DNA of 64,000 bases from Oscillatoria acuminata PCC 6304. Its GTDB lineage: Bacteria > Cyanobacteriota > Cyanobacteriia > Cyanobacteriales > Laspinemataceae. Positions 1-64,000 of the stretch are shown one piece after another. The notes under the pieces are model-generated. The model saw only the letters and a program-made list of their open reading frames with translations. It had not been told where the DNA came from and did no database searches. The stretch covers positions 3,839,227-3,903,226 of the forward strand of contig NC_019693.1 in the NCBI RefSeq assembly GCF_000317105.1. Reading direction: 5' to 3'. The position numbers and the translations under genes were made by a program. Positions within the stretch are counted from its first letter, which is position 1. The number at the start of each line of letters is the position of its first letter.

Positions 1-63
1 CCCTCTGCGAGTCCAGCCTCAAACCGCATTGGGAATTTCTCGGATCCTAGAGTTCAGCTTGGG

Positions 64-1086
64 TTAGGGACTGGGTAAGACATTTTTAAAGTTACTTGGC
101 CCTTGATAGCCGGATAATTCCGCTAATTCAGAGAGCGATCGCACCCCTGAATACTGTTCCCCGTTAATGATCCAGGTGGGATATCCCGTAATTTCAGCCC
201 CTCGGCAGAGTTGGGGTTGGGCATTTTGGCCTTTGGGATCGCATTCAATGTAGTCAATCTCACTCACTGCTGGTCTTCCAAACAGTTCCTTTTGTTCATG
301 GCAGTGCGGACACCAATAGGCACTATAATTTTTGGCCCCTACTGCAGTGAGATGTCGAGCTAAGGCGATTTCAGCTTCACCGGATGAGGTGGAAATCGGC
401 CAGCCCGTATTGGAGGGCGGGACTCCAGCCTGACGCTGAACAATCGAGTTGTCTGCGGAAACTGCGGTCCCGGGGTTATTGACATTGGCATAGACCCCCA
501 GGGCTCCAATTAGGGTAATCATGCCGACAATAATGCCGGTAAAGAAGAGTTGGCCGCGATCGGGCCAATCTCGCCCAATAATGGTTAAGACAAACAGCAG
601 CACTGAAAATATCCCTGAAACCACACAGTAAGGACAGAGGGCTTGCAGGGGAAACAACATGACATAAGTCAGGTATAGACTAAACACCAGCATCACGGTG
701 GCCAGCCCAAACATGAGCAACCAGGATGTGTTGTCTAACTGCGATTTCAAATCTTTTTGGGTCTCTTCTTTGACCAGCAGGGGAGCAAAGGCCAAAATAG
801 CCATTGTGGTATAGCCTAAAAACCCAAATAGGGTCAGGGGCAAGCCAAAGATTTTGGCATATTCGCTTTCTAAGACAATTTGGCAGCCTGTGGTGGGACA
901 AACTGCTGCAGCGGAGCCGGTGAACTCAACGACGGTCAAAAAAGCGGTTTCTAAAAGCCCCAAAACTGCGATCGCGCCGATGAGATAACGCGACCAGCGG
1001 TAAATCCACGGAGTAGAACGTCGGCGTCTCATAAGAAAAATTTGGTAATGTGCAAACCGAGAGTTTTTAAACCTCGGAGGAAACAA
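64..1086 (-). CDS. Vitamin K epoxide reductase (VKOR) homolog fused to a C-terminal thioredoxin-like domain
   Basis: N-terminal multi-TM region with loop Cys pair (VCPTTGC) and TM CxxC (CPYC); C-terminal Trx-like WCPHC motif. This is the architecture of cyanobacterial VKOR-Trx fusions. Confidence 0.85.
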   Translation of the reverse strand: MFPPRFKNSRFAHYQIFLMRRRRSTPWIYRWSRYLIGAIAVLGLLETAFLTVVEFTGSAAAVCPTTGCQIVLESEYAKIFGLPLTLFGFLGYTTMAILAFAPLLVKEETQKDLKSQLDNTSWLLMFGLATVMLVFSLYLTYVMLFPLQALCPYCVVSGIFSVLLFVLTIIGRDWPDRGQLFFTGIIVGMITLIGALGVYANVNNPGTAVSADNSIVQRQAGVPPSNTGWPISTSSGEAEIALARHLTAVGAKNYSAYWCPHCHEQKELFGRPAVSEIDYIECDPKGQNAQPQLCRGAEITGYPTWIINGEQYSGVRSLSELAELSGYQGPSNFKNVLPSP

Positions 1087-1556
1087 GCATCACAGGGGTT
1101 AAACCCCGGTGAGCATTGATGATCACTATCGCCTTGGGGTGACTTGGCCTGGGGTGCTTTTGTGATGCACTTTCAACGGGACAATTACCGCCTCAAACGT
1201 TTTACCCTGTACGCATAGTATTTTTTGGGGTAGGCACCCCTTCCATTCCGGGAGCGATACCCGCTTAATTTATGTTATCGGTCGGTTCTATTGTTGAACA
1301 GACTCTCTTCATCGGGGTAAAACGGTTTAATGCTCCAGTTTTAGAGCCAGGAATTTGCTTCGCATTCCTATTTCTAGATATAGTCTCAATTAAGACTTGG
1401 GCGGGCCAACGACCTGAAGAGGCAAGGGATTCAGAATCGTTCCTCTCGACGAATAATCTCGTTGGATTGCTCAAATCGCAAAGCCAGGACAATTTGATTG
1501 TGGCATATTCAATCCGGGGAAGGGGGAATGATCAAGGCCGAAGGAGGAATGCCGCA

Positions 1557-1600
1557 GGATGAAGGGGGAGGGATACGGGATGAAGGGGGAGGGATACGGG
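1557..1600. repeat. 2x tandem 22-nt repeat GGGATGAAGGGGGAGGGATACG plus further GGGATGA motifs, adjacent to a 9-bp-stem hairpin
   Basis: GGGATGAAGGGGGAGGGATACGGGATGAAGGGGGAGGGATACGGGATGA...; hairpin ATCAGGATG...CATCCTGAT at ~1645-1690 with CCGGCTTTTT on the minus strand (possible btpA terminator). Confidence 0.5.
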
Positions 1601-1719
1601 ATGATTTTAGGAACCTGGATGAACCGATCGCAAATCGGGATGAAAAAGCCGGATCAGGATGAGGGCTGAATTTTCCCCCTGCATCCTGATGCCTTCATTG
1701 AGATTTTTTCATCCAGCCC

Positions 1720-2625
1720 TCACCCCGAATGTAGCTTGATAGCCGCCAGTGACGAGGGTGGAGTTTCGAGGGAGAGACTCCGGCGAGTGGCTTCTACGAA
1801 TTGACTGACTCGAATTGGATCAATGGGTTGTTCCAGTTGTCCATGTCGTTTGAGGGAACTACAGACAATGACGCCATTGGCTGCCTGGATTAAGGTAGAA
1901 ATATTCTCCCAGTTGGCACCACTGCCAATAAAGACGGGAGTGCCTTTAGCCGCAGCGATCGCCAGTTCTAAATCTTCAAAAGAAGGGGGGTTCCCGGTGG
2001 CCCAACCGGACAGAATCACCCCATCGGCTAAACCGCGCTGAATGGTTTCTTGCACAGCGGTGGTGAGGTTGGGGGAACCCAAGGGCCGTGCGTGCTTCAC
2101 CAAAACATCAGCCAGGATTTTGACGTCGCTGCCGAGTTCTCGCCGATAGCGCAGCAGTTGATGCGCTTGTCCTTCGATTAAGCCTTGATCCGTCGCCATG
2201 ACCCCAGTGAGGACATTGACCCGGATAAAGCTGGCACCGACACAGGAGGCGATCGCCAATCCACTCAAGGCATCATTTCGCAAAACGTTGATTCCGATCG
2301 GCACCGTTACCAAGTTCATCAGCCGATCTACGATCAGGGTCATTGCACTCACGACGGCTGGATCGACCTGGCCGTTCGTAAAGGGAGCATCAAAGAAATT
2401 TTCGACAATAATGCCATCAACCCCGCCTGATGCCAACGCTGTGGCCTCTCGCTCGGCTCGCTCAATGACAGTTTTGAGGCTGCCCCCCCACCTCGGAGAG
2501 GTCGGCAGGGGCAGTAAATGGACAACACCAATAATCGGATTCGGGGTTTTGAAGAGCTGTTTTAAGTCCACGTTGTTACTATCTCGGACGCCACAAGAAC
2601 GTTGGGTCAACCAATATACTGACAA
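1720..2625 (-). CDS. btpA: BtpA-family (photosystem I biogenesis) protein
   Basis: N-terminal 'IIGVVHLLPLPTSPRWGG ... GGVDGIIVENFFDAPF' matches the BtpA TIM-barrel family signature. Confidence 0.75.
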   Translation of the reverse strand: MSVYWLTQRSCGVRDSNNVDLKQLFKTPNPIIGVVHLLPLPTSPRWGGSLKTVIERAEREATALASGGVDGIIVENFFDAPFTNGQVDPAVVSAMTLIVDRLMNLVTVPIGINVLRNDALSGLAIASCVGASFIRVNVLTGVMATDQGLIEGQAHQLLRYRRELGSDVKILADVLVKHARPLGSPNLTTAVQETIQRGLADGVILSGWATGNPPSFEDLELAIAAAKGTPVFIGSGANWENISTLIQAANGVIVCSSLKRHGQLEQPIDPIRVSQFVEATRRSLSLETPPSSLAAIKLHSG

Positions 2626-3097
2626 AGACTTTTAAGTAAGTCTTGACCCGCTCAAAGCGGGACTGTTGGATCCCGGCCTGGAGTGCGATCGCGATTCCTA
2701 TCGCCTAATAAATTAAGCCGGTATCGCTAGGTCACACCCAGGCCGGTTTTTACCAACTGAGGACCCGAGGCGTGCCTCGGATTACCTCCCTGAGTCGTTA
2801 GACTCACTCGTGCCACTATGTTCATTGTACTGCCGTGGCGAACCAAAGCTATCAAGTCATCAAATCTGCCCGTTGTCATGACTGGGGAACGCGACATTGG
2901 CCAGAGGTCAGGTTATGAAACGGTTTAGGTTAAGTTTTGTAGCATCAACCCTAGGATCAGCACAAATACGGAGACAACGAAAGTCGCCCTTCTCGGGGAT
3001 AAAATGTTGATACTTGTTTTAATCTAGGGTTTTTTTGGGGGGATATTTTGCAGCAAATGTCCGGAAGAGTCTCCAAAACCCATGAAAAATTTAAGGA

Positions 3098-3127
3098 TTG
3101 ACATCCGTGCAATCACTGAGTTAAGAT
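3098..3127 (+). promoter_or_regulatory. sigma70-type promoter (TTGACA-18 bp-TAAGAT)
   Basis: Perfect -35 TTGACA at 3098-3103 and -10 TAAGAT at 3122-3127 (keeps -12T, -11A, -7T). Confidence 0.45.
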
Positions 3128-3133
3128 AGAACT

Positions 3134-3297
3134 CTAAAGCACAAGCGACATCCCCAAGGCAGTTGCTGCTACCAGAATTAGAAGTTCCACGGGAATCAGA
3201 AACCCCAGCGCATCAATCGGGGACATCCCTGGAAGCATTCACAGTGTTCATTGTTCACCCTCGGTCTGGGTTAGAGTTACTCTAGCCCAGTTTTTCT
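3134..3297 (+). ncRNA. Candidate ~165-nt small RNA delimited by promoter and intrinsic terminator
   Basis: No ORF longer than 13 codons between the promoter (3098-3127) and the 11-bp GC-rich hairpin + UUUUU (3265-3297). Confidence 0.3.
3265..3297 (+). terminator. Rho-independent terminator
   Basis: CTGGGTTAGAG-tta-CTCTAGCCCAG (11 bp, one G.U) followed by TTTTTCTTT. Confidence 0.55.
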
Positions 3298-3401
3298 TTG
3301 GAAATTACCCCGGAATCCTCAAGGGCAGTAGCGATCGCCTCAAATTCCGATTAACATAGAAAAATCAACCCCCCATTACTGGAAGGGCCAAGGCATCAAG
3401 T

Positions 3402-4589
3402 ATGACGGTAGCAAAACCCATTGCAGTTCGCTCCAAAAAAACGCGCATCCCCCATCGCATTGCCAACTGGCTGGAAACTCATTGGGTAACCCCCGCCTAT
3501 GCCGGTTGGTTACTCTTAATTCTGGCCATATTTTTCTTTGGCGCGGCCACCAATACAATGGCCGGATGGCTGTATGTGATCAGTGGGGTGAGTTTTGCCT
3601 TGTTGGGAACTGCCGCCTGGTTGCCGGTGCGATCGCTTCAGGATTTACAAGTCCATCGCACCCCCATCGAACCCGTCAGCGCCGGGGAAGACCTCACCCT
3701 TGATCTGGCGATCGCCAATCAGACAGCAAAGCCAAAAACCTTGGTGCAAGTCGAGGATCTGATTCCTTTTGTCTTGGGAACACCCATGAAATCGGCCATC
3801 GAAGAAATCCCCCCACATGGCATTCATCATTGGGTCTACTACTACCCCACCCAACGGCGCGGTATTTATCGCTGGCATGAGGTCCAGTTAAGATCCGCCA
3901 CTCCCCTGGGGTTATTTTGGTGCAGGCGATCGCGCCAGGTCCCAGCGACCGCCGTAGTCTATCCCCAAGTTTTACCCCTGACTCACTGTCCTCTAGTCGA
4001 TCGCATGGGTCAAGAAGATAGCCTCCTGGTTCATAGCGATCGGCGCGCTGAAATGGCAAGCGAAGGCATCACCCGCACAGTCCGACCCTACCGATATGGC
4101 GACCCCACTCGCTTAATCCATTGGCGCAGCAGTGCACGCTTCGGGGAATTGCGGGTCCGGGAATTAGAAGTGTCCACCGGAGGACAAGAAGTAATTATTG
4201 CCCTCGATAGCGGCAGTTCTTGGAATTTAGAAGATTTTGAAGCAGCGGTGATTGCAGCAGCTTCTTTATACTGCTACGCCGAACGCTGTCAACTCAATGT
4301 CCGACTCTGGACTGCCGGCACAGGTTTGGTGCATGGCAATAACCGAGTCTTAGAAGCCTTAGCCGCAACCCAATCTAGAGAAGAAGATGCAACGGTGGGG
4401 GAACCTCCGTTTTTACCCTTAATCTGGCTGACCCAAAATAGCGCCAGTCTTAATCATTTACCCCGAGGTAGTCGCTGGGTATTCTGGCCGTCAGAGAGTC
4501 AAAAAGCTCCAGTGAATCAGGATTTTCGCGGTCTGGAAATTCAAGCGGATAAACCTTTGCAGCTTCAGTTGCAGTCATCGGAAGGATAA
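3402..4589 (+). CDS. DUF58 domain-containing membrane protein
   Basis: N-terminal TM helices; hallmark DUF58 motif 'RPYRYGDPTRLIHWRSSARFGELRVRELE'. Confidence 0.8.
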   Translation: MTVAKPIAVRSKKTRIPHRIANWLETHWVTPAYAGWLLLILAIFFFGAATNTMAGWLYVISGVSFALLGTAAWLPVRSLQDLQVHRTPIEPVSAGEDLTLDLAIANQTAKPKTLVQVEDLIPFVLGTPMKSAIEEIPPHGIHHWVYYYPTQRRGIYRWHEVQLRSATPLGLFWCRRSRQVPATAVVYPQVLPLTHCPLVDRMGQEDSLLVHSDRRAEMASEGITRTVRPYRYGDPTRLIHWRSSARFGELRVRELEVSTGGQEVIIALDSGSSWNLEDFEAAVIAAASLYCYAERCQLNVRLWTAGTGLVHGNNRVLEALAATQSREEDATVGEPPFLPLIWLTQNSASLNHLPRGSRWVFWPSESQKAPVNQDFRGLEIQADKPLQLQLQSSEG

Positions 4590-4615
4590 AGGCGCAAGAT
4601 TCATTCTGGATGGTT

Positions 4616-5476
4616 TTATGGGGTTTGAGTAGCTAAGACGGCTTCGCAAATGGGCGATCGCAAGGCTTCTACATAACTGGGCCACCCAATTAAAATCGGT
4701 TGTTTGTGAATCAAGGTATCCGAGGAAAGCGCGGAGGGTTCAAAACTTAGGGGTTTTCCCTCTAAATCACAACAGACTAATCCCGCTGCTTTGGCAAGGG
4801 CCACAGGACCCGCAGTATCCCAAAGTTTGACTCGGCCATTCAGATACAGATAGAGTCCGGCGCGTCCATAAATGACTTCCATCACTTTCAGACCAAAACT
4901 GCCGAGGGAGGAATAACAGATGCCTGGGACTAATTGGGCGATCGCCTCACCAAAGTTTCGTTGGTCCCGGTCCCCCAGCATAATCGGACAGGCGGATGAG
5001 TTCGGTGGCGGGGGTTCCACAGGAGATAACGGTTCCACCGCTGAACCCCCGACGGCTTGAAACAGTCCCCAGTCTGTCCCGCCATAATACAACTGCTGTA
5101 AAGCGGGGGCGTAGATCCAACCGGCGATCGGTTGAAAATTTGAGAGTAAGCCAATCATTACAGAGTAATGGGGCTTCCCTTGAATAAATCCTTCGGTCCC
5201 ATCCAGGGGGTCAATGCACCAGAGTTGTTCGCGATCGCCATTAAATGCCAGTCGCGATCGCTCGTTTTCTTCCGTAATAATTCCATCTTGGGGAAATAAC
5301 TCAGAAAATCCGCTGCTTAACAGGCGATCGAGTTCTCGATCCACGCTGGTGACATAATCTTCTGGCCCTTTTTCCGATACCGAGTAAGGTTGTTTCGCCA
5401 ACTCTTCAGCCCGGGTCCCGCATTGGTAGATTAAGTCTCGGATTTTTCGTTCTAGCTCAACGGAGAAAGTTTGCAT
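4616..5476 (-). CDS. Inositol monophosphatase family protein (CysQ-like 3'(2'),5'-bisphosphate nucleotidase)
   Basis: Metal-binding motifs 'WCIDPLDGTEGF' and 'WDTAGPVALAKAAG' typical of the IMPase/CysQ superfamily. Confidence 0.75.
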   Translation of the reverse strand: MQTFSVELERKIRDLIYQCGTRAEELAKQPYSVSEKGPEDYVTSVDRELDRLLSSGFSELFPQDGIITEENERSRLAFNGDREQLWCIDPLDGTEGFIQGKPHYSVMIGLLSNFQPIAGWIYAPALQQLYYGGTDWGLFQAVGGSAVEPLSPVEPPPPNSSACPIMLGDRDQRNFGEAIAQLVPGICYSSLGSFGLKVMEVIYGRAGLYLYLNGRVKLWDTAGPVALAKAAGLVCCDLEGKPLSFEPSALSSDTLIHKQPILIGWPSYVEALRSPICEAVLATQTP

Positions 5477-5651
5477 ATAAACATATCAATAGGATTTGAC
5501 TCAGGCTTATTCTAACCCCAGGACTTGTTTCTAATCTTGTGGATATTGTGGCGCTCAATGACAGATTCGTGTTTTAAACTCGCTAAGGCTGGGGTCGTTG
5601 ATGAGTAGAAGACCAATTGGAAGGAATTGATGAGAGTTCTGTGGGATTAGA

Positions 5652-6710
5652 TTAGCGGTTTATTGAGGAGATCGCGTGGTCGAGCAACTCTGCCAAATCA
5701 TATTTTCCCTCGGCAGCGAACTGGGAACGAAATTTCTCTAAGTGTGCTTTCGCCTCTTTGCGTTTTACTTGCAAGTATAGAACGTAGGCGATTCCGTAGT
5801 GGGCCTCAATATCCTCCGGCTGATGGGAAATTCTCGCCTGATATTCCTCTAACCGTTGTTGACGTTTTTGATTTCCCCCTAGCATTAGACCCAGGAGTTC
5901 TCCCGGTTGAGGAAGCAACGACCTCGGATCTGTTGTCACGGTTGGTTCTACCCCGAGAAAGTTCTGTATTTCTTGAGTGACCCGGAATGTTTCATCATAT
6001 CCGGAACTGCTGAACGTTACGGGAAAGGTTTCGCCAGAAGTTAGCATCAGTTTGATGAAATAGCTGTAGCAGCTACTCCTCACCCGTTGCACATAACTCC
6101 GGGCAATATTCCGCAGGGGATGTTCAATCCGTTTGGTCCCCAGGAGTCCACGGCGGGTGAGAATAAACTGATTGGAGAGTTTGTCAAATTCGATGATAAT
6201 GATTTGGCCGAAGAAGCAAATGATTAACAGACCAATCCCTGAGAACAAGATGGAGGGGATGACCCTCAACCCAAACAAACTAAACAAATCTTCTGCGATC
6301 GCCAAGTTGGATTGGGTTGAATCTTGCACAAATTGGTTAATGCGATCGGCTTGTTCCTGATGGTGAGTGCGATCATCGGAACTGGAAAAATCGCTTAGGG
6401 GAATGGATTTTTCCGGGAGTAAGAGAACAACCTGATAAGTGGTATTCCCTTCGCTGCTGGGATTAGAGACGACCTCGGTCCCCTGTAAGTCTTCTAGGGG
6501 AAAGGTTTGGCGGCGAGTTTGCCACAGGGTAGACTGGAGTATTTCACAAGTCCCGGAACTATCCGGCAGGCGATCGCAAGTCAAACTGGTTTTCCCCATT
6601 AACAGACTGGGGAGTAAACCGGCGATCGTGAAAAGTCCCCCAAAGATCCAAATGAACCAGGGGATCAGCCGTAGGGTTAACTGAGTTGATGTCCGTTGTA
6701 TAACTTTCAT
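5652..6710 (-). CDS. Hypothetical membrane protein with C-terminal TPR-like helical tail
   Basis: Long ORF with N-terminal and internal hydrophobic helices; no recognisable catalytic motif. Confidence 0.4.
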   Translation of the reverse strand: MKVIQRTSTQLTLRLIPWFIWIFGGLFTIAGLLPSLLMGKTSLTCDRLPDSSGTCEILQSTLWQTRRQTFPLEDLQGTEVVSNPSSEGNTTYQVVLLLPEKSIPLSDFSSSDDRTHHQEQADRINQFVQDSTQSNLAIAEDLFSLFGLRVIPSILFSGIGLLIICFFGQIIIIEFDKLSNQFILTRRGLLGTKRIEHPLRNIARSYVQRVRSSCYSYFIKLMLTSGETFPVTFSSSGYDETFRVTQEIQNFLGVEPTVTTDPRSLLPQPGELLGLMLGGNQKRQQRLEEYQARISHQPEDIEAHYGIAYVLYLQVKRKEAKAHLEKFRSQFAAEGKYDLAELLDHAISSINR

Positions 6711-6758
6711 CGAGACTTCTTCTGTATTCCGGGAAGCAATTCTATTTTATACTAAACA

Positions 6759-6793
6759 GAAAAAACGGGCTAACCTATGGTAGGTTAACCCGT
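6759..6793 (-). terminator. Rho-independent terminator of the ycf46 / DUF1257 operon
   Basis: On the minus strand: 13-bp stem (one mismatch) ACGGGTTAACCTA/TAGGTTAGCCCGT followed by TTTTTT; sits 25 nt past the DUF1257 gene stop. Confidence 0.6.
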
Positions 6794-6817
6794 AATTCAA
6801 GGGAACGCGCTCTATGT

Positions 6818-7168
6818 TTACTGAACAACGAGCTTAACGTTAGCGTTTTGCAGACCGGGACGACGAACTTCATTGAGAGTCTTATTAACCGCGTACTTCT
6901 GGTTAATGGCGTTGATCAGTTCGGTCTGATTGTGCTTCTTAGCAACGCCCCACAGGTCAGCGATCAAGTCGTAGGTGCCGTCGCTGTTGCGAGACCAGCC
7001 CAGATCATATTCGCCTTCGAGAACTGCAACCAAGTCGGAACGAACACGCTGGCCATTGTAACCACGAACGTCCGCATCGGATTTAACGCTGATGCCTAAG
7101 TCACGCAGAGAAGTCTTGAGGATTTCGGCATCGGTAATTTTGGTACGAAGAGTGCTAAAGTGAGACAT
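6818..7168 (-). CDS. DUF1257-like small protein (partner of ycf46)
   Basis: 116-aa conserved-looking protein immediately downstream of ycf46 on the same strand and followed by an intrinsic terminator. Family assignment is from memory of DUF1257/ycf46 linkage. Confidence 0.5.
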   Translation of the reverse strand: MSHFSTLRTKITDAEILKTSLRDLGISVKSDADVRGYNGQRVRSDLVAVLEGEYDLGWSRNSDGTYDLIADLWGVAKKHNQTELINAINQKYAVNKTLNEVRRPGLQNANVKLVVQ

Positions 7169-7304
7169 TGGATTTCCTCCAGTAAGATAGTTAAAGAAAC
7201 GACAACATTTGGGTTTGAAGGGAACCGCGATTGCGGTTTTCGGACACTGCTAACCCGATATATGTGGGTTAGCCTTTGCTCCTGGAAAATCCAGGAGAAA
7301 GCCT

Positions 7305-8819
7305 TTAGAACTCCATGCGCTGGTATTCAGCGACGGAAGAAGCAGCTGGTCTAGCTCGCTGTCTGGCCCAATCTCTCAGGGCAGTGACCTGTTCGGTCAT
7401 GGTCTTGGACAGCGGTAGCGTAGACTTAATCGAGGCGATGATGTCTAGCTGCGTAAATTCTCTGTCTTGAGCAAACGCCTCGTACATAGCTGCAATCACA
7501 GCTTGTTCGATTTCTGCCCCGGAAAATCCATCCGAGACTTTCGCCAGTTGCTCGATATCGAAGCGATCGATCTCTCGACGCCGTTTGCTCAAGTGAATCT
7601 TAAAAATATCTTGGCGTTCTTCGTTGTTAGGAAGGTCAACAAAGAAGATTTCATCAAATCGTCCCTTTCTGAGGAACTCGCCCGGTAGTCTTTCGACTCG
7701 GTTGGCTGTTGCCATCACGAACACGGGGGAGGTTTTTTCTTGCATCCAGGTCAGGAATGAACCAAAGATGCGACTAGAGGTGCCTCCATCGGAGTCCGAT
7801 GACCCACCGCTTCCACCAAATGCTTTATCTAATTCATCGATAAATAGCAGCACTGGGGAAATGGATTCGGCTGTTTTCAGGGCGTTGCGAAGGTTAGCTT
7901 CCGATCGCCCCACCATTGAACCGTCATACACTCGACCCATGTCCAATCGGAGTAAGGGTAAACCCCATAGGCGGGCGGTCGTTTTGGCAATCATTGACTT
8001 GCCACAACCCGGAACCCCAAGAATTAACATTCCTTTCGGTTGAGGTAATCCATATTCTCGCGCCCTTTCCGTAAAGGCATTGGACCGTTGTCTAAGCCAG
8101 CGTTTCAGTTCTTCAAGACCGCCGACGGAATCTAGGGTTTCATCCTCTTCTATATAATCGAGAATCCCATTGCGTCGAATGAGTTGTTTTTTCTCGGATA
8201 GAACGATTTCTACTTCAGATTCTGTCAGTTTCCCACTGGTGACTTGCGCTTTGCGATAGACTTTTTCGGCTTCATCTCGCGTCAGACCGAGGGCGGCTTT
8301 TAAAAGTTTTTCCCGCGTTTCAGTCGTGATTTTGCGAGTCCGACTCGTCTCTAGTTGCTGAGATAGCACCTGATTGAGTTCTGCCAGGTCTGGCAGAGCA
8401 AAGTCAATGACGACGACTTCTTTCTCAAGCTCGATGGGAACTTGCTGGAGCGGTGACATCAGGATGATGGCTTTTTGCGTGCCTTTAAAACTGGCGATCG
8501 CATCTCTCAACCACCGATTGGTTGCCGGAGAATCGATAAACGGATGTAAATCTTTGAAGATAAACAAACCAGGCTCGCGTTGCCGTACCACCCACTCAAT
8601 GGCCGCTTCTGGCGACACAGTATTGTGTTGGGTAACGTTGCGGGGTTGACCATACTCCACGATCCCGTGCGTGACAGTCCAGATAAAGACTTTACGCTGG
8701 GGCTTGATCTGAGCAATCGTTGCGATCGCCTGCTCGGCCCGTTCTTCCTCGGAGGTCACGAGGTAGATTAAAGGATATTGAGCTTGGATTAAGATATTGA
8801 GCTCTTCTTTCATGACCAT
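7305..8819 (-). CDS. ycf46: Ycf46-type AAA+ ATPase
   Basis: ~500 aa; Walker A 'GVPGCGKS', Walker B 'LLFIDELDKAF', second region of homology; typical cyanobacterial Ycf46 length and domain order. Confidence 0.85.
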   Translation of the reverse strand: MVMKEELNILIQAQYPLIYLVTSEEERAEQAIATIAQIKPQRKVFIWTVTHGIVEYGQPRNVTQHNTVSPEAAIEWVVRQREPGLFIFKDLHPFIDSPATNRWLRDAIASFKGTQKAIILMSPLQQVPIELEKEVVVIDFALPDLAELNQVLSQQLETSRTRKITTETREKLLKAALGLTRDEAEKVYRKAQVTSGKLTESEVEIVLSEKKQLIRRNGILDYIEEDETLDSVGGLEELKRWLRQRSNAFTERAREYGLPQPKGMLILGVPGCGKSMIAKTTARLWGLPLLRLDMGRVYDGSMVGRSEANLRNALKTAESISPVLLFIDELDKAFGGSGGSSDSDGGTSSRIFGSFLTWMQEKTSPVFVMATANRVERLPGEFLRKGRFDEIFFVDLPNNEERQDIFKIHLSKRRREIDRFDIEQLAKVSDGFSGAEIEQAVIAAMYEAFAQDREFTQLDIIASIKSTLPLSKTMTEQVTALRDWARQRARPAASSVAEYQRMEF

Positions 8820-8919
8820 CGACCTTCTACAAACGGTGCCAACAATATTGCTAGATCTTTATTGCCCCTGGGTTTAGATGCGGAGCACTAAATTTACTTC
8901 CCGGTGGAAGTGGGTGGGT

Positions 8920-9270
8920 TTAGCAGGGAACGAGTTGTTCCTCACCTTGTTGATCAGTGTTCGCGGTAACCGCTGGCACTTTCTCAACTGTCAACCCTTC
9001 GTCAGCCAATATACTCGGCTGGTTTTTGAGGGATACCATTTCTCCATCGCGCATCACGATTGAGCTGGTGCAGTCGGGACAGTTATAGACCCTATGGGTG
9101 CGCCCGTGGAATGACTCTAGTTCGTCTACCACGCCGGGATGAGTCAGGTAAAAATCTATGGCTCGTTCGGCAATGGTTGACATTGGCTCGGAGTCTACTG
9201 CGGCTCGAATCTTGAGCTGTCGATGCAGTTCTGGTGGCAGATACAATGTAACCTTTTGCTTGTCTTGCAT
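8920..9270 (-). CDS. Ribbon-helix-helix (CopG/ParD-like) domain protein with C-terminal Cys-containing tail
   Basis: N-terminus 'KVTLYLPPELHRQLKIRAAVDSEPMSTIAERAIDFYL' is a classic RHH; a CPDC motif follows. Confidence 0.5.
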   Translation of the reverse strand: MQDKQKVTLYLPPELHRQLKIRAAVDSEPMSTIAERAIDFYLTHPGVVDELESFHGRTHRVYNCPDCTSSIVMRDGEMVSLKNQPSILADEGLTVEKVPAVTANTDQQGEEQLVPC

Positions 9271-9539
9271 AGGACGCTGAATTGATTTACCCGGGTATGT
9301 GAACCATGTTAGCGATTCATTTTCAGACTGTCAAGATGCTAAACCACTTTGATGGCACTATTGTAATATTTCGTTACAATTCTCCTGGAAAATTCAGGGG
9401 AGTAGAGGGCCATTTTTACTCCGTTTTACGCTATTAGTAGAGATAGAATGCGGTGTTAATACTAGATGTAGTGTCAACAACCTTGATGCGGGGAAATGCG
9501 GTTATGGGAGGCGATCGGGCTTCAAAATCGGGGTTAAGA

Positions 9540-9710
9540 GGATCCAATCCGTCAAATCGAGGATCCATTCTCTCTGTAGGGGCGATTCGCGAATCGCCTA
9601 CATTATTTATAGAGGCTGAAGAGTTAGGTCTTTGATAACCGGATGAGGATCCAAACCGTCAAATCGAGGATCCATTCTCTCTGTAGGGGCGATTCGCGAA
9701 TCGCCTGTAG
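9540..9710. repeat. Two tandem ~63-bp repeat units (period ~107 bp), each ending in an 18-bp perfect palindrome GGCGATTCGCGAATCGCC
   Basis: Copy A at 9540-9602 and copy B at 9647-9710 are near-identical; palindromes at 9581-9598 and 9688-9705, flanked by TGTAGG/CTACA. Confidence 0.7.
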
Positions 9711-9896
9711 ATGTAGGGGCCAGTCTATAAAAACCCGCACACTGGAAGCTCTGGCTCCACAGACGAAGGCCGCCTAAGCGCTGTCGCGCAGGCTGCGCCA
9801 AACGCGGCGTCATCCATAAAATCGACTTGTTCCAACCGGATTTGGTATGAGCAGATTCCGCAGGTGATGGGGAATCTGGTCATCCAATCTGATAAA

Positions 9897-10490
9897 TTAG
9901 CGGGAAAAAGAGGCTAAAGGCTTCTTGCTAATGATGCGTGAGCCTAGAGATAAACGCAGCATCCCCAAGGCAGTATCGCCCTTGATGCAATGTTCGAGAT
10001 TCGCCCCGTCTAAGTTGGCTGCAGTCAGGTTCACACCCATGAGATTCGCCTGATAGAGATTAGCGGCGCTGAGATTTGCCCAGGTTAAGTTGGCATTGCT
10101 GAGATTCGCAGCGCTAAAGTTGACCTGAGCGGCATGACAATGGCTGAGGTTAGAACCGACTAGGCTGGCTTGGTAGAGATTAGCCCCCTCCAAAAAAACG
10201 CTAGTCAAGTTGGCGCGATCGAGGATGGTGCCGCTTAAGTTGGCATTCAATAGGGAAGCATAACTTAAGTCGCAAGCCACTAAGATACTGTCGGTTAAAA
10301 CCAGATGGTTCAACTTTAGCCCGCGTAAATCTACATTGGATAACTGTAGACCATTGAACTGTAGATCGCCTATCTCCAAGCGTCGCCGGAATTCCTCTCC
10401 ACTCATGGCAATTTTGCGAGACTGTACATGGCGGTTGAGACTGTTGCGATCGCCATTTAAGAATGCTTTCAAACGGTTAAACATAATCAC
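9897..10490 (-). CDS. Pentapeptide repeat protein
   Basis: Long run of A(N/D)LxxANLxxANL pentapeptide repeats. Confidence 0.85.
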   Translation of the reverse strand: MIMFNRLKAFLNGDRNSLNRHVQSRKIAMSGEEFRRRLEIGDLQFNGLQLSNVDLRGLKLNHLVLTDSILVACDLSYASLLNANLSGTILDRANLTSVFLEGANLYQASLVGSNLSHCHAAQVNFSAANLSNANLTWANLSAANLYQANLMGVNLTAANLDGANLEHCIKGDTALGMLRLSLGSRIISKKPLASFSR

Positions 10491-10563
10491 TCCAGGTTGG
10501 TTAGAAGTTGAGTTTCATGTTGGAAAGTCCCGGGAGGGCGATCCCCTGATCGCCCTCCCCTGC

Positions 10564-11277
10564 TTACATCCCCAAGGAACCCCACAGTTGGGGGACTTTA
10601 CGAGCAATGTTTTCACGCAGTCTGGGAACCAGCACCATTGCGGTTTTATAGAGTTCCTCAATGGCATCTGCGATGGGAACAAGTTGCAAGTCAGGATTGG
10701 GATAACTACTGAGTTGGTGTCCGAGGCGTTGGGGGCGAAGGTGCTCACTCAGGTAAGCTAATCCATAGCGGACATCGTTAACGCGCTTGACTGTATCGAC
10801 ATAGCACGAGGCAACACCCTCCTCTACGCCAGGTTCTGGGGGGTCGGGATGGTTCCGCGCGATCGCAGTCAGGCTATCAAGGCACTCGACAGTTTCCTTG
10901 AAGCTGTCGAGTAGCTCGAAACGCTCCTCTGGACTGGGGATTTCCTCATTGCGAATCTTGTCCCCGAAGGTGGTCACTTGGGCGCTTAAACTCATAAGCA
11001 GAGGCGGCAAAGCTGACGCAATCTCATCTAAATCATTGAACAAGGCTCGGGCTTGTTTGGGTGACATCAGTTGCCTCTGATGGGCGAGTCGAGCGATTTC
11101 CACTAGCTGAGGCAGGGACTCACAGCGCCCAGTCTTGCGGTATTCCGCTAGGAATCGTTCCAGGATCATGCGATCGCTCACAGGAGCTTGACGCGGAACA
11201 TCAACGGGAGTCAGATTCGGAGGGTTTCGTTTGAGTGGGTTGTAGGCTTTCATAGGAATTATTTTTCTGTCGCTCAT
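10564..11277 (-). CDS. Hypothetical protein
   Basis: 237-aa ORF co-directional with its neighbours; no motif recognised. Confidence 0.35.
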   Translation of the reverse strand: MSDRKIIPMKAYNPLKRNPPNLTPVDVPRQAPVSDRMILERFLAEYRKTGRCESLPQLVEIARLAHQRQLMSPKQARALFNDLDEIASALPPLLMSLSAQVTTFGDKIRNEEIPSPEERFELLDSFKETVECLDSLTAIARNHPDPPEPGVEEGVASCYVDTVKRVNDVRYGLAYLSEHLRPQRLGHQLSSYPNPDLQLVPIADAIEELYKTAMVLVPRLRENIARKVPQLWGSLGM

Positions 11278-11383
11278 AGTTGGGGTAGGGGCGATCGCCT
11301 TGAATCCAGGGGGATAGTTCAGGGCGATCGCGCTTAAAGTTCAGAACTAAATGGCTGGTTAATTTGAGGGCAATGACTGATTC

Positions 11384-12643
11384 CTAAGCATCGTCTTCCG
11401 ATTCATCGGCATCTGCCGCCCGAATCAACTCTTCTAGGTAAGCAATTATGGCCTCGCCCACTGCATCATTGCGGGACTGCTCGGTGTCTTTTCGGTGGGC
11501 GTAGGCGAGGGTCATCCAGCAGGCACCGCCACTGCTGACAACGGATAAAATTAGGAAGAATAGGGGAAATCCTAACCCGGCAATATCGCCCTGGGTTAGC
11601 TTGTGATGGAGGTTAACCATCGCGAGACGAATGGTTTCCGTACCCGATCGCAGGTCGTAATTCTCATCAAAATGGCGGGCAAATAATTCGGGCATTTGCT
11701 GTTGTAAGAACAACACGTCATCGCCTAACTCATGGCGCTTGGCTAATTTTTCGTTCCATCGTTGTTGAGCTTCTTCCTTGGTTGCTGCTGCTTCCCGTTG
11801 CAGTCTCAACATTCGCTGTTCCAGGGGTAAATTTTCTGTGGGTACAGAACTCCAATCGCGATCGCGATTTTCCCAGGTACCGAATAAGCGAGTGTAGAAG
11901 GTATTCCAATTCGGATGGCTGCGAGACATTCCTTGAAACTCCTGGAAAGCGGCTTCATATTCTTGGCGGGCGCTTTCATAAGCGGTACTGGTGGCGGGCA
12001 TATCCTCCAGATTTTGAGTGAGGCGATCAATCTGCTCGATCGCCTTAAGTTGGCTGAGTTCGGGACGATTATTCATCGCCTCGCTCCCTACAGCAGCGGC
12101 GATCGATTGCAGAGTTGACATGGCAATCATTGCTGCTGCTGCCGCTTTCGCCCAGTTGTGGTTACCATATTTGCGTCCGGCGACAGCAGTGCCGTTGTCA
12201 TTGGTAAACTTGATAATCAGCAGGTTAAGAGTCAGACTCGCCGTCATTGCCGGGAGATTGCCAAAATCTTTGAAGGCAAAGAATAGTATGGGTTGATTGG
12301 TGATGGCGTTCAGCAAGCTACCAATGCTAATGACACGAGCGGTTAGTTGGGAATGTTCTACTAGCTCTGCGGTAGCGATGTTTTTGCCGTAAAACTCTTC
12401 TGGGTTGGCAAAAATGAGACTTACCAGAAATAACCCTATCTTCTGTCCGGTCCGTTGGAAAGGATTGGCTTTGGGGGGAGGTTGTAACAGTTCTGGATGC
12501 AGTTCCCGTAAGGTTTGGGCTGCTTTTTTTGCTTCCTCTTTAGCCTTGGGAATGATGAAGGAGTGGAAAGATTTATTCATGATTGTGGATGGGTAAAGTT
12601 CTGGGATTTTTTGAAGAGAATTAACTTGCTGGCATCTACCCAC
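11384..12643 (-). CDS. Hypothetical protein (possible membrane-associated, coiled-coil middle region)
   Basis: 419-aa ORF; hydrophobic segments near both ends. The true start may be the internal Met (MNKSF...). Confidence 0.35.
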   Translation of the reverse strand: MGRCQQVNSLQKIPELYPSTIMNKSFHSFIIPKAKEEAKKAAQTLRELHPELLQPPPKANPFQRTGQKIGLFLVSLIFANPEEFYGKNIATAELVEHSQLTARVISIGSLLNAITNQPILFFAFKDFGNLPAMTASLTLNLLIIKFTNDNGTAVAGRKYGNHNWAKAAAAAMIAMSTLQSIAAAVGSEAMNNRPELSQLKAIEQIDRLTQNLEDMPATSTAYESARQEYEAAFQEFQGMSRSHPNWNTFYTRLFGTWENRDRDWSSVPTENLPLEQRMLRLQREAAATKEEAQQRWNEKLAKRHELGDDVLFLQQQMPELFARHFDENYDLRSGTETIRLAMVNLHHKLTQGDIAGLGFPLFFLILSVVSSGGACWMTLAYAHRKDTEQSRNDAVGEAIIAYLEELIRAADADESEDDA

Positions 12644-12721
12644 TTCAACCCCTTTTAAAAGGGAGATTAAATACCTCCCCCCTTATTAAGGGGTTGAGGG
12701 GGATAACCATCGATCACTTTG

Positions 12722-12985
12722 TTATCTATCGGCTGGGCCGGAATTGATGCGCTCAAAAGTATCGCTCGCGTTAGGAGTTCTCAAACTATTGCTGAGGGAG
12801 TTCGCCACCAACATTAAAATGATGGCGAATACCAAAAAACTCATTAAGCTATCAACGGGAGAAAATAGCATTTCTGGGCGCATTTTTTGACCGCAGAAGG
12901 AACAGTAGATCCAAAATCCCTGTTTTTCGCGGGTGCAGGGGAGCGATCGCAAATATTTCATCTCTTTGTAAGGACAGATGAGCAT
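12722..12985 (-). CDS. Small hypothetical membrane protein
   Basis: 87-aa ORF with one hydrophobic helix; weak. Confidence 0.2.
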   Translation of the reverse strand: MLICPYKEMKYLRSLPCTREKQGFWIYCSFCGQKMRPEMLFSPVDSLMSFLVFAIILMLVANSLSNSLRTPNASDTFERINSGPADR

Positions 12986-13064
12986 AATAGAATGACCTCT
13001 TGTGAGTGTTGAATCTCAAGAAAGAGCAACCCACCTAGTTGGACTAGGCGGGTAGTGATCGCCG

Positions 13065-13580
13065 TTAGTCACAGGGGATGATGAGCATCATATTATTGTT
13101 ATCGCCTCGAATTTCCAGGGCGATCGCCTTCTCGCCCAAAGCCTTGCCCATTTCGTGATAGCCCTGCAACATCGTCCCTAAATGTTGCTGTAGAACATCC
13201 CCGGTAATGTAAGCCTGTACTAGCAAAATCGGCTCGGGGATCCAAGTTTGATGACTGGGGTCGAACCAATTTCCATCAGACGGAACAACGTTATACCCTT
13301 CTGCTGGTCGGTTGACCTTTTCAATCCAAGGTTTGGCCTGAGAATATAGGTGACTCGGAATATGCACGAGAAGCGCAAAAGGAAGTTGATTGGCTTGAAT
13401 TTTTGAAACAGCGATCGCCTCTTGGACCATCTCGCTCAAGGATTTAGATCTGGTGATCGCCTCTTGGACCCTCTCATCGAATCTTAGTGGGCCTGCCTGA
13501 GAGGATTTTGGCGTTTCAGGACAACACGGTTCGGTTGTCACCCCTAGACCGAGCAACAGCTTTTTGCTAATATTGTTCAT
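13065..13580 (-). CDS. Hypothetical protein
   Basis: 171-aa ORF; contains a short internal direct repeat (VQEAI..SK twice). Confidence 0.35.
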   Translation of the reverse strand: MNNISKKLLLGLGVTTEPCCPETPKSSQAGPLRFDERVQEAITRSKSLSEMVQEAIAVSKIQANQLPFALLVHIPSHLYSQAKPWIEKVNRPAEGYNVVPSDGNWFDPSHQTWIPEPILLVQAYITGDVLQQHLGTMLQGYHEMGKALGEKAIALEIRGDNNNMMLIIPCD

Positions 13581-13662
13581 AAGTTAAATATTGTCGGAAT
13601 CAAATTTCCCTCTAAGCGATTGCCGTCGCCGAGGGATGGACAATTCAAAGATGCGATCGGGC

Positions 13663-13700
13663 TGGAGCTGGAAAACTCCAGCGCGATTTTTTAATGATAT
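13663..13700 (+). promoter_or_regulatory. Hairpin + T-run upstream of the AAA-like operon (attenuator/terminator-like)
   Basis: GCTGGAG-ctggaaaa-CTCCAGC followed by GCGATTTTTT. No plus-strand gene upstream, so it is not an ordinary terminator. A TATAAT at 13803-13808 lies 20 nt before the ATG. Confidence 0.3.
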
Positions 13701-13828
13701 GCTTAGGTAACAAAAACGTCAAGTCACTACGCAACTTTTTAAATAACCACGCAATTTTTATGATCACTGATACAATTTCTGTTTTCTATGTACACATTAA
13801 GCTATAATGGTACACTGGCATCGAATCT

Positions 13829-15223
13829 ATGGTCCAGCGACAAGTTATGAACGCTCAAGCCTTCCAAGACCGAGTAACGGCTCTGAAAGCAAAAAAGAAG
13901 ACTTACAAGGTTTTAGCCACATTTCTCCAAACGGGCGGAGACTTTGAGCAAACTGCCGCCCAAAGCGGCATCAAAGAAGGAACTGTCCGAAAACACTTGT
14001 CTGAGATCTACACAATCTTCAAGATTGAGGGAAGCAAGCAAAAGCGGGAGCGTCTCATCGCCTTGTTCAGCCAGTACCAACCGGAGTTAGTCAACCCAAA
14101 GAAGCGTATGGACAAAGTAGAGCGGCTGACAGGCATTGTTCCCCTGGGTTCGCCCTTCTATATCCAACGAACCGAATACCAGATCATTCAGCAGGCTTTT
14201 GAATCTTGTCCTGAAGATCGTTTAGTGTTTTGTCGCCTCCGCAGTGCCAGAGGTCTGGGCAAATCTTCTTTATTGATCAGGCTGCGAGAGTTTCTCGAAG
14301 AAGATCTCGGTCACGCCGTAGGATGGGTAGACCTTTCACAGGGGACCACGGGGGTGTTGCAAGACTTCCCCAGTTTATTGAAAATCTTTACAAAAGCCGT
14401 CGCCCAAGAATTTGCCTGCGCCTTGCCCCACCTGTCTCTGTCCCTACCCGATTTACAACAAAACCACTGGCGAGAAGACCTCGCCCCAGGCACGAATTGT
14501 ATGGACTACTTAGAACAGTATGTTTTTAAACCCATTCATGAATCACCAGCAGGCCGACCCCTGACTCTAATTATTGAGGGGATCGACTCTCTGCTTGGGC
14601 AAGAAAGAATACAGTCACCATTTCTTGAGTGGCTCAGAGCTTGGAATGAGAGAAAAATGAAGCGGGTCAGCCGATCTCCAGTAATCTGGTCGAATGTGGT
14701 AATTGCCTATTCCACTGAACCCTATGCAGCTTATGAAATGGCCGGTTCTCCGCTGGATAACCTCGGTTTACCGATTGAATTGAAAGAATTCGACCGACAG
14801 CAAGTCTGTGACTTAACCGAGCGTTACGGATTAACTTGGCATAACGATCAACCAGAAATTGAGAAATTAATGTCCTGGATGGGCGGCCATCCCGAACTGC
14901 TCAATCGATCTTTGTATGCAATGCGGACCGAAAATTTAACATTAGATAGCTTTTTGGCATCCGTGACTCAACCGGGCAGTCAGTTCAACAGTTATTTGCA
15001 AGGGTATTTAAAAACACTACAAGACCATCCAGCTTTGGGGGACTGTTTCCGAAAAATCATCAAGGGCCAGCCCTGTAGTAACCGATTCAGTATTTTTCAA
15101 CTAGAAAAATGTGGATTAATCAATTTCGATGCTCAGAATCAACCTAAACCTCGTTTTAAATTATATGAGGAGTATTTTAAGCAGCATCTTAAATATTTTC
15201 CGCCGACTACAGATGAGGCATAA
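13829..15223 (+). CDS. LuxR-type HTH + AAA-like (PF14516-type) NTPase domain protein
   Basis: N-terminus 'TYKVLATFLQTGGDFEQTAAQSGIKEGTVRKHLSEIY' resembles a GerE/LuxR HTH. It is followed by 'GSPFYIQRTEY...RLRSARGLGKSSLLIRL', which matches the cyanobacterial AAA-like domain signature (sPFYveR...PRqmGKTSLL). Confidence 0.7.
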   Translation: MVQRQVMNAQAFQDRVTALKAKKKTYKVLATFLQTGGDFEQTAAQSGIKEGTVRKHLSEIYTIFKIEGSKQKRERLIALFSQYQPELVNPKKRMDKVERLTGIVPLGSPFYIQRTEYQIIQQAFESCPEDRLVFCRLRSARGLGKSSLLIRLREFLEEDLGHAVGWVDLSQGTTGVLQDFPSLLKIFTKAVAQEFACALPHLSLSLPDLQQNHWREDLAPGTNCMDYLEQYVFKPIHESPAGRPLTLIIEGIDSLLGQERIQSPFLEWLRAWNERKMKRVSRSPVIWSNVVIAYSTEPYAAYEMAGSPLDNLGLPIELKEFDRQQVCDLTERYGLTWHNDQPEIEKLMSWMGGHPELLNRSLYAMRTENLTLDSFLASVTQPGSQFNSYLQGYLKTLQDHPALGDCFRKIIKGQPCSNRFSIFQLEKCGLINFDAQNQPKPRFKLYEEYFKQHLKYFPPTTDEA

Positions 15224-17093
15224 AGAATTAATGGAGACTTACTATCAAGGTATTCATGGCGGGACACTGCCCCTGGAAGCGGCAACCTATGTGGAACGGG
15301 AAGCAGACCAAAGATTATATAATTTTTGCAGATCTAGCTCCAATGTGGCCCATGTTTTGGCGGCGCGACAGATGGGGAAGTCCAGCTTAATGGTGCGGGT
15401 GGCTGATCGCCTCCAACAGAATGGCAACTTTTGCGTTCAGGTGAACCTACAACAACTGGGTTTGGAACAGAATGGGAGTCCAGAACAGCTTTATCCGAGT
15501 CTGCTATGGGAAATCGAAAAATCTTTGCAGCCCCGAACTGCTAAAGATTTACGGCAGCGGTTAAATACTTTTTTGGATGAACTGCCCCCCGATATTGCTC
15601 CCGGTTTGAAATTTCGGGAAGGGCTAGAATTTTTGCTTTCAGAAGTGGTTCCAGAGTCCTGCCAATTGGTTATATTTTTAGATGAAATTCAACATCTGAT
15701 TTCCTGGAACTTACAAAATAATTTTCTGGGCTTTCTGAAAGCGATCGCCGGAAACCCCATTTTTGCTAGAGTGAAATTTGTGGTTTTGGGGGTAGCTCGT
15801 CCTGCGGATATTCTCACCGATCCGCAATTTGCCTTCAATGCTGTTTATCCAATTGAATTGACAGGTCTGCGTGGGGATTGTCCCCAACTGCTGCGGGGCT
15901 TGGAACCAGTCAGCCAGGACCCCGAAGCGGTACTTCGAGAAATTTTAAGCTGGACAGGGGGCAAGCCCTTTTTGACCCAACTCCTTTGTGATGTAGCCGT
16001 TCACGAACTTCACCACCTTCCTGCCGAAGAACTACCGGACCAGATAGAATTTTTAGTCAAAAATCATCTGTTCCAGGACTGGCGCAGGAATGATCGTCAA
16101 TCACATTTTCAAGAGATTGAACGCTGGTTTAAAAACGGTTATATTACGATTAAAGAACGCCAAAAAGCCCTTAAACTCTACTCATCATTGTTGATGCAGG
16201 GTCGGGCGGAGGTGTTCAACGACAGTCCGGAGCAGTTTAGCTTGGTTATTTCGGGTTTGGCTGAGAAGCGAGACGGAATGCTGGTGATTGCCAACCGAAT
16301 TTATGAGCAAGTTTTCGATCAGACTTGGATCACCACAACGGAAGAATACTTAACCAGTATACAGGAAGAATTTATGGTCAGTGCAAAAATTTTGAATCGC
16401 GATGTTTATATCCTGATCGACCAAAGCGCCTCGATGGATATAACAGATCAGGGTAAAGATAAAACTCGTTGGCAGCTTCTAGCTGAAAACGTAGCGGGTG
16501 ATGTTAAAAATCTGATGCGTGATCGCAACGGTCGCAAGGTTTGTGACAAAGTAACTTTATATCTTTTTAGTCGAGATAGAAGTGGAAAACGTTTTGAAAT
16601 TGACGAAAAATCCAGCATTCAACGAAGCATATTTGATGAAAATTTTCCGGATTCCAATACTTATATTGCAAAAACCTTTGAAGCCTGTTTTAAGGAGCAA
16701 GAGCAAAGCCCTAAAACCGAGGCAAATAAAAATGGCGCATTCATTATCATTTACACAGATGGGATGCTAGATGATCGTTCTATCTTTGAGAAAAAAATCC
16801 GTCAACTTTCGGAAAACCTACCCAACGAAGAGGTTCTCAAAGTGGTGATGATTGGCGTTGGGGATGATGTCAGAAGTAATCCAAAACCTTTTTTGGATTT
16901 AGATTTCAATTTAACACAAAATAAGCATAACATTTTTATCTTTGAACTGGCTGATGAAATGGAGGATATTATCGATACTCTGGATCGCCAACTGAGTGGC
17001 AAGCCGGAAGATCAAGTTCCCAATTGGGTCAAGCAAAATTACCCGGACTGGTTCGCTAAATATCAGGATTTCCAAAAAACCCGTAAGCCCTAG
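15213..17093 (+). CDS. AAA-like (PF14516-type) NTPase fused to a C-terminal von Willebrand factor A (vWA) domain
   Basis: 'YVEREADQRLYNF...AARQMGKSSLMVRV' P-loop region is paralogous to the upstream gene; C-terminal 'VYILIDQSASMD...T...IIIYTDGMLDD' is a vWA fold with a MIDAS DxSxS motif. The start ATG overlaps the upstream stop (ATGAGGCATAA), so the two genes are translationally coupled. Confidence 0.7.
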   Translation: MRHKELMETYYQGIHGGTLPLEAATYVEREADQRLYNFCRSSSNVAHVLAARQMGKSSLMVRVADRLQQNGNFCVQVNLQQLGLEQNGSPEQLYPSLLWEIEKSLQPRTAKDLRQRLNTFLDELPPDIAPGLKFREGLEFLLSEVVPESCQLVIFLDEIQHLISWNLQNNFLGFLKAIAGNPIFARVKFVVLGVARPADILTDPQFAFNAVYPIELTGLRGDCPQLLRGLEPVSQDPEAVLREILSWTGGKPFLTQLLCDVAVHELHHLPAEELPDQIEFLVKNHLFQDWRRNDRQSHFQEIERWFKNGYITIKERQKALKLYSSLLMQGRAEVFNDSPEQFSLVISGLAEKRDGMLVIANRIYEQVFDQTWITTTEEYLTSIQEEFMVSAKILNRDVYILIDQSASMDITDQGKDKTRWQLLAENVAGDVKNLMRDRNGRKVCDKVTLYLFSRDRSGKRFEIDEKSSIQRSIFDENFPDSNTYIAKTFEACFKEQEQSPKTEANKNGAFIIIYTDGMLDDRSIFEKKIRQLSENLPNEEVLKVVMIGVGDDVRSNPKPFLDLDFNLTQNKHNIFIFELADEMEDIIDTLDRQLSGKPEDQVPNWVKQNYPDWFAKYQDFQKTRKP

Positions 17094-17292
17094 ATGGAAA
17101 TGGGACTGATTACAATCAACGGAATGGGTTTTCCATCCATCTAATATCTAAACTCCTCTGGCGATCGCTATATTTCGCCCTTGTCCGTAGGCTTGTATGG
17201 GCCAAAAGTTTAAGCCAGAAAGACACCCAGAACCCAACTATGAGCAGCCGGGACTCTGGGTGTCCTTAGTATCCAAAGGGCATTACATCACA

Positions 17293-17796
17293 TCAAAGTT
17301 TCTCGGTCTCATCCTCAGAAACCGCTTGCAAAATCTGATGATACAGAGTTTCATTCACCCAATATTGGGCTTCTGCCATCATGGCATTTAACAGGGGTTT
17401 GACTTGGGGGATAATCCGGTTCTGTTTGGCTAAAATCAAAATCCCTAAAGTCCCAATTACATTTAATCCTAACTCTTGCGCCACTTTTCTAGCTCTTTTT
17501 TCATCCAAGATAACCCTGGGTTTTTGTTCAATCAATGCTAAAGCAATCACCTCCCTTTCCCCAGCATCTAATTGTGAAGGGATAGATTCTGGCATCTCCT
17601 CCACTGGCTGAACCTGAAGCCAACCGGCTTGAATCTCGTTAAGTATCGCTTCGGAGTTGGGAAATCGTGATTCAACTGTTTCTCCATAAACCGCTTGGGG
17701 AATGACCATTTCATTAAACAGGGATTTGAAGATGTCTAAGCGATTGATACTGGCAAAGTTAATCAAAGGGGTCGCATTACAAATTATTTTCAACAT
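17293..17796 (-). CDS. DUF3368 (PIN-like) toxin-type protein
   Basis: N-terminus 'ICNATPLINFASINRLDIF' is typical of DUF3368 PIN-like nucleases; overlaps the upstream small gene by 20 nt (TA-pair organisation). Confidence 0.65.
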   Translation of the reverse strand: MLKIICNATPLINFASINRLDIFKSLFNEMVIPQAVYGETVESRFPNSEAILNEIQAGWLQVQPVEEMPESIPSQLDAGEREVIALALIEQKPRVILDEKRARKVAQELGLNVIGTLGILILAKQNRIIPQVKPLLNAMMAEAQYWVNETLYHQILQAVSEDETEKL

Positions 17797-18046
17797 CCCA
17801 CAAGCCTGATTGAATCTCTTGGATGTCCTCGGCTAAATCATCTTGATTGTATTCTCGAACGATATGATTTTCTCCCAAGAGTTTCTGAAAGTCCCATACG
17901 GAATAATTTAACAACCGACGGGCTTGGCCAAAGGTAAAGATATTGTTTTGATAGAGTTGCATCGCAATTTGCTCCAGGACTGCGGTTTCACCTTGCTTAA
18001 TTAAGTCTATGGGAATTTCTATGTTGATGGTTTGCATCTCTATCAC
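17777..18046 (-). CDS. UPF0175-family antitoxin-type protein
   Basis: 89-aa protein directly upstream of and overlapping the DUF3368 gene. UPF0175/DUF3368 is a recurrent TA pairing. Confidence 0.6.
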   Translation of the reverse strand: MIEMQTINIEIPIDLIKQGETAVLEQIAMQLYQNNIFTFGQARRLLNYSVWDFQKLLGENHIVREYNQDDLAEDIQEIQSGLWDVENNL

Positions 18047-18065
18047 CTCATTATTTCAGAAAAAT

Positions 18066-18851
18066 TTATATTCCTTGTTCTGTTAACCAAATATCCGCCC
18101 AAGCTGCTTCAGATTCAGAGAAAGCGGGGATAGGTTCGGTGCTATAATCAATCACAAAATCATATCCAGCCCGGTCATATAGCTGATTTAATAACAGGTT
18201 TAAATCGATAATCGGTTCTGTATCCCCGGAACGTAGGGGTAGGGGAAAGGTGGGAATTGTATCGGGTAAATTAAATAGATATAGGTCGGCATGAGGACGC
18301 CGATCGCCTCGACTGACCAGAATCCGATAGTGTGCCTCCACATCGTTTCCTAAAACCGGCATCGGTTCCCCACCGCGTAACAGGTCAATTTCTACCAAAT
18401 GGGTGCGACTTCCAAAAATGCGGTTGCGCTTTTCTTCATAGATTTCCCTGCCTTTTCCCCGGCGCTTATTGGCAGGAGAAAGAACCTCGATCGCCGTCAC
18501 CACTTCCCCGGTTGCCATCTCTCGGACTTCTAAATATGCCTCCCGAAACTCCATCATCATCGGCACTTCCACCGGAAGGGGTTTTTGAGTCGGAGGTGCT
18601 GCCACTGCTACATTAGAATCTCCCGTCGCTGTCGGTTGGCGACGCTGCACAATCACATCGGGAATTCCCACCAATACGCTATCATTTCCGCTGCTTTCAT
18701 AGATCCGTTTTTCAATAGCTACTCGATATTTAGGGCGCAACTGCGGGACTAATAAATCCGCTATTTCTATCATCAACCGACTATGCACCTCGGGCCAAAA
18801 ATTCGGCCCTTCTAAATATGGGTCCATTCCCGGAAACGGAGAAGGCATCAT
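18066..18851 (-). CDS. DUF4058 family protein
   Basis: Diagnostic N-terminus 'MPSPFPGMDPYLEGPNFWPEVHSRL'. Confidence 0.8.
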   Translation of the reverse strand: MMPSPFPGMDPYLEGPNFWPEVHSRLMIEIADLLVPQLRPKYRVAIEKRIYESSGNDSVLVGIPDVIVQRRQPTATGDSNVAVAAPPTQKPLPVEVPMMMEFREAYLEVREMATGEVVTAIEVLSPANKRRGKGREIYEEKRNRIFGSRTHLVEIDLLRGGEPMPVLGNDVEAHYRILVSRGDRRPHADLYLFNLPDTIPTFPLPLRSGDTEPIIDLNLLLNQLYDRAGYDFVIDYSTEPIPAFSESEAAWADIWLTEQGI

Positions 18852-18995
18852 TTTCCTCCCAATTTAATCATTTTGTAGACTTAAATCTAACTGCTACCGA
18901 GGTCCAAATTTACTCGGGGTTTGCTCTGAATGACTGCGGTGAGTATAGATTTAGGATGGGCATAATTCAGCCTAAATCTATACTCAAGATGAGAA

Positions 18996-20822
18996 CTAGA
19001 AATTGGTTCTCTCGCGATTAGCAACCTTCATCTTCTCAATCGCCTCTGCCACCGCCATTGTTCCCAAATCACCGCCTGCGCGGGTGCGAATACTTAACTG
19101 ATTCGCTTCCACTTCTTTAGCCCCAACTACCGCCATCACCGGAATCTTTTGCTTTTCACCATTGCGAATTAGCTTACCCAAACGTTCTCCACTGGTATCC
19201 GCTTCCGCCCGAATTCCCTCGATTCGCATCTGAGTTGCTACCTCTTTCGCAAAGGGCAGAAATTCATCACTCACTGGCAATAATCGCATCTGAATCGGTG
19301 CTAACCAGAAGGGGAAATCTCCGGCATATTCTTCAATCAAAATCCCAATCAGCCGTTCCAATGACCCAAAAGGCGCACGGTGAATCATCACTGGACGTTT
19401 GCGAGTGCCATCTTCTCCTACATATTCTAATTGGAAGCGTTCCGGCAAGTTGTAGTCTACCTGGACGGTTCCTAACTGCCACTCGCGCTCAAGGGCATCC
19501 TGGAAAATAAAGTCCAGTTTTGGCCCATAAAAGGCCGCTTCTCCCGGGGCTACAAAGGACTCCATCCCCAGGGTGTCAACCGCACGACGAATGGCATTTT
19601 CTGCCTTATTCCAGGCTTCATCAGACCCGATATATTTATCGGATTCGGGGTCACGGAAACTCAACCGGGCTTTAAAGTTTTTCAGTTGCAAACTATTAAA
19701 GACGGATAAGATTAAATCCACCACACTCAGGAATTCATCATCCAATTGTTCCGGGGTGACGAACAGGTGAGAATCATCCACGGTAAAGCCGCGAACTCGG
19801 GTTAATCCTCCCAGTTCCCCGGATTGTTCATAGCGGTAAACGGTGCCAAATTCCGCTAGACGCAGGGGTAAATCCCGATAGGAACGCAACTCGTTTTTAT
19901 AGATTTGGATATGGAACGGACAGTTCATGGGTTTGAGAACAAACCCCCGTTCTGCTACGGCAGATTCTTCATCTTCTGCCATCATCGGGAACATATCCTC
20001 TTTATATTGTTGCCAATGACCGGAGGTTTTAAACAGGTCAATTCTGGCAATATGAGGGGTGACAACTCCGAGATATCCGCGTTTGACTTGTTCCTGTTTG
20101 AGGAAGTCTTCGAGTACAGTGCGGAGGACGGTGCCTTTGGGGGTCCATAAGGGCAATCCGGGACCTACGGGGTCGGCAAACAAAAATAGTCCGAGTTCTT
20201 TGCCGAGTTTGCGGTGATCTCGTTTGAGGGCTTCTTCTTTGCGTCTTTTGTATTCGGTGAGTTGTTCGGGGGTTTCCCAGGCGGTGCCATAGATGCGCTG
20301 TAGCTGTTGTTTGTTGGCATCTCCGCGCCAGTAAGCACCGGCTAAACTTTCGAGTTCGATCGCCTTGGGGTGAAGTTCGCTGGTGTTTTCCACATGGGGA
20401 CCGGCACACAAATCCCACCACTCTTCCCCGAGGTGATAGATGGTAATCGGTTCTTCTTTGATGTCCCCGAGAATTTCTAACTTGTAGGGTTCATTAAGGG
20501 TTTTGATGCGTCTTTCTGCTTCTTCTCGGGTGACTTCTTCACGAATGACGGGTAATTTCCGGTTGATGATTTTGACCATCTCTTTTTTGATGGCTTTGAG
20601 GTCCTGTTCGGTGAAGGTCTCAGGATTGTCAAAATCATAATAAAATCCATTATCAATCCAAGGTCCAATAGTGACTTGGGCCTTGGGGAAAAGCTTCTGG
20701 ACTGCCATCGCCATCACATGAGAGGTGGTGTGGCGAATCTTTTTGAGTTGCGGGGATTCGCCGGTACGTGGCAAGTAAATTTTTTCTGCGGGTGCTTCGA
20801 CAGCCGGAGATGAGTTAGCCAT
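18996..20822 (-). CDS. thrS: Threonine--tRNA ligase
   Basis: 608 aa; class II aaRS motifs, 'HRAPFGSLERLIGILIEEYAGDFPFWLAP' and a C-terminal anticodon-binding domain. Confidence 0.95.
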   Translation of the reverse strand: MANSSPAVEAPAEKIYLPRTGESPQLKKIRHTTSHVMAMAVQKLFPKAQVTIGPWIDNGFYYDFDNPETFTEQDLKAIKKEMVKIINRKLPVIREEVTREEAERRIKTLNEPYKLEILGDIKEEPITIYHLGEEWWDLCAGPHVENTSELHPKAIELESLAGAYWRGDANKQQLQRIYGTAWETPEQLTEYKRRKEEALKRDHRKLGKELGLFLFADPVGPGLPLWTPKGTVLRTVLEDFLKQEQVKRGYLGVVTPHIARIDLFKTSGHWQQYKEDMFPMMAEDEESAVAERGFVLKPMNCPFHIQIYKNELRSYRDLPLRLAEFGTVYRYEQSGELGGLTRVRGFTVDDSHLFVTPEQLDDEFLSVVDLILSVFNSLQLKNFKARLSFRDPESDKYIGSDEAWNKAENAIRRAVDTLGMESFVAPGEAAFYGPKLDFIFQDALEREWQLGTVQVDYNLPERFQLEYVGEDGTRKRPVMIHRAPFGSLERLIGILIEEYAGDFPFWLAPIQMRLLPVSDEFLPFAKEVATQMRIEGIRAEADTSGERLGKLIRNGEKQKIPVMAVVGAKEVEANQLSIRTRAGGDLGTMAVAEAIEKMKVANRERTNF

Positions 20823-21109
20823 TTGCGTTGGATTTTAATCTCGGATTTGTATTACCTTCTGTTCTATTTTAAAGGGTCGGTTCCCCAATCGGAGTAGTCT
20901 GGTCAAGTTGTTACCACAGGAGGCCCCAGAGATAAGGGGGCATCTGTTGTGGGGAATTATGCAGATTAGATGACGAATGTCAAGGGTCAGATGGGAAATT
21001 TAGACCGCTCGCCAATTGTTATCGGGCGATCGCGAATCCCTTGTCAACTGTCCCCGAGAATGTTAAGTTTTGTAAAATAAGTTAAAATTAGCCTCAGTAC
21101 CCCGATTAT

Positions 21110-21436
21110 TTGGAAATCATGCTCAATCCCAATCTTCCCGAACCCAATTTACTCAAAACCCTACTAGAACCCTTATTAGAAGATTTTCAATATTGGTTTG
21201 CCCGATCGCGCAAGTTATTGGAAAATGAGGAAATCTCCTTTTTGGGGAAAGAGGGCCAAACCGAGTTACTCGCCAGAGTGCAATACGCACAGCAAGAAGT
21301 CACCACAGCTCAAATGCTACTCAGGGCCACAGAGGGTCAGGTGGGTGTAGAAATGGAAGTGCTGATGCCGTGGCACAAATTGCTAACCGAATGCTGGCAA
21401 GTGTCGATGCGGTTTCGCATGGAAAATTCCCTCTAA
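21110..21436 (+). CDS. Small conserved hypothetical protein (DUF2605-like)
   Basis: 108 aa; 'LLEDFQYWFARSRKLL' resembles the cyanobacterial DUF2605 family (from memory). Confidence 0.4.
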   Translation: MEIMLNPNLPEPNLLKTLLEPLLEDFQYWFARSRKLLENEEISFLGKEGQTELLARVQYAQQEVTTAQMLLRATEGQVGVEMEVLMPWHKLLTECWQVSMRFRMENSL

Positions 21437-21588
21437 TCTGTCCTCGGTGGCAGTTGCCTCGACTACCCCTAAATTAAATCTCTAGATCCGCTTTAAGAGT
21501 AAACACTGAGCTATTAACTTCAGAAACACTCTTTAATCTAGCCCCTGAGTTACCCCTTAATCACCTGACTGCGCCGGAGAATATCAAT

Positions 21589-21909
21589 ATGCTGCACTTA
21601 GTTTACATTTTTGCCTTTACCATTTTGGCGTTTCTCGCTGTCGGAAACTTGATCCGCAGTTTGGTCATGCTTAGTAGTGAATCCAGAACCTATCCACCGG
21701 GACGGTGGAACTCTGGGTCCCCGAATTCAGCAATGGGACGGTATCAACGTCCGGTCCCCCACCCAGAACTGCTTGATGCGTCAGGAAATGTGGTCAATGA
21801 ACCGTTGATGGTGATGAAATCCATGACAGTGGATGATGCCCGAGAACGCCTCGATGCTTTATATGATGCCTCACCGGGAGGTTCTGGGGAGACCAAGGAA
21901 GAAAAATAA
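21589..21909 (+). CDS. Small membrane protein (DUF2973-like)
   Basis: N-terminal TM 'MLHLVYIFAFTILAFLAVGNLIRSL' is typical of a small conserved cyanobacterial family. Confidence 0.4.
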   Translation: MLHLVYIFAFTILAFLAVGNLIRSLVMLSSESRTYPPGRWNSGSPNSAMGRYQRPVPHPELLDASGNVVNEPLMVMKSMTVDDARERLDALYDASPGGSGETKEEK

Positions 21910-22090
21910 GAATCAGCGCGTTGAAAGTGGAGATTTTAGAAGTCTAAACTCTGACTCAGACAATGCAAGGGTGCCGGTGAACTGAGGGTGTTGACCGGCT
22001 TTTGGCATGGGTCAAATTGGCATGGGTTGATGCTTAGGGTCAATATCACTATCATAGAAGTACAACCAAGACCCAGGGAAGAGGATAAAA

Positions 22091-22452
22091 TGACGAGTCA
22101 ATTAATGGTTGAACCTTCATCCTTGATGTATTCTGGAATCGTACTCAATACGGTCCAAGACCTTCATCTGTTTAAATTTACCGATGAGTTGCAAGCGCGT
22201 TCTGATGAACTTTTAGAAAAACTCAAGACTGGATTGCTGACTTCAGAGGAAGAAGCAGAACTAGCGGGTATATCCGACTTAGCTAGAATCTTTACTTATG
22301 CCAATACCCTTCTAGCCGATCGCCAAAAATGGTCTCAGACTCCCTCAGAAAATTCGTCTGAACCAGAGCCCAAGAACTATGTGAATACTGCCACTTATTC
22401 AAAAATCGCGGAGGTTTTGGACGAAACTTGGCTATCATCCTCCCAAAGATGA
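22091..22452 (+). CDS. Hypothetical protein
   Basis: ORF starting at the internal Met (MTSQLMV...) of the listed 21988-22452 frame; no motif. Confidence 0.3.
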
Positions 22453-22528
22453 CCCGCGTCAGAAAGGGTAATCTTTAAACCATGCCAAAACTGAATGCTT
22501 ACGAGAGGGTAAGGTTAAGGCAAACATC

Positions 22529-23179
22529 CTACAAGTTTCTCAAAACTTCCCGAACCCAGGCGCGAAAGGCTTTCATGGTTTTATTTCTGCCTTCAGTTTT
22601 TGCTTGTTCTAAATATTGGGGAATGACTTCAGTTAGGGGAAAGTTGGGAAAAATTTGACTGCGATCGCCTTCTTGATAAGTACCATCTTCTTGCAGTCGG
22701 CTAATTTTGAGGATTCCTTTCTCAAACTGCCATAATTCCGGTACGCCTAACCCTTGATAAATCTTCGCATGGGTGCGCGAGGTGACATCAATTTCTAAGG
22801 CTAAATCTGGAGGCGGATCTACTGTCAAATCTAATCGGTCCTTACCACGCACTGCCGCCTCATGTTTGATATAAAAGCAATTATCCGGTTCGATGCCTTG
22901 TGCCATGACTTGATTTTTAAATGTAGTCGAACCCAGGGGACAAAATTCAATGTCGAGTTCTTCTAGAAGAATTTCTACTAAGTTGGTTATATAGAGTTTT
23001 GCCCTTTCGTGTTCTGGTAGTGGGGTCATGATTTCTAAGGTTCCTTTGTCGTAAGCAATTCGCGCTCCTCGATGTTCGCCTAAGTCTTCTAAAATGGCTT
23101 CAAATTCTTTCCAGCTTACCTCTTTGAGTAGGACTCGCTGTCCCGGGGGAACTGTGATTCTATTGATTTCTAGTAGCAT
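22529..23179 (-). CDS. Uma2-family (DUF820) putative restriction-endonuclease-like protein
   Basis: Typical Uma2 length and motifs (EIMTPLPEHERAKLYITNLV... PD-(D/E)xK-like core). Confidence 0.8.
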   Translation of the reverse strand: MLLEINRITVPPGQRVLLKEVSWKEFEAILEDLGEHRGARIAYDKGTLEIMTPLPEHERAKLYITNLVEILLEELDIEFCPLGSTTFKNQVMAQGIEPDNCFYIKHEAAVRGKDRLDLTVDPPPDLALEIDVTSRTHAKIYQGLGVPELWQFEKGILKISRLQEDGTYQEGDRSQIFPNFPLTEVIPQYLEQAKTEGRNKTMKAFRAWVREVLRNL

Positions 23180-23232
23180 ATTTCACCTCTTTAGATTATT
23201 TATGTAGATTAATTCAGCATTTCTTTTCCGTC

Positions 23233-23679
23233 TCATTTTTGAACAAATTCTAACAATTTAGTAGGGACAAGAACTAACTCACCAGATGTCAATCGGTCTA
23301 TTTCGATCCAGAGGGCTTTTACTTCCCGTTTTCCTTCAAAAAAGAAGAGAGATTCGAGTTCATAAAATTTGCGATCGCTAAAATCACAGCCATAGAGTTG
23401 GATGATTTCATGGCCCGGTTTACCGTTATAAATAAAAATATTTTCTACACAACCTAGGTATTGAATATTGGTTAATTCCCCTTTCACTTCTTCTTGAAAT
23501 TCCCGTTTCAAAGCCTCAAAACTGGTTTCGCCAAAGTCAAGACCGCCTCCTAAAGGGCGATAAAATTCTTGGTTTTTGACGGAATCATAGCCCTCGGAGA
23601 CAAACAGGCGATTTTTGTCTTGGATTAGCCCTAATGTAATGACACGAATTTTTGGTTTTTTACTCATTGTTTTAATCAA
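23233..23679 (-). CDS. NUDIX hydrolase
   Basis: Nudix box 'GGGLDFGETSFEALKREFQEEVKGEL' (GX5EX7REUXEEXGU). Confidence 0.8.
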   Translation of the reverse strand: MIKTMSKKPKIRVITLGLIQDKNRLFVSEGYDSVKNQEFYRPLGGGLDFGETSFEALKREFQEEVKGELTNIQYLGCVENIFIYNGKPGHEIIQLYGCDFSDRKFYELESLFFFEGKREVKALWIEIDRLTSGELVLVPTKLLEFVQK

Positions 23680-23729
23680 TAGAAATAAAATTTCCCAGCT
23701 TAATTGACTGGGAAAATTGAAAAAATCAA

Positions 23730-24182
23730 CTAATTATCGTCAGCGAATCGGGAGCGACTTTCACTATCAGCTACGGGCCAATCGGCATTTTCACCGCCGA
23801 TAATGAGACGTTCAATGACTACAAATTCTTGACTGAGGCGATCGAGGGCATTAATCAGAACATCGAGGGCGATCGCATCACTGGTCCCGAGGTCAAACCA
23901 GCAGCGTGCCCAGGTTCCATTATATTCAAAGTCTCCCATATTGTGCATCAGCGCCATCAAACTTTTTTCCGCAGTCACCGAATCATACTGCATATAGCTA
24001 ATCTCTAATCCGGTGTCCTGAACTTGGAGATTTTCTGCATTAAATCCCCCCAGTTTACCAAGAAAAAACCAAGAATCGAAGACTTCTTCAACATACTGCT
24101 TTTCACTCTTGCCCGGACTGGTGCTAAACTCCAACCAGATCCAGACATCAAAGGGGTTAAACTCCCGAAACTCTACTTGCAT
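23730..24182 (-). CDS. Conserved hypothetical protein
   Basis: 150-aa acidic protein; resembles a small cyanobacteria/plant-conserved DUF but is not assignable with certainty. Confidence 0.4.
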   Translation of the reverse strand: MQVEFREFNPFDVWIWLEFSTSPGKSEKQYVEEVFDSWFFLGKLGGFNAENLQVQDTGLEISYMQYDSVTAEKSLMALMHNMGDFEYNGTWARCWFDLGTSDAIALDVLINALDRLSQEFVVIERLIIGGENADWPVADSESRSRFADDN

Positions 24183-24220
24183 ATTTCTGTGTCTCTACAT
24201 CAAGGGGAGATTAAAGGTCT

Positions 24221-24268
24221 AAAAAACCGACGCCTATAGATTAACATATCGAGGCGTCGGTTTATTAT
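24221..24268 (-). terminator. Rho-independent terminator downstream of the TPR gene
   Basis: Perfect 11-bp stem AACCGACGCCT/AGGCGTCGGTT, 16-nt loop, flanked by A-run (plus strand), i.e. a T-run on the minus strand. Confidence 0.55.
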
Positions 24269-24290
24269 TTCCGGGGAGAGGTGTTAGAGG

Positions 24291-25220
24291 TTATCGGGAA
24301 GCAGCGGCTAACTCTTGCATTTTGCGAACATTGCGATCGCGTTCTCGTTGGAGTTGCCGTCTTAAAGTTTCCGGGAATTGCTCATTGGCTTGAGCGAGGG
24401 CCGTCTGAAAATGAGATTCAGCTTGTTGCAGCAATTCCATACTATTCTGGTCGTTGCCTTTTTTCACCAGAATTTGTCCTTTGAGATAAAACAGTTCTGG
24501 ATTGTTGGGGGTAATCTCTAAAGCCCGATTCACTGCCGATAAAGCTTGCTCAACCTGATCTAAATCGCGATAGCCCACGGCGATTCCCCGATAGGCTAAA
24601 TAAGAAGGGGACGCATAATTTTCCAAGCGGGCGATCGCATCATCGGCATTGGCAAAAGGTAGATTCACCGCCAATATTAAATCCATGAATCCTTTAATCA
24701 GATTCAACTCCGGATCATTCGCCTCAATTTTTTCTGCCGCATCAAAATGCTTGAACACTTCTCGCAGTTTACCCATTGCTTTGGGAACTCCGCGCAACGT
24801 CCCTTCAGTGCTAATAATATAACCGCCCTCTAAAAAATGACCGACGGCTATATACAGATTGCCGCGTAAGGGATTCTCAGTCAACAAAGATTCAGCAGTA
24901 GTGCGAGTGCGGGTTGCATAATTATTTAAGCGGTCCCAGTCTTCATCTAAATAGGCCAAAGCGCCCTGCATCGCATAGACTAAAGGTTCATTGGGTTCAG
25001 TTTCTTCAGCTTGTTGGAGTTGGCGGAGTGCCTCTTGATAATTTCCCCGTTCAAAGAGGGTTTTAAATGCAGCTTCAGTGTCAGCGCCGATTTCATGGCG
25101 ATTTTCGGTGCGGAAGGGGTCTAAAGCCAGCGTCGGACTGATACTGAAAGTCAAGGCAATCGCCGCACTGCCTGCGATCGCAGCGAGCAACCGACCCGCC
25201 CTAGAAAACCGATAGTTCAT
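24291..25220 (-). CDS. TPR-repeat protein with N-terminal signal peptide
   Basis: Signal-like N-terminus (AAIAGSAAIALTFS), then helical TPR-like repeats (YQEALRQLQQAEE..., NYQEA...). Confidence 0.55.
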   Translation of the reverse strand: MNYRFSRAGRLLAAIAGSAAIALTFSISPTLALDPFRTENRHEIGADTEAAFKTLFERGNYQEALRQLQQAEETEPNEPLVYAMQGALAYLDEDWDRLNNYATRTRTTAESLLTENPLRGNLYIAVGHFLEGGYIISTEGTLRGVPKAMGKLREVFKHFDAAEKIEANDPELNLIKGFMDLILAVNLPFANADDAIARLENYASPSYLAYRGIAVGYRDLDQVEQALSAVNRALEITPNNPELFYLKGQILVKKGNDQNSMELLQQAESHFQTALAQANEQFPETLRRQLQRERDRNVRKMQELAAASR

Positions 25221-25517
25221 ACTCTACCTCGTCTGTTGTGCCTCAATGATGCCAAAAAATCCTGAATCCCCCTTGAGTCGCGATCGACCCAGGCCGATTA
25301 TTTCCATTTTAGAATCTCAATCCCGTGACAGGGGAAGTCCGGGCTAAAAATTGCTCTGTTCTACTCTAAGCAGCTAGTACGCAGGTAGTGACGCCGTGGT
25401 TAGGGGCAAGTTCCAAACTATCCCGGAGTAGTGTAATCGGGTTAAGTTTGTCAAAATAAAATAGAGACTCAGCAGTACAACGCTGTTGAGTCTGTACAGT
25501 CTCGTTTAATCCCCCTA

Positions 25518-26210
25518 TTGTTGACAAGGGTTTCAATGCTTTATCTGAAAAACCTAACTTACCATCCCACCGCGACTCCTACGCCGATTCTCAAGTCCAT
25601 TGACCTAGAATTTGCCCCACAACAGTTAGGCTTGATTATTGGGCCAAGCGGTTCTGGTAAATCCACCTTGTTAGAAATTTTGGGAGGGTTGGCGGAAAAA
25701 ACCCAAGGGGAGATTTTCTGGCGGGATCAACTCTTGACCCCAGCCCATTTACAACAATTGGGGGGCTTGGTGTTTCAGTTCCCGGAACGGCATTTTTGTT
25801 GTGGGACCCTGTTGGAAGAGTTGCGCTTGGGGCATCCGGAACTGGGGTCGGAACGGGTCCATGAAGCCCTTAAAGAAGTGGGTTTGGATGGGTTATCGTT
25901 GCAGACAGCGCCCCAATCCCTCAGTGGGGGACAGCAGCGCCGACTCGCATTGGCAGTACAATTAATTCGGCAGCCTCATTTGCTGTTACTGGATGAACCG
26001 ACGGCGGGTTTAGATTGGTCGATGCGGCGCAATTTAGTCACGCTGTTGGCGAAGTTGAAGAAGCACTGGAGTTTGTTGGTTGTCACCCATGATGCCGGGG
26101 ACCTGTTGCCGATCGCCGATTGCTGTTGGACCCTCAATCACGGGGAACTCCAAAGTGTTGAACCCAATAAACTCGCCATCAGCACTCAACTCTCGATGGT
26201 CAGTTCTTGA
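25518..26210 (+). CDS. ABC transporter ATP-binding protein
   Basis: Walker A 'GPSGSGKST', signature 'LSGGQQRRLALA', Walker B 'LLLDEPTAGLD', H-loop. Confidence 0.85.
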   Translation: MLTRVSMLYLKNLTYHPTATPTPILKSIDLEFAPQQLGLIIGPSGSGKSTLLEILGGLAEKTQGEIFWRDQLLTPAHLQQLGGLVFQFPERHFCCGTLLEELRLGHPELGSERVHEALKEVGLDGLSLQTAPQSLSGGQQRRLALAVQLIRQPHLLLLDEPTAGLDWSMRRNLVTLLAKLKKHWSLLVVTHDAGDLLPIADCCWTLNHGELQSVEPNKLAISTQLSMVSS

Positions 26211-26381
26211 GCGATCGCCAGATTCTGGCTTTTTTTCTCCCGCGTCTCAATCCCATTGCCAACCCTTGACTTCTGACAACAGCAGATTTTGGGGCAGGGG
26301 TTTGAACCGAAAAATCTGGATTTCCTCCCCCACTCCAACCTCAAAAAGACCCAAAAGTGCTTGTATTTGTAACGACTAACC

Positions 26382-27188
26382 ATGACTGAACCTGAGAAAC
26401 TCATCCTGCCATCCAATGTCAAATTATGGGAAAAAACCATGAATTGGCAGCCCGATGCGGGTCATCTACTAGAATTTCAAAGCCTTTATGAAGGCATTCT
26501 CGAAGGGAATCAAGCCCTCAATTTAACTCGCATTACTACACCAGATGAGTTTTGGGAAAAGCATCTGTGGGATTCTCTGCGCGCAATTACGCCTTTATTA
26601 TCTCAACCGTTGGGTTCTCCCTCGGAGTCCGTCTCTTCTTCAAAAATGGGGATGGTTTGTTCGGAAGGGGGAAATGGGTCAGTTCGAGCGATCGATATTG
26701 GAACAGGGGCGGGTTTTCCTGGGTTGCCGGTGGCGATCGCTTGTCCCGAGTGGCAGGTGACTCTCCTGGATTCCACACGCAAAAAAATTACGTTTCTCCA
26801 GAGTTTAATTAACCAGTTAGGGATGGAAAATGCCCGGGCGATTGTCGGCAGAGTGGAAGAGATCGGGCGATCGCGTGAACATCGGGAACGGTATGATTTT
26901 GCCTTTGCGCGGGCGATCGGGCCGACGATGGTTTGTGCAGAATATGCCCTGCCCTTGTTGAAAGTGGGCGGGTTGGCGATTCTGTATCGCGGTCATTGGA
27001 CTGATGAAGAGGCGCAAGTGGTCTCCGCTGCAGTTGAGCAACTGGGGGGGATGGTGGATTTTGTGGAGAAATTTACGACCCCGCTCACAGATAGTGTTCG
27101 CACTTGTGTTTATTTGCGAAAGGTTGCGCCAACTCGTCCTGAATTTCCCCGGGCTGTAGGGATACCGGCTCAGAATCCTCTGGTGTAA
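26382..27188 (+). CDS. rsmG: 16S rRNA (guanine527-N7)-methyltransferase RsmG (GidB)
   Basis: 'LNLTRITTPDEFWEKHLWDSL' and SAM motif 'IDIGTGAGFPGLPVAI' match RsmG. It carries a short insertion relative to typical RsmG and a possible later start (MNWQPD...). Confidence 0.85.
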   Translation: MTEPEKLILPSNVKLWEKTMNWQPDAGHLLEFQSLYEGILEGNQALNLTRITTPDEFWEKHLWDSLRAITPLLSQPLGSPSESVSSSKMGMVCSEGGNGSVRAIDIGTGAGFPGLPVAIACPEWQVTLLDSTRKKITFLQSLINQLGMENARAIVGRVEEIGRSREHRERYDFAFARAIGPTMVCAEYALPLLKVGGLAILYRGHWTDEEAQVVSAAVEQLGGMVDFVEKFTTPLTDSVRTCVYLRKVAPTRPEFPRAVGIPAQNPLV

Positions 27189-27322
27189 TCGGGGGTCGGC
27201 AGAATGTGAGAGCGCGTTGAATAGTCTGGTATATTCAGGGGGTATCCGGTGCTTCTGAGGACTGAGAAGCCAGTATCTGTGCCGATCGCATGAGCAAGCC
27301 TCACAGACAGTTTTTTGCTAGT

Positions 27323-28801
27323 TTAAGAGGCGGTAACGACGCGATCGCGACCGGATGCTTTGGCTTGATAGAGGGCGACATCGGCAGCCTGGAGGACAGC
27401 TAACCCGGTTTTGCCATGTTGGGGAAAACTAGCAACGCCTAAAGAGAGAGTGATGCAGCCGAGAGATTGGCCCGCATATTCAACTTGTAACAATTTTATC
27501 TTTTTTCGCAAGCGTTGGGCGCGCTCTTGAGTAACGCTTAAAGGAGCGTCGGGTAAAATCAGGGTAAACTCTTCCCCTCCATAGCGACAAGGGATATCCG
27601 TAGGGCGGATATTTTTTTGGAAAAACTCTCCCAATTGTCGTAAGACTTGATTTCCCGCTTCATGCCCAAAGGTATCGTTAAATTCTTTGAAGTGATCGAC
27701 ATCGATCATGATCAACGAGAGGGAATATCCCTTTAGTTCAGCTTGATAGATTTCCCGTTCCAGGGCTTCTTCTAAATAGCGGCGATTGTATAAACCCGTT
27801 AGCGGGTCGCGGATGCTTTGATTATGTAAGGTTTCTCGTAATTTTAAATTGGCTAAAGCTAGGGCAATATGTTCGGCAACTGTCATGGCTAACAGTTGAG
27901 TTGTATTCGATAATGGTCCTTTATCTGGGGCGCATAAATAGAGTACGCCTAGGGCTTTTCCTTGAGCCATCATCGGGACGCAGCAATATTCAGCGGGTAA
28001 GAGATTGGGATGGAGGTGTTGGCAAATTAAGCCATTTTGCATATTTCCAACAAAATGCACCCGTCCTCGTCGCAATGCCCAACATTCATTGGGGGCAAAT
28101 ACTTTTTGACTGCTAAAGGTAATTCCCCAACTGGCAACGACATCGAGTAAATTATTGAGGGAGTTAATAATAAAAACTGCACCGGGAATGTTGGGAAAGA
28201 GTAATTTACAGGATTGGGCGATCGCACTGTAGGCTTCTTTGACTGTCAGGCACGCTTGAAGCAAATCGCTCATTTCACTGAGTAAGATTAATTCTCGCTG
28301 ACGCACTTCTAGTTCTAGGGTTTTTTGATGCAATGCTTCCTGAGCTTGCTTGCGTTCCTCAATTTCTTCTAGGGCGCGATCGCGCATGGACCGATAATCG
28401 TGAAGGCGGCGAGTCAGATCCGTGACATCTTCGATGGCTAAAAGAGCGTAAAACCCCTTGCTATCAAAGGATTTCACCCCAGTTACCGTGGTATGTTGGA
28501 TCCGGAATTCCCCATCCGGAAGGGGGGCCGGAATCAGGTGTTTGTGCAGTTGGGAGGAAAAAATAGTCGGAGGTCCGCCTTCAAAGACTTGTTGGAGACG
28601 GTGGTGATATTTAGGTTGGGTTAAATGAGGGAAGCGATCGCCCAAATTCTGGCCGATGATTTCGCTTTTGGGAATTTTTGTCCAATCCTCTAGGCAACTA
28701 TTCCAAAACAGCACAATAAAATCGAACCGCAGAACACAAGCACCCACGGGAACTCGGTCGAGAATTCCAAATTTCTCCTCAACCTGTTGAATCTCTTTCA
28801 T
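27323..28801 (-). CDS. PAS/GAF-domain diguanylate cyclase (GGDEF)
   Basis: C-terminal GGDEF domain with active-site 'RYGGEEF'; N-terminal PAS-like and GAF-like regions; coiled-coil linker. Confidence 0.85.
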   Translation of the reverse strand: MKEIQQVEEKFGILDRVPVGACVLRFDFIVLFWNSCLEDWTKIPKSEIIGQNLGDRFPHLTQPKYHHRLQQVFEGGPPTIFSSQLHKHLIPAPLPDGEFRIQHTTVTGVKSFDSKGFYALLAIEDVTDLTRRLHDYRSMRDRALEEIEERKQAQEALHQKTLELEVRQRELILLSEMSDLLQACLTVKEAYSAIAQSCKLLFPNIPGAVFIINSLNNLLDVVASWGITFSSQKVFAPNECWALRRGRVHFVGNMQNGLICQHLHPNLLPAEYCCVPMMAQGKALGVLYLCAPDKGPLSNTTQLLAMTVAEHIALALANLKLRETLHNQSIRDPLTGLYNRRYLEEALEREIYQAELKGYSLSLIMIDVDHFKEFNDTFGHEAGNQVLRQLGEFFQKNIRPTDIPCRYGGEEFTLILPDAPLSVTQERAQRLRKKIKLLQVEYAGQSLGCITLSLGVASFPQHGKTGLAVLQAADVALYQAKASGRDRVVTAS

Positions 28802-29433
28802 TCTTCCTCACCCTCTTCTATCATCTCTAGGGCTTTCAGTAAGGCATCAAAGGAACCCACCTTAAAAATCAAGATAATGTCTCCCGCAATTTGGAGTTGT
28901 TCAATGGTAAACCGAGCCTGAGCTAATAAGACCGTGGTGTTAGGCTCTAATTGCTTTGAACTTAACAAGTGTTCGACGGTATCTTCTAAATACATGGGCA
29001 GGGAATAATTCAGATGCTGTCTGAGCAAATTGCTCATCGAACCCATCACCCCATTGATCACAATATTACCTATTTCCGTCAGGGTTCCTATTTTGACCGC
29101 ATCCAGGTCGGGAGTTCCGACTTCCTCATTGGTCAACAAAGCCACTAATTTAGAGGCGCTATCGGTCGGAAAAACAAGCTGGGCTAGACCACTAAATGAG
29201 CCGCTAAAGCCAAGGCGTACTGCTGAAACTAGAGAAACTCCTAGGCGATTTTCCAGTTCCTGCTTCATTTGTTCAGGGGAAAATACGCGGATAAATGGAA
29301 CCTGCAAGCGAATGTGACAGTCAATCATTTCATTGAGGACACTTGCTGCTCTGCCAACACCAATGTTGACCAATTCCTGCAAGGTATCCAGTTGGTCAAC
29401 AGTTAAATTCATCGAGCATTCTCCTCTGTACAA
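28798..29433 (-). CDS. CheC-like phosphatase domain protein
   Basis: Two CheC signatures: 'DTLQELVNIGVGRAASVLNEM' and 'GTLTEIGNIVINGVMGSMSNLL' (E-x2-N-I-G). Overlaps both neighbours (ATGA overlap with the GGDEF gene). Confidence 0.7.
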   Translation of the reverse strand: MYRGECSMNLTVDQLDTLQELVNIGVGRAASVLNEMIDCHIRLQVPFIRVFSPEQMKQELENRLGVSLVSAVRLGFSGSFSGLAQLVFPTDSASKLVALLTNEEVGTPDLDAVKIGTLTEIGNIVINGVMGSMSNLLRQHLNYSLPMYLEDTVEHLLSSKQLEPNTTVLLAQARFTIEQLQIAGDIILIFKVGSFDALLKALEMIEEGEEE

Positions 29434-29786
29434 CCCAATATTTTTTTCAGGGCATTATTCAATTCATCCGGTTTAGGCGGCTTATTAATTACTGCCTTTG
29501 CTCCCAATTCAAAACAGTGTTGACGGGAGGTTTCTTGAATATCGGCTGTAATGACAATCACGGGAATCTGGTAGTTGTTCTCCTTTAAAAAGGTTAGAAC
29601 ATCCCATCCGTCAAATTCCGGCATTAATAAATCTAATAAAATACAATCCGGCACTTCTTCATCTAACAGACCGATCGCCTCCCGCCCATTGGAGGCTTCT
29701 CGGGTAATGTATCCCTGTTTCTGTAAGGATTTACAGATAACCCGACGGGTAAATTGTGCATCATCTACAATCAAAATTAACGGCAT
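29409..29786 (-). CDS. CheY-like response regulator receiver protein
   Basis: 'LILIVDDAQFTRRVICKSL...CILLDLLMPEFDGWDVL' shows receiver-domain Asp pocket and phospho-acceptor context. Confidence 0.85.
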   Translation of the reverse strand: MPLILIVDDAQFTRRVICKSLQKQGYITREASNGREAIGLLDEEVPDCILLDLLMPEFDGWDVLTFLKENNYQIPVIVITADIQETSRQHCFELGAKAVINKPPKPDELNNALKKILGCTEENAR

Positions 29787-30417
29787 CGTTCTATTGTTTA
29801 CACCAGAGTAACGGCAAGGTTTATCTCCTTTTTTGAGGTCCTTTTTGAATACAAGGTACGAAACATGGGTGGGTTGAGACGATCCCGCCTACGAGCATCG
29901 ATCACATCCATTAGAGTAGCGCAATCGTCAGGCGATCGCGTTCCTCAGCCTGAGACTGATCAAGTGCTACATCTGCCGCTTGAATCACCTCGAATTGCCT
30001 AGGGACTGCTTCGGAATCCATTGCTCTATTCCCTCCGTCAATCAGACGGGTAATCATCGGAATCATAAAGCATCCGTTCAGTCCCATAAAGACAACTGGC
30101 TTTGTCTAGCAATAGCTTCACCAATTAGCAACACATTAGGAACACAAGCCCCGTTTCAGGTCCTACTGATTTAATCCTGTATTGATGCCCTAGAATTGGG
30201 GTGGCGACGGATACAAAGCTCTGGGCTCATCCGGTCAATCCTTCACCCATAGGGACCCCTGATTGCTTCTAGGCCAACCCCAGCCTGAAATGAAAGAATT
30301 AGCACCTCGATTTTTCGGATTCCTACCCGATTCAATTCTTTCTGCGGGGAACTGATTTGACTATCATGGCAGAAAAGCGCAAAGAAAAATTTATAGTTTG
30401 ATTAAGGCTGGGGTCTG

Positions 30418-30978
30418 GTGCTAATTATTTGTCCGGGAATTCACGATCAGAAGCTGACACAGAGTTTTGTCTCGACTTTGCTGCCGAACCGACTCTCGTC
30501 GGACCCAACTCCCCCGGTTTGGATTCTCCCCCCTCGCGATCGCCCCTATTTTCCCCTAGAAATCTTGCAGTTTTTGCACCAAAGCGGGGCGATCGACTTA
30601 AATAAACCCGCATCCACTGAACCCCTCATCTGGATCGGATTTAGCGCGGGAGTCGTCGGTGCGATCGGGGCCGCCTGGGGGTTATATTCTCTTCAATGTC
30701 CCATTAAAGCCTTCATTGCCATTGATGGTTGGGGGGTCCCTCTATTTGCGCCCTTTCCCATCCACCGAGTCAGTCACGATTATTTTACTCACTGGAGTTC
30801 CGCCCTCTTGGGACCGGGAAGCGAGAGTTTCTATGCCGATCCCCCGGTGGAACACTTGGCATTGTGGCGATCGCCTCAGTTGGCAGTCGGTTGGAGCATT
30901 CCCCCTGACGGTTCTATCTTGCCACCCCAGCGGACTACAGCGGTTGAATTTTTAAGGGGGGCGATCGCGGGACGGTGA
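30418..30978 (+). CDS. Hypothetical small alpha/beta-hydrolase-like protein
   Basis: G-x-S-x-G nucleophile elbow 'GFSAG'; otherwise unassigned. Confidence 0.3.
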   Translation: MLIICPGIHDQKLTQSFVSTLLPNRLSSDPTPPVWILPPRDRPYFPLEILQFLHQSGAIDLNKPASTEPLIWIGFSAGVVGAIGAAWGLYSLQCPIKAFIAIDGWGVPLFAPFPIHRVSHDYFTHWSSALLGPGSESFYADPPVEHLALWRSPQLAVGWSIPPDGSILPPQRTTAVEFLRGAIAGR

Positions 30979-31232
30979 ACCCAGAGGAATCAGGAAGAAA
31001 GAGCGTTGCACGAAAAAGGCGATCGCCGGCTGTCAAAAATACGAGATAATAGCCACAGTCAAGAACCAACCGAGGACCGGACTCCTAGTGCAACGCTCCA
31101 GGAAGGGAGTAATACAGTTTTTTTGTATGTAAATTTATATTACCCCGAAAAACCATAAACCAAAAGAGTAATTATTTATGAATATAATAGATTTGAGTCT
31201 ATATTAAAGGGTTATTCTGAGGAGAAAGGCCA

Positions 31233-32168
31233 TTGAAGCAGTCAACCCTACACCAGCTTAGAGTCTTTGAAGCCGTAGCTCGTCATAAGAGCTTTACTCG
31301 TGCTGCTGAAGAACTATTTTTAACGCAACCCTCGGTTTCGATGCAAGTGAAACAGTTGGCGAAGTCCGTGGGAATGCCATTGTTTGAACAAGTCGGGAAA
31401 CGGCTCTATTTGACAGAAGCCGGGGAAGAGTTGTTAGGGACTTGTCGAGATATTTTCGATCGCCTCTCCCAATTTGAAATGACGGTGGCGGATCTACAAG
31501 GTCTCAAACAGGGACAATTAAAACTGAGCGTGATTACCACAGCCAAATATGTGATTCCCCGCTTACTCGGGCCATTTTGTCAACGCTATCCGGGAATTGA
31601 CGTCTCCCTCAAGGTGACGAACCATGAAGGATTGCAGGAACGGCTCAATGACAATCTTGATGATCTGTATATTTTAAGCCAACCTCCGGTGACTCCGGAT
31701 GTCTCCTGTCATGAGTTTCTGGACAATCCTCTGGTGGTGTTAGCACCGATGAATCATCCCTTAGCATCCCAGAAAAATATCCCCATTGAACGATTGAATG
31801 GGGAACCCTTTATCATGCGTGAACCGGGTTCGGGGACGAGGCAAGCGGTGCAAAAAATGTTTGAAGACCGGGGGGTGGCGGTGAAGGTGCGCCTGGATTT
31901 GGGGAGTAATGAAGCGATCAAACAGGCGATCGCTGGAGGATTAGGAATTTCCGTGCTCTCTCGTCACGTTTTGACCCTGGATGGTTGGCAAAATCAACTG
32001 ACGATTCTGGATGTGGAGGGTTTTCCCATTCCGCGACAGTGGTATGCCATTTATCCCAGTGGTAAACAACTTTCCGTGGTGGCGCAGGCCTTTTTTGAAT
32101 ATCTTTTGAATGAAGGCAAGCAGGCGATCGAGAATTCGACGAGATTTGCCCAACAGCAGTTGGAATGA
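31233..32168 (+). CDS. rbcR: LysR-type transcriptional regulator RbcR (Ycf30/CbbR homolog)
   Basis: N-terminal HTH 'LHQLRVFEAVARHKSFTRAAEELFLTQPSVSMQVKQL ... LFEQVGKRLYLTEAGEEL' is near-identical in pattern to cyanobacterial RbcR/Ycf30; LysR substrate-binding domain follows. Confidence 0.85.
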   Translation: MKQSTLHQLRVFEAVARHKSFTRAAEELFLTQPSVSMQVKQLAKSVGMPLFEQVGKRLYLTEAGEELLGTCRDIFDRLSQFEMTVADLQGLKQGQLKLSVITTAKYVIPRLLGPFCQRYPGIDVSLKVTNHEGLQERLNDNLDDLYILSQPPVTPDVSCHEFLDNPLVVLAPMNHPLASQKNIPIERLNGEPFIMREPGSGTRQAVQKMFEDRGVAVKVRLDLGSNEAIKQAIAGGLGISVLSRHVLTLDGWQNQLTILDVEGFPIPRQWYAIYPSGKQLSVVAQAFFEYLLNEGKQAIENSTRFAQQQLE

Positions 32169-32183
32169 ATCTCCCGGTGACGT

Positions 32184-32228
32184 AAAATCCGGCGAACCCA
32201 TAACAGGGCGATCGCCGGATTTTTTTTG
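32184..32228. terminator. Bidirectional intrinsic terminator between rbcR and the convergent VOC-like gene
   Basis: AAAATCCGGCG ... CGCCGGATTTTTTTT: 8-11-bp stem with A/T arms, 18-nt loop, T8 run; lies between two convergent stops. Confidence 0.6.
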
Positions 32229-32231
32229 ACC

Positions 32232-32834
32232 TTAATTTGAAACCTCAGTCATCTCAATCACCCGCCCTTGGCGGTCTTTCACCAAGAAATTTAGGGGCTT
32301 TTCTCGCCGGATTTTGTACTTGACTCCGCTCATCTGCACCCGCAATAGCAACTGTTCGAGACAGTCATGGTCAAACCCAACATGGCGTTGTCGGTTCTTG
32401 CTGCCTAAACTCGCCCCAGAAATAACGTGCAGTTGAGTATTTTTCTGTAATTGATACCAGAGTCCATCCGGTCCGGTCATGGTTTGAGTTGCCGTGGACC
32501 CCATTGGGGAGGACATATAAAGAGGGTCGATCCCCGTGCCGCCGAGGGTTTGCTCGTAGTTATAGTAATAATGTAAGGGGACTTCCGCCGCCGGCAATTC
32601 CAGCAGCCCTTCATAAAGCTGTCGGGCAGTCTCCAAATCTGAAACCATGATGGTGTAAACTTTCGGGGCGCTGGTGAGGAACATCCACATCGCCACGCCA
32701 TAGGCGGCGAGTAGCATCACCATAATCCCCTGGGTAGAAAAGAGGCTATCCAGAGGTAGGGATGGCAGCAACGAGCTTAATGTGGGAGGAACGCTAACAA
32801 TTAGAGCCATGTACTTTTCAATAGGGTAAACCAA
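32232..32834 (-). CDS. Membrane-anchored VOC (glyoxalase-like) family protein
   Basis: N-terminal TM helices; C-terminal 'HVGFDHD...GVKY...FLVKDRQGRVIEM' beta-alpha-beta-beta-beta glyoxalase-like pattern. Confidence 0.4.
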   Translation of the reverse strand: MVYPIEKYMALIVSVPPTLSSLLPSLPLDSLFSTQGIMVMLLAAYGVAMWMFLTSAPKVYTIMVSDLETARQLYEGLLELPAAEVPLHYYYNYEQTLGGTGIDPLYMSSPMGSTATQTMTGPDGLWYQLQKNTQLHVISGASLGSKNRQRHVGFDHDCLEQLLLRVQMSGVKYKIRREKPLNFLVKDRQGRVIEMTEVSN

Positions 32835-32929
32835 GGTTTAGATCGAGCGATCGCTTGCACAGTCGGGGTGGTGACCCCCTTCATTCTAGGTCAATCTGAT
32901 TGTAATTAACTTCTGGGGAGTTTGAGGGG

Positions 32930-34290
32930 CTCTAAGTCCCGCGCTGTACCGGAACGGTCAGCGTCGGGATACATGGACCCCTCAAGTCAGTTGAAGGGTT
33001 CGATACCCTGAAAATTGACAATCAGTGCAATTGTCGTGTTATGATATTATCGCAAATTGTTTCTACGGTAATGCTAAGAGCAACGAAGTACAGAATTTAC
33101 CCAACCACCGAGCAAAGGCAACATCTTGCTCAGAGTTTTGGTTGCTGTAGATTCGCATGGAACTACGCTCTCAACCTGACAAACGAAACCTACAAAGCTA
33201 CAGGTAAGGGTCTAGGGCGCTTTGCCATTCAGCAAGAGATAACTAATCTCAAGAAAGAGCATGAATGGATGAAAGAACCCTATTCCCAGTGCTTACAGGT
33301 TGTTGCCCTAAATTTGTCCAGGGCTTTTATCAACTTTTTTGAAGGGAGGGCTTCTTATCCTCAATTCAAATCAAAGCACCGTAACCAATCTATTAGTTAT
33401 CCTCAGAATGTCTCTATCGTAGAAGATGGCATCAAGTTCCCTAAAATGGGGATTGTTCATGCCAGACTGCATAGACCTATTGATGGGGCAATCAGAACAG
33501 TCACGGTGTCAATGAATGCAAAAGGCCAATACTTTGCCGCTGTTCTAGTCGATGATGGGAAAGATATCCCAGAAAAAACGACTGAAGGTAAAGCGGTAGG
33601 TATTGATTTAGGATTGACTCATTTTGCTATAACCTCCGATGGGTCTAAGTTTGATAACCCCCGGTGGTTAGCTAAACATGAGAAAAATCTAAGAGCCAAG
33701 CAGAAGCGGCTATCCAGAAGACCCCAAGGCTCTAACAACCGGAACAAAACCCGTAAACAGGTAGCCGGGGTACATAACAAAATAGCTCGATGCCGGGAAG
33801 ATTTCCACCACAAACTGTCACGCAGGATAGTCAACGAAAACCAAGTCATAGTGGTGGAAAATCTAGCAGTTAGGAACATGGTCAGAAACCACTGTCTCGC
33901 TAAAGCAATCAGTCAGGTGGGATGGGGTCAGTTCTGTACCATGCTGAAGTACAAAGCAGAGCAAGAAGGGAAAGTCTACCTTGAAGTAGACCGCTTCTTT
34001 CCTAGCTCCAAAACCTGCAATGTTTGCCTCAATCAAGTAAGAAGCCTGACCTTGAATGTCAGGACTTGGCAGTGTGAAAAGTGTCAAACGAAGCACGATA
34101 GAGACATCAACGCGGCTAAGAACATAAGAGATGAAGGACTGCGTAAGTTATCCTCGGGAACCGGGGAAGTCGCCTACCGCCCAGGTGTAAGACGAGATAG
34201 TAGAGGACGCAAGAAATCCACTATTTCGCAATCTGCTGGGTAGGAAGCCCGCGCTGTACCGCAAGGTCAGCGTCGGGTAGTTCACTTGTA
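32930..34290 (+). mobile_element. Solo IS200/IS605-family (IS1341-type) element carrying tnpB only
   Basis: The TnpB ORF is flanked by near-identical imperfect subterminal hairpins, 'CCCGCGCTGTACCGGAACGGTCAGCGTCGGG' (32938-32968) and 'CCCGCGCTGTACCGCAAGGTCAGCGTCGGG' (34248-34277). An internal sigma70-like promoter (TTGACA-18-TATGAT) lies just upstream of tnpB. No tnpA is present. Confidence 0.75.
33041..34243 (+). CDS. tnpB: TnpB (IS605 OrfB) RNA-guided endonuclease-family protein
   Basis: N-terminus 'ATKYRIYPTTEQRQHLAQSFGCCRFAWNYAL', RuvC-like motifs, C-terminal zinc finger 'CNVCL...CEKCQTKHDRDINAAKNI'. Confidence 0.9.
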   Translation: MILSQIVSTVMLRATKYRIYPTTEQRQHLAQSFGCCRFAWNYALNLTNETYKATGKGLGRFAIQQEITNLKKEHEWMKEPYSQCLQVVALNLSRAFINFFEGRASYPQFKSKHRNQSISYPQNVSIVEDGIKFPKMGIVHARLHRPIDGAIRTVTVSMNAKGQYFAAVLVDDGKDIPEKTTEGKAVGIDLGLTHFAITSDGSKFDNPRWLAKHEKNLRAKQKRLSRRPQGSNNRNKTRKQVAGVHNKIARCREDFHHKLSRRIVNENQVIVVENLAVRNMVRNHCLAKAISQVGWGQFCTMLKYKAEQEGKVYLEVDRFFPSSKTCNVCLNQVRSLTLNVRTWQCEKCQTKHDRDINAAKNIRDEGLRKLSSGTGEVAYRPGVRRDSRGRKKSTISQSAG

Positions 34291-34463
34291 ACAAAGCGGC
34301 ACAGAACTCATCACCGCATTCTGTTGGACTTCGGTCCCCGACCCGAGAAACCGAGTTTCTGAATCGATATTTCGCTCCTTTACCGACCCATTTTCCTAAA
34401 AACCCGGTTTCTAGGCGTTCGTTCTAATTCTGTTGAGGTTAGGGATGCGAATGGACCGCAACT

Positions 34464-35228
34464 GTGGATATATTACAGACATCCATCGCAGATATCTGGA
34501 GTCGTCCAGGGACTTCAAACCCCTTGTGGGTGATGCAACTTACCAGTTTTCAAAGGAAGTTCGAGCTTATGCAACCGCCTGTTTTTTCTGAATGTCAGCA
34601 CCCCCTGGTGCAGTCTTTGTTTCAAAGAAGCGATCGCGAACTGTTGACCCTGTTTCAGCGCCACCCCGATGAGGGCAAATACTTCACTGCCATCTTTGGG
34701 CGCTATAGTTCCATTGTCTATACCCTGATTCAACATCAAGCTAAATCCCCAGTTCAAGGCGACTATCTCTTTGCCATGACTTGGCGGCATATCTACCACG
34801 AACTCCGGGGACTAGATTTACGCTTTGAGGAAGGCGCTTCCACTCCCTTTACCTTACAAACCTGGCTGATTAATATGACCGCTTGGTGTATCGAACACGC
34901 GGAATTACCCCCAGTCGAATCTATCCATTATTCCTTACAAAATTCCCCGCCTCCGTTATGGTGTTATGTGGAACAAGCCTTAGATTTACTCTCTCCCCTG
35001 TTGCGAATTACAGTATTAATGGCCCAGACTTTTCACTGGAGTGAAACTCGCATTTCGGCCTATCTGCAAGCGGAAGGAGAAACGATCGCCCCGGGAGATG
35101 TTAAGGCATTACTCGAAGAAGGGTATCAACGCTTAGAAACCGCTTTGCCCACGGATATTAGAACCATTTATTTGGAGGCTTTCCCCCTTCATTCTAATTC
35201 CGCCCCCGCTTTACAAAACGCCACCTAA
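34464..35228 (+). CDS. Hypothetical protein (weak resemblance to ECF sigma-factor region 2)
   Basis: 254-aa ORF; segment 'DRELLTLFQRHPDEGKYFTAIFGRYSSIVYTLI' loosely resembles sigma70 region 2; unconfirmed. Confidence 0.3.
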   Translation: MDILQTSIADIWSRPGTSNPLWVMQLTSFQRKFELMQPPVFSECQHPLVQSLFQRSDRELLTLFQRHPDEGKYFTAIFGRYSSIVYTLIQHQAKSPVQGDYLFAMTWRHIYHELRGLDLRFEEGASTPFTLQTWLINMTAWCIEHAELPPVESIHYSLQNSPPPLWCYVEQALDLLSPLLRITVLMAQTFHWSETRISAYLQAEGETIAPGDVKALLEEGYQRLETALPTDIRTIYLEAFPLHSNSAPALQNAT

Positions 35229-35271
35229 TCGGATCAGGACAAGGCATCTGCCTTGTCCTAATCCTGCTGAC

Positions 35272-35943
35272 TTATGCCTCGGGTTCGACTCCTAATGCTC
35301 GTAATTGGGCGGCGAGGGCCTCTGCTCGGTTCCATTCGCGATCGGCCCGTTCCCGTTCCTGTTGCCATGCCTCAAGCAACTCATGGGGCATGAGCAACCG
35401 TTCCCCATTATCCCCGCGATAAAAGGCAATCAGCTTATCTTCTACGGCCAACCGCAACTCTAAGACGGTACTATAATTATCGGCGATCGGCTCATAAACA
35501 AACTCTTTGTTTAAACGATACCCCTGCAACTTTTCCGGTATGCATTCTCCCTTAGGGTCAAATACCCAATATTCCTCAACCTCCAACTGTCCATAAATGA
35601 CTTTCTTAAACTCTAGGTTATAGTCGCGGGTAGCCAAGGAAGTCATCTCAAAAATCACCGAAGGCACGGGCCCTTCTTCCCAAAGTTTATAACTATCCCG
35701 TTCCCCCGGTTCTACATTAAAAATTACCATCACATCCGGGGCAAGGCGGATCTGGGGAAACCCTTCAGAATAGTACATAAACTGCTTTGATAAAACCGTA
35801 ACCTGACGACCGTTTAGGTATTGTCGCAACAGTTCCAAGGTGACAAAAATTGCATAAATATGATCATAAGTTCGGGCCAAAAGGTGCCGGTCTTCGCTGG
35901 GGTAAGTTACCGGATTTTCTTGATGTGGTAAAATTTGAGCCAT
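35272..35943 (-). CDS. Uma2-family (DUF820) endonuclease-like protein, tandem copy 1
   Basis: Uma2 core (PSEDRH/GEPLAESYDH...VIFNVEPG...EVEEYWVFDP) plus C-terminal Arg/Glu-rich coiled-coil tail 'ERERADREWNRAEALAAQLRALGVEPEA'. Confidence 0.8.
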   Translation of the reverse strand: MAQILPHQENPVTYPSEDRHLLARTYDHIYAIFVTLELLRQYLNGRQVTVLSKQFMYYSEGFPQIRLAPDVMVIFNVEPGERDSYKLWEEGPVPSVIFEMTSLATRDYNLEFKKVIYGQLEVEEYWVFDPKGECIPEKLQGYRLNKEFVYEPIADNYSTVLELRLAVEDKLIAFYRGDNGERLLMPHELLEAWQQERERADREWNRAEALAAQLRALGVEPEA

Positions 35944-36150
35944 AGATTTTCGGTGTTTTTATCCTGTTTTCATGGGTATCATTTTAGCCGGTTTCAGACC
36001 ACCTGACTAAGTAACCCATCCCTGAGCAAAAAAGCGCCGGATTTGAAAGCAAACCAACTTTGCTGATGATTGTCTCTAAGACTGTTGATGGGGAAATCAC
36101 AAGTTTTAGCGGAAGGAGCATTTGGGTTGGGAATGCCCAGGGGTGGAGTG

Positions 36151-36822
36151 TTATGCATCCGGATCGATTCCTAATGCTCGTAACTTGGCGGCGAGGGCCT
36201 CTGCTCGGTCCCGTTCGCGATCGGCCCGTTCTCGTTCCTGTTGCAATGCCACACGCATCTCCTCGGGCATCAGTAACCGTTCCCCGGTATCCCCCCGATA
36301 AAAGGCAATCAGCTTACCTTCGACGGTTAACTGTAACCCCAAGGCGGTACTATAATTATCAGCGATCGCCTGATACTCTTTATTGTTCAGGCGATACCCC
36401 TGCAACTGTTCTGATATCCACTCTCCCCTCGGGTCAAATAACCAATATTCCTCAACCCCCAACTGTTCATAGAGGGTTTTCTTATGATCCATGTCCTGAT
36501 TGCGGGTACTCGGTGAAGTCATCTCAAAAATCACCCAAGGCACTTGTCCTTCTTCCCAAACCTTATAATTATCCCGTCCCCCCGGTTCCACATTAAAAAT
36601 CACCATCACATCCGGGGCAACCCGTAGCCGGGGATTCCCTTGGCAATAGTACAGAAACTGGTCTCCTAACACCGTCGCCTGACGACCGATCAGGTATTGT
36701 CGCAACACCTCTAGGGTGACAATAATCGCATAGAGATGATCATAACTTTCTGCCAAAGGTTCACCGTCCTCACTGGGGTAAATAACCGGAGTTAGTTGTT
36801 GAATTCGTAGGGTTGCAGTCAT
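36151..36822 (-). CDS. Uma2-family endonuclease-like protein, tandem copy 2
   Basis: Paralog of copies 1 and 3 with the same C-terminal tail '...ERERADRERDRAEALAAKLRALGIDPDA'. The flanking intergenic DNA is duplicated with copy 3. Confidence 0.8.
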   Translation of the reverse strand: MTATLRIQQLTPVIYPSEDGEPLAESYDHLYAIIVTLEVLRQYLIGRQATVLGDQFLYYCQGNPRLRVAPDVMVIFNVEPGGRDNYKVWEEGQVPWVIFEMTSPSTRNQDMDHKKTLYEQLGVEEYWLFDPRGEWISEQLQGYRLNNKEYQAIADNYSTALGLQLTVEGKLIAFYRGDTGERLLMPEEMRVALQQERERADRERDRAEALAAKLRALGIDPDA

Positions 36823-37026
36823 TGATTTAGGTTGATTTTATGGTATTTTCAGTTTAACAATTTTAGGGGGTTCCAGGCTACCCCAGACTCTCACCCATTC
36901 CTCATAAAAATGCCGGATTTGAAAGCAATCCGGTTTTGCTGATGATTGTCTCTGAGACTGTTGATTGGGAAATAACAAGTTTTAGCGGACTGGACATTTG
37001 GGGTGGGAACGCCCAGGGGTGGAGTG

Positions 37027-37797
37027 TTATGCATCCGGATCGATTCCTAATGCTCGTAACTTGGCGGCGAGGGCCTCTGCTCGGTCCCGTTCCTGTTGCG
37101 CTCGGTCCCGTTCCTGTTGCGATCCTTCCTGTTGCGCCCTTTCTCGTTCCTGTTGCGCCCTTTCTCGTTCCTGTTGCGCCCTTTCTCGTTCCTGTTGCGC
37201 CCTTTCTCGTTCCTGTTGCAATGCCACACGCCACTCCTCGGGCGTCAGTAACCGTTCCCCGGTATCCCCCCGATAAAAGATAATGAGCTTGCCTTCGACG
37301 GTTAACTGTAACCCCAAGGCGGTACTATAATTATCAGCGATCGCCTGATACTCTTTATTGTTCAGGCGATACCCCTGCAACTGTTCCGGTATCCACTCGC
37401 CCCTCGGGTCAAATAACCAATATTCCTCAACCCCCAACTGTTCATAGAAAGCTCTTTTAAACTCCATGTCCTGATTGCGGGTACTCGCTGAAGTCATCTC
37501 AAAAATCACCGAGGGTACTTGTCCTTCTTCCCAAATCTTATAATTATCCCGTCCCCCCGGTTGTACATTAAAAATAACCATCACATCCGGGGTAACTCGC
37601 ATCCGGGGATTCCCTTGGCAATAATACAGAAACTGGTCTCCTAACACCGTCGCCTGACGACCGATCAGGTATTGTCGCAACACCTCTAGGGTGACAAAAA
37701 GCGCATAGAGATGATCATAACTTTCTGCCAAAGGTTCGCCGTCTTCGCTGGGGTAGATAACCGGAGTTTGGGGTTGAATCTCTAGTTTTCCAGTCAT
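37027..37797 (-). CDS. Uma2-family endonuclease-like protein, tandem copy 3 with expanded ERERAQQ repeat tail
   Basis: Same core as copy 2. The C-terminus contains (ERERAQQ)x4 encoded by a 21-bp tandem DNA repeat (37076-37215). Confidence 0.8.
   Translation of the reverse strand: MTGKLEIQPQTPVIYPSEDGEPLAESYDHLYALFVTLEVLRQYLIGRQATVLGDQFLYYCQGNPRMRVTPDVMVIFNVQPGGRDNYKIWEEGQVPSVIFEMTSASTRNQDMEFKRAFYEQLGVEEYWLFDPRGEWIPEQLQGYRLNNKEYQAIADNYSTALGLQLTVEGKLIIFYRGDTGERLLTPEEWRVALQQERERAQQERERAQQERERAQQERERAQQEGSQQERDRAQQERDRAEALAAKLRALGIDPDA
37076..37215. repeat. ~7 tandem copies of a 21-bp unit (CnnTTCyCGTTCCTGTTGCGC) inside Uma2 copy 3
   Basis: Encodes the (ERERAQQ)n tail on the minus strand; in-frame (21 = 7 codons). 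Confidence 0.8.
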
Positions 37798-37871
37798 TGA
37801 TTTCGGTTGATTTTATGGTGTTTTTAGTTTAACAATTTTAGGCAGTTCAAGACTCTCCCCCATTCCTGAAC

Positions 37872-37907
37872 ACACAAAAACGCACGAGTTGAGAGGACTC
37901 GTGCGTT
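37872..37907 (-). terminator. Rho-independent terminator of hli
   Basis: Perfect 11-bp stem AACGCACGAGT/ACTCGTGCGTT, 7-nt loop, followed on the minus strand by TTTTTGTGTG. Confidence 0.6.
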
Positions 37908-37982
37908 GCAAAGGCTTGTCTATGAGAAAGTTGATTTTGAGATATCGAGCTAAAGCTCGTTATTTTATAAATTTTGGAAAAA

Positions 37983-38180
37983 TTAGATTAACCCATTTTT
38001 GGTTAAGACTCCAAAGGCGAGTAATGAAACAAAACCAATCATTGCCAGCCTTCCGTTGAGGCGTTCGGCGTAGGGGGTAAAACCCGTGCGCGGGGTGTCA
38101 TCAACGTACATTTTCGGCTCGATCGCAAAGTTGTTGAGTTTATCGCTTTCGCTAATCACGACTCCCTTTGTTGTGTTCAT
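37983..38180 (-). CDS. hli: High-light-inducible protein (HLIP / small CAB-like protein)
   Basis: 65 aa, single TM with chlorophyll-binding motif 'ERLNGRLAMIGFVSLLAFGVLT'. An HLR1 element lies upstream and an intrinsic terminator downstream. Confidence 0.85.
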   Translation of the reverse strand: MNTTKGVVISESDKLNNFAIEPKMYVDDTPRTGFTPYAERLNGRLAMIGFVSLLAFGVLTKNGLI

Positions 38181-38224
38181 GGTTATTGGCTCCTTTATTA
38201 GTTTTTGTGAACCCCTTGGTTGCT

Positions 38225-38242
38225 TATGTAAATAAATGTAAC
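38225..38242 (-). promoter_or_regulatory. HLR1 (high-light regulatory 1, RpaB-binding) direct repeat upstream of hli
   Basis: Minus-strand sequence GTTACATT-TA-TTTACATA matches (G/T)TTACA(T/A)(T/A)-N2-(G/T)TTACA(T/A)(T/A), about 45-60 nt upstream of the hli start codon. Confidence 0.55.
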
Positions 38243-38322
38243 ACAGATTATGAAGTTTTACAACAATATTGCGTCAATTTATTAAAATTTATTAACTCTT
38301 GTTGACAATTGGCAACTTTTAG

Positions 38323-38361
38323 GGTAAAAAATAGGAGGACTAACAACAACGCTAATCCTCC
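38323..38361 (-). terminator. Terminator-like hairpin downstream of the CHAT gene
   Basis: GGAGGA-16 nt-TCCTCC followed (minus strand) by TATTTTTTACCC; 8 nt after the stop codon. Confidence 0.4.
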
Positions 38362-38368
38362 AGAACGC

Positions 38369-41233
38369 TTACTGCCACTCGCCTTGCAAGGTAAAGGCTG
38401 CCCAGTAGAAAGGGGCCTGCCACCGTTGTTGTTCCCAGAGTTCGATTTGGGCCGATCGCAAGGCAGCCGCGGGAGTTAACCCTTCTTGGAGCATTTTCTG
38501 GTAAAAATTCACCATCAGCCTTGCGGTGGCTTCATCATCCACACTCCACAGACTAACCAGGACCCGAGGCGCACCGGCATACATAAACCCCCGGGTTAAC
38601 CCCACTAGGCCCTCCCCTCGGATTTCCTGACCTAACCCCGTTTCACAGGCACTCAACACGACTAATTCCGCCGGTAAGTTAAGGTTAAAAATTTCATGGA
38701 GGCGCAAAAACCCATTTAACGGTTCCCCCTCTTGATTTAACAGGGAAAACACTAACCCCGATAACTCCGGATTCACACTATTCAGCAATCCGTGAGTAGC
38801 AAAATGGACAATCCGATATTGACTCAGTTCGGGATTAGTAGCCGCTTCGCGACTGGCTTCAAACCCGAAAGCTTTTCTACGTTCGGATTCGGGAACCAGG
38901 GCCAAAATTTCCTCGGCTTCGAGTTTGGTATAGGGGAGACGGCTAAATTCGACTTCCGAGGCACGAGTTCCGGTTTCAGATTTAATCCCGAGGGTGAGGG
39001 ACTCATCGGAGGCATTCGGTTGCAGGCGATCGTCGTAGGGAGTAAAAACCGGATCGGCGAGAACCGCTAGGGTTTTGCTGGCAGGTGTGCGTCCGGCAAT
39101 TTCTTGACGCAAGACGGCCATCGTGGAGGCAGAAGGTAAGCTGACGATTTCATGTTTGACGATTAAGGGCAGGTAACTGTCGCTGCCCTCCGGGGGATTG
39201 GGGATGGCGAGGGCAGCGAAGGGGATATATTGCAAGGCCCCATCACTGACAATTAGCAGGCGCTTGTCATCCCCGAGGAAGTCGGCAATGGGTCCGAGGA
39301 CTTTCTCGCTGAGGGCGGCAGAGGTTTGGGTAAAAATCGATCGCCGGATCCGCAGACTGGGAATGGTGAGGGCGTTTCTAAACTGTTTGGCAGCTTGTTC
39401 GATTTCTTCTCGGGGGGGCAGGGTGTAGCTGGTGAGGCTGGTTTTGGTAACCACCCACAGGTAACTCCGTTCTTTGCCGAGGGAATATTCCAGGAGGATG
39501 GTGTCATCATCAAGGACTTTTTCCTGGATTTGGGTGAGGGTGAGGGGTTGGGGTTGGGTGAGGGCGGCGTAGCGGGGGCTGGTGACACGCAGCAGGGTTT
39601 GGACTCGCCGGTATTGGGTGAGGAGGTCGTCAATTTCGGCGGCGAGGGCATCGGCTTGTTCTGGGGTATGAGGTCCAGAGAGGAGTTGGATGCGTCGTTC
39701 TTCTAGGGCGCTGAGTTGTTGTTGGATGCTACGTTCGCTGTCGAGGAGTTGGGGGTCGGCCCCTTGGCGGATGTCGGCGTTGGCTTCGTTGAGGATTTCT
39801 AGGAGACTGCGGGCGCGGCCCTGTTCGCTGGCTTGGAGGGCTTTGGCGTCAAAACCTGCGGTGGGCTGCTGTTGGTGCAGTTCCATGAGCAGGTCGATGT
39901 AGAATTCATAGTAGTCCTGGACTTTGGCGAAGAAGGAGGCGCGGGACTCCTGGCTGGCGACGTTGGTGCGGAGGTCCTCGGCGATCGCAATGGCGGTTTC
40001 GATTTCGGTGAGGGCCTTGTCGAGTTGTCCTTGATGCCGCAGGGCGACTGCGATCCGGTAGCGGGTGAGGGCTTCTTTGGGCCGATCGCCCACGGATTCG
40101 CGCAGGGGTAGGGCTTGGTGATAGTATTCCAGGGCTTTAGGGTTGTCACCGAGGGAGGCGTAGACGAAGCCGATGTTGTTGAGGGTACTGGCTTCTCCCC
40201 GGCGATCGCCTGCGCTTTCCCACAAGGGTAATCCCTGGTGATAGGTTTCTAAGGCAAGGGGATAGTCCCCGTCTTTGGCATAGACGAAACCCATGTTATT
40301 GAGGGTGGTGGCTTCTCCCCGGCGATCGCCGGCTGCTTGCCACAGGGGAAGGGCTTCGTTATAGCGATCGAGGGCTTTTTGTTTATCTCCTAATGCTTCG
40401 TAAACGTTGCCAATATTGTTGAGGGTGAGGGCAACGCCAGCGGTGTAGTCGAGTTCTCGATAGAGGGGGAGGGCTTGATTGTAGTAATCGAGGGCTTCTC
40501 GATATTGTCCTAAGTCGTCGTATATTTTACCGATGTTGTTATAGGTGACAGCTTCTCCCTGGCGATCGCCGGCTTCTTTCCACAGGGGGAGGGCTTCATT
40601 ATAGGAATCGAGGGCTTGTTGATATTCCCCTAGGGCATCGTAAACTGCCCCCCGTTCTATGAGGGCAAAGGCTTCTGCACTGGGGAGTTCGAGTTCTCGA
40701 TACAGGTCTCGCGCCTGATTATAAGCGTCCAGGGCGGGGGTAAAGGTCCCCAGTTCCGCATAACTGCGGCCTAGGTTAAACAGGACGTCAGCGACGCCGG
40801 GAAGGTCTTCTACGGCTTCTTTGAGGGTGAGGGCTTGTTGGAGGTAGTCGAGGGCTCCTTGGGGGTCGCGGGAGGCTTTGGCGACGAAGGCTAGTCCAAT
40901 CAGGGTTTCGGCTTCTAAGGATTGATCCCCGAGTTGTTGATAGAGGCTGCGGGCTTCTTGGAGTTTAGCGATCGCCGCGCTGAGGGCTTCGGGGGTGCCT
41001 TCTAGGAAGAGTTGCTCTCCTGCGCTAAAGGCGCGATCGGCTTGTTCTTCTAAGCTCTCTGGGGTAGTTTTTTCGGGAGAGTCGGTGAGGGTCACAACCG
41101 AGTCAGCCTGGGGTGCTGCAACGGCAACTCCGGGGCAGATCAGGAGGCTTAATCCCAGGGTGAGGTGGAGGACCGCCCGGGGGAGGCTGTCCGGGTATGG
41201 GTTGTGCTTGATGGGGTCTCCTCGATCGCTCAT
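38369..41233 (-). CDS. TPR-repeat / CHAT-domain (caspase-like protease) protein with signal peptide
   Basis: N-terminal signal; about 10 TPR units (ALxxYNQALPLWxxxGDRxGEAxTLNNIGxVY). The C-terminal CHAT domain carries the His/Cys dyad context 'HFATHG ... LVVLSACETGLG'. Confidence 0.85.
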   Translation of the reverse strand: MSDRGDPIKHNPYPDSLPRAVLHLTLGLSLLICPGVAVAAPQADSVVTLTDSPEKTTPESLEEQADRAFSAGEQLFLEGTPEALSAAIAKLQEARSLYQQLGDQSLEAETLIGLAFVAKASRDPQGALDYLQQALTLKEAVEDLPGVADVLFNLGRSYAELGTFTPALDAYNQARDLYRELELPSAEAFALIERGAVYDALGEYQQALDSYNEALPLWKEAGDRQGEAVTYNNIGKIYDDLGQYREALDYYNQALPLYRELDYTAGVALTLNNIGNVYEALGDKQKALDRYNEALPLWQAAGDRRGEATTLNNMGFVYAKDGDYPLALETYHQGLPLWESAGDRRGEASTLNNIGFVYASLGDNPKALEYYHQALPLRESVGDRPKEALTRYRIAVALRHQGQLDKALTEIETAIAIAEDLRTNVASQESRASFFAKVQDYYEFYIDLLMELHQQQPTAGFDAKALQASEQGRARSLLEILNEANADIRQGADPQLLDSERSIQQQLSALEERRIQLLSGPHTPEQADALAAEIDDLLTQYRRVQTLLRVTSPRYAALTQPQPLTLTQIQEKVLDDDTILLEYSLGKERSYLWVVTKTSLTSYTLPPREEIEQAAKQFRNALTIPSLRIRRSIFTQTSAALSEKVLGPIADFLGDDKRLLIVSDGALQYIPFAALAIPNPPEGSDSYLPLIVKHEIVSLPSASTMAVLRQEIAGRTPASKTLAVLADPVFTPYDDRLQPNASDESLTLGIKSETGTRASEVEFSRLPYTKLEAEEILALVPESERRKAFGFEASREAATNPELSQYRIVHFATHGLLNSVNPELSGLVFSLLNQEGEPLNGFLRLHEIFNLNLPAELVVLSACETGLGQEIRGEGLVGLTRGFMYAGAPRVLVSLWSVDDEATARLMVNFYQKMLQEGLTPAAALRSAQIELWEQQRWQAPFYWAAFTLQGEWQ

Positions 41234-41524
41234 AAGGGGTTGGGGTTAGCAAGGATTGAGGGTGAACTGTTGGGTATGAAGGGGGGCGTGATTTTTTCGT
41301 TCCCCTAAATGTTGCCAGGGAAGGCTGTACTCCTGTTTATACCCCACTCAAGGATAGGTGGCTCTATGCCTATGGGGGTATTATAGTGCCTGTTTTCGGG
41401 ACTGACACTGCCCAAGGGGGTTGGGGATTCTTTCTGGGGGGTCGGCATGGGATCGAGGATGACGTTTCCCCTGGGGGATTGATGCTTGAGCTTAATTTTC
41501 TGGGTTCCGATTTGGAGAAATGGG

Positions 41525-41863
41525 TCAATCTCTCACAACTGACTCGCTAATCCAGTTTAAATAAGGCGGAGAACCTGCAATAATTGGAACAACAATTATT
41601 TCGGGAACTTCATAAGAATGCAAGGCTTTTATAGTTGATTCTAATCGGGCAAATTGACGCAAATCAGTTTTGATTGTGAGTTGCCATTCTTCTTCTTTAT
41701 TGACTTTATCTCTCCAGGTATAAATAGAGTAGATCGGGGTTAGGCTGACGCAGGCGGCTAACTGTGATTCCACGAGGGCTTCTGCGATCGCCTCGGCTTC
41801 TTTGCGCGTGGGGGCCGTGACCCAGACGATGCCATATTCCAGTTCATTCATACGGTTATTCAT
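41525..41863 (-). CDS. cutA: Divalent-cation tolerance protein CutA
   Basis: 112 aa; 'IVWVTAPTRKEAEAIAEALVESQLAACVSLTPIYSIYTWRDKV' matches the CutA1 fold. Confidence 0.85.
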   Translation of the reverse strand: MNNRMNELEYGIVWVTAPTRKEAEAIAEALVESQLAACVSLTPIYSIYTWRDKVNKEEEWQLTIKTDLRQFARLESTIKALHSYEVPEIIVVPIIAGSPPYLNWISESVVRD

Positions 41864-42032
41864 GGGACTTCTTTCCTGGGATTTGCTGGATGGGCTAACC
41901 TTTCAGGCTTTGATTGCAGATATTGTATCGAGTTGGGGAACAAATTAGAAGTTTGGGAGTCTTGTATTCATAACTTTATTCAATCATCGGGATAAAATGA
42001 GTAAATTCTTTGTAAAGAAATGTTAAACCTAC

Positions 42033-42063
42033 TTGACATCACCGAGAGCGCTTGGGTTAAATA
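42033..42063 (+). promoter_or_regulatory. Candidate sigma70 promoter for the surface-protein operon
   Basis: TTGACA (42033-42038), then 18-19 bp, then TTAAAT/TAAATA, in the AT-rich 450-bp leader upstream of 42320. Confidence 0.3.
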
Positions 42064-42319
42064 TAAGTCAATGTAGCTCCAAAGATTAATTAAGCTAAAA
42101 CACTTACCAAATGTTTAAACTTCAATTAATTAAACCGGATAAATATTAAGGGTTTCATTTTAGGGGATCCTAAATATATTTAGTTTAGAGTTTATTTTTT
42201 TTGCCAGACCAAGCCATCGCCAACTCCACTATTTAGGGAATTATTTGGACTCAGCTTGAAGGCATGAGCATCAGGGGCATCTAACTGCATCTACCAGTTA
42301 CTCCAGGGTCATTTTTATT

Positions 42320-44782
42320 GTGGAATCCACTCAATACGCTGGAAAGCACCGGGCCAAGCACCCCTATTTAATCAAAATATTGTTGTTGGGTTCAATGGGA
42401 ATTTGGCCACTATTTTTAACAGTGGCATTGCCCGTTTTTGCTCAACTGACTCCAGCAGGGACCCCCATTGAAAACCGGGCAACGGGTAGTTTTGAGGACC
42501 CGCAAAATCCGGGGATACCGATTGAAGTTCAATCCAACACGGTCACGATTACCGTGGCGGAAGTTGCGGGAATTACCGTCCAAGCAACCGGAATCACGGA
42601 CGCCGATGGGGACGATCGCATCGACGTGGGGGACCTGCTTTATTTTCAATATCAAGTCACCAATGTGGGAAATGACCCCACTCGCTTTCGCATCCCCAAT
42701 TCGGCGAATATCACCGGACCTGGAACCCTCGCGGGTAATGTCGAAATTAGTACCGATGGGGGTCAAACCTGGATCCAGGTTACGGGAACGGAACTGATCA
42801 CCGAATCGGTCCCGGTGAATGGTAGCATTCAGGTCCGGGTTCCGGTGACAGTCCGTTCTGATGCCGTAGTTGGCAGCGAAATTTTTGTCCAACTGGGGAA
42901 TACCCCAGAGGATGAGCAAAATGTGGAACGGGTGGCGAGTAACCTGGATGTTTATACCGTAGATAACCCTGATGGATCGGTTGATGGGGAAGTGGCCGGA
43001 CCCCCAGTGAATGGCACAAGAGAAGCAAGTGCCACTCAACAAACGACGGTGGCAGCAGTGCCTTTGGCATTGGCGGCCCTGTATAAAACTCATGGGACGC
43101 CGATTGAAGTAAATAATCCGGCGGATCCGTCTGATGATGTGATTACTTATCAATTGGCGTTAGACGTGCGATCGCAACTGCCGCCCGGAGTGACCGGGTT
43201 TGTGCCGGGAGATTTAGCGCCGAATGAACGCTTCCCCATTAATGTCGATGGGAATCTGGTCAACCGGATTCTGATTTCTGACGCGATGCCGGTGGGGACT
43301 CAATTTGTGCTAGATTCGGCAGTTGCACCCCAGGGATGGCAAGTGGTGTTTACCGCAGATGATCCGAACAGTGCCAATGCTTTGCAAGCGAATTGGCGGA
43401 CCGATGTTGCGGCAATTGGCGGAGTTGCCAATGTGCGGCGAGTGGGATTTATCTCCGAAGCTACCATTGCCCAGGGAACTCAGGTGAGTGGATTTGAGTT
43501 TAAAGTGGTCACGAGCAATATTGCGCCGGGGACAACGGCGATCGCCAATATTGCCCAGGTATTTGGGGGGACTGCTGGGAATCCGGACCGCTTGGTGTAT
43601 GACGAATCCGGGGACCAAAATCCTAGTAACTTTAATGATGATGGCACATTACCTGTCCTCGATGCCGATGGAAATCCCGTTGTCTCTTCCGGGGTAGCGA
43701 ATCCGGCAACTGATGGTGTTGACCCCAACAATAGTAATACCGGCGTCGGACCGGGGGGGGAAGCGAATGTGGTTACCCTACCCTTTGCTCCCACGACGAT
43801 TCAAAATGGGCCAACGGGATCACCAGGGGCCGTTGGTCCGACGGATAATAATAATGACTTCTCCAATGTAGTGGTTCCGGTCCCGCCCAATGTACCACCG
43901 GGACAAGCGATCGCCCCTCCTCCGGCCAATTTTGGGAATACGGTGGTCAATCCCACGGGTCAGGCGATCACGATCGCCCCAGTTAACCCCAGCGATCGCG
44001 ACTCGTTACCCGCAGGGACAACGGTTACGATCACCTATGGGGGGCGAACCGTCACCTATGTCTATGACCCTATCACCGGATTTACCACCTCCGATCCGCC
44101 GATTGTGATTCCTGGAGAAGTCTCGCCAGCAGACTATCAGGTGCAGATTCAGTTGCCCAATGCTCAACCGAATACCGCGTATGAGATACCGATCGCTGCC
44201 TTTATCGATACCGATGGCAATGGCAGGTTTGATGAAGGGGAACAAGGGAATATCACCATTAACCGGATTTATACCGGGTTTATCGAGACCACCAAAGAAT
44301 CGCGCATCCTCAAAGGAACGGGACCCGATGTACTGCCGGGACAGGAAACCTTTAGTACCGAGGTAAAAACCCCGTCCCCAGGCAATATCATCGAATATCG
44401 CTTGACTTACAATAACTTTTCCACAGTTGGGGGTCCGGGGAATCTCACCCTAACTGCCAGAAATTTGGTGATTACCGAAGATGGCACGACCTACGACCCG
44501 GTGACCAATCCTGCCGGAAATAATTGGGCGTTAGATACGGATAACCTCGATGAGGATAGCAATCCGACCACGGGAATTGATACCTCTCATGTGGTGGGGT
44601 CTGCGGTGGATTCTACCGGGGGAGAAATCCAATTTTTCCAGGGAAGACCCGCAACGACGCCCACCGGGGAACAAAGCGGAACGACGGTGGAGACGGATGT
44701 TACCCGGTATGTCATCCGTGTGACTCAGGAAATTGCCCCGGGAGAATCGGGAACGTTTACATTTCGCCGCCGGGTGAATTAA
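42320..44782 (+). CDS. Secreted DUF11/CARDB-like repeat-domain protein (surface-cluster gene 1)
   Basis: Signal peptide (cleavage around VFAQ-LT); multiple DUF11-type beta-sandwich repeats (e.g. 'GDLLYFQYQVTNVGNDPTRFRIP', 'GNIIEYRLTYNNFSTVGGPGNLTLTARNLVITEDG'); Gly/Asn/Pro/Thr-rich. An alternative start is the ATG at 42395. Confidence 0.7.
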   Translation: MESTQYAGKHRAKHPYLIKILLLGSMGIWPLFLTVALPVFAQLTPAGTPIENRATGSFEDPQNPGIPIEVQSNTVTITVAEVAGITVQATGITDADGDDRIDVGDLLYFQYQVTNVGNDPTRFRIPNSANITGPGTLAGNVEISTDGGQTWIQVTGTELITESVPVNGSIQVRVPVTVRSDAVVGSEIFVQLGNTPEDEQNVERVASNLDVYTVDNPDGSVDGEVAGPPVNGTREASATQQTTVAAVPLALAALYKTHGTPIEVNNPADPSDDVITYQLALDVRSQLPPGVTGFVPGDLAPNERFPINVDGNLVNRILISDAMPVGTQFVLDSAVAPQGWQVVFTADDPNSANALQANWRTDVAAIGGVANVRRVGFISEATIAQGTQVSGFEFKVVTSNIAPGTTAIANIAQVFGGTAGNPDRLVYDESGDQNPSNFNDDGTLPVLDADGNPVVSSGVANPATDGVDPNNSNTGVGPGGEANVVTLPFAPTTIQNGPTGSPGAVGPTDNNNDFSNVVVPVPPNVPPGQAIAPPPANFGNTVVNPTGQAITIAPVNPSDRDSLPAGTTVTITYGGRTVTYVYDPITGFTTSDPPIVIPGEVSPADYQVQIQLPNAQPNTAYEIPIAAFIDTDGNGRFDEGEQGNITINRIYTGFIETTKESRILKGTGPDVLPGQETFSTEVKTPSPGNIIEYRLTYNNFSTVGGPGNLTLTARNLVITEDGTTYDPVTNPAGNNWALDTDNLDEDSNPTTGIDTSHVVGSAVDSTGGEIQFFQGRPATTPTGEQSGTTVETDVTRYVIRVTQEIAPGESGTFTFRRRVN

Positions 44783-44845
44783 GTCAAACTTTCAGTTGAA
44801 TCAAACCTTTGTTCATCACAGGATCAGTAATCAGGGGGGAAGGAA

Positions 44846-45445
44846 ATGCAGGAAAACCCGTTCGTAATTTTAATCATAACTTTGGGCGTGATAGGGAATC
44901 TGTCATTTCCGGGTTTGGCAATGGCATCGATTCCACCCTTGGGGGAGACGGCCAATGCTACCGGGTCCTGTGACATCACCGGGTCCTGTCCCTTTCTCCT
45001 CTCCCAAGGCAACCGGGTGCAAATTCGTCTCCAACTCTATCTACTCAGAACCGTTGAAGATGACCAGGGGAATGTCAATACCGAATGGATAGAACTGCCT
45101 GCTGCTGCATCGGTGCAACCGGAACAGGTCCTGCGCTATACCCTCACCGCAGAAAACCAAACTGCTGAGGATATCCCCAACTTCATCCTCACCCAACCTA
45201 TCCCCGATCCGGTGGTTTATATCCCTGAGTCTTCCGTAATTGATACAGATGCTGAAATTACCTACAGCATCGATAACGGCGAAACCTTTGCTGAGAATCC
45301 CACGGTGGAAGTCACCCTAGAGAATGGACAGGTGGAAACCCAACCGGCACCCCCCGAGACCTATACCCACATCCGTTGGACCTTGACTAATCCCCTGCCA
45401 CCCACTGCAGTTGTAACCGGACAGTTTGAGGTGCGGGTGCAATGA
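44846..45445 (+). CDS. Small secreted single DUF11-like domain protein (surface-cluster gene 2)
   Basis: Signal peptide, then 'VLRYTLTAENQTAEDIP...YSIDNGETF...YTHIRWTLTNPLPPTAVVTGQFEVRV' DUF11-like pattern; stop overlaps the next start (ATGA). Confidence 0.5.
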   Translation: MQENPFVILIITLGVIGNLSFPGLAMASIPPLGETANATGSCDITGSCPFLLSQGNRVQIRLQLYLLRTVEDDQGNVNTEWIELPAAASVQPEQVLRYTLTAENQTAEDIPNFILTQPIPDPVVYIPESSVIDTDAEITYSIDNGETFAENPTVEVTLENGQVETQPAPPETYTHIRWTLTNPLPPTAVVTGQFEVRVQ

Positions 45446-48093
45446 AGCATCAAAACTCACCGAGTGGCAACTCCCAATCCAAATTTAGGACTCGTTCCCT
45501 CGGGTGGGCAGTCACTGCCACCCTTCTGGCGGGAACGTTGGGGACACTATTTATTAAAACCAGTAATTTTTCCCAAGCCTCTGCTCAGGATAACCCCCAA
45601 TGTGTGATTCCCGGATACTTGCTTCAAAATGAAGCAGGCTACAGTTACAGCAGCGATGGTACTAATCAGATTGATGGGGTTTCCAACCAAATTACAGATG
45701 CGGTGGTCGGGGGAGGACCCGTCACTATCAATCCCGGTGGAATTCGGGATGGGGCAAATAATCGCGTTTCCGGTGCCTTTGCTGGTGTACTCGCTGATGA
45801 GTTAATTAAATTGGGATTTACCCAAGCAGAAGCAACTCGGGCGGTGATTGCTGTAACGGTTACTTTGGCGCAGTTGCCCGTTGAGTCAAGTTTCCGGGAA
45901 GTGGCGATCGCCACTCGGACTGCGGTATTCCAAGCAGTTCCTGGCAAAGCATCCGCGATCGCCCAACTGCAACGCCCACAAGCACAAGAAACAGCGATCG
46001 CCCTGACTGCCGAACTCTCCAAATCCATCCTCATCAGCGATGGACTCACCGAGGCAGAAGCAGAAACCGTTACCCAACAACTCATCTCTACCATTGTCGC
46101 AGCAGGAGATAATGCACCCATCGATGACACCTTCCGCGCCGCATTTCAGGCGATGGTTGCTGCCGTCCCCAGTCGCGAAACCCTCCTGCGAGACCTTGCC
46201 GAAGACTTTGTAGAAGAAATTCGCAACCTTCGCCAGGGGGTTCGCAGTGGCATCGAACAAGGGGATGTGCTCTATTTTGATTTCACCCTCAGTAACCCCA
46301 CTGATAGTGCTCTGCGCTTCCAAATTCCAGATGCCAACGCCGTTCAACGAGAAACCACCAATGGCATTGTCCGTGGAGTTAGCTATTCAATGATTGGCAA
46401 TGGTAACGGTGTCTTCCTCGTTCGCGATTGCTTCCCGGAACCGGAACCGGAAGAACCTGGACCCATTGTCATTACTCCGGCACCGGATATCGACCCCTTA
46501 ACGCCAACGGAACCTCCATCGGAACCGCAACCCCCATCGGGACCTCCACCCACAATTACTCCGGCACCAGAGATTCAACCCCAACCCACTCCCACTCCCA
46601 TTCCCACTCCCACTCCTCCGCAACCCGTCACGACCCCCACGGATGTGATTGTCGAACCCGGTGGCGGAGTCCAGATTATCGTTGAGGTGGAAGTTGGACC
46701 TATTCCCCCCGATGGCGGTGGGGTAACGGTCAACATTCCCACCATAGAGACTCCCGAACAACCCCCTACCCAACAAACGGTGATTATTACCCCCACCCTG
46801 CCGGGTACTCCGCGCACAGAAGGACTGGGACGGATTACTGGATGTGCTGGAGAACTCTTACCGGACTACACCGGATTTAGAGTGGGACTCTACCAACCTA
46901 ACCTGGCAGATCCCACCGGAGGGATTCAAGGCGTTGTCCCCCTGACTCCCACGGATATCAGTCGGGGACTCTCGCCTAACCTGGAAAATGCCAACCCCTT
47001 CTTCCTGACTAATGGAGAACAAGGTACTTACAATTTCCTCCTGGATGTCACCCGAGGTCAACTCGATCCGGGACAACAATACATTTTCTTAGTCACTCCC
47101 CCTGGTGGGAGTAACTACGCGGAACGTCGCATCCGCTTGGATATCGGTGCCAACAATAATGGCATCGTTGCCTATACTGCCACCGCCCTGGATGGACGGC
47201 CCCTGAATGTGGTCACTAACAGCACCTCCGCTACGGGGACCATTGATATTCGCGATCGCGATCAAGTCGGATTGAGTTTAGGCACGTTTGACTTAACCAC
47301 CAGTCTGTGCGAAGCGCAGGAAATCCAAATTGAGAAAACCGGCGATCGCATTGCTGCCGAACCCGGCGATACCGTCATCTACCGTCTCGCCATCCGCAAC
47401 CTTGCTAATACTCCCGTTACCGGCATCATCGCCGCTGACTTCCTCCCCCTCGGATTCCAATTCCGCCCCGATTCCGTCCGCGCCGAAATCTCCGGTCAGC
47501 GTATTGGCATCACCTCTAGTCATGATGGCCGTTCCATCACCTTTGATGCCTCCAACGTCACCATTCCTCCCACGGAAGTCCTGAATATTGCTTACGCTGC
47601 ACGCATCACCCCCGATGCCTTGCGTGGCAATGGTCGTAACTCCGCCTTTGCCAATGGTCAGCGTGTCGATACCGGCATCCAAGTTCAAGATGGTCCGGCA
47701 ATTCACTCCCTGCGCATCGCACCGGGTATTCTCTCCGACTGCGGCACCTTAATTGGTCGCGTCTTTGAGGACCTCAACGGCGATGGCGAACAACAACCCG
47801 ATGAACCCGGTATGCCCAATGCGGTGATTTTCCTTGATGATGGCAACCGCATCATCACCGATGAACAAGGGTTGTACTCCGTTTCTAATGTCCTGGGTGG
47901 ATATCGCACCGCTACGTTAGACCTTTCTAGCGTTCCTGGATATACCCTCGCACCCAACGAGTTTGTGAGTGAACGGAATAGTCTATCCCGTCTCGTGCGC
48001 CTCGAACCCGGGGGTATGGCACGGGTGAACTTTGCTGTAACCCCCGCTGCGGAGGAAGATCCTGCCTCCACCGTCGGTCAAGAAGGAGGTTAA
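45442..48093 (+). CDS. Secreted protein with helical N-domain, Pro/Thr-rich linker, DUF11 and SdrD-B/Cna-B-like domains (surface-cluster gene 3)
   Basis: Signal-anchor-like N-terminus; ~60-aa P/T/E-rich linker (PEPEPEEPGP...TPTPIPTPTPP). DUF11 ('GDTVIYRLAIRNLANTPVTGIIAADFLP') and SdrD-B-like ('GRVFEDLNGDGEQQPDEPGMPNAVIFLDDG...DEQGLYSV') domains follow. Confidence 0.65.
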   Translation: MKHQNSPSGNSQSKFRTRSLGWAVTATLLAGTLGTLFIKTSNFSQASAQDNPQCVIPGYLLQNEAGYSYSSDGTNQIDGVSNQITDAVVGGGPVTINPGGIRDGANNRVSGAFAGVLADELIKLGFTQAEATRAVIAVTVTLAQLPVESSFREVAIATRTAVFQAVPGKASAIAQLQRPQAQETAIALTAELSKSILISDGLTEAEAETVTQQLISTIVAAGDNAPIDDTFRAAFQAMVAAVPSRETLLRDLAEDFVEEIRNLRQGVRSGIEQGDVLYFDFTLSNPTDSALRFQIPDANAVQRETTNGIVRGVSYSMIGNGNGVFLVRDCFPEPEPEEPGPIVITPAPDIDPLTPTEPPSEPQPPSGPPPTITPAPEIQPQPTPTPIPTPTPPQPVTTPTDVIVEPGGGVQIIVEVEVGPIPPDGGGVTVNIPTIETPEQPPTQQTVIITPTLPGTPRTEGLGRITGCAGELLPDYTGFRVGLYQPNLADPTGGIQGVVPLTPTDISRGLSPNLENANPFFLTNGEQGTYNFLLDVTRGQLDPGQQYIFLVTPPGGSNYAERRIRLDIGANNNGIVAYTATALDGRPLNVVTNSTSATGTIDIRDRDQVGLSLGTFDLTTSLCEAQEIQIEKTGDRIAAEPGDTVIYRLAIRNLANTPVTGIIAADFLPLGFQFRPDSVRAEISGQRIGITSSHDGRSITFDASNVTIPPTEVLNIAYAARITPDALRGNGRNSAFANGQRVDTGIQVQDGPAIHSLRIAPGILSDCGTLIGRVFEDLNGDGEQQPDEPGMPNAVIFLDDGNRIITDEQGLYSVSNVLGGYRTATLDLSSVPGYTLAPNEFVSERNSLSRLVRLEPGGMARVNFAVTPAAEEDPASTVGQEGG

Positions 48094-48099
48094 TTTAAA

Positions 48100-51000
48100 A
48101 TGCACTTTCAATCTAAATTTTCCCATCTCAGTTTTAATGGTTCCCTCGTTTTACCTGTTGCCGCTTTTCTCTTCCCGTTACCGGGATTCGCTCAGTTGTC
48201 CCCTACTGCCATAACTTTTGGCTCAGGGTCGAGTCTGGTCTCTTCCCCGGAGCAACCTCGGATATTGTTGTCAACAGAGTATCTGCAATTTGCAGGGGCT
48301 CATGAAAAGTTGTCCGAAATTGAAACAACTTCTGGGAATGCCTTCCCTGAAACAGTCCCCGATGCCGCTAATTCGGGAATTGCCTTCGGGGAAACACCCC
48401 CTAACAGATTGTTGTCAACAGAGTATCTGCAATTTGTTGCAGGTTCGGATGAAAAGTTGTCCGAAATTGAGACAACTTCTGGAAATGCCTTCCCTGAAAC
48501 AATCTCCGATGCCTCTGATTCCAGCAATATCTGGGAGGAAACACCCCCTAACAGATTATTGTCAACAGAGCATCTGCAATCTGTTACGGATTCCGATGAA
48601 AAGTTGTCCGAAATTGAGACAACTTCTGGAAATGCCTTCCCTGAAATAGTCGCTGATGTCGCTAATTCGGGAATTGCCTTCGGGGAAAACCCCCCTCGGA
48701 TATTGTTGTTAACAGAGCATCTGCAATCTGTAACAGATTCGGATGAAACCTTGTCCGAAATTCAGATAACCGATCGAGAATTAGGGCCAATTTTCCCGAT
48801 CGCATCCAGTGACCCTCGGATGTTTTTGTCCCCGGAAATCATCCAAAATTTAGGGTTCCTGGAAAGAACAACAAATTTTTGGAATTTCCAGGAATCGTCC
48901 ACTATATCTGAGCTTTCGGATAAAAAAGACCCAAGCAATGTAGCAACATATAGCGTGACAACTGTAGCTATTTTGTTTAATACACCTGAAAATTTGTGCA
49001 AAATGGGGGTTTTTTGCGTTGATCGCCCGGGGGGTGATGTCATAACAAATGTTGTGACAAATGTAGCAGTTACAGACAACAATTTGCTCCAACTTGCCCC
49101 ATCAACTGTACATTCATTTGTAGACACAGAATTATCCCAAGATGCCTATCCAATGAAATCGGCGATATGGGTTGAAAACACTGAATCAACAAGAATTACA
49201 GACATTGTTGACCGACTCACGAACGTAGCGACAGTTAGCAGTCGGGACTCATTCAATTTAGAGATAAATTTGGGTCAGGGGGAAACTTCGCAAAATTCCG
49301 AATTTCAGACAGAAAGCCCCCTTTCCCCCATTGTAGCAGAAACAAATCCAGCGTCAAGAGGGACTGGGGAAAATTTGGAAACTGCCACGGAAGCGATCGC
49401 ACAATCGGGGACAGGAATCCGGATCCTGTCGCCAACCCCCGGGGAAATCTTGGCGGTTCCAGCAACCCCGATTATTGTGCAATTTCCGGAAGGGACCGAA
49501 ATCGAACTCCTGGTAAACGGGAATCCGGTATCCTCCGAGGCAGTCGGACAAACGGAACGGGATAGTAATACAGGGATGGTGACGCAAACCTGGGTTGGGA
49601 TTCCCTTAGAAGCTGGGGAAAATGCGATCGCCATCCGCGTGGTTGGATCAACAGTTAACGAATCTTTGGTCACCGTAGTTGTCCCAGGAGGAGCGGCACA
49701 AATTGCCGTAGAAACAGTTGAGAAAAGAGTGCCTGCCGATGGCCGGTCTATTGTGAATATTCAGGGACGGTTACTGGATGAAAATGGGAAATTAGTCGAA
49801 CGGGATACAGAGATTACCCTTAGTGCCAGTGCGGGAGAATTTATTGGGGAAGACCTGAGTCCCGATCGCCCTGGATTTCAAGTGCTCGTGATTGCCGGGG
49901 AATTTACCGCGCAGTTGCAGTCGCCCTTAGATGCTCAGACCGTCAGAATTCGGGCAGCAACGGATACAGAAACCATTGCAGGGCGATCGCTAGAAGCGTT
50001 TACCCAGATGCAGTTTGATACTTACCTCCGTCCGAGTTTAGTTACTGGGGGAATTAACCTGCGATTTGGACGGCGAGGATTGGATTATTGGGGACGGTTG
50101 CGCGACTTTTTACCCCCGGATGAGAATAATGATTTTAAATTAGATGTCACAGGTGCAGCATTTGCCACGGGAGAGTTAGGGGGATGGTTATTTACGGGAG
50201 CTTATAATAGCGATCGCTCCCTCAATTGTGATTGTAGCGGTAACCGACGCCGCTTATTTTCAGATACGCAATTTACAGAGCAAAATTATCCCCTGTATGG
50301 AGATTCCTCAAGCGTTCAGGCAACAGCACCTTCTAGTGATCATGTGTTCCTGAGATTTGAACGGTCTTCAGCGGAAGAAAATGCTGGATTAGATTACTTT
50401 ATGTGGGGAAATTATGGGACCGGAGAATTTGCTACCGAGTCTCAACAGTTCACTGCCTTAACCCGCGCCTTACAGGGATTTAAAGGCAATTATAACTGGG
50501 GACAATGGCAAGTGAGTGCTTTATTTGCCAACGATGTTCAAGGATTTCAACGGGATGCGATCGCCCCTGATGGCACTAGTGGATTTTACTTCCTCTCTCG
50601 CCGATTAGTCATCCCCGGGAGTGAAAATTTATTTTTAGAACTGGAAGAACTGGGACGTCCGGGAAATATCGTCCGCCGACAACAACTGAACCGAGGGTCT
50701 GATTATGAAATCGACTATGATCGCGGGTCAATCTTGTTTCGTCGTCCTCTTCTGCGAACCGATGTGGTAACCGTTAATGGGGTAGAAACCGTCGTTGCCA
50801 GAAGGATTGTTGCCACCTATCAACATGAAGACTTAGATGGAAATACCAACCTCTGGGGAGGACGAGTTCGCTATAACTTTTCCCGAGATTTTAATACGCC
50901 AGGATGGTTGGGGGCCACCTACATTCGCCAAAATCAAGGCATCCGAGATTTTGAACTTTATGGGGCCGATTTCATGCTCACCTTTGGCAAAACTGCCCCC

Positions 51001-52782
51001 CAAGAGGTGAATGATTATCGAGAAGGGGAAGTGCCGAATTTCAGAACTCCCGTTAGCGGCCAATTTATTGCGGAATACGCCCATTCTACCAACGATTCTG
51101 AACTTTTAGGACTCGTGACGGGGGAGGCGTACCGATTTGAATTAAATGCCATTGGTGGACCTTTTTCCAGTCGCTTATATTATCGGAATACGGATGAAGG
51201 ATTTGCCAATGATGCCACGGTGAGTTTTGTGCCGGGACAAACGCGGTACGGGGCTTTATTAAATAGTCGGTTAACCAGTACGACTCTGTTACAGTTTGCT
51301 TATGACCATGAGAAAAACTTTGGCAATTCTCCCCGTCCGATTAGTGTATTAGACGATTTTTTAACCCCGCGACGAGAAGCGGTTCCAGGAAGGGGAGTCA
51401 ACAACTCGTTAACCACCATTTCTGCCGGATTGCAGCAGACCATTGGACGGGCCAATTTGGGATTAGATTGGGTTTGGCGAAATCGTAAAGATGGGGCAGT
51501 AACCAGTCCTTTAGATGCGACCTCTTCTCAGTTGCGATCGCGCTTTTCTATGCCTCTGACGGATACAATTACGGTGCGGGCGCAAAACGAAATTAACCTT
51601 TTAAAAGAAGAAGATGTCGTTTATCCCGATCGCACTATTTTAGGGTTAGATTGGCGATTAGTTCCCGGAGTCACCCTAGAACTGAATCACGTCTGGTTTA
51701 ACGGGGGACAATATGAGAACAATTCCATTACCAGCGTCAACCTCAATGGGGATTATAACGTTACGGAAGATACCATCGTCACCGGACGCTATTCCTTTAT
51801 TAATGGCGAGACAATGGGGGCCGCATTAGGACTACAACATGGGTGGACAGTCTTCCCTGGATTTAGAGTGAATTTGGCCTATGAGCACGTTTTTGGTTCC
51901 CTGTTCAGTCGCACAGGTTCTGGAAGTCAATTTGATCAACCTTATGCACCGGGACAGAGTGCTGCCGCATTAGGAATCAGAAGCGGGGACAGTTACAGTG
52001 TGGGGTTTGACTATACGGGAAATCCGGACTTTTCTGCCAGTGCCCGATATGAACATCGGTTTTCCAGTGGTGGCAACAATACGGTGATTTCAGCAGCAGC
52101 ATCGGGAAGACTCACTGATTCCTTATCCGTCCTCACCCGCTATCAACAAGCATCGTCATCGAATCCGTTGTTTGATGAGATGGGGGATACGGTGAATTTG
52201 CGAATGGGGTTAGCCTATCGGAATCCTAACAGTGATAAATTTAATGCCTTATTGCGGTATGATTATCGCCAGAATCCAGCCTTGATACCGGATTCGATAT
52301 TATTTGAATCTGGGACGCGATCGCGAGACCATACCTTTGCCTTAGAGACCATTTATGCCCCGAATTGGCGATGGGAATTTTATGGCAAAACGGCCTTAAG
52401 ACAGAGTACCTCATTTCTGGCCAATGATTTAGTCGGCACCAGCTTAGTCTCCTTAAATCAGTTAAGGGCAACCTATCGATTAGGATATCGCTGGGATGTG
52501 ATGGGCGAAGGGCGATGGATCCGGCAAACCAACGCGAATTATGATGAATTGGGAGTGGTAGCAGAGGTGGGATATTATTTGACTCCAGATTTGAGAATCG
52601 GGTTAGGGTACGTCTTCGGCAAAGTCAGCGATCGCGACTTTAATGGCGATCGGTCCGCCTCCGGTCCTTACCTAGGCTTAACCGTCAAATTAAACGAACT
52701 CTGGCCCGGATTCGGACAGGTAATTCCCCCCGCCGCATCCGCAGTAGAAACCCCCATTCAGGAAACCGGAGGTGCAGAATGA
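48100..52782 (+). CDS. Giant secreted protein: signal peptide, 4x ~49-aa tandem repeats, Big-like domain, ~950-aa beta-barrel-like C-terminal region (surface-cluster gene 4)
   Basis: Signal 'VLPVAAFLFPLPGFAQ'; repeats 'LLSTEYLQF...KLSEIETTSGNAFPE'; Ig-like 'ILSPTPGEILAVPATPIIVQFPEG...AIRVVG'. The C-terminal ~950 aa is rich in Gly/Tyr/Asn/Arg/Trp with alternating-hydrophobic strands (LGLDWRL, GRYSF, RVNLAYEH, GLGYVFG), typical of outer-membrane beta-barrels. Confidence 0.6.
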   Translation: MHFQSKFSHLSFNGSLVLPVAAFLFPLPGFAQLSPTAITFGSGSSLVSSPEQPRILLSTEYLQFAGAHEKLSEIETTSGNAFPETVPDAANSGIAFGETPPNRLLSTEYLQFVAGSDEKLSEIETTSGNAFPETISDASDSSNIWEETPPNRLLSTEHLQSVTDSDEKLSEIETTSGNAFPEIVADVANSGIAFGENPPRILLLTEHLQSVTDSDETLSEIQITDRELGPIFPIASSDPRMFLSPEIIQNLGFLERTTNFWNFQESSTISELSDKKDPSNVATYSVTTVAILFNTPENLCKMGVFCVDRPGGDVITNVVTNVAVTDNNLLQLAPSTVHSFVDTELSQDAYPMKSAIWVENTESTRITDIVDRLTNVATVSSRDSFNLEINLGQGETSQNSEFQTESPLSPIVAETNPASRGTGENLETATEAIAQSGTGIRILSPTPGEILAVPATPIIVQFPEGTEIELLVNGNPVSSEAVGQTERDSNTGMVTQTWVGIPLEAGENAIAIRVVGSTVNESLVTVVVPGGAAQIAVETVEKRVPADGRSIVNIQGRLLDENGKLVERDTEITLSASAGEFIGEDLSPDRPGFQVLVIAGEFTAQLQSPLDAQTVRIRAATDTETIAGRSLEAFTQMQFDTYLRPSLVTGGINLRFGRRGLDYWGRLRDFLPPDENNDFKLDVTGAAFATGELGGWLFTGAYNSDRSLNCDCSGNRRRLFSDTQFTEQNYPLYGDSSSVQATAPSSDHVFLRFERSSAEENAGLDYFMWGNYGTGEFATESQQFTALTRALQGFKGNYNWGQWQVSALFANDVQGFQRDAIAPDGTSGFYFLSRRLVIPGSENLFLELEELGRPGNIVRRQQLNRGSDYEIDYDRGSILFRRPLLRTDVVTVNGVETVVARRIVATYQHEDLDGNTNLWGGRVRYNFSRDFNTPGWLGATYIRQNQGIRDFELYGADFMLTFGKTAPQEVNDYREGEVPNFRTPVSGQFIAEYAHSTNDSELLGLVTGEAYRFELNAIGGPFSSRLYYRNTDEGFANDATVSFVPGQTRYGALLNSRLTSTTLLQFAYDHEKNFGNSPRPISVLDDFLTPRREAVPGRGVNNSLTTISAGLQQTIGRANLGLDWVWRNRKDGAVTSPLDATSSQLRSRFSMPLTDTITVRAQNEINLLKEEDVVYPDRTILGLDWRLVPGVTLELNHVWFNGGQYENNSITSVNLNGDYNVTEDTIVTGRYSFINGETMGAALGLQHGWTVFPGFRVNLAYEHVFGSLFSRTGSGSQFDQPYAPGQSAAALGIRSGDSYSVGFDYTGNPDFSASARYEHRFSSGGNNTVISAAASGRLTDSLSVLTRYQQASSSNPLFDEMGDTVNLRMGLAYRNPNSDKFNALLRYDYRQNPALIPDSILFESGTRSRDHTFALETIYAPNWRWEFYGKTALRQSTSFLANDLVGTSLVSLNQLRATYRLGYRWDVMGEGRWIRQTNANYDELGVVAEVGYYLTPDLRIGLGYVFGKVSDRDFNGDRSASGPYLGLTVKLNELWPGFGQVIPPAASAVETPIQETGGAE
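48262..48790 (+). repeat. ~4 tandem copies of a ~147-bp repeat inside the 1560-aa gene
   Basis: Copies begin at 48272, 48416, 48563, 48711 (CAACAGAG(T/C)ATCTGCAAT...), encoding the LLSTEYLQF...SEIETTSGNAFPE protein repeats. Confidence 0.8.
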
Positions 52783-55700
52783 AACCGTTAAAATTATCCG
52801 GGAAATGGCCTCAAGGACTCCTGTTGATTTTGCCCATCATCTTGAGCCTATTTGCTGCACCAGTTGCTCGTTCTGAAGGCAGTCGAGAGTTAGTCTCCCA
52901 AGGGGGCGATCGGCCTTGGTTGGAAGTTAGAGATAATGTCTATATCGAACAATTTCTCCGCTATACCACCATCCAAGTTTCTGTAAATCAGGGAGAGTGG
53001 CTCAATCTGGGGTCTAGTGCAATGGGAATTGGTGATGGAAATATTATTGCCACAGCACCCAACGGCGCTACTATTAACTGTCAGGACCCTCCATTCCTGG
53101 GAACAGGTTTGATTGAAAATAGAAATCAAGAAAACAACGGCCCTGGCACCGGAACCGATGGAAGTATCGGAGTAGGTCTAGGTCCGACAGGGCGATATGA
53201 ACCCTGTGGCAGACAGGTACAGGCCGGTGAACAGGGAATCTGGGAAATAGAATTTGTGCCTCCTAACCGGCCAGGAGGCTTACCAAGTGCAATTGACAAC
53301 CCCGCTGGCAGTTTGAACTGGGTTCAAGCGGCAAATGATTTTGCTACAGCAGCTTGGGACGTGACAGTGCGAACCGATGCTAATAACACCGATACCCAAA
53401 ATGGACGGGTGTTTACGGATCTTCTCGCCCTCAATATGCTGGCCCAGGGGAGAGAACTCAATTCAGAAGTATTTGTGTTAACCACCGATGGATTTATTTA
53501 TAGCACTGACATGAATAGACTGGACCCTTTTGGGTTCGTTTTCTTAGCCAATAATAAGGGATTGCTTGATACCGATTTGAGCCCCCTATATCGCAGTTCT
53601 CCCGGGCTTATAAATGATGGGCCTGGGGGGCCTCCAGCGACAAACCAAAACAATTCTGTACCTCTACAAGCAGCAGGAGTTACCATTCAGCCCCCGGTTC
53701 ACAGAATCTTTTTCAATGAACCCGCTACGGATTTGGAAACCCTGCCGAGTCCGATTTTGAGAACTCCCACCCGACCTGTTGTCAGCGAGTTGGCTTTTAT
53801 TGGCGACATAGAAAATACTACTTTAGAGGGAGTCGGAGGAACTTTTCAGTTTGATAGTTCCATCGAGGGAAGCTACCAAATTGTCATCAGAGATGATGCT
53901 AATAATATTGTCAGAATTTTGCAAAATACTGTAGCAAGCGGTACTAATAACATCACTTGGGATGGCACGAATGAAATTGGTGCTGATTTACCTCCAGGCG
54001 AATATGAATTTGAAATTACCGTCCGTGCCGGTGAATATCATTTCCCTTTATTAGATGTGGAAAATAGCGGGGGTCTCACGTTTACCCTCCGCAATCCGCC
54101 TTTGCCTCTACCCAGTGAAGGACCAGGTACTCCTATATTTAGAGCGGGTACGAATGCAACCACTGCATTCTACGACAACACCAGTTTTACCACAGCCGAT
54201 GGAATATTCGTTGCCATGCCATCGCTAGCGGATGGGAACCCAGGTGCCACAGATCCTGTGTTTGGCACAGGACCCGGGTCGAGCAATCCTCAGCCAACTA
54301 ATTATCATCAGTTTGGTGATGGATTCGGAGATAAAAAAGCCATTGACACCTGGATCTATTTCAGCAGTCAGCCTAAATTTAATACTCTGGTCATCATTGA
54401 TCCGAATGTTACCCTGACTTCAACAAAATCAGTACAACTGCTCACTGATGTCAATGATAATGGTCAAGTAGATCCGGGTGATACTCTCCGATATACTATT
54501 TCCTTAACCAACACAGGGAATAGTGCCGCAACTGGGGTTCAATTAACCGATACCCCGGATGTAAATACAACATTAGTCGTGGGTTCGGTAAACCCGAATC
54601 AAGGTACCGTTACCCTGGGTAATACGCCTGGAAATACAACTGTAGATGTAGCGTTAGGGATGATCGCAGGCAATGGCGGAACGGCTACAGTGACCTTTGA
54701 TGTTACCGTTAATAGTCCGATTCCCAATACAGTTACAGAAATTGCGAACCAAGGAAGAGTCCGTGGCAGCAATTTTCCTCCCATTTTGACCGATGACCCG
54801 ACTACCCAAAATATCCCCAATGACCGTACCACGATTTCCCTCAACAATCCCATCCTTGGGGTCACGAAGCAATTGACGAATGTGGTTAACAATGGGGACG
54901 GCACTCATGATGTGTCCTATACGATCCGAGTCCATAACCTCGGGAATGTGCCGCTCAATAACGTTCAGATTACAGAAGATTTGTTTGGCACCGAGAACAG
55001 CACTTTTGCTGGATCTGCGGCACCCCCGGAGATTATCTCGACTCAACTTGTCCCCGGACCGAACAACGAACCCAATCCTTTAAATACAACCAATCCCAAC
55101 TTTAACGGAAATGCGGATAAAGACTTACTCGCCGGTACTGAAGTCCTTCCCGTGGGAGCAACAGCGGCGATCGCCTTCACCGTTCGGGTAACCCCAGGAA
55201 GGAACTTGGGGGCATACGAAAATAACGCTACGGCATTGGCATCGGGTCCCGGTGGTACTGATGTGACGGATACCTCCACGGATGGAACAAATCCCGACCC
55301 CGATGGGGATGGCGACCCTACGAATGACGATAACCCAACCGAAGTCACCTTCGTCGGTACTCCACAACTGGAGTTACAAAAGCGGATTACCCGCATTAAT
55401 GGGACTGAAGTGGGTCAGTTTGATACTCTTCCCAATTGGCCGACTAACCTTGTGCGAGGAATTACCAATTCGGCGGAAATTCAACCCGGGGATGAAGTGG
55501 AATATACAATATATTTCTTTTCTGCCGGAAGTGCACCGTTAGAGAAGGCAATGGTGTGCGACCCGTTGCAAGATTTTCAAACCTTTCGCACGGATACCTT
55601 TAATGGTCAAAATCCGATAGAAGGAACATTTGGGGCTGAGGTGGGGATTGCATTTGCGTTAAATCCTACTACCAACCTGGATTTACCGACAGCCTATCTG

Positions 55701-55865
55701 CGAAGTGCGAACAGTGCCAGTAACCGAGGCCGGTTTTATCCTTCGGGAACTACAGCACCTCCAGTCTGTCGTCTTCCGAATGTTCGCGGTGCAGTGGTGG
55801 TGGAGATTGGTAACCTGGGGGTGGGTGACTATGGCTTTATCCGCTTCCGCGTTAGAATAGATTGA
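52779..55865 (+). CDS. Secreted multi-DUF11 repeat-domain protein (surface-cluster gene 5)
   Basis: Start overlaps the previous stop (ATGA); signal peptide. Several DUF11 'conserved repeat domains' (e.g. 'VQLLTDVNDNGQVDPGDTLRYTISLTNTGNSAATGVQLTDTP', 'THDVSYTIRVHNLGNVPLNNVQITEDLFG') and an Asp-rich 'DPDGDGDPTNDDNP' linker. Confidence 0.7.
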   Translation: MKPLKLSGKWPQGLLLILPIILSLFAAPVARSEGSRELVSQGGDRPWLEVRDNVYIEQFLRYTTIQVSVNQGEWLNLGSSAMGIGDGNIIATAPNGATINCQDPPFLGTGLIENRNQENNGPGTGTDGSIGVGLGPTGRYEPCGRQVQAGEQGIWEIEFVPPNRPGGLPSAIDNPAGSLNWVQAANDFATAAWDVTVRTDANNTDTQNGRVFTDLLALNMLAQGRELNSEVFVLTTDGFIYSTDMNRLDPFGFVFLANNKGLLDTDLSPLYRSSPGLINDGPGGPPATNQNNSVPLQAAGVTIQPPVHRIFFNEPATDLETLPSPILRTPTRPVVSELAFIGDIENTTLEGVGGTFQFDSSIEGSYQIVIRDDANNIVRILQNTVASGTNNITWDGTNEIGADLPPGEYEFEITVRAGEYHFPLLDVENSGGLTFTLRNPPLPLPSEGPGTPIFRAGTNATTAFYDNTSFTTADGIFVAMPSLADGNPGATDPVFGTGPGSSNPQPTNYHQFGDGFGDKKAIDTWIYFSSQPKFNTLVIIDPNVTLTSTKSVQLLTDVNDNGQVDPGDTLRYTISLTNTGNSAATGVQLTDTPDVNTTLVVGSVNPNQGTVTLGNTPGNTTVDVALGMIAGNGGTATVTFDVTVNSPIPNTVTEIANQGRVRGSNFPPILTDDPTTQNIPNDRTTISLNNPILGVTKQLTNVVNNGDGTHDVSYTIRVHNLGNVPLNNVQITEDLFGTENSTFAGSAAPPEIISTQLVPGPNNEPNPLNTTNPNFNGNADKDLLAGTEVLPVGATAAIAFTVRVTPGRNLGAYENNATALASGPGGTDVTDTSTDGTNPDPDGDGDPTNDDNPTEVTFVGTPQLELQKRITRINGTEVGQFDTLPNWPTNLVRGITNSAEIQPGDEVEYTIYFFSAGSAPLEKAMVCDPLQDFQTFRTDTFNGQNPIEGTFGAEVGIAFALNPTTNLDLPTAYLRSANSASNRGRFYPSGTTAPPVCRLPNVRGAVVVEIGNLGVGDYGFIRFRVRID

Positions 55866-55911
55866 TGAAGTGTTCGCGAGGGTACGATCGCCCTGTCCAG
55901 GTGTATTTATA

Positions 55912-55963
55912 GTAGGGGCGCAATGCTTGCGCCCTCCGGAGGGCCTGCGCATTGCGCCCCTAC
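55912..55963. repeat. Compound palindromic repeat GTAGGGGCGCAATGC...GCATTGCGCCCCTAC with nested GCCCTCCGGAGGGC palindrome
   Basis: Perfect 15-bp outer arms plus an inner 14-bp palindrome; located 47 nt after the end of the surface operon. Confidence 0.7.
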
Positions 55964-56049
55964 AAGAAACGCCGATTTGTGCAGTCGCCTCGGGCGTTGT
56001 TTAGGCAGTCCCTCCCTCCCCGTTATCCCAGCCGATCGCCGGTGTCGTT

Positions 56050-56553
56050 ATGAGTTTTTTCCCCCGTCCCATCCCCACAGCACTATTCCCCCGAATCGCA
56101 TTGGGGATGGCGATCGCTGTCCTAATTTCCGCTTGCACTCCCACCAATCCCACTGTCCCTACCCAATGGAACACTTATCAAAATCAGCGCTTTGGGTTCG
56201 AGTTTCCCTATCCCCCGGATTGGGTGGCACTCCCTTCCCCCACGAATCAGGATGGACGGGCGTTTCATCATCCCGATTACGCCAATATAGAAATTCGAGG
56301 ATGGGGGAGGTTGAAGTTAACCGGATTAGATGAGGCGGAACCTCTTCCTGCTTTCACCTCTAACTTCACCACGGAACAGGGATTACCGGCATTGTTGGAG
56401 GTGGAAGTGGGGACTGAAGAAAGTGTGATGCGGATGACCCTAGAATCGGGAGATGTAATTTATACTTGGCAAGGCCGATCGTCCAAGGACCAATTTGGGG
56501 AATATTACTCTTTGTTCTATGCGATCGCCCAAAATTACCGCGTCACCCCATAG
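56050..56553 (+). CDS. Hypothetical lipoprotein
   Basis: Signal + lipobox 'AVLISAC'; 167 aa; no known domain recognised. Confidence 0.45.
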   Translation: MSFFPRPIPTALFPRIALGMAIAVLISACTPTNPTVPTQWNTYQNQRFGFEFPYPPDWVALPSPTNQDGRAFHHPDYANIEIRGWGRLKLTGLDEAEPLPAFTSNFTTEQGLPALLEVEVGTEESVMRMTLESGDVIYTWQGRSSKDQFGEYYSLFYAIAQNYRVTP

Positions 56554-56625
56554 CACTGCCACAGTCTACCCACCTCGGAATCAAACCCGTTAAAATAATA
56601 TCCTAAACTTTAGGAGAATCTCACC

Positions 56626-57243
56626 GTGACTCACCCGGAAATCACTAAAAAACAAAAACTTTTTGACCACTGGGCACCCAACTACGATCTCCTGTTGACC
56701 ACTATCTTTTATCAAGCCCTTCATAAAAGATTACTGGATTATCTGCAATTGCCAGACTCTCCCAATGTGCTAGACCTCGGATGCGGGACTGGCAGATTGC
56801 TCGATCGCCTTGCCGACGAATTTCCAACCCTGCGCGGGACCGGATTTGACCTCTCCCCCCAGATGATTTGCCAAGCGAGACAAAAAAAGCGCGATCGCCA
56901 TCGTCCCCGGCTGATTTTCATCGAAGGAAACGCCGAACAACTCCCCTTCACTGACCAACAATTTGATACCGTTTTCAATACCATTAGTTTTTTACATTAC
57001 CCCAATCCCAGCCAGGTTTTATCGGAAATCAACCGCGTCTTGTCCTTTGGAGGAAACTACTACTTAGTTGATTTCACCCCCCTGGGACAAAAAATGTCTC
57101 ATGCCTTGGGAGTCTCTCCCGCCAATATTTACGTTTACTCCCTGGAAAGCCGCGAACAACTCGGGAGAGAAGCAAGACTCCAATGCCGGGGACATTACCC
57201 CCTTCTCGGTCCCATCTGGCTGACTATTTTTACTAAAATATAG
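56626..57243 (+). CDS. Class I SAM-dependent methyltransferase
   Basis: Motif I 'VLDLGCGTGRLLDRLA'; acidic post-I and motif II region. Confidence 0.8.
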   Translation: MTHPEITKKQKLFDHWAPNYDLLLTTIFYQALHKRLLDYLQLPDSPNVLDLGCGTGRLLDRLADEFPTLRGTGFDLSPQMICQARQKKRDRHRPRLIFIEGNAEQLPFTDQQFDTVFNTISFLHYPNPSQVLSEINRVLSFGGNYYLVDFTPLGQKMSHALGVSPANIYVYSLESREQLGREARLQCRGHYPLLGPIWLTIFTKI

Positions 57244-57641
57244 GGGAGTTTCTCCGAGAAAAAGGTTTTGAGTTCCTGGCATTTCTCGGGTTGAAGAATT
57301 AGAGTACAATAGGCAGATGAACAGAGTAAGTTGAGGTCTTTTTGCCCGATCTCCAAGCGCCATAATCCTAGCGCTGTACCCGTGCAAGAGGCTCTTTTCT
57401 AGCAACTGGCTGCCTATTTTCCGGTTCCGGACCCTAAAGCAGCCCTGAACCTAGAATGGATGATAGAATGACCGATCGCCTGTCTTATCCCAATTAACTG
57501 TTTTTGTCAAGATAAAGTTGGCTCAACGAACCGGGCGATCGATAAAAAATGGAGCCGACCCTGCGGAATTACTCCTAGAGTGATGAAGCACTTTCAGGTT
57601 AATCGGCTATCTTTGTACTAAATCCTAAATAATCAGCGGCC

Positions 57642-58895
57642 ATGCGTCAACTTTTATTAAAGGTGTCAATTGGGATGCTCGTCCTCATCTTGAGTGCGTG
57701 TGGTGGTGAACCGGAGACTCCGGAAGTCGTCGCCCCCGTCGAGCCATCTCCCACGACAACGGAGACTCCAACGGAAACTCCAGAGGAGTCCCCAGAAGCA
57801 GCAGAACAACCCGAATCCCCGGAATTTGAAGAACCTGTGGTGCCTCAGCGCCCGGATCCCACTTCCATTGGGAATTTAATTCCGCCCACCAGTCCAGATG
57901 AGCGAGTGCGGCAACTGGAACAGCAAAGGGCCCAACAAGGTCAGGAAAATCCCTTTGGGGTACTCGATGTCCAGCCGGTGCCGGTCACCCCGACACCGGG
58001 CGCAGAAGTAGCGACTCCTAGAGTTCCCGAATTTCCAGGCCGTGCGGTTCCCAATCTTCCAGAATTGCCCGTGGCGATCGGTCCACAATTACCCCCAGGT
58101 CAAGCAGTCGCCCAAGCTCAACCTTTTCAACCCTTCCCTGGACCGGGAGGAGGAACTGGAACGAGACCCGGAACTCCACCGGGAACTGGCCCTGGAGCCA
58201 GACCGGGAGCGCCCAGTCCTCAAGGACCGCAAATTCCAGACCAGGTTGCCCAAGGGGTTCCCAACCTTCCGGATTTGCCTGTGGGAATTGGCCCTGAACA
58301 ACTCCCTCCAAGACCGCGACCCCCTGCACAGCAAGCGGCGGCTGGTCCACCGGCTCCCCCTCAACCCCCCACGCTTCCGCCTTTAGTGGCGCGAGGGGTG
58401 CCAGGTCTTCCGGAACTGCCCCTCGGAATTGGTCCAGAACAACTGCCTCCGGTGGTCGCCCAGGCCCCTGCGGGTCCCCCTCAACCCCCAACGCTTCCGC
58501 CTTTAGTGGCGCGAGGGGTGCCAGGTCTTCCGGAACTGCCCGTGGGAATTGGTCCAGAACAACTGCCTCCCCCACCGCCACCGCCGATTCCACCACCGCC
58601 CCCTTCTACGGATTTAGCCCAAGGTACGGAAGTGACTGGGGTGATTCGAGCGGGGGGTCAAGTGCAAATTATTGTTAAGGCTCCCAATGAGGCCACTTCG
58701 CGCTATGTGAAGGTAGGCGATCGCATTGCTCTAGGCGAAGTGCTGGTTAAAGAGGTGCAAAATTTAGATTCCGCTGACCCGATTGTGATTTTGGAGCAAA
58801 ACGGCATTGAGGTCGGTAAGGCTCTCGGAGAACAAGAACCGCCAGAGGTTACCCCCGGTGGGGTGAACTTGGCTAATGCTGCATTAGGACGTTAG
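57642..58895 (+). CDS. Proline-rich repeat lipoprotein
   Basis: Lipobox 'LILSAC'. At least 5 copies of 'GVPxLPELPxGIGPEQLPP' encoded partly by a 120-bp tandem DNA repeat; non-repetitive C-terminal ~100 aa domain. Confidence 0.5.
   Translation: MRQLLLKVSIGMLVLILSACGGEPETPEVVAPVEPSPTTTETPTETPEESPEAAEQPESPEFEEPVVPQRPDPTSIGNLIPPTSPDERVRQLEQQRAQQGQENPFGVLDVQPVPVTPTPGAEVATPRVPEFPGRAVPNLPELPVAIGPQLPPGQAVAQAQPFQPFPGPGGGTGTRPGTPPGTGPGARPGAPSPQGPQIPDQVAQGVPNLPDLPVGIGPEQLPPRPRPPAQQAAAGPPAPPQPPTLPPLVARGVPGLPELPLGIGPEQLPPVVAQAPAGPPQPPTLPPLVARGVPGLPELPVGIGPEQLPPPPPPPIPPPPPSTDLAQGTEVTGVIRAGGQVQIIVKAPNEATSRYVKVGDRIALGEVLVKEVQNLDSADPIVILEQNGIEVGKALGEQEPPEVTPGGVNLANAALGR
58350..58570 (+). repeat. Two near-identical 120-bp tandem repeats inside the proline-rich lipoprotein gene
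   Basis: ACGCTTCCGCCTTTAGTGGCGCGAGGGGTGCCAGGTCTTCCGGAACTGCC recurs at 58371 and 58491. Confidence 0.75.
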
Positions 58896-59109
58896 CTGGG
58901 TTGTCAATGAAATCTAGCTGACCCGTGGGTATAAATGGCCAACGGGGATTTACGAGGCGATGGCACTCCGTTGTACCGATCGCGGTCATGTCTAAAATCA
59001 TGAACGCGATCGCCTCCTTCTCTGGGGTGAATCTACCGAATTGCAGAAGAAAGTTTCGGTTTCCAAAACTTAGAATAGATAATAACCATGCACATAGGAG
59101 AACGTTAGG

Positions 59110-59844
59110 ATGATCACTGACTCTCTCAAAAAGATCGGAATGACGATGTTCATCGTCTGTGTGATGCAGATTGCTAGTTCAATCGGGCCTATATCGCTCT
59201 CAAGCGCACAAGAAGAGGGAGAGGAGTATGTCCCTCCTTTTTGCACCGGAGACGCTTCCGCTGGCCCAGTTAAGTGTAATTACAACAATGGGGATAACTA
59301 CGTGGGATCGTTTTCCAATGGAGTTCCTAATGGTCGAGGCATTTATGTATATGCCAATGGCGATCGCTATGAAGGACTCTTTAGCGCGGGTCGTCCCAAC
59401 GGAGAGGGGACTTTTATCTTTGCTGATGATGCCCGCTATGAAGGTACATTTGAAAATGGTAATATTGTGAGGGGGAAAGCTATTTTCCCCGATGGCTCCC
59501 GCTATGAAGGGACTTTCCGCCTCGTTCAGGATATCGGTAGCGGTGATATTAGCTCTCAACCTGCTGGACAAGGGCAATTTGTCTTCACCAATGGCGATCG
59601 CTATGTGGGAGAATTCTTTGCCGGACAGCCCTTTGGTCAGGGAACCCTCAACCGCGTGGATGGAACTCGCTGTCAAGGCCGGTTCTTTAACGAAAACTTG
59701 GACGCGAATGGTAGTTGTACCTTCCCCAACGGTACTCGGTATGAAGGAGAATTGCGTCAAGGTCTTCCCCACGGTCAAGGTGTCCTGATTGATAGCGCTG
59801 GCAGACGCTTTCCTGGACAGTTCCGCGAAGGCAAACGGATTTAA
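59110..59844 (+). CDS. MORN-repeat protein with signal peptide
   Basis: Eight or more 'GDRYEGxFxxGxxxGxGxxxxAxG' MORN units. Confidence 0.8.
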   Translation: MITDSLKKIGMTMFIVCVMQIASSIGPISLSSAQEEGEEYVPPFCTGDASAGPVKCNYNNGDNYVGSFSNGVPNGRGIYVYANGDRYEGLFSAGRPNGEGTFIFADDARYEGTFENGNIVRGKAIFPDGSRYEGTFRLVQDIGSGDISSQPAGQGQFVFTNGDRYVGEFFAGQPFGQGTLNRVDGTRCQGRFFNENLDANGSCTFPNGTRYEGELRQGLPHGQGVLIDSAGRRFPGQFREGKRI

Positions 59845-60010
59845 TTGCAGGGATCATCGGCCCGACTCTCCTGGGGAGAACTTCCACCGGCGCGATCGCC
59901 TCTTAAAACTAGCGCATTCATACCGAAAACCCCAAGCGATCGCCTGGGGTTTTCTTGATTCTAGCTCCTATCATTCTGTAACTTGTCCCTTTGGTAACGC
60001 TTCATCCACC

Positions 60011-60322
60011 CTAAATAACATTACCCATTCTGCTGTTTAATTGGGCAATAAATTCTTTGAACTCTAGCTCCCGACTATGACCTAAATCGGTTTCTAACCA
60101 CTTCTGAACGGACTCCTGGACTTGTTTAATTCGCGTGTGCCCCGAACGATATTCATCAATCGCTTGGACCAATTCGCGATCGGATAAATTTTCCACCAAG
60201 GTATTCAGATATGCTGCGGCAATCTGGGCCACTTCTGCTTCGGTTGCAGGGCCATCAGTCCCTTGGGTTTGATGCAATCTCATCGCGAGGCGATTTAAGG
60301 CGTCATAGGCTTGCTTGTTCAT
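60011..60322 (-). CDS. Hypothetical protein
   Basis: 103-aa ORF; no motif. Confidence 0.3.
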   Translation of the reverse strand: MNKQAYDALNRLAMRLHQTQGTDGPATEAEVAQIAAAYLNTLVENLSDRELVQAIDEYRSGHTRIKQVQESVQKWLETDLGHSRELEFKEFIAQLNSRMGNVI

Positions 60323-60603
60323 TGTTCCATCTCCAATTGTCTATATGCTATGGATTGAATCCCTCAGTCTGGGGTCACTCAGATTGGGTCTTGCACTGGA
60401 GCAATATCCTAGAGTGATTGTGTTGTAACCGTTTTGCCCAGATTCCCGCCCTCAAATTCTCCCTCATGGTTGATCGTCACTCCACCTGTAGGGGAAGGCT
60501 GAGATATTTCCCCGCTAGATGTGGGGGTAGAAAACTTAAAGGTTTTCTTAATTCTCCTGGAATCCTTTGGGTTATATTCTAATCGTATATACTGATTGGA
60601 GAA

Positions 60604-61164
60604 ATGTCAATGTTTGATGACAAAAAACAATTTCACCCCGGTCAGAAGGTCGTTTGTCGCACGGATCCACAACAATCGGACTGGTATGAGTGTCAGGTTT
60701 TAGAGATTGCGGAGGTTTGTGAAACTGATGAAGAGTGCTACATTCGGACCACCTGCAACCGAGTTTTAGGGACTGAGGAGATAGAGGCAGTCGGGTCACC
60801 CAGTAAGCGGGGGCATCACCCCAACTCCAAGGCCAATTTGAAGAAAGGGCCCAAGAGTCGCAAAAAAAACCGAGTCCGCAAGTTGTTTTCCCTGGCCCCA
60901 GAAACGGTGGAATGGTTGCAAGACCAACCGATTCCAGCATCCCAGGCGATCGATAAGTTGGTGGAGTTGGCCCTGGCAACTTCGGCGAGTTGTACGGAAC
61001 TGCCCCAGGTGGGGTCTAAGGTGGAAATTTTAGAGGGTCCCAAAGCCGGTCGGATGGGACGGGTTCGCAAAGTCGGGGTCCAGGTGTGGATTGAGGAGAT
61101 CCCTGGCGATCGCCCGGTGGAAATGTTACCGTCTTATCCGCCTTCGAGTTTGAAAGAATGTTAG
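60604..61164 (+). CDS. Hypothetical protein (N- and C-terminal SH3/KOW-like beta segments)
   Basis: 186 aa; 'GQKVVCRTD...YECQVLEI' and 'GSKVEILEGPKAGRMGRVRKVGVQVWIEE' look like KOW/SH3-like barrels; basic linker. Confidence 0.35.
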   Translation: MSMFDDKKQFHPGQKVVCRTDPQQSDWYECQVLEIAEVCETDEECYIRTTCNRVLGTEEIEAVGSPSKRGHHPNSKANLKKGPKSRKKNRVRKLFSLAPETVEWLQDQPIPASQAIDKLVELALATSASCTELPQVGSKVEILEGPKAGRMGRVRKVGVQVWIEEIPGDRPVEMLPSYPPSSLKEC

Positions 61165-61229
61165 GGAACTCCAAAAAATAAAATATCCAAAACGTTCGTT
61201 CGTAGGATCAACGGTGTAGCCCCGTCAAT

Positions 61230-61278
61230 GTAGGGGCGCAATGCTTGCGCCCTTGGGGCGCAAGCATTGCGCCCCTAC
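61230..61278. repeat. Perfect 23-bp-arm palindrome GTAGGGGCGCAATGCTTGCGCCC-ttg-GGGCGCAAGCATTGCGCCCCTAC
   Basis: Same family as 55912-55963; lies between convergent gene ends. Confidence 0.75.
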
Positions 61279-61362
61279 AGATAGATACCTTCCTTTCAGT
61301 TGAACGGTTGGATGATTTATATTTTGCAATCCCCTTAGAAGATGATTGGGTTCGATATTTGT

Positions 61363-61420
61363 AGTAACGCCTGAAGGCGTGCTTAATTTACGGGGATAAC
61401 GCCTGAAGGCGTTACTACGA
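61363..61420. repeat. Two direct copies of the hairpin AACGCCTGAAGGCGTT embedded in a larger GTAGTAACGCC...GGCGTTACTAC dyad, followed by a T-rich tract
   Basis: Read directly; likely REP-like/terminator structure between convergent genes (60604-61164 plus strand, 61434-62594 minus strand). Confidence 0.5.
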
Positions 61421-61433
61421 ACTTTTTGTTTGT

Positions 61434-62594
61434 TTAACTGCGTGCTAGATAGTGATCCAAATTGGGGACCGTGACCCAGGTGCCGGTTTCGTGGGATTCG
61501 TGGGTGAGGTCCATGAGGAGTTGAGAGTAGACGCCTTCTCGTAGGGAAGGGGCGATCGCCCGTCTTGCTTCAATCCCTCGGACCCAATTATCCACCACGC
61601 GAATAAAGGGGGCAATCCGTCCGTCTGGGTAGGTTTTAGAAAACTCCAGACGGTTGGGAATCGTTAATTCTGATAAAGACTCCCCTGCTGGTGCACCCCA
61701 CAATTTAAACCCATGTACATAATCTTTCTGATTGTCGCTGCCGAGGACTAAGGTGCCGCGATCGCCATACACTTCCACCCAATGTCCTCGTCCTTGGTAA
61801 GTTGCGGAACTCAAACTTACTTGGATGGGAGTTCCATCGGTTAATTCCAACATCAGCAGACAGGTATCATCCGCATCCACAGGTTTCAGTTGTCCCCCCG
61901 CTTTCGGGTCCGGACGTTCGGTGACTGCGGTACTCAGGGAGGCACATAAGCGTTTGACGGGCCCAAATAACCAGGAAATATAATCAAAACAATGAGACCC
62001 GATCGCGCCTAAAGCACCCCCGCCTTGCTGTTTTTGAGAGTACCAATTCCAAGGCCGACTGGCATCAGCGCGAGAGGAGACTAACCAATCAATTTTAATT
62101 AAACGGTTTTGTCCACAGTATCCATCATCTAACAATTCTTTAAACCGCTGCCATGCTGGAACAAACCGAAATTCAAAATCCATCGCCGTTACCACACTGT
62201 TAGCATTGGCAATGCGATAGAGTTCTTTTGCTTCCGATGCCGATAGAGTCGTGGGTTTTTCGAGTAATAAATGCTTGCCCGCTTCTAACAAGGGTTTAGC
62301 CATTTCATAATGCAAAAAAGGCGGAGTAGACAGACTCACGGCCTGCACTTCGGGCATTTTAGCCAGATCCGCGATCGCATCGGTTGCCAGGGGGATATGA
62401 TGAGTCGCCGCGATCGCCTCCGCCTGATCAATATCCCGATGATAAACCGCGATCGCCTCCGTCTGAGGATATTCTTTCAATCCGGGAATATGCACTTTCT
62501 GTCCAAACCCCGTCCCCACAATAGCGACCCCAATCGGTCCCGGTCCATAATTAGGCCCAGTCGGATCAGAGGAGGCCGTTGATAAATTAGTCAT
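61434..62594 (-). CDS. Gfo/Idh/MocA family NAD(P)-dependent oxidoreductase
   Basis: Rossmann N-terminus 'IGVAIVGTGFGQKVHIPGL' and C-terminal alpha/beta domain typical of the family. Confidence 0.8.
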   Translation of the reverse strand: MTNLSTASSDPTGPNYGPGPIGVAIVGTGFGQKVHIPGLKEYPQTEAIAVYHRDIDQAEAIAATHHIPLATDAIADLAKMPEVQAVSLSTPPFLHYEMAKPLLEAGKHLLLEKPTTLSASEAKELYRIANANSVVTAMDFEFRFVPAWQRFKELLDDGYCGQNRLIKIDWLVSSRADASRPWNWYSQKQQGGGALGAIGSHCFDYISWLFGPVKRLCASLSTAVTERPDPKAGGQLKPVDADDTCLLMLELTDGTPIQVSLSSATYQGRGHWVEVYGDRGTLVLGSDNQKDYVHGFKLWGAPAGESLSELTIPNRLEFSKTYPDGRIAPFIRVVDNWVRGIEARRAIAPSLREGVYSQLLMDLTHESHETGTWVTVPNLDHYLARS

Positions 62595-62698
62595 TGGTTG
62601 TTTGTCCTTTGTTGTTGGTCATTGGTGAGTAGATGGATGATGGAGAATGGGAGAGGAAACGACTGAAGTCTTTACTACAAACATCTCCCCCATCTCCC

Positions 62699-63676
62699 CT
62701 ATCTTGGCGTCACAAAACTCTCCACCCATTCAATCACTTGATGCCCTAACCGTTGCTCATTGGGAAGGTATTTATCAATTTCTCGAATCCCTGTGGGACT
62801 GGTGACATTGACTTCGGTTAAATAGCCTCCAATCACATCGAGGCCGACAAAATATAGGCCATCTTCTCGAAGTTTGGGAGCGACTTCAGCGCAGATTTGT
62901 CGTTCGCGATCGGTAATCTCTGTTTTGACCGCTAGACCGCCAACGGCCATATTTCCGCGAAATTCACTCCCACTGGGAACCCGATTAACTGCACCAATGG
63001 GTTCGCCATTGAGGAGGATAATGCGTTTATCTCCTTGTTTGGCTTCGGGGAGATAGGTTTGAACCATTACGGGTTCTTTACCTTGTTTGGTACTAATTTC
63101 AATCAGGGAATTGAAGTTTTTATCTTCGGGGTCTAAAAATAAAATGCCTTCCCCAGCTTTTCCCCCTAATGGTTTGAGAACCGCTGCGCCTTTTCGGTCT
63201 AAAAAATCACGAATGACGGCTTTACTTTGACTAACGATGGTTTCAGGAATGACCGAGGTAAACTGGAGGGCATACATTTTTTCATTAGCGGCCCGTAGTC
63301 CTTTTGGAGAGTTCACCACGAGGGTTTTATCGGGGTGGATGTAATCAAGAATGTAGGTGGCGTAGAGATAGGGAATGGTAACGGGAGGGTCGGTTCGCAT
63401 GAAGACGACATCCATTGCTTCGAGGGGATGGGAACCGTCCGGTTGAATTTGGTACCAGGGGTTGGCCGCTATCCAGCGATCGCCTGCGCGTTCGATCGGT
63501 TTGAGGGTCACTCGGTCGAGGATTGCCCAAGCTTTGCCATTCACGATGCTGAGTTGATGCGCCTCAGTTATCCAAACCTCATGTCCTTTCGCTTGGGCGG
63601 ATTCCATCAGCGCGACGCTGGTATCGTGGGTGGGATCTAGTTTTTGGATTGGATCGATGATGAAGGCAAATTTCAC
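62699..63676 (-). CDS. gshB: Glutathione synthetase (ATP-grasp)
   Basis: 'MKFAFIIDPIQKLDPTHDTS' N-terminus, ATP-grasp motifs, length ~320 aa. Confidence 0.9.
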   Translation of the reverse strand: MKFAFIIDPIQKLDPTHDTSVALMESAQAKGHEVWITEAHQLSIVNGKAWAILDRVTLKPIERAGDRWIAANPWYQIQPDGSHPLEAMDVVFMRTDPPVTIPYLYATYILDYIHPDKTLVVNSPKGLRAANEKMYALQFTSVIPETIVSQSKAVIRDFLDRKGAAVLKPLGGKAGEGILFLDPEDKNFNSLIEISTKQGKEPVMVQTYLPEAKQGDKRIILLNGEPIGAVNRVPSGSEFRGNMAVGGLAVKTEITDRERQICAEVAPKLREDGLYFVGLDVIGGYLTEVNVTSPTGIREIDKYLPNEQRLGHQVIEWVESFVTPR

Positions 63677-64000
63677 GTTTACTTCCCTTGTGAATGGTTC
63701 CCTGGGTGGAGCTTTACCTATTTTATTTAAGCGCTAAACGGGACAAAAAAGCGATCGCCTCCGGGGGCGATCGCTTTTTTTGGGTGCTATTTCCGCCCAA
63801 ATTCCTCTCAAGGATGGATACTGTTGTAGATCCCAGGGACAAGAAAGCAGAGTTTTGGCTCAAATTTAGGGGCTTTTGTCCAGCAATCGGGTAAAAGAAC
63901 TGGATGGTCTTCCCTTGAGGGTCCCCCGGACTAAACCGACTCCGGTTGTAGCAAGGGATCTAACTGATTGTTTCCATCGAGGGCGTGCAAATCGTCGCAT

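Follow-up and report, generated by a model that had tools for sequence, protein, structure and literature searches.

A predicted stand-alone small RNA gene in the btpA–DUF58 spacer of Oscillatoria acuminata PCC 6304

The btpA and DUF58 genes of the cyanobacterium Oscillatoria acuminata PCC 6304 are separated by a spacer in which a −10 hexamer of a σ70-type promoter sequence is followed, ~140 nt downstream, by a hairpin resembling an intrinsic terminator. The original prediction took these two signals as the ends of an independent sRNA or, alternatively, as parts of a terminator-based attenuator in the DUF58 leader. We asked which of these readings fits the locus, using a 64,000-nt stretch of the genome (referred to below as the window; all coordinates are window positions) and sequences of related genomes. 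With moderate confidence, we favor the reading in which the region is a stand-alone noncoding sRNA gene of ~165 nt on the plus strand, whose predicted transcript probably acts in trans by base pairing.

The identity of both flanking genes was confirmed by Pfam searches. The product of btpA (1720-2571, minus strand) matches BtpA (PF03437, E 2e-106), and the product of the gene on the other side of the spacer, which lies on the plus strand, as does the unit under study, matches DUF58 (PF01882, E 1e-6). The intergenic region was originally reported to be 775 bp long. The most likely start codon of btpA is the GTG at position 2571, which yields a protein of 283 amino acids, as in its closest homologs among the matches listed; with the start placed there, the length of the spacer has to be corrected to ~830 nt. 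The part of the spacer directly upstream of btpA (2572-2865) is a highly structured, ultra-conserved noncoding block of ~290 nt, and the 5′ coding region of btpA is unusually invariant. At the opposite end, ~105 nt lie between the terminator and the DUF58 ATG. This terminator is an orphan: no plus strand gene to which it could belong was found upstream, where both genes, VKOR and btpA, are located on the minus strand.

Both predicted signals were present in the sequence. The promoter-like site (TTGACA-18-TAAGAT, 3098-3127, plus strand) matches 10 of the 12 consensus positions. The terminator-like hairpin, CTGGGTTAGAG-TTA-CTCTAGCCCAG, occupies positions 3266-3290 of the same strand and has the expected 11-bp stem and 3-nt loop; TTTTTCTTT comes after it (T5; the motif extends to 3295). 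The features of the unit are as follows:

3084-3097, plus strand: A/T-rich tract GAAAAATTTAAGGA, abutting the −35 hexamer; A/T-rich in all relatives, with the sequence farther upstream fully diverged.
3098-3127, plus strand: σ70-type promoter, with the −35 hexamer TTGACA at 3098-3103, an 18-nt spacer and the −10 hexamer TAAGAT at 3122-3127.
3134 (about 3130-3136), plus strand: predicted transcription start, placed only by its distance from the −10 hexamer.
3138-3170, plus strand: 5′ stem-loop SL1 of the RNAalifold consensus, in a variable part of the RNA.
3185-3234, plus strand: long central hairpin SL2, in which UUCC-A-GGG...CCC-U-GGAA closes an apical CCCC/GGGG helix.
3235-3265, plus strand: proposed seed, CAUUCACAGUGUUCAUUGUUCACCCUCGGU, nearly invariant and for the most part unpaired.
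3266-3299, plus strand: intrinsic terminator, with an 11-bp stem and a 3-nt loop, followed by UUUUUCUUU.

The A/T-rich tract possibly functions as an UP-like element. The computed free energy of the terminator hairpin is −14.9 kcal/mol; when the hairpin is read on the minus strand, one of its pairs becomes a C·A mismatch, and no T-run follows. Taken singly, neither the promoter motif nor the terminator motif exceeds chance: a scan of positions 2000-4500 retrieved two promoter-like sites versus 1.9 expected and eight terminator-like sites versus 3.1 expected. Likewise, the stability of the whole-transcript fold does not significantly exceed that of shuffled sequences (z-score −1.66). The case for the unit has to be made from conservation rather than from motifs.

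Sequences homologous to the spacer, with 75-88% identity, were found in seven further genomes. Invariant alignment columns were counted in eight syntenic genomes, and a larger set of 13 sequences from the Laspinema clade, 12 of them distinct, was obtained by adding homologs. In the eight genomes, ordinary spacer sequence (2851-3100) contains 7-17 invariant columns per 50, which is approximately what neutral sequence would give, and coding regions contain 35-44. Within the unit, the number of invariant columns per 50 is 32 at 3101-3150 and 34 at 3201-3250, and reaches 41 at 3251-3300, a value that equals or exceeds the level of coding regions. The middle of the transcript (3151-3200) has 20 invariant columns out of 50 and contains 1-nt indels. 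At a finer scale, all 20 columns of the block 3100-3119 are invariant, as are 50 of the 60 columns at 3241-3300, compared to 0-8 per 20 in the surrounding spacer. Across the 12 distinct sequences, the proposed seed shows little or no variation. Nine of the eleven base pairs of the terminator stem never vary, and a U·G pair is changed to U-A in one relative (L006). As judged from these alignments, constraint is selective for the promoter, the 3′ unpaired region and the terminator.

In the promoter, TTGACATCCGTGCAATCACTGA, which comprises the −35 hexamer and 16 nt of the spacer, is the same in 13 of 13 sequences (12 distinct). In the −10 hexamer, the variants TAAGAT, TAATAT, TAAGCT and TATGAT were found; T1, A2 and T6 are always kept (TAnnnT), and changes are confined to positions 3-5. 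This is the substitution pattern predicted for a functional σ70-type promoter. Since the promoter spacer is itself constrained to the point of invariance, a bound regulator whose site overlaps the promoter is suggested.

The consensus structure calculated with RNAalifold consists of SL1, SL2, the mainly unpaired region and the terminator; in the cleaned consensus, 95% of cells are paired. Four compensatory pairs were observed versus 0.8 ± 0.8 in shuffled alignments, and 3 of 500 shuffles reached four, in a set of closely related genomes and with a shuffle control known to be lenient; the events are few and come mostly from two relatives, L008 and L042. SL1, whose helices are 88-100% paired, shows one compensatory pair along with several variants that form G·U. 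Three of the four two-sided pair changes are located in SL2, in L008 and L042, and the SL2 loop is variable in sequence and contains 1-nt indels. Approximately ten G·U variants, including the terminator U·G pair, were found in total. Since each of them would be a C·A mismatch in an RNA transcribed from the minus strand, the plus strand is favored. Given the close relationship of the genomes compared, this structural evidence is modest.

The complement of the seed, GAGGGUGAACAAUGAA, points to a mode of action, as the seed is antisense to the sequence GAGGG-N7-AUG, i.e., to a Shine–Dalgarno sequence, a spacer and a start codon. Together with the position of the seed directly 5′ of the terminator, this corresponds to the classic layout of a trans-acting sRNA that blocks translation. 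Transcription would start near 3134 from the strong and probably regulated σ70-type promoter and would stop at the intrinsic terminator, producing an RNA of ~165 nt. The predicted RNA would carry a 5′ stem-loop that varies among relatives, a central hairpin preserved through compensatory changes, ~30 nt of near-invariant unpaired sequence and the terminator. The seed may then pair with the translation-initiation regions (TIRs) of one or several mRNAs encoded elsewhere in the genome, and pairing would block ribosome binding and/or change mRNA stability. We infer transcription, its start site, the base-pairing mechanism and the promoter regulator from the sequence features described above.

Putative targets were searched for in the window, which covers 64 kb of the 7.7-Mb genome and ~55 genes. 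A duplexfold scan of the TIRs in the window gave an uninformative ranking dominated by GC-rich sequences. The single notable match is a perfect 12-nt complement of the seed, GAACAAUGAACA, that spans the AUG of an ORFan of 103 aa (60011-60322). Only two clusters of homologs of this ORFan were found, both from the same clade, and pairing of the seed with the TIR of the ORFan is kept through a G·U pair in two other genomes. Of 1000 shuffled seeds, 12 (1.2%) gave a match of this length to at least one candidate TIR in the window. The energy of the hybrid between the seed and the ORFan TIR (−21.1 kcal/mol) was reached by 16 of 1000 shuffles, which is not significant after correction for ~55 genes. 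The ORFan is, at this marginal level, a lead only. Several sites next to the unit were rejected as targets. A 10-nt direct repeat of the seed core, TGTTCATTGT, located at 2819-2828 in the btpA-upstream block and considered as a site in a putative long btpA 5′UTR, gave −22.3 kcal/mol, with 251 of 300 shuffles being at least as good, and L008 carries uncompensated changes in both partners. The TIRs of btpA and DUF58 gave −16.9 and −14.5 kcal/mol, respectively, which is the background level.

The noncoding nature of the unit was one of the original claims, which held that there is no meaningful ORF between the promoter and the terminator. As worded, the claim is too strong in that ORFs exist on both strands, namely, one of 34 codons on the minus strand (3134-3238) and one of 40 codons with a TTG start on the plus strand (3163-3285); neither of them is maintained in relatives, and to this extent, the claim stands. 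The plus strand ORF and a 13-aa ORF starting with GTG were rejected, as they contain an internal stop in L005 and have lost the start in L008. The 34-aa product, MLPGMSPIDALGFLIPVELLILVAATALGMSLVL, is hydrophobic and resembles a single transmembrane helix, and its ORF is fully antisense to the candidate RNA, an arrangement reminiscent, in this one genome, of type I toxin–antitoxin systems. One may therefore imagine that the functional product is made from the minus strand, as the 34-aa peptide, possibly a toxin with the RNA as its antitoxin, or as a peptide of a minus strand mini-ORF (MNTVN.SR.., MNTVNASR... in the window; a Shine–Dalgarno sequence and ATG at 3251), which, with its GAGGG-N7-ATG start and a length of 8-12 aa, is open in all eight genomes. 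The relatives do not bear this out. By six-frame translation of the eight homologs, the 34-aa ORF is intact in the window sequence only; elsewhere, indels of 1 nt disrupt it, L005 lacks the ATG, stops interrupt the frame in L003, L006 and L008, and the stop codon of the ORF is not conserved. This differs from a type I system, as the ORF here follows no consistent frame among relatives. The variation in the mini-ORF is non-synonymous (A, D, H or P at codon 6), and its length changes from 8 to 12 aa. In addition, a motif scan found no minus strand promoter or terminator, there is no Pfam match, and the G·U pairs turn into C·A mismatches on that strand. Given the 1-nt indels, lost starts, internal stops and inconsistent frames, there is no conserved ORF in the unit, and we regard a functional minus strand product as extremely unlikely.

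The question of whether the unit belongs to DUF58 can be approached through genomes in which the neighborhood has been rearranged. The btpA/unit/DUF58 arrangement is syntenic in eight genomes. This synteny, the common strand of the unit and DUF58 and the distance of only ~105 nt from the terminator to the DUF58 ATG are what one would expect if the unit were a cis-acting leader of DUF58, in which transcription either stops at the terminator or reads through it, depending on a signal; terminator attenuators and riboswitch leaders likewise consist of a promoter, a structured RNA and an intrinsic terminator in front of a gene on the same strand. Yet the two parts are separable. In L009, L002 and L004, homology upstream of DUF58 ends ~58 nt before the ATG (ATAGAAAAATCAACCC...) and gives way to other DNA, which ends in a different terminator and, in L009, contains a transposase-like ORF. 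In the L009 and L004 genomes, the btpA loci (L033 and L034, respectively) carry the complete unit ~650 nt upstream of btpA, with DUF58 being located 13 kb from the unit in the L009/L033 MAG and on another contig in the L034/L004 genome. In L044-L047, the unit is retained and is followed by IS-containing DNA in place of DUF58, while in L042, btpA and the unit are separated by a TnpB (IS605-family) element that has integrated at window position 2782/2783. All of these rearranged loci (L033, L034, L042 and L044-L047) preserve an intact promoter, seed and terminator. Since the unit is intact in three downstream contexts and next to one upstream insertion, it is autonomous rather than a DUF58 leader; since DUF58 keeps only ~58 nt of its upstream sequence behind an unrelated terminator in L009, L002 and L004, it must have a promoter of its own. 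The internal organization of the unit also differs from that of attenuators and riboswitch leaders: the parts expected to hold a sensor, namely, the 5′ and middle ones, are structured but the least conserved and contain indels, and there is no conserved anti-terminator pairing, the sole candidate, CUCUAA at the 5′ end, being lost in most relatives. Finally, no such element occurs within 3 kb of DUF58 homologs with 56-66% identity. The attenuator alternative offered in the original prediction is thus contradicted by the rearrangements, which show that the unit persists without DUF58 and DUF58 without the unit, and we consider it very unlikely.

A further possibility is that the conserved elements act only as DNA and that no RNA product is involved, the promoter region being a regulator site combined with a terminator that insulates DUF58 from the btpA side, or the promoter being spurious. 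For a promoter alone, the invariant block of 22 bp is larger than necessary, the RNA fold alone is not significant, and no target was established in the 64-kb window, all of which would fit such elements. In principle, a role as DNA might account for the constancy of the promoter spacer and of the 3′ block. The best-conserved noncoding stretch of the unit is, however, the 30-nt block between SL2 and the terminator, which has no obvious role in DNA, and the compensatory changes in SL2 point to selection at the RNA level. Moreover, the unit remains intact where the downstream region was replaced and no DUF58 is left to be insulated. Elements acting purely at the DNA level are therefore an unlikely explanation. 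The independent sRNA of the original prediction is supported by the selective constraint, by some covariation and by retention of the unit in loci that lack DUF58; this reading rests on the comparison of genomes.

If the unit encodes an sRNA, the next question is whether it belongs to a cyanobacterial family that is known but absent from Rfam. The most plausible candidate is PsrR1 (SyR1), a high-light sRNA that represses photosystem I and phycobilisome mRNAs.

PsrR1 is widespread in cyanobacteria, has a length of ~131 nt and pairs with ribosome-binding regions (PMC6596454). By pairing with ribosome-binding sites, it represses psaL, psaJ, cpcA and chlN, and btpA, which is physically linked to the unit here, is among its computationally predicted targets (PMC6596454). 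The PsrR1 promoter contains a repressor (RpaB/HLR1) site between the −35 and −10 elements (PMC6525291), an arrangement that would fit the invariant promoter spacer of the unit. When the unit was compared with two published SyR1 probe primers (PMC2662882), CAGAAUU and GUUC...CCCUCGG were found in both RNAs in the same order; this comparison covers the primers only, the shared motifs are 7 nt each, and CCCUCGG of SyR1 may be a mere terminator arm. Thus, the two RNAs have a similar architecture, a constrained −35 to −10 interval and two short primer motifs in common, but they differ in length (~165 nt versus 131 nt) and in the promoter spacer. As compared by hand with the HLR1 consensus, (G/T)TTACA(T/A)(T/A)-N2-repeat, the spacer of the unit is not a match, agreeing at six of eight positions in TTGACATC and at three of eight in TGCAATCA, and no better register was found on either strand of the promoter. 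Hand comparison also revealed no convincing NtcA (GTA-N8-TAC), Fur-like or CRP-like motif in the promoter or its invariant spacer. An 18-mer derived from the SyR1 primers was absent, with up to three mismatches allowed, from the acpP-fabF-tktA paralog locus obtained by a FabF search, which is not the slr1332 locus. There is no match next to btpA in Oxynema or Phormidium sp. CCY1219, and a scan of metagenomes for the invariant 19-mer gave chance matches only, in a collection that is incomplete. Membership in the PsrR1 family, which would mean that the element is already known, is distinctly unlikely.

The unit most likely represents a lineage-specific regulatory sRNA of the ordinary kind. It resembles trans-encoded cyanobacterial sRNAs of the PsrR1, IsaR1, NsiR4 and Yfr1 type, which are intergenic, have a strong and apparently regulated promoter of their own and a Rho-independent terminator, are 70-170 nt long and leave unpaired a short conserved stretch with complementarity to ribosome-binding sites. 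It differs from them in having no sequence or structure match in Rfam and in being known only from the Laspinema/Oscillatoria acuminata clade. A literature search retrieved no paper on sRNAs of O. acuminata. If transcribed, the unit would provide a well-defined regulatory RNA for this lineage, in which none has been described so far, and the fully invariant block from the −35 hexamer into the spacer hints at a transcription factor site. Probes, deletions and target predictions can be designed directly from the positions mapped for the promoter, seed and terminator. The element is nevertheless of an ordinary kind, its restricted distribution limits its general significance, and it leaves current concepts unchallenged. 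A bolder scenario, in which a Laspinema-specific riboregulator that emerged along with genes of the lineage uses its seed to silence the likewise clade-restricted ORFan at 60011-60322 and perhaps other genes and, through its tight linkage to btpA, with its unusually invariant 5′ coding region, beside the 2572-2865 block, forms a new RNA-based module controlling photosystem I biogenesis, would be a long shot.

Rfam 15 gave no matches in the whole window at gathering thresholds, and at E<=10, positions 2500-3500 retrieved chance-level eukaryotic families and speF only; no tRNA, tmRNA or paralog of the unit was found in the 64-kb window. Among DUF58 loci, the nearest are those of Laspinema spp., Phormidium pseudopriestleyi FRX01 and Oscillatoria sp. 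HE19RPO. A covariance model of the 3′ 79 nt (R1) found nothing near the DUF58 homologs with 56-66% identity (L010-L020), and nothing upstream of btpA in Oxynema, in Phormidium sp. CCY1219 or in L041, which represents an ‘intermediate’ lineage whose BtpA is 90% identical. As far as the data go, the element is confined to the Laspinema/Oscillatoria acuminata clade. The negative outcome of the metagenome scan carries little weight, since the collection lacks JGI contigs L043-L047, which bear the motif. The scan returned 12 chance matches to the invariant 19-mer, and several of these are antisense to unrelated SD+ATG sites.

High nucleotide-level conservation at the btpA end of the intergenic region was found on both sides of the btpA start, with the features involved being as follows:

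2572-2865, lying between the start of btpA and the variable spacer: conserved non-coding block of ~290 nt (column conservation and fold)
2351-2571, minus strand: near-invariant start region of btpA, first ~75 codons (nucleotide columns in eight genomes)
L042, region 1-2180: IS605-family TnpB element of ~1.45 kb, inserted at the equivalent of window position 2782/2783

The non-coding block is conserved throughout the Laspinema/Oscillatoria acuminata clade at the level of coding DNA: in the clade alignment, 32-41 columns per 50 are invariant between positions 2601 and 2850, compared to 7-17 in the neutral spacer. The block is present in a single copy within the window, and its predicted fold has a z-score of about -5 on both strands, and includes a number of perfect hairpins, among them those at 2646-2662, 2765-2780 and 2790-2805. 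An Rfam search with the block returned no match, and the block was not found upstream of btpA in Oxynema or Phormidium sp. CCY1219. Possible interpretations are a long, structured 5′UTR of btpA and a separate RNA.

Within the btpA start region, 46-49 columns out of 50 are invariant in the eight genomes, synonymous sites included; in the remainder of the gene, the number is 35-44. Since synonymous sites are also affected and the effect exceeds that in the rest of btpA, the alignment suggests an overlapping nucleotide-level constraint that is continuous with the upstream block, or else a recent sweep.

The block is connected with the invariant region of the candidate sRNA (the putative RNA encoded between btpA and DUF58) by a direct 10-nt repeat, TGTTCATTGT, located at 2819-2828 and 3245-3254, whose extended match covers 18 of 25 positions. 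An RNA-RNA interaction was not supported by an energy test. The TnpB insertion in L042, a contig from a relative of the same clade, falls inside the block. The contig opens with the terminator hairpin of the candidate sRNA, which here reads exactly as the reverse complement of the consensus hairpin, an orientation that produces a C·A mismatch; a hairpin flip or an assembly artefact at the contig end could account for this.

On the DUF58 side, two segments were distinguished:

L009 1-2940, L002 1485-1814 and L004 99-665: replaced DNA upstream of DUF58, including the shared segment
3344-3401, preceding the plus-strand gene DUF58: DUF58-proximal segment, ATAGAAAAATCAACCCCCCATTACTGGAAGGGCC...

In the three relatives, a shared segment of 330-570 nt replaces DNA directly upstream of the DUF58-proximal 58 nt. 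Its 3′ end is a strong terminator (GACCCTCTTAA...TTAAGAGGGTC, then T5), and the overlap at the replacement junctions is a short microhomology, ATAGAAA. In L009, where btpA and DUF58 are 13 kb apart, a 301-aa transposase-like ORF lies ahead of the segment; we take this ORF to be IS110-like. Since the 3344-3401 segment is the only upstream sequence that constantly accompanies DUF58, it probably houses the gene's own -10 element. It also contains a C-run able to pair with the GGAAGGG Shine-Dalgarno region, and on its minus strand a terminator-like hairpin was scored at 3391-3365.

A complement to the invariant block of the candidate sRNA was located elsewhere in the window:

60011-60322, minus strand, with a 5′ region to ~60400: 103-aa ORFan (homolog search, seed complement)

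Within the start region of the ORFan (GGAGAUGGAACAAUGAACA), 12 consecutive nucleotides are perfectly complementary to the invariant block of the candidate sRNA, and the 5′UTR of the ORFan is very conserved. No Pfam domain was detected in the protein, and a comparison with 5.8 billion proteins gave only two clusters of homologs, which likewise come from the Laspinema clade.

Short repeated, partly palindromic sequences at 61236-61341 and 55912-55964 match the start of contig L004 with 80-89% identity and probably represent a small repeat dispersed in the Laspinema clade.

Follow-up and report, generated by a model that had tools for sequence, protein, structure and literature searches.

Results

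Two overlapping genes for paralogous NTPases

Within a 64,000-nucleotide stretch of the Oscillatoria acuminata PCC 6304 genome (hereafter the window, on whose forward (+) strand the two genes and their upstream elements lie), two adjacent genes, here termed A (13829–15223, 464 amino acids, with a possible other start at the ATG at 13847) and B (15213–17093, 626 amino acids), encode respectively a LuxR/GerE-type HTH domain followed by a STAND-like AAA_35 NTPase, and an AAA_35-type NTPase followed by a vWA domain. The NTPase module of A (14132–15184), which consists of a nucleotide-binding domain, a helical domain and a winged helix, matches Pfam AAA_35 (PF14516) over amino acids 102–452 (E = 5.8e-61, 206.6 bits) and covers the full length of the model (4–331 of 331). 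That of B (15261–16367) gives a partial match (4–241 of 331) at 58 bits, above the gathering cut-off of 27 bits. The two NTPase families are paralogous, aligning with an hhalign probability of 99.4% over 323 columns.

The catalytic motifs of the two modules differ. The Walker A motif is present in both A (GLGKSS, 14252–14269) and B (QMGKSS, 15369–15386), as are a GGHP motif in A (14882–14899) and the TGGKPFLTQ motif in B (15954–15980). At Walker B, however, A (LTLIIEGID, 14561–14587) has E250-G251, i.e. Gly at the position of the catalytic Glu of B, and D/E-G is found in its subfamily, whereas B (LVIFLDEIQ, 15666–15692) has D157 and E158, which are invariant. On the basis of these motifs B has the signature of a competent P-loop NTPase, and A is predicted to bind nucleotide but to hydrolyse it poorly. 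As modelled, the fold of both modules is STAND/Orc-Cdc6-like: the nucleotide-binding, helical and winged-helix layout and a GxP motif are present, the nearest folds are those of STAND proteins, with plant NLRs and CED-4 among the best matches, and AAA_35 is closest to archaeal PF01637-type ATPases. Profile searches of solved structures found no AAA_35 protein, returning matches only for the HTH and vWA domains plus a weak one to 2fna.

The N-terminal domain of A (13853–14077, amino acids 9–83) is a LuxR/GerE-type HTH. Taken alone it gives sub-threshold Pfam HTH matches (HTH_30, 21.7 bits), and a profile built from its family matches GerE (1fse) at 3.7e-5 as well as the DNA-binding domains of DesR, VraR and NarL; homologous HTH domains score against PF00196 at 4.6e-11 (locus L055, above the cut-off) and 5e-5 (L005). 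The structure model has four helices (residues 23–34, 39–46, 50–63 and 72–83) at a pLDDT of ~90, the third corresponding to the recognition helix, EGTVRKHLSEIYTIF (amino acids 50–64, 13976–14020). The vWA domain of B (16401–16952) has a complete MIDAS, with the DxSxS motif (DQSAS, from 16419), T483 (within 16653–16667) and D516 (within 16746–16763) all in place.

The reading frames overlap by 11 nt, ATGAGGCATAA (15213–15223), such that the start of B falls within the last codons and stop of A. This arrangement of start and stop suggests translational coupling. A second in-frame ATG at 15231 may be an alternative start of B, and the corresponding downstream Met is absent in the relative P0003. 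This 11-nt overlap recurs in L001, L004, L006, L013, L090 and L091, making seven loci with the window, and is kept where identity in the vWA region of B is as low as 42–44%; in most loci the two genes overlap by 8–23 nt or are separated by no more than 28 nt. These results uphold the initial annotation of the pair, which had read it as tandem AAA-like NTPases, the first with a LuxR-type HTH and the second with a vWA whose MIDAS is complete, and had placed the start of B inside the final codons of A.

Co-inheritance and genomic neighbourhood

An HTH-AAA_35 gene lies directly upstream in 17 of 24 loci with an AAA_35-vWA gene (window included). In the remaining seven the gene belongs to a larger cluster, which also includes a membrane-protein gene and two genes that are GTPase-like; wherever the flank extends far enough (L009, L010, L057) it shows an A-type gene, and in L011 and L018 the AAA_35-dynamin gene that follows the A-type gene is seen. 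Neither these additional genes nor a second AAA_35 gene beyond the A–B pair was found in the window. Conversely, the A relatives whose surroundings were looked up (P0129, P0131, P0132, P0134 and P0135) all have a B-type gene next. The pairing spans Oscillatoriales, Nostocales and metagenomes, with the order A then B kept across genera in overlapping reading frames, and is far beyond chance; in Nostoc pairs (L028, L064) 124–343 nt separate the genes and the upstream repeat motif described below is absent.

No conserved neighbour besides A and B emerged when ~3,100 ORFs from 81 loci were clustered, a pentapeptide-repeat cluster (c18) near the pair probably representing shared synteny or repeat similarity. 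The toxin-antitoxin pair (DUF3368 and UPF0175), the DUF4058 gene and the unknown genes that flank A–B in the window are not conserved partners, which makes the module self-contained; toxin-antitoxin modules of three different families lie downstream of B in the window, L081 and L091. Stand-alone vWA and HTH-vWA genes have housekeeping neighbours (KsgA, a sigma factor, ChlM, a kinase) that are hence uninformative.

Searches of A, B and six neighbours against PADLOC-DB 2.0 gave no defence-system match for A or B, the nearest being weak partial matches to PDC-S01 (A, 0.0084; B, 3e-5) in which no single domain passes, and no NCBIfam model, that for MalT included, matches either protein. Rfam has no match in the locus or the whole window, viral contigs in IMG/VR scanned with both family alignments contain no relative of A or B, and MoxR, VMAP and iSTAND components were not found in A, B or genes within ~5 kb. 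PF14516 does not occur in the searchable literature, the term AAA_35 retrieves only unrelated text, and nothing relevant was found on an AAA-like domain together with cyanobacteria and vWA. We thus found no description of this two-gene architecture as a system, in keeping with the initial annotation, whose named neighbours (the toxin-antitoxin pair and DUF4058) are also present and whose proposed checks come out positive: the N-terminal modules of the pair are both NTPases, and the two genes are conserved together across the taxa above.

Upstream region and a candidate operator

Upstream of A lies a hairpin followed by a T-run (GCTGGAG...CTCCAGC, 13661–13692), placed there already by the initial annotation and found likewise in the close relative L001; it is terminator-like, yet there is no + strand gene upstream of it. 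Further towards A are two direct heptamers, TACGCAA (13728) and CACGCAA (13748), which are 20 bp apart (13728–13754) and form a candidate operator for the HTH of A, with weaker in-phase copies at 13770 (ATACAAT) and 13791 (TACACA). A −10-like TATAAT (13803–13808) precedes the ATG by 20 nt and lacks a good −35 hexamer; this may be the promoter of A, although a consensus promoter scan of the upstream region called none there.

Direct TACGCAA repeats ~20 bp apart are found upstream of A in 11 loci. There are 16 occurrences of the paired site [TC]ACGCA-N9-18-[TC]ACGCA in 1.39 Mb, against a simulated mean of 2.2 and maximum of 7, and 15 of the 16 are just upstream of HTH-AAA_35 genes; within the window alone the single occurrence, against 0.21 expected, is not significant, being reached by 19 of 100 shuffles. 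The presence of the repeats co-varies with the recognition helix: they accompany every A protein, 11 in all, whose helix reads G-T-V-R-K..S..Y and are absent where the helix or the N-terminal domain is a different one, and in a blind test on loci fetched later they were found in 4/4 predicted carriers and 0/5 predicted non-carriers. HTH-vWA genes have a related half-site upstream in the form of a palindrome, TACACA-NN-TGTGTA, which occurs six times in 1.48 Mb, five of them beside genes of the same HTH family. From this correspondence between helix and motif we infer that the TACGCAA repeats are the binding site of A itself. Possible targets outside the operon amount to two single cases, an S8 peptidase gene (L005) and a vWA-like gene (L090). 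The distance from repeats to start varies from 26 to ~100 nt, which is compatible with both activation and repression. Transposon ends were considered as an identity for the repeats and rejected, as the repeats are one-sided, with no inverted copy or array downstream of B in any locus.

Fusions and domain exchange among relatives

An exhaustive profile search of public data with A identified ~8,800 cluster representatives, 2,393 of them at E ≤ 1e-30. The tripartite one-chain layout of STAND proteins (effector, NTPase, sensor) is absent in the window, where the HTH and the presumed sensor vWA sit on separate paralogues, and the one-chain form is restricted to L005, in which HTH, A-type NTPase and vWA make up one protein, and, with NB-ARC as the NTPase, L042. 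HTH-vWA proteins lacking an NTPase are encoded in 19 loci. The existence of all these fusions implies that HTH and vWA work together, and in the one-chain forms the vWA stands C-terminally, where a STAND protein has its sensor.

Among the top 150 matches to A, 51 are longer proteins, with N-terminally fused TIR (13), CHAT (6), caspase (3), EAD4 (2) and trypsin-like (2) domains; kinase or cyclase domains also occur on relatives of A, as do HTH-TIR-AAA_35 combinations. Relatives of B instead carry WD40, GAF/PAS, CHASE2 or dynamin-like domains, and many have ordinary signalling domains (PAS, GAF, REC, CHASE2, cNMP-binding, periplasmic-binding), so that the A and B classes show opposite fusion polarity as well as different catalytic residues. 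Pairs with exchanged domains are seen in L082 (GerE-AAA_35 with AAA_35-GAF/PAS), L084 and L088 (BTAD-AAA_35 with AAA_35-WD40, overlapping by 4 nt) and L087 (HTH-AAA_35 with AAA_35-CHASE2), and in L094 an HTH-AAA_35 gene and B-type gene adjoin a caspase-AAA_35 gene. Elsewhere, members of the vWA family of B are joined to an EACC1-type caspase or to SAV_2336-N with FGE-sulfatase.

Discussion

A proposed split STAND-like switch

From comparative genomics and predicted structures we propose, with a probability of roughly 0.5, that A and B each supply one half of a split NTP-dependent switch that is STAND-like (NLR-like), B sensing and A binding DNA and autoregulating. B, with its intact Walker A and Walker B (DE) motifs, would be the input half, its C-terminal MIDAS vWA binding the signal, for which an acidic residue on a protein or peptide ligand is the likeliest candidate; A, with Walker A kept and Gly in place of the catalytic Glu, would be the output half, its N-terminal HTH recognising the TACGCAA heptamers. 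Activation would lead the two NTPase modules to co-assemble, and several A subunits would thereby be arranged head to tail along the direct repeats, ~two helical turns apart, upstream of A–B. As such an array would lie upstream of the pair itself, the operon would be autoregulated, and promoters at other genomic sites are probably controlled by A as well. On this reading A and B would form a hetero-oligomer. We take the vWA to be a sensor, an adaptor or output role also being possible, and suppose that regulation, whether activation or repression, follows a biological signal received through B.

Two groups of known proteins resemble this arrangement. MalT undergoes ligand- and ATP-dependent oligomerisation and binds cooperatively to arrays of asymmetric, directly repeated boxes, and in MalT/LAL and SARP/AfsR proteins, as in A, a STAND-type NTPase is joined to a DNA-binding domain of LuxR type (OmpR/BTAD type in SARPs, to which the BTAD-AAA_35 relatives provide a further likeness). 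These are however single polypeptides, MalT having a C-terminal HTH and a helical-repeat sensor, whereas in A–B the HTH is N-terminal, the NTPases are AAA_35 and the sensor, a vWA, is on a second paralogous NTPase; with domain order reversed and functions split over two genes, A–B falls outside the LAL/MalT group, whose members combine an N-terminal STAND ATPase, a SUPR sensor and a C-terminal LuxR HTH in one protein. In the paired NLRs of plants (such as RGA4/RGA5 and RRS1/RPS4) and in NAIP/NLRC4 of animals, side-by-side paralogous STAND NTPases divide sensing and output between them and form a hetero-oligomer. A–B likewise consists of two neighbouring paralogous STAND NTPases, with plant NLRs and CED-4 among its best fold matches; paired NLRs differ in being eukaryotic NB-ARC or NACHT proteins with cell death or inflammation as outputs, in contrast to the HTH of A–B and its presumptive hetero-oligomer.

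Alternative explanations

The alternative that we weigh most seriously, while considering it rather unlikely, is a conflict or immune module, in which A–B would be an NLR-like sensor of an invader (phage or rival cell), the HTH would only autoregulate or tether, and output would come from proteins recruited by the vWA or encoded elsewhere. A defence role of A–B is unproven, and is indirectly supported by the TIR, caspase and CHAT domains on close relatives of A. The EAD4 and trypsin-like fusions, the HTH-TIR-AAA_35 proteins (whose HTH may have no role beyond autoregulation or DNA anchoring), the caspase-AAA_35 gene beside the pair in L094, the caspase and sulfatase fusions of the vWA family, the three toxin-antitoxin families that follow B and the filamentous cyanobacterial hosts point the same way. 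Several of these features recall the NTP-dependent conflict systems of multicellular bacteria described by Kaur, Burroughs, Iyer and Aravind (2020, PMC7159879; 2021, PMC8195603), which likewise combine NTPase and vWA with highly variable fused domains in a filamentous cyanobacterial setting. In these papers AAA_35 and dynamin are not mentioned and DO-GTPase systems are reported to be nearly absent from cyanobacteria. A–B nevertheless differs from them in having no MoxR, VMAP, iSTAND or GAP1 component, and so is not a MoxR-vWA ternary system (VMAP or iSTAND), and from the antiviral STAND proteins Avs and bNACHT, each of which combines everything in one protein with a nuclease, SIR2 or comparable effector, in lacking a PADLOC match. 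Against an immune module are also the absence of an enzymatic effector domain from both A and B of the window, the two weak partial PADLOC matches with none in NCBIfam, the lack of relatives on IMG/VR viral contigs and of conserved neighbours, and the ordinary signalling domains of many B relatives.

A remodelling machine, i.e. an ATPase ring or stack whose MIDAS vWA grips a substrate that hydrolysis then remodels, the HTH merely setting expression, appears improbable. Its attraction is the layout of ChlI/ChlD (BchI/BchD) of Mg-chelatase, shared with the MoxR-vWA pairs RavA-ViaA, CbbQ-CbbO and NorQ-NorD, of related P-loop ATPases of which one has a C-terminal MIDAS vWA and one a degenerate site. 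These are however classical AAA+ rings of the MoxR/chelatase clade without an HTH, whereas the fold of A–B is STAND/Orc-Cdc6-like, with no MoxR-type Pfam match in A or B and no MoxR-type gene nearby; HTH-vWA fusions exist without any ATPase, and the exchange of vWA for WD40, GAF/PAS or CHASE2 in B relatives fits a sensor position. Still far less credible is a transposition or target-selection module with TnsC- or MuB-like ATPases and the repeats as transposon ends: direct-repeat arrays ~20 bp apart do resemble Tn7-type ends, but no transposase matches among the window neighbours, no family besides A and B recurs, O. acuminata and strain HE19RPO retain synteny, and fold matches to TnsC and MuB rank below those to STAND proteins. 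We accord equally little credence to A and B being independent paralogues that are merely adjacent. Cyanobacterial AAA_35 genes are numerous, so that some adjacency by chance or tandem duplication is to be expected, but this reading is already disfavoured by the conserved gene order with overlapping frames, the fusion proteins, and the contrasting polarity and catalytic residues of the two classes.

Implications

Extending the split-switch proposal beyond the window is more tentative. Bacteria may have a large and as yet undescribed family of such paired, NLR-like switches built from AAA_35 proteins, in each of which a sensor NTPase with a C-terminal vWA, WD40, GAF/PAS, CHASE2 or dynamin-like domain would be translationally coupled to, and form a hetero-oligomer with, an effector paralogue whose N-terminus bears one of the HTH, TIR, caspase, CHAT, kinase and cyclase domains; the window member would act through ordered assembly of its HTH on the repeats, and may detect infection. 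Such a family would be the prokaryotic equivalent of paired NLRs in plants and of NAIP/NLRC4. As the output of A–B is a DNA-binding domain with a candidate operator (13728–13754), it should be readable by promoter-reporter or gel-shift experiments rather than by cell death, making this locus a convenient entry point to AAA_35 switches. If the division into sensor and effector halves is correct, paired NLR-like NTPases, until now a topic of plant and animal immunity, are also used by bacteria, especially the filamentous cyanobacteria, and the swapping of sensors and effectors would provide a framework for the roles of thousands of genes now annotated as 'AAA-like domain-containing protein'.

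Gene A and gene B are a recurrent, overlapping pair

Gene A (13829-15223, + strand; 464 aa) encodes an HTH joined to an NTPase of the AAA_35 family (Pfam PF14516), and gene B (15213-17093, + strand) a second AAA_35 NTPase followed by a vWA domain, giving 626 aa when counted from the ATG at 15213, where the conserved N-terminus starts; the longest open reading frame of gene B opens further upstream, at 15129. This ATG lies within ATGAGGCATAA, of which the final three bases are the gene A stop codon, so that the two genes overlap by 11 nt. The overlap reported in the initial annotation is thus reproduced, and an identical one is present in six other homologous loci (L001, L004, where the start is GTG, L006, L013, L090 and L091). 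An alternative start at the in-frame ATG at 15231 is possible; the matching position of P0003, a gene B homologue, is not a Met. Junctions of the remaining pairs are overlaps of 8-23 nt or gaps of 1-28 nt, with gaps of 124-343 nt in Nostoc. In one metagenome-assembled genome (L014, 7480-10864) both genes are split into several reading frames, representing a copy that has decayed or else frameshifts from sequencing.

The vWA part of protein B was used to scan one genome for each of 185,579 species, yielding 80 loci, all cyanobacterial, whose reading frames were all then searched by phmmer with four domain queries. An AAA_35-vWA gene occurs in 24 loci, the window included; in 17 it is immediately preceded by an HTH-AAA_35 gene, and the remaining seven fall inside a larger conserved cluster. 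Starting from A instead, five of its relatives (P0129, P0131, P0132, P0134 and P0135) each have a B-type gene immediately downstream, so that co-conservation of the two genes holds from both directions. Gene fusions make the same point, i.e. that A and B are partners: a single 721-aa protein of L005 comprises HTH, A-type NTPase and vWA, HTH-vWA proteins that have no NTPase are encoded in 19 loci, and L042 (8834-10681) encodes an HTH(XRE)-NB-ARC-vWA fusion.

Among the reading frames of the fetched loci, no gene family other than A and B is conserved beside A-B pairs, and we accordingly regard the toxin-antitoxin pair, DUF4058 gene and unknown genes of the window as context rather than components. 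Opposite-strand toxin-antitoxin pairs do lie directly 3' of gene B in three loci, each of a different family: DUF3368/UPF0175 in the window (17293-18046, - strand; PADLOC candidate PDC-S70), HicAB in L081 (9448-9884) and PemK in L091 (4995-5580). A PD-(D/E)xK-type gene follows the pair in the window (DUF4058) and in L081 (PDDEXK_2), and such changing pairs could be a sign of a variable genomic region. A 419-aa protein encoded upstream of gene A (11384-12643, - strand) matches the PADLOC model PDLC01074 'C3a124', of unknown function (6.8e-87); it has no match in Pfam and NCBIfam searches, and is not conserved beside A-B pairs in other loci. Elsewhere, the window contains a perfect 21-bp tandem repeat (37126-37219, 4.5 copies, within a 256-aa reading frame) and, within a high-G+C stretch of strong GC skew at 39-41 kb, diverged 120-bp repeats (40311-40645, 2.8 copies, within a 954-aa reading frame).

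Domain composition and kinship of the two proteins

Protein A matches AAA_35 over its full length (E=5.8e-61). Its N-terminal 85 residues alone give only sub-threshold HTH matches; a profile of 24 family members, in comparison, matches GerE (1fse, 3.7e-5) as well as the DesR, VraR and NarL DNA-binding domains, and PF00196 is matched by the HTH homologues in L055 and L005, in L055 above the cut-off. The LuxR/GerE-type assignment originally made for the first gene is therefore upheld. The expected HTH helices are present in the AlphaFold model (pLDDT 82.9), in which the predicted recognition helix is EGTVRKHLSEIYTIF.

Protein B covers only part of the AAA_35 model (58 bits) and matches Pfam VWA with 26.9 bits (cut-off 23.8). 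The Walker A GKSS, Walker B D157-E158 and MIDAS residues D403, S405 and D516 are invariant among 22 homologues, consistent with the complete MIDAS-type vWA domain already proposed for this protein. AAA_35 is a STAND/Orc-Cdc6-like module of nucleotide-binding domain, helical domain and winged helix, the helical domain carrying the motif GGHP in A and TGGKP in B. As alignment of the A and B families by hhalign gives 99.4% probability across 323 columns, the two NTPase modules are paralogues, as had been suggested. In this alignment E250-G251 of protein A (D-G in its subfamily) stands opposite D157-E158 of protein B, indicating that A has no catalytic glutamate. The Walker B D-E is kept in the broad A-type consensus, with D-G limited to the A-type subfamily whose B-type partners carry vWA or dynamin.

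A candidate operator upstream of gene A

Alignment by eye of the 200 nt 5' of gene A in 16 loci identified TACGCA(A) heptamers directly repeated every 20-21 bp. In the window, TACGCAA (13728) and CACGCAA (13748) are followed by two weaker copies in the same phase (13770 and 13791) and by a TATAAT (13803) that has no good -35 hexamer. TACGCA occurs at a density of 0.23 per kb in 1.39 Mb of fetched DNA, where 16 copies of the paired site [TC]ACGCA-N9-18-[TC]ACGCA are found, compared with a mean of 2.2 and a maximum of 7 in simulations; 15 of the 16 are immediately 5' of an HTH-AAA_35 gene or the L005 fusion gene. Within the window alone the single paired site, against 0.21 expected, is not significant, so that the weight of this result rests on conservation across genera.

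Presence of the repeats follows the sequence of the recognition helix. All 11 A proteins with the helix G-T-V-R-K-x-x-S-x-x-Y have them, and zero or one repeat is found both for the helix A/T-T-V-R-[KS]-H-I-x-x-x-C (L013, Nostoc L028 and L064, L037, L082) and for A proteins with a different N-terminal domain. In a blind test restricted to loci fetched once the motif was already defined, repeats were present just 5' of the real A start in all four predicted carriers (L081, L089, L090, L091), and in none of five predicted non-carriers (L082, L084, L087, L088, L092). There are six copies in 1.48 Mb of a palindrome made of a related half-site, TACACA-NN-TGTGTA: four lie just 5' of HTH-vWA genes (L055 9509; L063 568; L073 9582; L080 1662) and one 39 nt 5' of the L037 A gene (7390). 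From these sequence patterns we conclude that this HTH family probably recognises TAC[GA]CA and autoregulates, with the candidate half-sites forming a palindrome for simple HTH-vWA proteins and, if the HTH is joined to an NTPase, head-to-tail repeats spaced by two helical turns. Extra TACGCA arrays lie ~350 bp 5' of an S8 peptidase (subtilase) gene in L005 (7807-7856, - strand) and ~210 bp 5' of a gene for a 305-aa weakly vWA-like protein in L090 (1267-1292, - strand), and may be further targets.

Between the repeats and a divergent 171-aa gene (13065-13580, - strand) there is also a terminator-like hairpin with T-run (13661-13692, + strand), kept in L001; no + strand gene lies 5' of it.

Paired AAA_35 proteins beyond the vWA form

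Pairing of A and B types extends beyond the vWA form. L082 has GerE-AAA_35 and, after a 69-nt gap, AAA_35-GAF-GAF-PAS; in L084 and L088 BTAD-AAA_35 and AAA_35-WD40 share a 4-nt overlap; in L087 HTH_VMAP-M9-AAA_35 is divergent to AAA_35-CHASE2; and in L092 an A-type gene precedes AAA_35-dynamin. Three AAA_35 genes stand in tandem in L094 (4501-10763; caspase-AAA_35, HTH-AAA_35 and B-type), and the helical part of the B-type protein recurs in the product of a 223-aa gene that comes next. One REC-PAS-AAA_35 protein has no partner gene at its locus.

The larger cyanobacterial cluster comprises, in order, genes for winged-HTH-AAA_35, an AAA_35-dynamin-like GTPase (~1,140 aa), a GTPase of 328 aa that matches DO-GTPase2 weakly, a protein of 266 aa with, as read by eye, an apparent membrane-spanning segment at its end, and finally the vWA protein, which the other genes precede by ~3-9 kb. 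Where the flank reaches, its A-type gene is visible (L009, L010, L057), and in L011 and L018 the AAA_35-dynamin gene that follows it. The cluster was observed in L008-L012, L018, L022, L025, L034, L039, L045, L046, L050, L051, L056, L057 and L062; no published description of it was found.

An exhaustive search with the A-family profile returned 8,789 cluster representatives (2,393 at E<=1e-30). The best 150 are mostly of 420-480 aa, and in the 51 of these that are longer the NTPase is mostly C-terminal, a few extending C-terminally (e.g. P0205, with a cyclase domain after the NTPase). These 51 carry TIR (13), protein kinase (8), nucleotide cyclase (8), CHAT (6), sigma-r4 HTH (5), caspase (3), GerE HTH (3), EAD4 (2), trypsin-like (2) and GGDEF (1) domains, two being HTH-TIR-AAA_35 proteins. 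B relatives have an N-terminal NTPase followed by PAS, GAF, REC, CHASE2, WD40 or TPR, or by a periplasmic-binding or cNMP-binding domain. Fusion polarity is thus opposite in the two types, with predicted effectors mostly N-terminal in A-type and predicted sensors C-terminal in B-type proteins. The vWA family of B is also found fused to an EACC1-type caspase (L052, 8363-10792) and to SAV_2336-N with FGE-sulfatase (L003, 8312-11557).

Proposed mechanism and alternatives

The best-supported reading is that A and B constitute a split STAND-like switch. The vWA domain of B would bind a ligand via its MIDAS site, the NTPase of B, predicted to be active, would co-assemble with that of A, predicted to hydrolyse poorly, and this assembly would order the HTHs of A on the direct repeats, so controlling the A-B operon and probably other promoters too. 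MalT, LAL and SARP regulators work similarly, but here the functions would be divided over two paralogous chains, a division that recalls paired plant NLRs and NAIP/NLRC4.

The main rival is a conflict or immune module in which the HTH would serve solely for regulation or DNA tethering. In its favour are the TIR, caspase and CHAT domains on A relatives and the caspase and sulfatase fusions of the vWA family, but the A-B pair itself has no effector domain, neither protein matches a defence-system model in PADLOC or NCBIfam, and a search for relatives on IMG/VR viral contigs found none. What separates the immune reading from the switch is less the mechanism than the biological role. Other proposals, i.e. 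that the pair is a chelatase-like remodeller or a transposon module, or that its adjacency is due to chance, are weakly supported.

The component parts (STAND-like NTPase, LuxR-type HTH and MIDAS vWA) are already known. The split, presumably translationally coupled architecture, its generality across AAA_35 proteins and the candidate TACGCAA operator were not found in the searchable literature or model libraries, in agreement with the initial view of the two-gene arrangement as undescribed. The A-B pair is a real, conserved module, the proposed mechanism of which is directly testable.

Follow-up and report, generated by a model that had tools for sequence, protein, structure and literature searches.

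What is the function of a predicted outer-membrane protein in which tandem repeats and Ig-like domains precede an exceptionally long run of beta-strands? The question is raised by gene D of Oscillatoria acuminata PCC 6304, the fourth of five neighbouring genes (A to E, Table 1) in the window, that is, the whole 64,000-nucleotide stretch of DNA analysed here. A sequence-only reading of the window had described repeats, an Ig-like part and a putative outer-membrane barrel, a description which is supported overall. The open reading frame is real, and its product comprises, in order, a signal peptide, four 49-aa repeats, a variable region, two Ig-like domains, approximately 885–890 residues of long beta-hairpins and a C-terminal tail. 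As had also been read, the tail of 25 residues follows GPYLGLTVKLNELW, which ends at residue 1535.

Table 1. Features of gene D and its neighbours (positions in the window; residues refer to the gene D product)
Feature	Position	Strand	Description
Gene A	42320..44782	+	Secreted, 820 aa; DUF7925 (Pfam E 7.6e-59)
Gene B	44846..45445	+	Small secreted protein, 199 aa; single CLIPPER-like domain (TIGR01451 E 1.9e-4, below cutoff)
Gene C	45442..48093	+	Secreted stalk, 883 aa: Pro-rich linker, CLIPPER (DUF11), C-terminal SdrD_B (CnaB-like)
Gene D	48100..52782	+	1560 aa, ATG start; predicted outer-membrane protein
Predicted Sec signal peptide, gene D	48100..48192	+	Residues 1-31, ...LPGFA/QL; read from sequence
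Tandem 147-nt / 49-aa repeats, gene D	48264..48770	+	Acidic, Ser/Thr/Pro-rich; Tandem Repeats Finder and LSEI periodicity
Two Ig-like beta-sandwich domains	49420..50019	+	Residues ~441-528 and ~534-640; invasin/intimin Big_1 / GH2-C5 type
Predicted transmembrane beta-barrel region	50038..52689	+	Residues ~647-1530; about 38-39 long strands (AF2 model)
Family signature YP(L/I/V)YGD	50287..50304	+	Residues 730-735; columns invariant across phyla
Inserted seven-strand beta-sandwich	50542..50775	+	Residues 815-892, ~80 aa; motifs xGSE and R-x-x-DY; AF2 secondary structure
Last predicted strand GPYLGLTVK	52663..52689	+	Residues 1522-1530; resembles beta-signal
C-terminal tail, gene D	52705..52779	+	25 aa, Pro/Gly/Ala-rich
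Gene E	52779..55865	+	Secreted, 1028 aa; three DUF11-type stretches (TIGR01451), DUF7507/CLIPPER_2, FlgD_ig

The N-terminal part consists of a lineage-specific and a conserved portion. The four repeats already proposed are recovered at the protein level, where the LSEI motif recurs at residues 71, 120, 169 and 218, while Tandem Repeats Finder reports 3.5 copies of the 147-nt unit at the DNA level (83% matches, score 678). Comparison of homologues locates them in Laspinema and its close relatives only, with a varying copy number (the orthologue of Laspinema sp. A4 is exactly 49 aa shorter), and they are a Laspinema-specific add-on to a conserved Ig-Ig-barrel unit, residues ~440-1535. The Ig-like fold suggested earlier is present, in two sandwiches rather than one according to AF2 secondary structure. 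The second gives a sub-threshold Big_1 / GH2_C5 match in Pfam, and Big_1 / Invasin_D3 matches recur among the homologues. In PDB sequence searches with the gene D protein and with the family profile, the Ig domains alone were matched (GH2 C-terminal domains).

The beta region which follows is barrel-like, as had been anticipated, with its length revised from ~950 to ~885 aa. Models place about 38 strands in this barrel, a number that could truly lie between 32 and 40; model confidence is moderate (mean pLDDT 74–76), and an odd strand count (39) indicates that the model is not exact. With a Sec signal peptide and an all-beta meander matching known membrane barrels, the modelled protein belongs to the membrane beta-barrel fold class. 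The structural neighbours of the models are all membrane barrels, and weak Pfam matches of family members are limited to outer-membrane barrel families. Searches of the PDB with the protein, the family profile and a profile of the insert matched neither barrel nor insert (best E 0.07, a Lap Ig repeat), and the inserted sandwich likewise has no relative there by profile search. Four of its residues, S841, E842, D868 and Y869, are invariant, and on the model it is a candidate plug or gate. The YP(L/I/V)YGD region forms the most conserved 25-aa window of the family and lies in a loop of low model confidence (pLDDT < 50). In the last strand, G1522 is invariant across phyla, while Y1524 and K1530 are kept in at least 90% of sequences and are invariant within a mainly cyanobacterial alignment.

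The breadth of the family becomes visible only with a suitable query. A word-indexed search with the full gene D protein returned only 5 matches; the family emerged with a profile built on the conserved module, which gave full-length matches to thousands of proteins. The Ig-Ig-barrel unit occurs in at least 4,631 clusters at 50% identity, from cyanobacteria, Proteobacteria, Acidobacteriota and Verrucomicrobia. The signature AYxS...RLF...YPxYGD, the inserted GSE / DY sandwich and the terminal G-x-Y...K strand which characterise the family are all present in the gene D product. The barrel family is without a Pfam model, and the literature holds neither a description of it in any paper nor a characterised member. 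The orthologue of Anabaena PCC 7120, All3289, is found among outer-membrane protein candidates and is mentioned once, as a doubtful "OmpA-like" protein (PMC9705863). This listing, the signal peptide and the OmpA domains that are fused to, or encoded beside, homologues together point to an outer-membrane location for the gene D protein.

The family is always paired with, or fused to, a CLIPPER/DUF11 isopeptide-type stalk. In 109 of the 120 non-redundant homologues with an N-terminal extension, a segment resembling gene C is fused N-terminally, with a median of 109 aa between its end and the Ig/barrel module. In most lineages the Ig-Ig-barrel is fused to a CLIPPER and SdrD_B stalk, while in cyanobacteria the stalk is a separate gene directly upstream, so that gene C is the split-off N-terminal half of an ancestral fused protein. 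Its matches are DUF11 (2.3e-5) and SdrD_B (7.8e-5) in Pfam, and TIGR01451 (2.7e-11). Wherever the upstream flank is long enough, D is immediately preceded by a C-like gene. CLIPPER domains are CnaA-like isopeptide domains of surface adhesin stalks, and CLIPPER, CLIPPER_2 and SdrD_B have been shown to be isopeptide-stabilised stalk modules of Gram-negative surface proteins (Protein Sci 2025, PMC12617251). In carrying such domains, genes C, E, B and possibly A resemble CLIPPER (DUF11) fibrillar adhesins. In the survey of these domains the terms 'barrel' and 'outer membrane' do not occur, and only an OmpA-like anchor (of a model adhesin) and DUF11-containing archaeal porins are mentioned (PMC12617251).

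The remaining genes extend this pairing into a conserved cluster. Genes B and C overlap by 4 nt, C and D are separated by 6 nt, and D and E overlap by 4 nt, spacings which argue for a single operon. All five products carry signal peptides and D is the sole barrel. Past its signal peptide, gene A encodes a motif, G-T-x-I-x-N-x-A...SN-x-V-x-V, common to gene C and the fused homologues, and A homologues precede the barrel gene in roughly half of the cyanobacterial loci, as well as in loci L003 and L086. Gene B homologues adjoin the barrel gene in Anabaena, L003 and two proteobacterial loci, L085 and L086. E-like genes follow it in most loci, and E-type proteins encoded in other clusters share the C-terminus of E (GFIRFRVRID). 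Across phyla, a small protein, a large protein, stalk plus barrel and a CLIPPER protein are encoded in a conserved cluster, and the B-A-(C+D)-CLIPPER cluster recurs in Anabaena, a metagenomic locus and two Proteobacteria; roughly half of the cyanobacterial clusters lack A and B, which are therefore not obligatory. Promoter, terminator and Rfam scans of the 1.1 kb that precede the operon found nothing beyond chance expectation. A divergent CHAT-TPR gene (38369-41233) was considered as a part of the system and rejected, as it is not conserved beside the cluster in Anabaena.

Taken with this context, the family probably exports or anchors cell-surface fibres. More specifically, and with about even confidence, we propose from barrel size and gene context that the gene D barrel may serve a surface-fibre or adhesin system of the CLIPPER type as its outer-membrane translocon and its anchor. 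Once the protein has been exported by Sec, its C-terminal ~885 residues would be inserted by BAM as a single, very large beta-barrel, with the two Ig-like domains and the lineage-specific repeats remaining at the N-terminal mouth of the barrel. In most bacteria the polypeptide would continue N-terminally into the CLIPPER and SdrD_B stalk, and in cyanobacteria the translationally coupled gene C would provide it separately. A wide barrel of this kind might pass already-folded, isopeptide-locked beta-sandwich domains (~25–30 Å across) over the outer membrane and then hold the stalk at the cell surface. The cargo would be C, and probably also the co-encoded A, B and E, with the sandwich 815-892 and the invariant YPxYGD loop as possible gate or cargo-docking elements. 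Domain anatomy, barrel fold class, family breadth, the C/D fusion and the conserved cluster are observed, whereas topology, pore function, the nature of the cargo and surface exposure are parts of the proposal. The CLIPPER partners could instead be periplasmic; the location of a DUF11 protein of Chlamydia, OmcB, is debated.

In function, the fused form would correspond approximately to a classical autotransporter, and the split cyanobacterial form to a two-partner or usher system. On the proposed reading, and again with about even confidence, the system works like one of the three while belonging to none of those families. Type V systems (Va, Vb, Ve) differ in having barrels of 12–16 strands and in exporting unfolded chains. 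For Omp85 / TpsB proteins (BamA, FhaC), neither Omp85 (PF01103) nor POTRA was matched and the strand number is far above 16, while assignment to LptD was rejected for want of the LptD barrel (PF04453) with an OstA / LptD_N beta-jellyroll. Classical and inverse autotransporters were rejected in the same manner (no match to Autotransporter, PF03797, or IAT_beta, PF11924); resemblance to intimin/invasin passenger domains is confined to the Ig-like domains, whose position ahead of the barrel is the reverse of the order in intimin. Ushers, LptD and TpsB/BamA had been judged poor fits from the outset, and Pfam and NCBIfam concur, the defining domains being absent.

The nearest comparison in size is SprA, the 36-strand translocon of the T9SS (PDB 6H3I / 8GL6), against which the gene D barrel, with ~38 predicted strands, falls in a similar range. 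The two are nevertheless unrelated in sequence or Pfam family, TM-scores reach only ~0.2, and SprA is a protein of ~2,400 aa with large caps. Furthermore, cargo of the T9SS bears C-terminal sorting domains and requires partners such as PorV, all of which are absent here. SprA itself was rejected as an identity on these scores, with no family match in Pfam or NCBIfam and no T9SS genes near gene D. No T9SS is known from cyanobacteria.

The alternative that survives best, although we consider it rather unlikely, is a passive outer-membrane anchor, possibly also a large diffusion pore, which like Deinococcus SlpA or OmpA would translocate no protein and would link the outer membrane with peptidoglycan or with a CLIPPER scaffold, either periplasmic or S-layer-like. 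SlpA of Deinococcus radiodurans (30-strand barrel, PDB 7ZGX / 8AGD) is the best structural match of the gene D models, and an OmpA peptidoglycan-binding domain occupies the position of the tail in some homologues (C-terminal in P0126 and P0137) or is encoded by an adjoining gene in others, with a Burkholderia homologue, P0138, named 'OmpA family protein' by NCBI. The only published comment on All3289 proposes that it may anchor a large soluble domain in the outer membrane (PMC9705863). However, SlpA is trimeric with an N-terminal SLH domain and a coiled coil, while the gene D product is without either and has Ig-like domains, more strands, an inserted sandwich and a CLIPPER partner; SLH is absent from 29 diverse family members as well, and Pfam finds no OmpA domain in the gene D product itself. 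Known anchors need only 8–16 strands, so that ~38 with a conserved insert and an invariant loop would be excessive, and several large secreted proteins of the cluster would be left with no other route over the outer membrane.

A divergent usher of the chaperone-usher type, with A, B and E as pilins joined by donor-strand exchange, is considerably less probable, and we regard it as very unlikely. The likeness lies in an outer-membrane barrel which passes folded Ig-like subunits (proposed, for gene D), in a beta-sandwich plug inserted early in the barrel (a candidate in gene D), in flanking soluble beta-sandwich domains and in an operon with several secreted beta-sandwich proteins, as for FimD / PapC. 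Against this, Usher (PF00577), PapC_N and PapC_C have no match in the gene D protein or in the 29 diverse members, and no PapD-family chaperone occurs in genes A, B, C and E or among the called genes of loci L001, L003, L030, L085 and L086. The models contain ~39 strands and not 24, they score no better against FimD than against generic porins, and the partners appear to carry complete CnaA/CnaB-type domains, not strand-deficient pilin folds.

Still more improbable is that AlphaFold2 has given long hairpins to what is really an all-beta repeat protein, soluble or secreted. The closed barrel is a prediction of moderate confidence, and hydrophobic/polar alternation, seen in 25 of 39 strands, is equally strong in soluble Ig domains and therefore does not discriminate a membrane barrel. 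Mean-field DCA for pairing of the first and last strands (245 sequences, Neff 131, 900 columns) was dominated by gap artefacts, even adjacent hairpins not rising above background. Opposed to a soluble protein are the exclusively membrane-barrel neighbours and outer-membrane Pfam hits described above, the conserved last strand with its resemblance to a beta-signal, and the OmpA fusions. In addition, the earlier reading had named homology to a soluble repeat family as evidence against a barrel, and Pfam and PDB sequence searches found no such match. NCBI names many orthologues as TonB-dependent receptors, energised importers of nutrients that combine an N-terminal plug with a barrel of 22 strands; this identity is supported by no domain test and is already effectively refuted: TonB_dep_Rec (PF00593) is matched neither by the gene D protein (E <= 0.1) nor by the 29 diverse members (E <= 0.01), Plug (PF07715) and the CarboxypepD-TBDT signature are absent from the same set, the gene D protein matches no NCBIfam TBDT model nor any other NCBIfam entry, ~39 strands are predicted, a check for a plug finds two Ig-like sandwiches ahead of the barrel instead, and the gene context is adhesin-like without tonB, exbBD or ABC uptake genes.

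Even on a conservative reading, the family shows that "TonB-dependent receptor" is a widespread annotation error, and it gives many CLIPPER / DUF11 proteins the outer-membrane partner that they had lacked. Should the barrel prove to be a translocon, it would define a so-far unnamed route by which diderms, among them model cyanobacteria (Anabaena All3289), Burkholderia, Thauera and Acidobacteriota, place isopeptide-locked adhesin stalks on their surface. It would then join SprA as the second giant single-chain barrel through which folded proteins can pass; a 2026 preprint on the counting of barrel strands still lists SprA, with 36, as the largest known. The Anabaena operon, apparently all3288-all3292, makes the proposal testable in a tractable organism. 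More tentatively, and we think it doubtful, the system might represent a new phylum-spanning secretion/assembly pathway for folded isopeptide-stabilised (CLIPPER / CnaB) fibres, with a single-chain ~38-strand translocon gated by an internal beta-sandwich; were this true, the pathway would be a Gram-negative counterpart of sortase-assembled pili, built on a barrel equal to or larger than SprA.

The longest open reading frame of the region, gene D, begins with ATG and encodes a 1560-aa protein whose N-terminus, MHFQSKFSHLSFNGSLVLPVAAFLFPLPGFA/QL, reads as a predicted Sec signal peptide. The sequence-only reading had described this frame, four tandem 49-aa repeats and a 25-residue tail following the C-terminal ...GPYLGLTVKLNELW, and all of these were found. 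Tandem Repeats Finder gives the 147-nt unit a score of 678, with 3.5 copies and 83% matches, and at the protein level LSEI recurs at residues 71, 120, 169 and 218, giving four copies. Repeat number varies among close strains, with four in the window and degenerate copies in another relative. The Laspinema sp. A4 orthologue is shorter by exactly one 49-aa repeat. In its behaviour the module resembles a variable spacer.

No Pfam or NCBIfam model scored above its cutoff on D, nor was a PDB sequence match obtained. Two AlphaFold2 models were made. The first, of residues 440-1560 from 65 sequences, has a mean pLDDT of 73.5 and a pTM of 0.63; the second, of residues 640-1545 from a more diverse set of 89 sequences, reaches 75.7 and 0.71. 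Two Ig-like sandwiches are predicted at residues ~441-528 and ~534-640. Both models then place ~39 long strands, mostly of 9-20 residues and arranged as consecutive hairpins, within residues 647-1530, with a conserved loop of low model confidence at ~707-740 and a seven-strand sandwich of ~80 residues (815-892) inserted past roughly the seventh long strand; given the odd strand count, the model is approximate. The inserted sandwich is strongly conserved, S841, E842, D868 and Y869 being invariant, as is the YPxYGD loop. In Foldseek the top ranks go to the largest single-chain barrels known, SlpA (3.6e-9) and SprA (1.7e-7), with LptD and MtrB next; TM-scores are only ~0.2, and D is therefore without a close structural relative. 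In a set of 29 diverse family members, the only matches of the barrel part are weak ones to outer-membrane barrel families (DUF2490 in 10/29, Porin_4 in 5/29 and OMP_b-brl in 3/29). The last strand, GPYLGLTVK, in which G, Y and K are invariant or near-invariant across the family, looks like a beta-signal. The modelling shows a predicted membrane-barrel fold of exceptional size in the C-terminal ~885 residues. By standard barrel geometry, ~38 predicted strands would correspond to a C-alpha diameter of roughly 70 Å; SprA, with 36 strands, is still named the largest known barrel in a 2026 preprint on barrel strand counting. The putative outer-membrane barrel of the earlier reading is supported, and a D that is no barrel at all is highly improbable.

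Besides three close orthologues at 76-91% identity, from Laspinema and relatives, a search with the whole of D returned only two distant proteins, 1878 and 2478 aa long. Alignment to the latter begins at ~residue 404-458 and runs to the end, so the signal peptide, the repeats and residues 249-440 are lineage-specific. A family profile was built from residues 440-1560 together with the two distant relatives. It drew 1,456 proteins from a word-indexed database, broadly across cyanobacteria at 55-60% identity; when 1.84 billion cluster representatives were scanned exhaustively, 4,631 clusters matched at E <= 1e-3, and 2,303 passed E <= 1e-30. Members occur in Nostoc, Anabaena, Fischerella and Tolypothrix, in Thauera, Burkholderia, Roseateles, Curvibacter, Crenothrix and Agitococcus, and also in Acidobacteriota and Verrucomicrobia. 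Scanning one genome per species identified at least 560 loci encoding D homologues, the best 80 of which are all cyanobacterial. The Anabaena PCC 7120 orthologue, BAB74988.1 (1289 aa), corresponds to All3289 by accession arithmetic and length. The architecture, previously regarded as unusual, is so relative to characterised systems but not relative to sequence space, where D typifies a very large, uncharacterised protein family whose barrel lacks a Pfam model.

Five closely spaced genes, A-E, run in one direction, D being the fourth; there are 4-nt overlaps at B/C and at D/E and a 6-nt gap from C to D. CLIPPER, formerly DUF11 and found in C and E, is a CnaA-like domain (PMC12617251).

Features of the operon and of other genes in the window
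Feature	Coordinates	Strand	Description
TnpB / IS605 OrfB	33041-34243	+	OrfB_IS605, Cas12f1-like TNB and HTH domains; adjacent tnpA not noticed
Uma2, first	35272-35943	-	putative endonuclease, tandem paralogue
Uma2, second	36151-36822	-	putative endonuclease, tandem paralogue
Uma2, third	37027-37797	-	putative endonuclease, tandem paralogue; run of QQERERA repeats at C-terminus
TPR + CHAT	38369-41233	-	954 aa; CHAT caspase-like; hydrophobic N-terminal segment
A	42320-44782	+	DUF7925 protein, signal peptide
B	44846-45445	+	small protein, weakly CLIPPER-like, signal peptide
C	45442-48093	+	CLIPPER + SdrD_B, signal peptide
D	48100-52782	+	giant predicted barrel, signal peptide
147-nt repeat in D	48264-48770		encodes the 49-aa repeats
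E	52779-55865	+	CLIPPER repeats, CLIPPER_2, FlgD_ig, signal peptide
Pro-rich protein	57642-58895	+	417 aa; lipoprotein-like N-terminus (LILSAC); repeat units ...VARGVPGLPELP(L/V)GIGPEQLPP...; no Pfam match

An intergenic region of 1.1 kb separates the TPR + CHAT gene from the divergently oriented operon, and in Anabaena the gene is not conserved beside the cluster. Loci L003 and L086 likewise have Uma2 genes close to the barrel cluster, probably by coincidence. A motif that directly follows the signal peptide, G-T-x-I-x-N-x-A-x-x-x-Y...SN-x-V-x-V (e.g. TPAGTPIENRATGSFEDP...QSNTVTITV), is carried by A-type, C-type and other-phylum fused C+D proteins (genes A and C of the window; loci L001, L003 and L030) and could serve them all as a targeting or strand-donor element; what E-type proteins share instead is the C-terminus GF(V/I)RFRVRID. 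A FurC (PerR) site predicted by FIMO upstream of Anabaena PCC 7120 all3292, the presumed gene A orthologue (PMC10406281), offers a weak lead on cluster regulation.

The same five-gene cluster is present in Anabaena variabilis. Among 84 related loci, a C-like gene lies directly upstream of D in all those with enough upstream flank, A and B are present in about half, and E-like genes follow downstream in most. Some cyanobacteria carry a second, paralogous barrel cluster (L029 / L030 in Symplocastrum, L013 / L079 in Scytonema, L012 / L072 in Tolypothrix, L027 / L058 in Alkalinema); this type 2 cluster lacks A and B and consists of C'-D', then a beta-helix (NosD-like) + Big_6 + OmpA protein and a lectin-like + CLIPPER protein. 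Beyond the cyanobacteria, C and D form one polypeptide. N-terminal extensions of at least 600 aa occur in 101 of 135 non-redundant full-length representatives. Of the 120 having any such extension, 109 include a segment with homology to the last 283 aa of the gene C product, and the median distance from its end to the Ig/barrel module is 109 aa; C-terminal extensions, some of them OmpA domains, occur in 16 representatives. One metagenomic and two proteobacterial loci encode, in order, a small B-like protein, a large A-like protein, fused C+D and a CLIPPER protein; tblastn confirmed the homology to B and A. This recurrence indicates that the unit of stalk, Ig-Ig and giant barrel is ancient and phylum-spanning, together with the accompanying B, A and E. 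Genetic coupling of D to the CLIPPER / CnaB stalk is shown to be obligatory, with further secreted CLIPPER proteins co-inherited.

On the most probable reading, which stands at about even odds, the D barrel serves as exporter, and then retainer, of stalk C and perhaps of A, B and E. D would be exported by Sec and its barrel placed in the outer membrane, with a lumen wide enough for folded beta-sandwich domains, which matters because isopeptide domains lock on folding. Stalk C, perhaps with A, B and E, would pass through the barrel and then be retained; the inserted sandwich and YPxYGD loop may act as gate or docking site, and OmpA modules in relatives may tie the complex to peptidoglycan. The main rival, in which the barrel would only anchor or tether passively, as SlpA or OmpA do, and translocate nothing, is unlikely, though the best placed of the alternatives.

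Database names within the family are generic or contradictory: "TonB-dependent receptor", "DUF11 domain-containing protein", "OmpA family protein", "SdrD B-like domain-containing protein" and "isopeptide-forming domain-containing fimbrial protein". The first is the NCBI and UniRef name of many cyanobacterial orthologues, in which a TonB-dependent transporter domain is undetectable, and has probably spread as a misannotation. The defining domains of TonB-dependent receptors, ushers, Omp85/TpsB, LptD, autotransporters, inverse autotransporters and SprA were not found in D or in 29 diverse relatives; D would therefore work in outline like these systems while belonging to none. On these grounds the TonB-dependent receptor identity was rejected as very improbable, and a true usher is very improbable too. 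Fused C+D parallels classical autotransporters, the split form two-partner secretion, the inserted sandwich the usher plug, and the size of the barrel SprA. The D family may, tentatively, represent a pathway of secretion and assembly that is new and has a barrel of record size, D itself being a predicted outer-membrane barrel coupled to an adhesin stalk.
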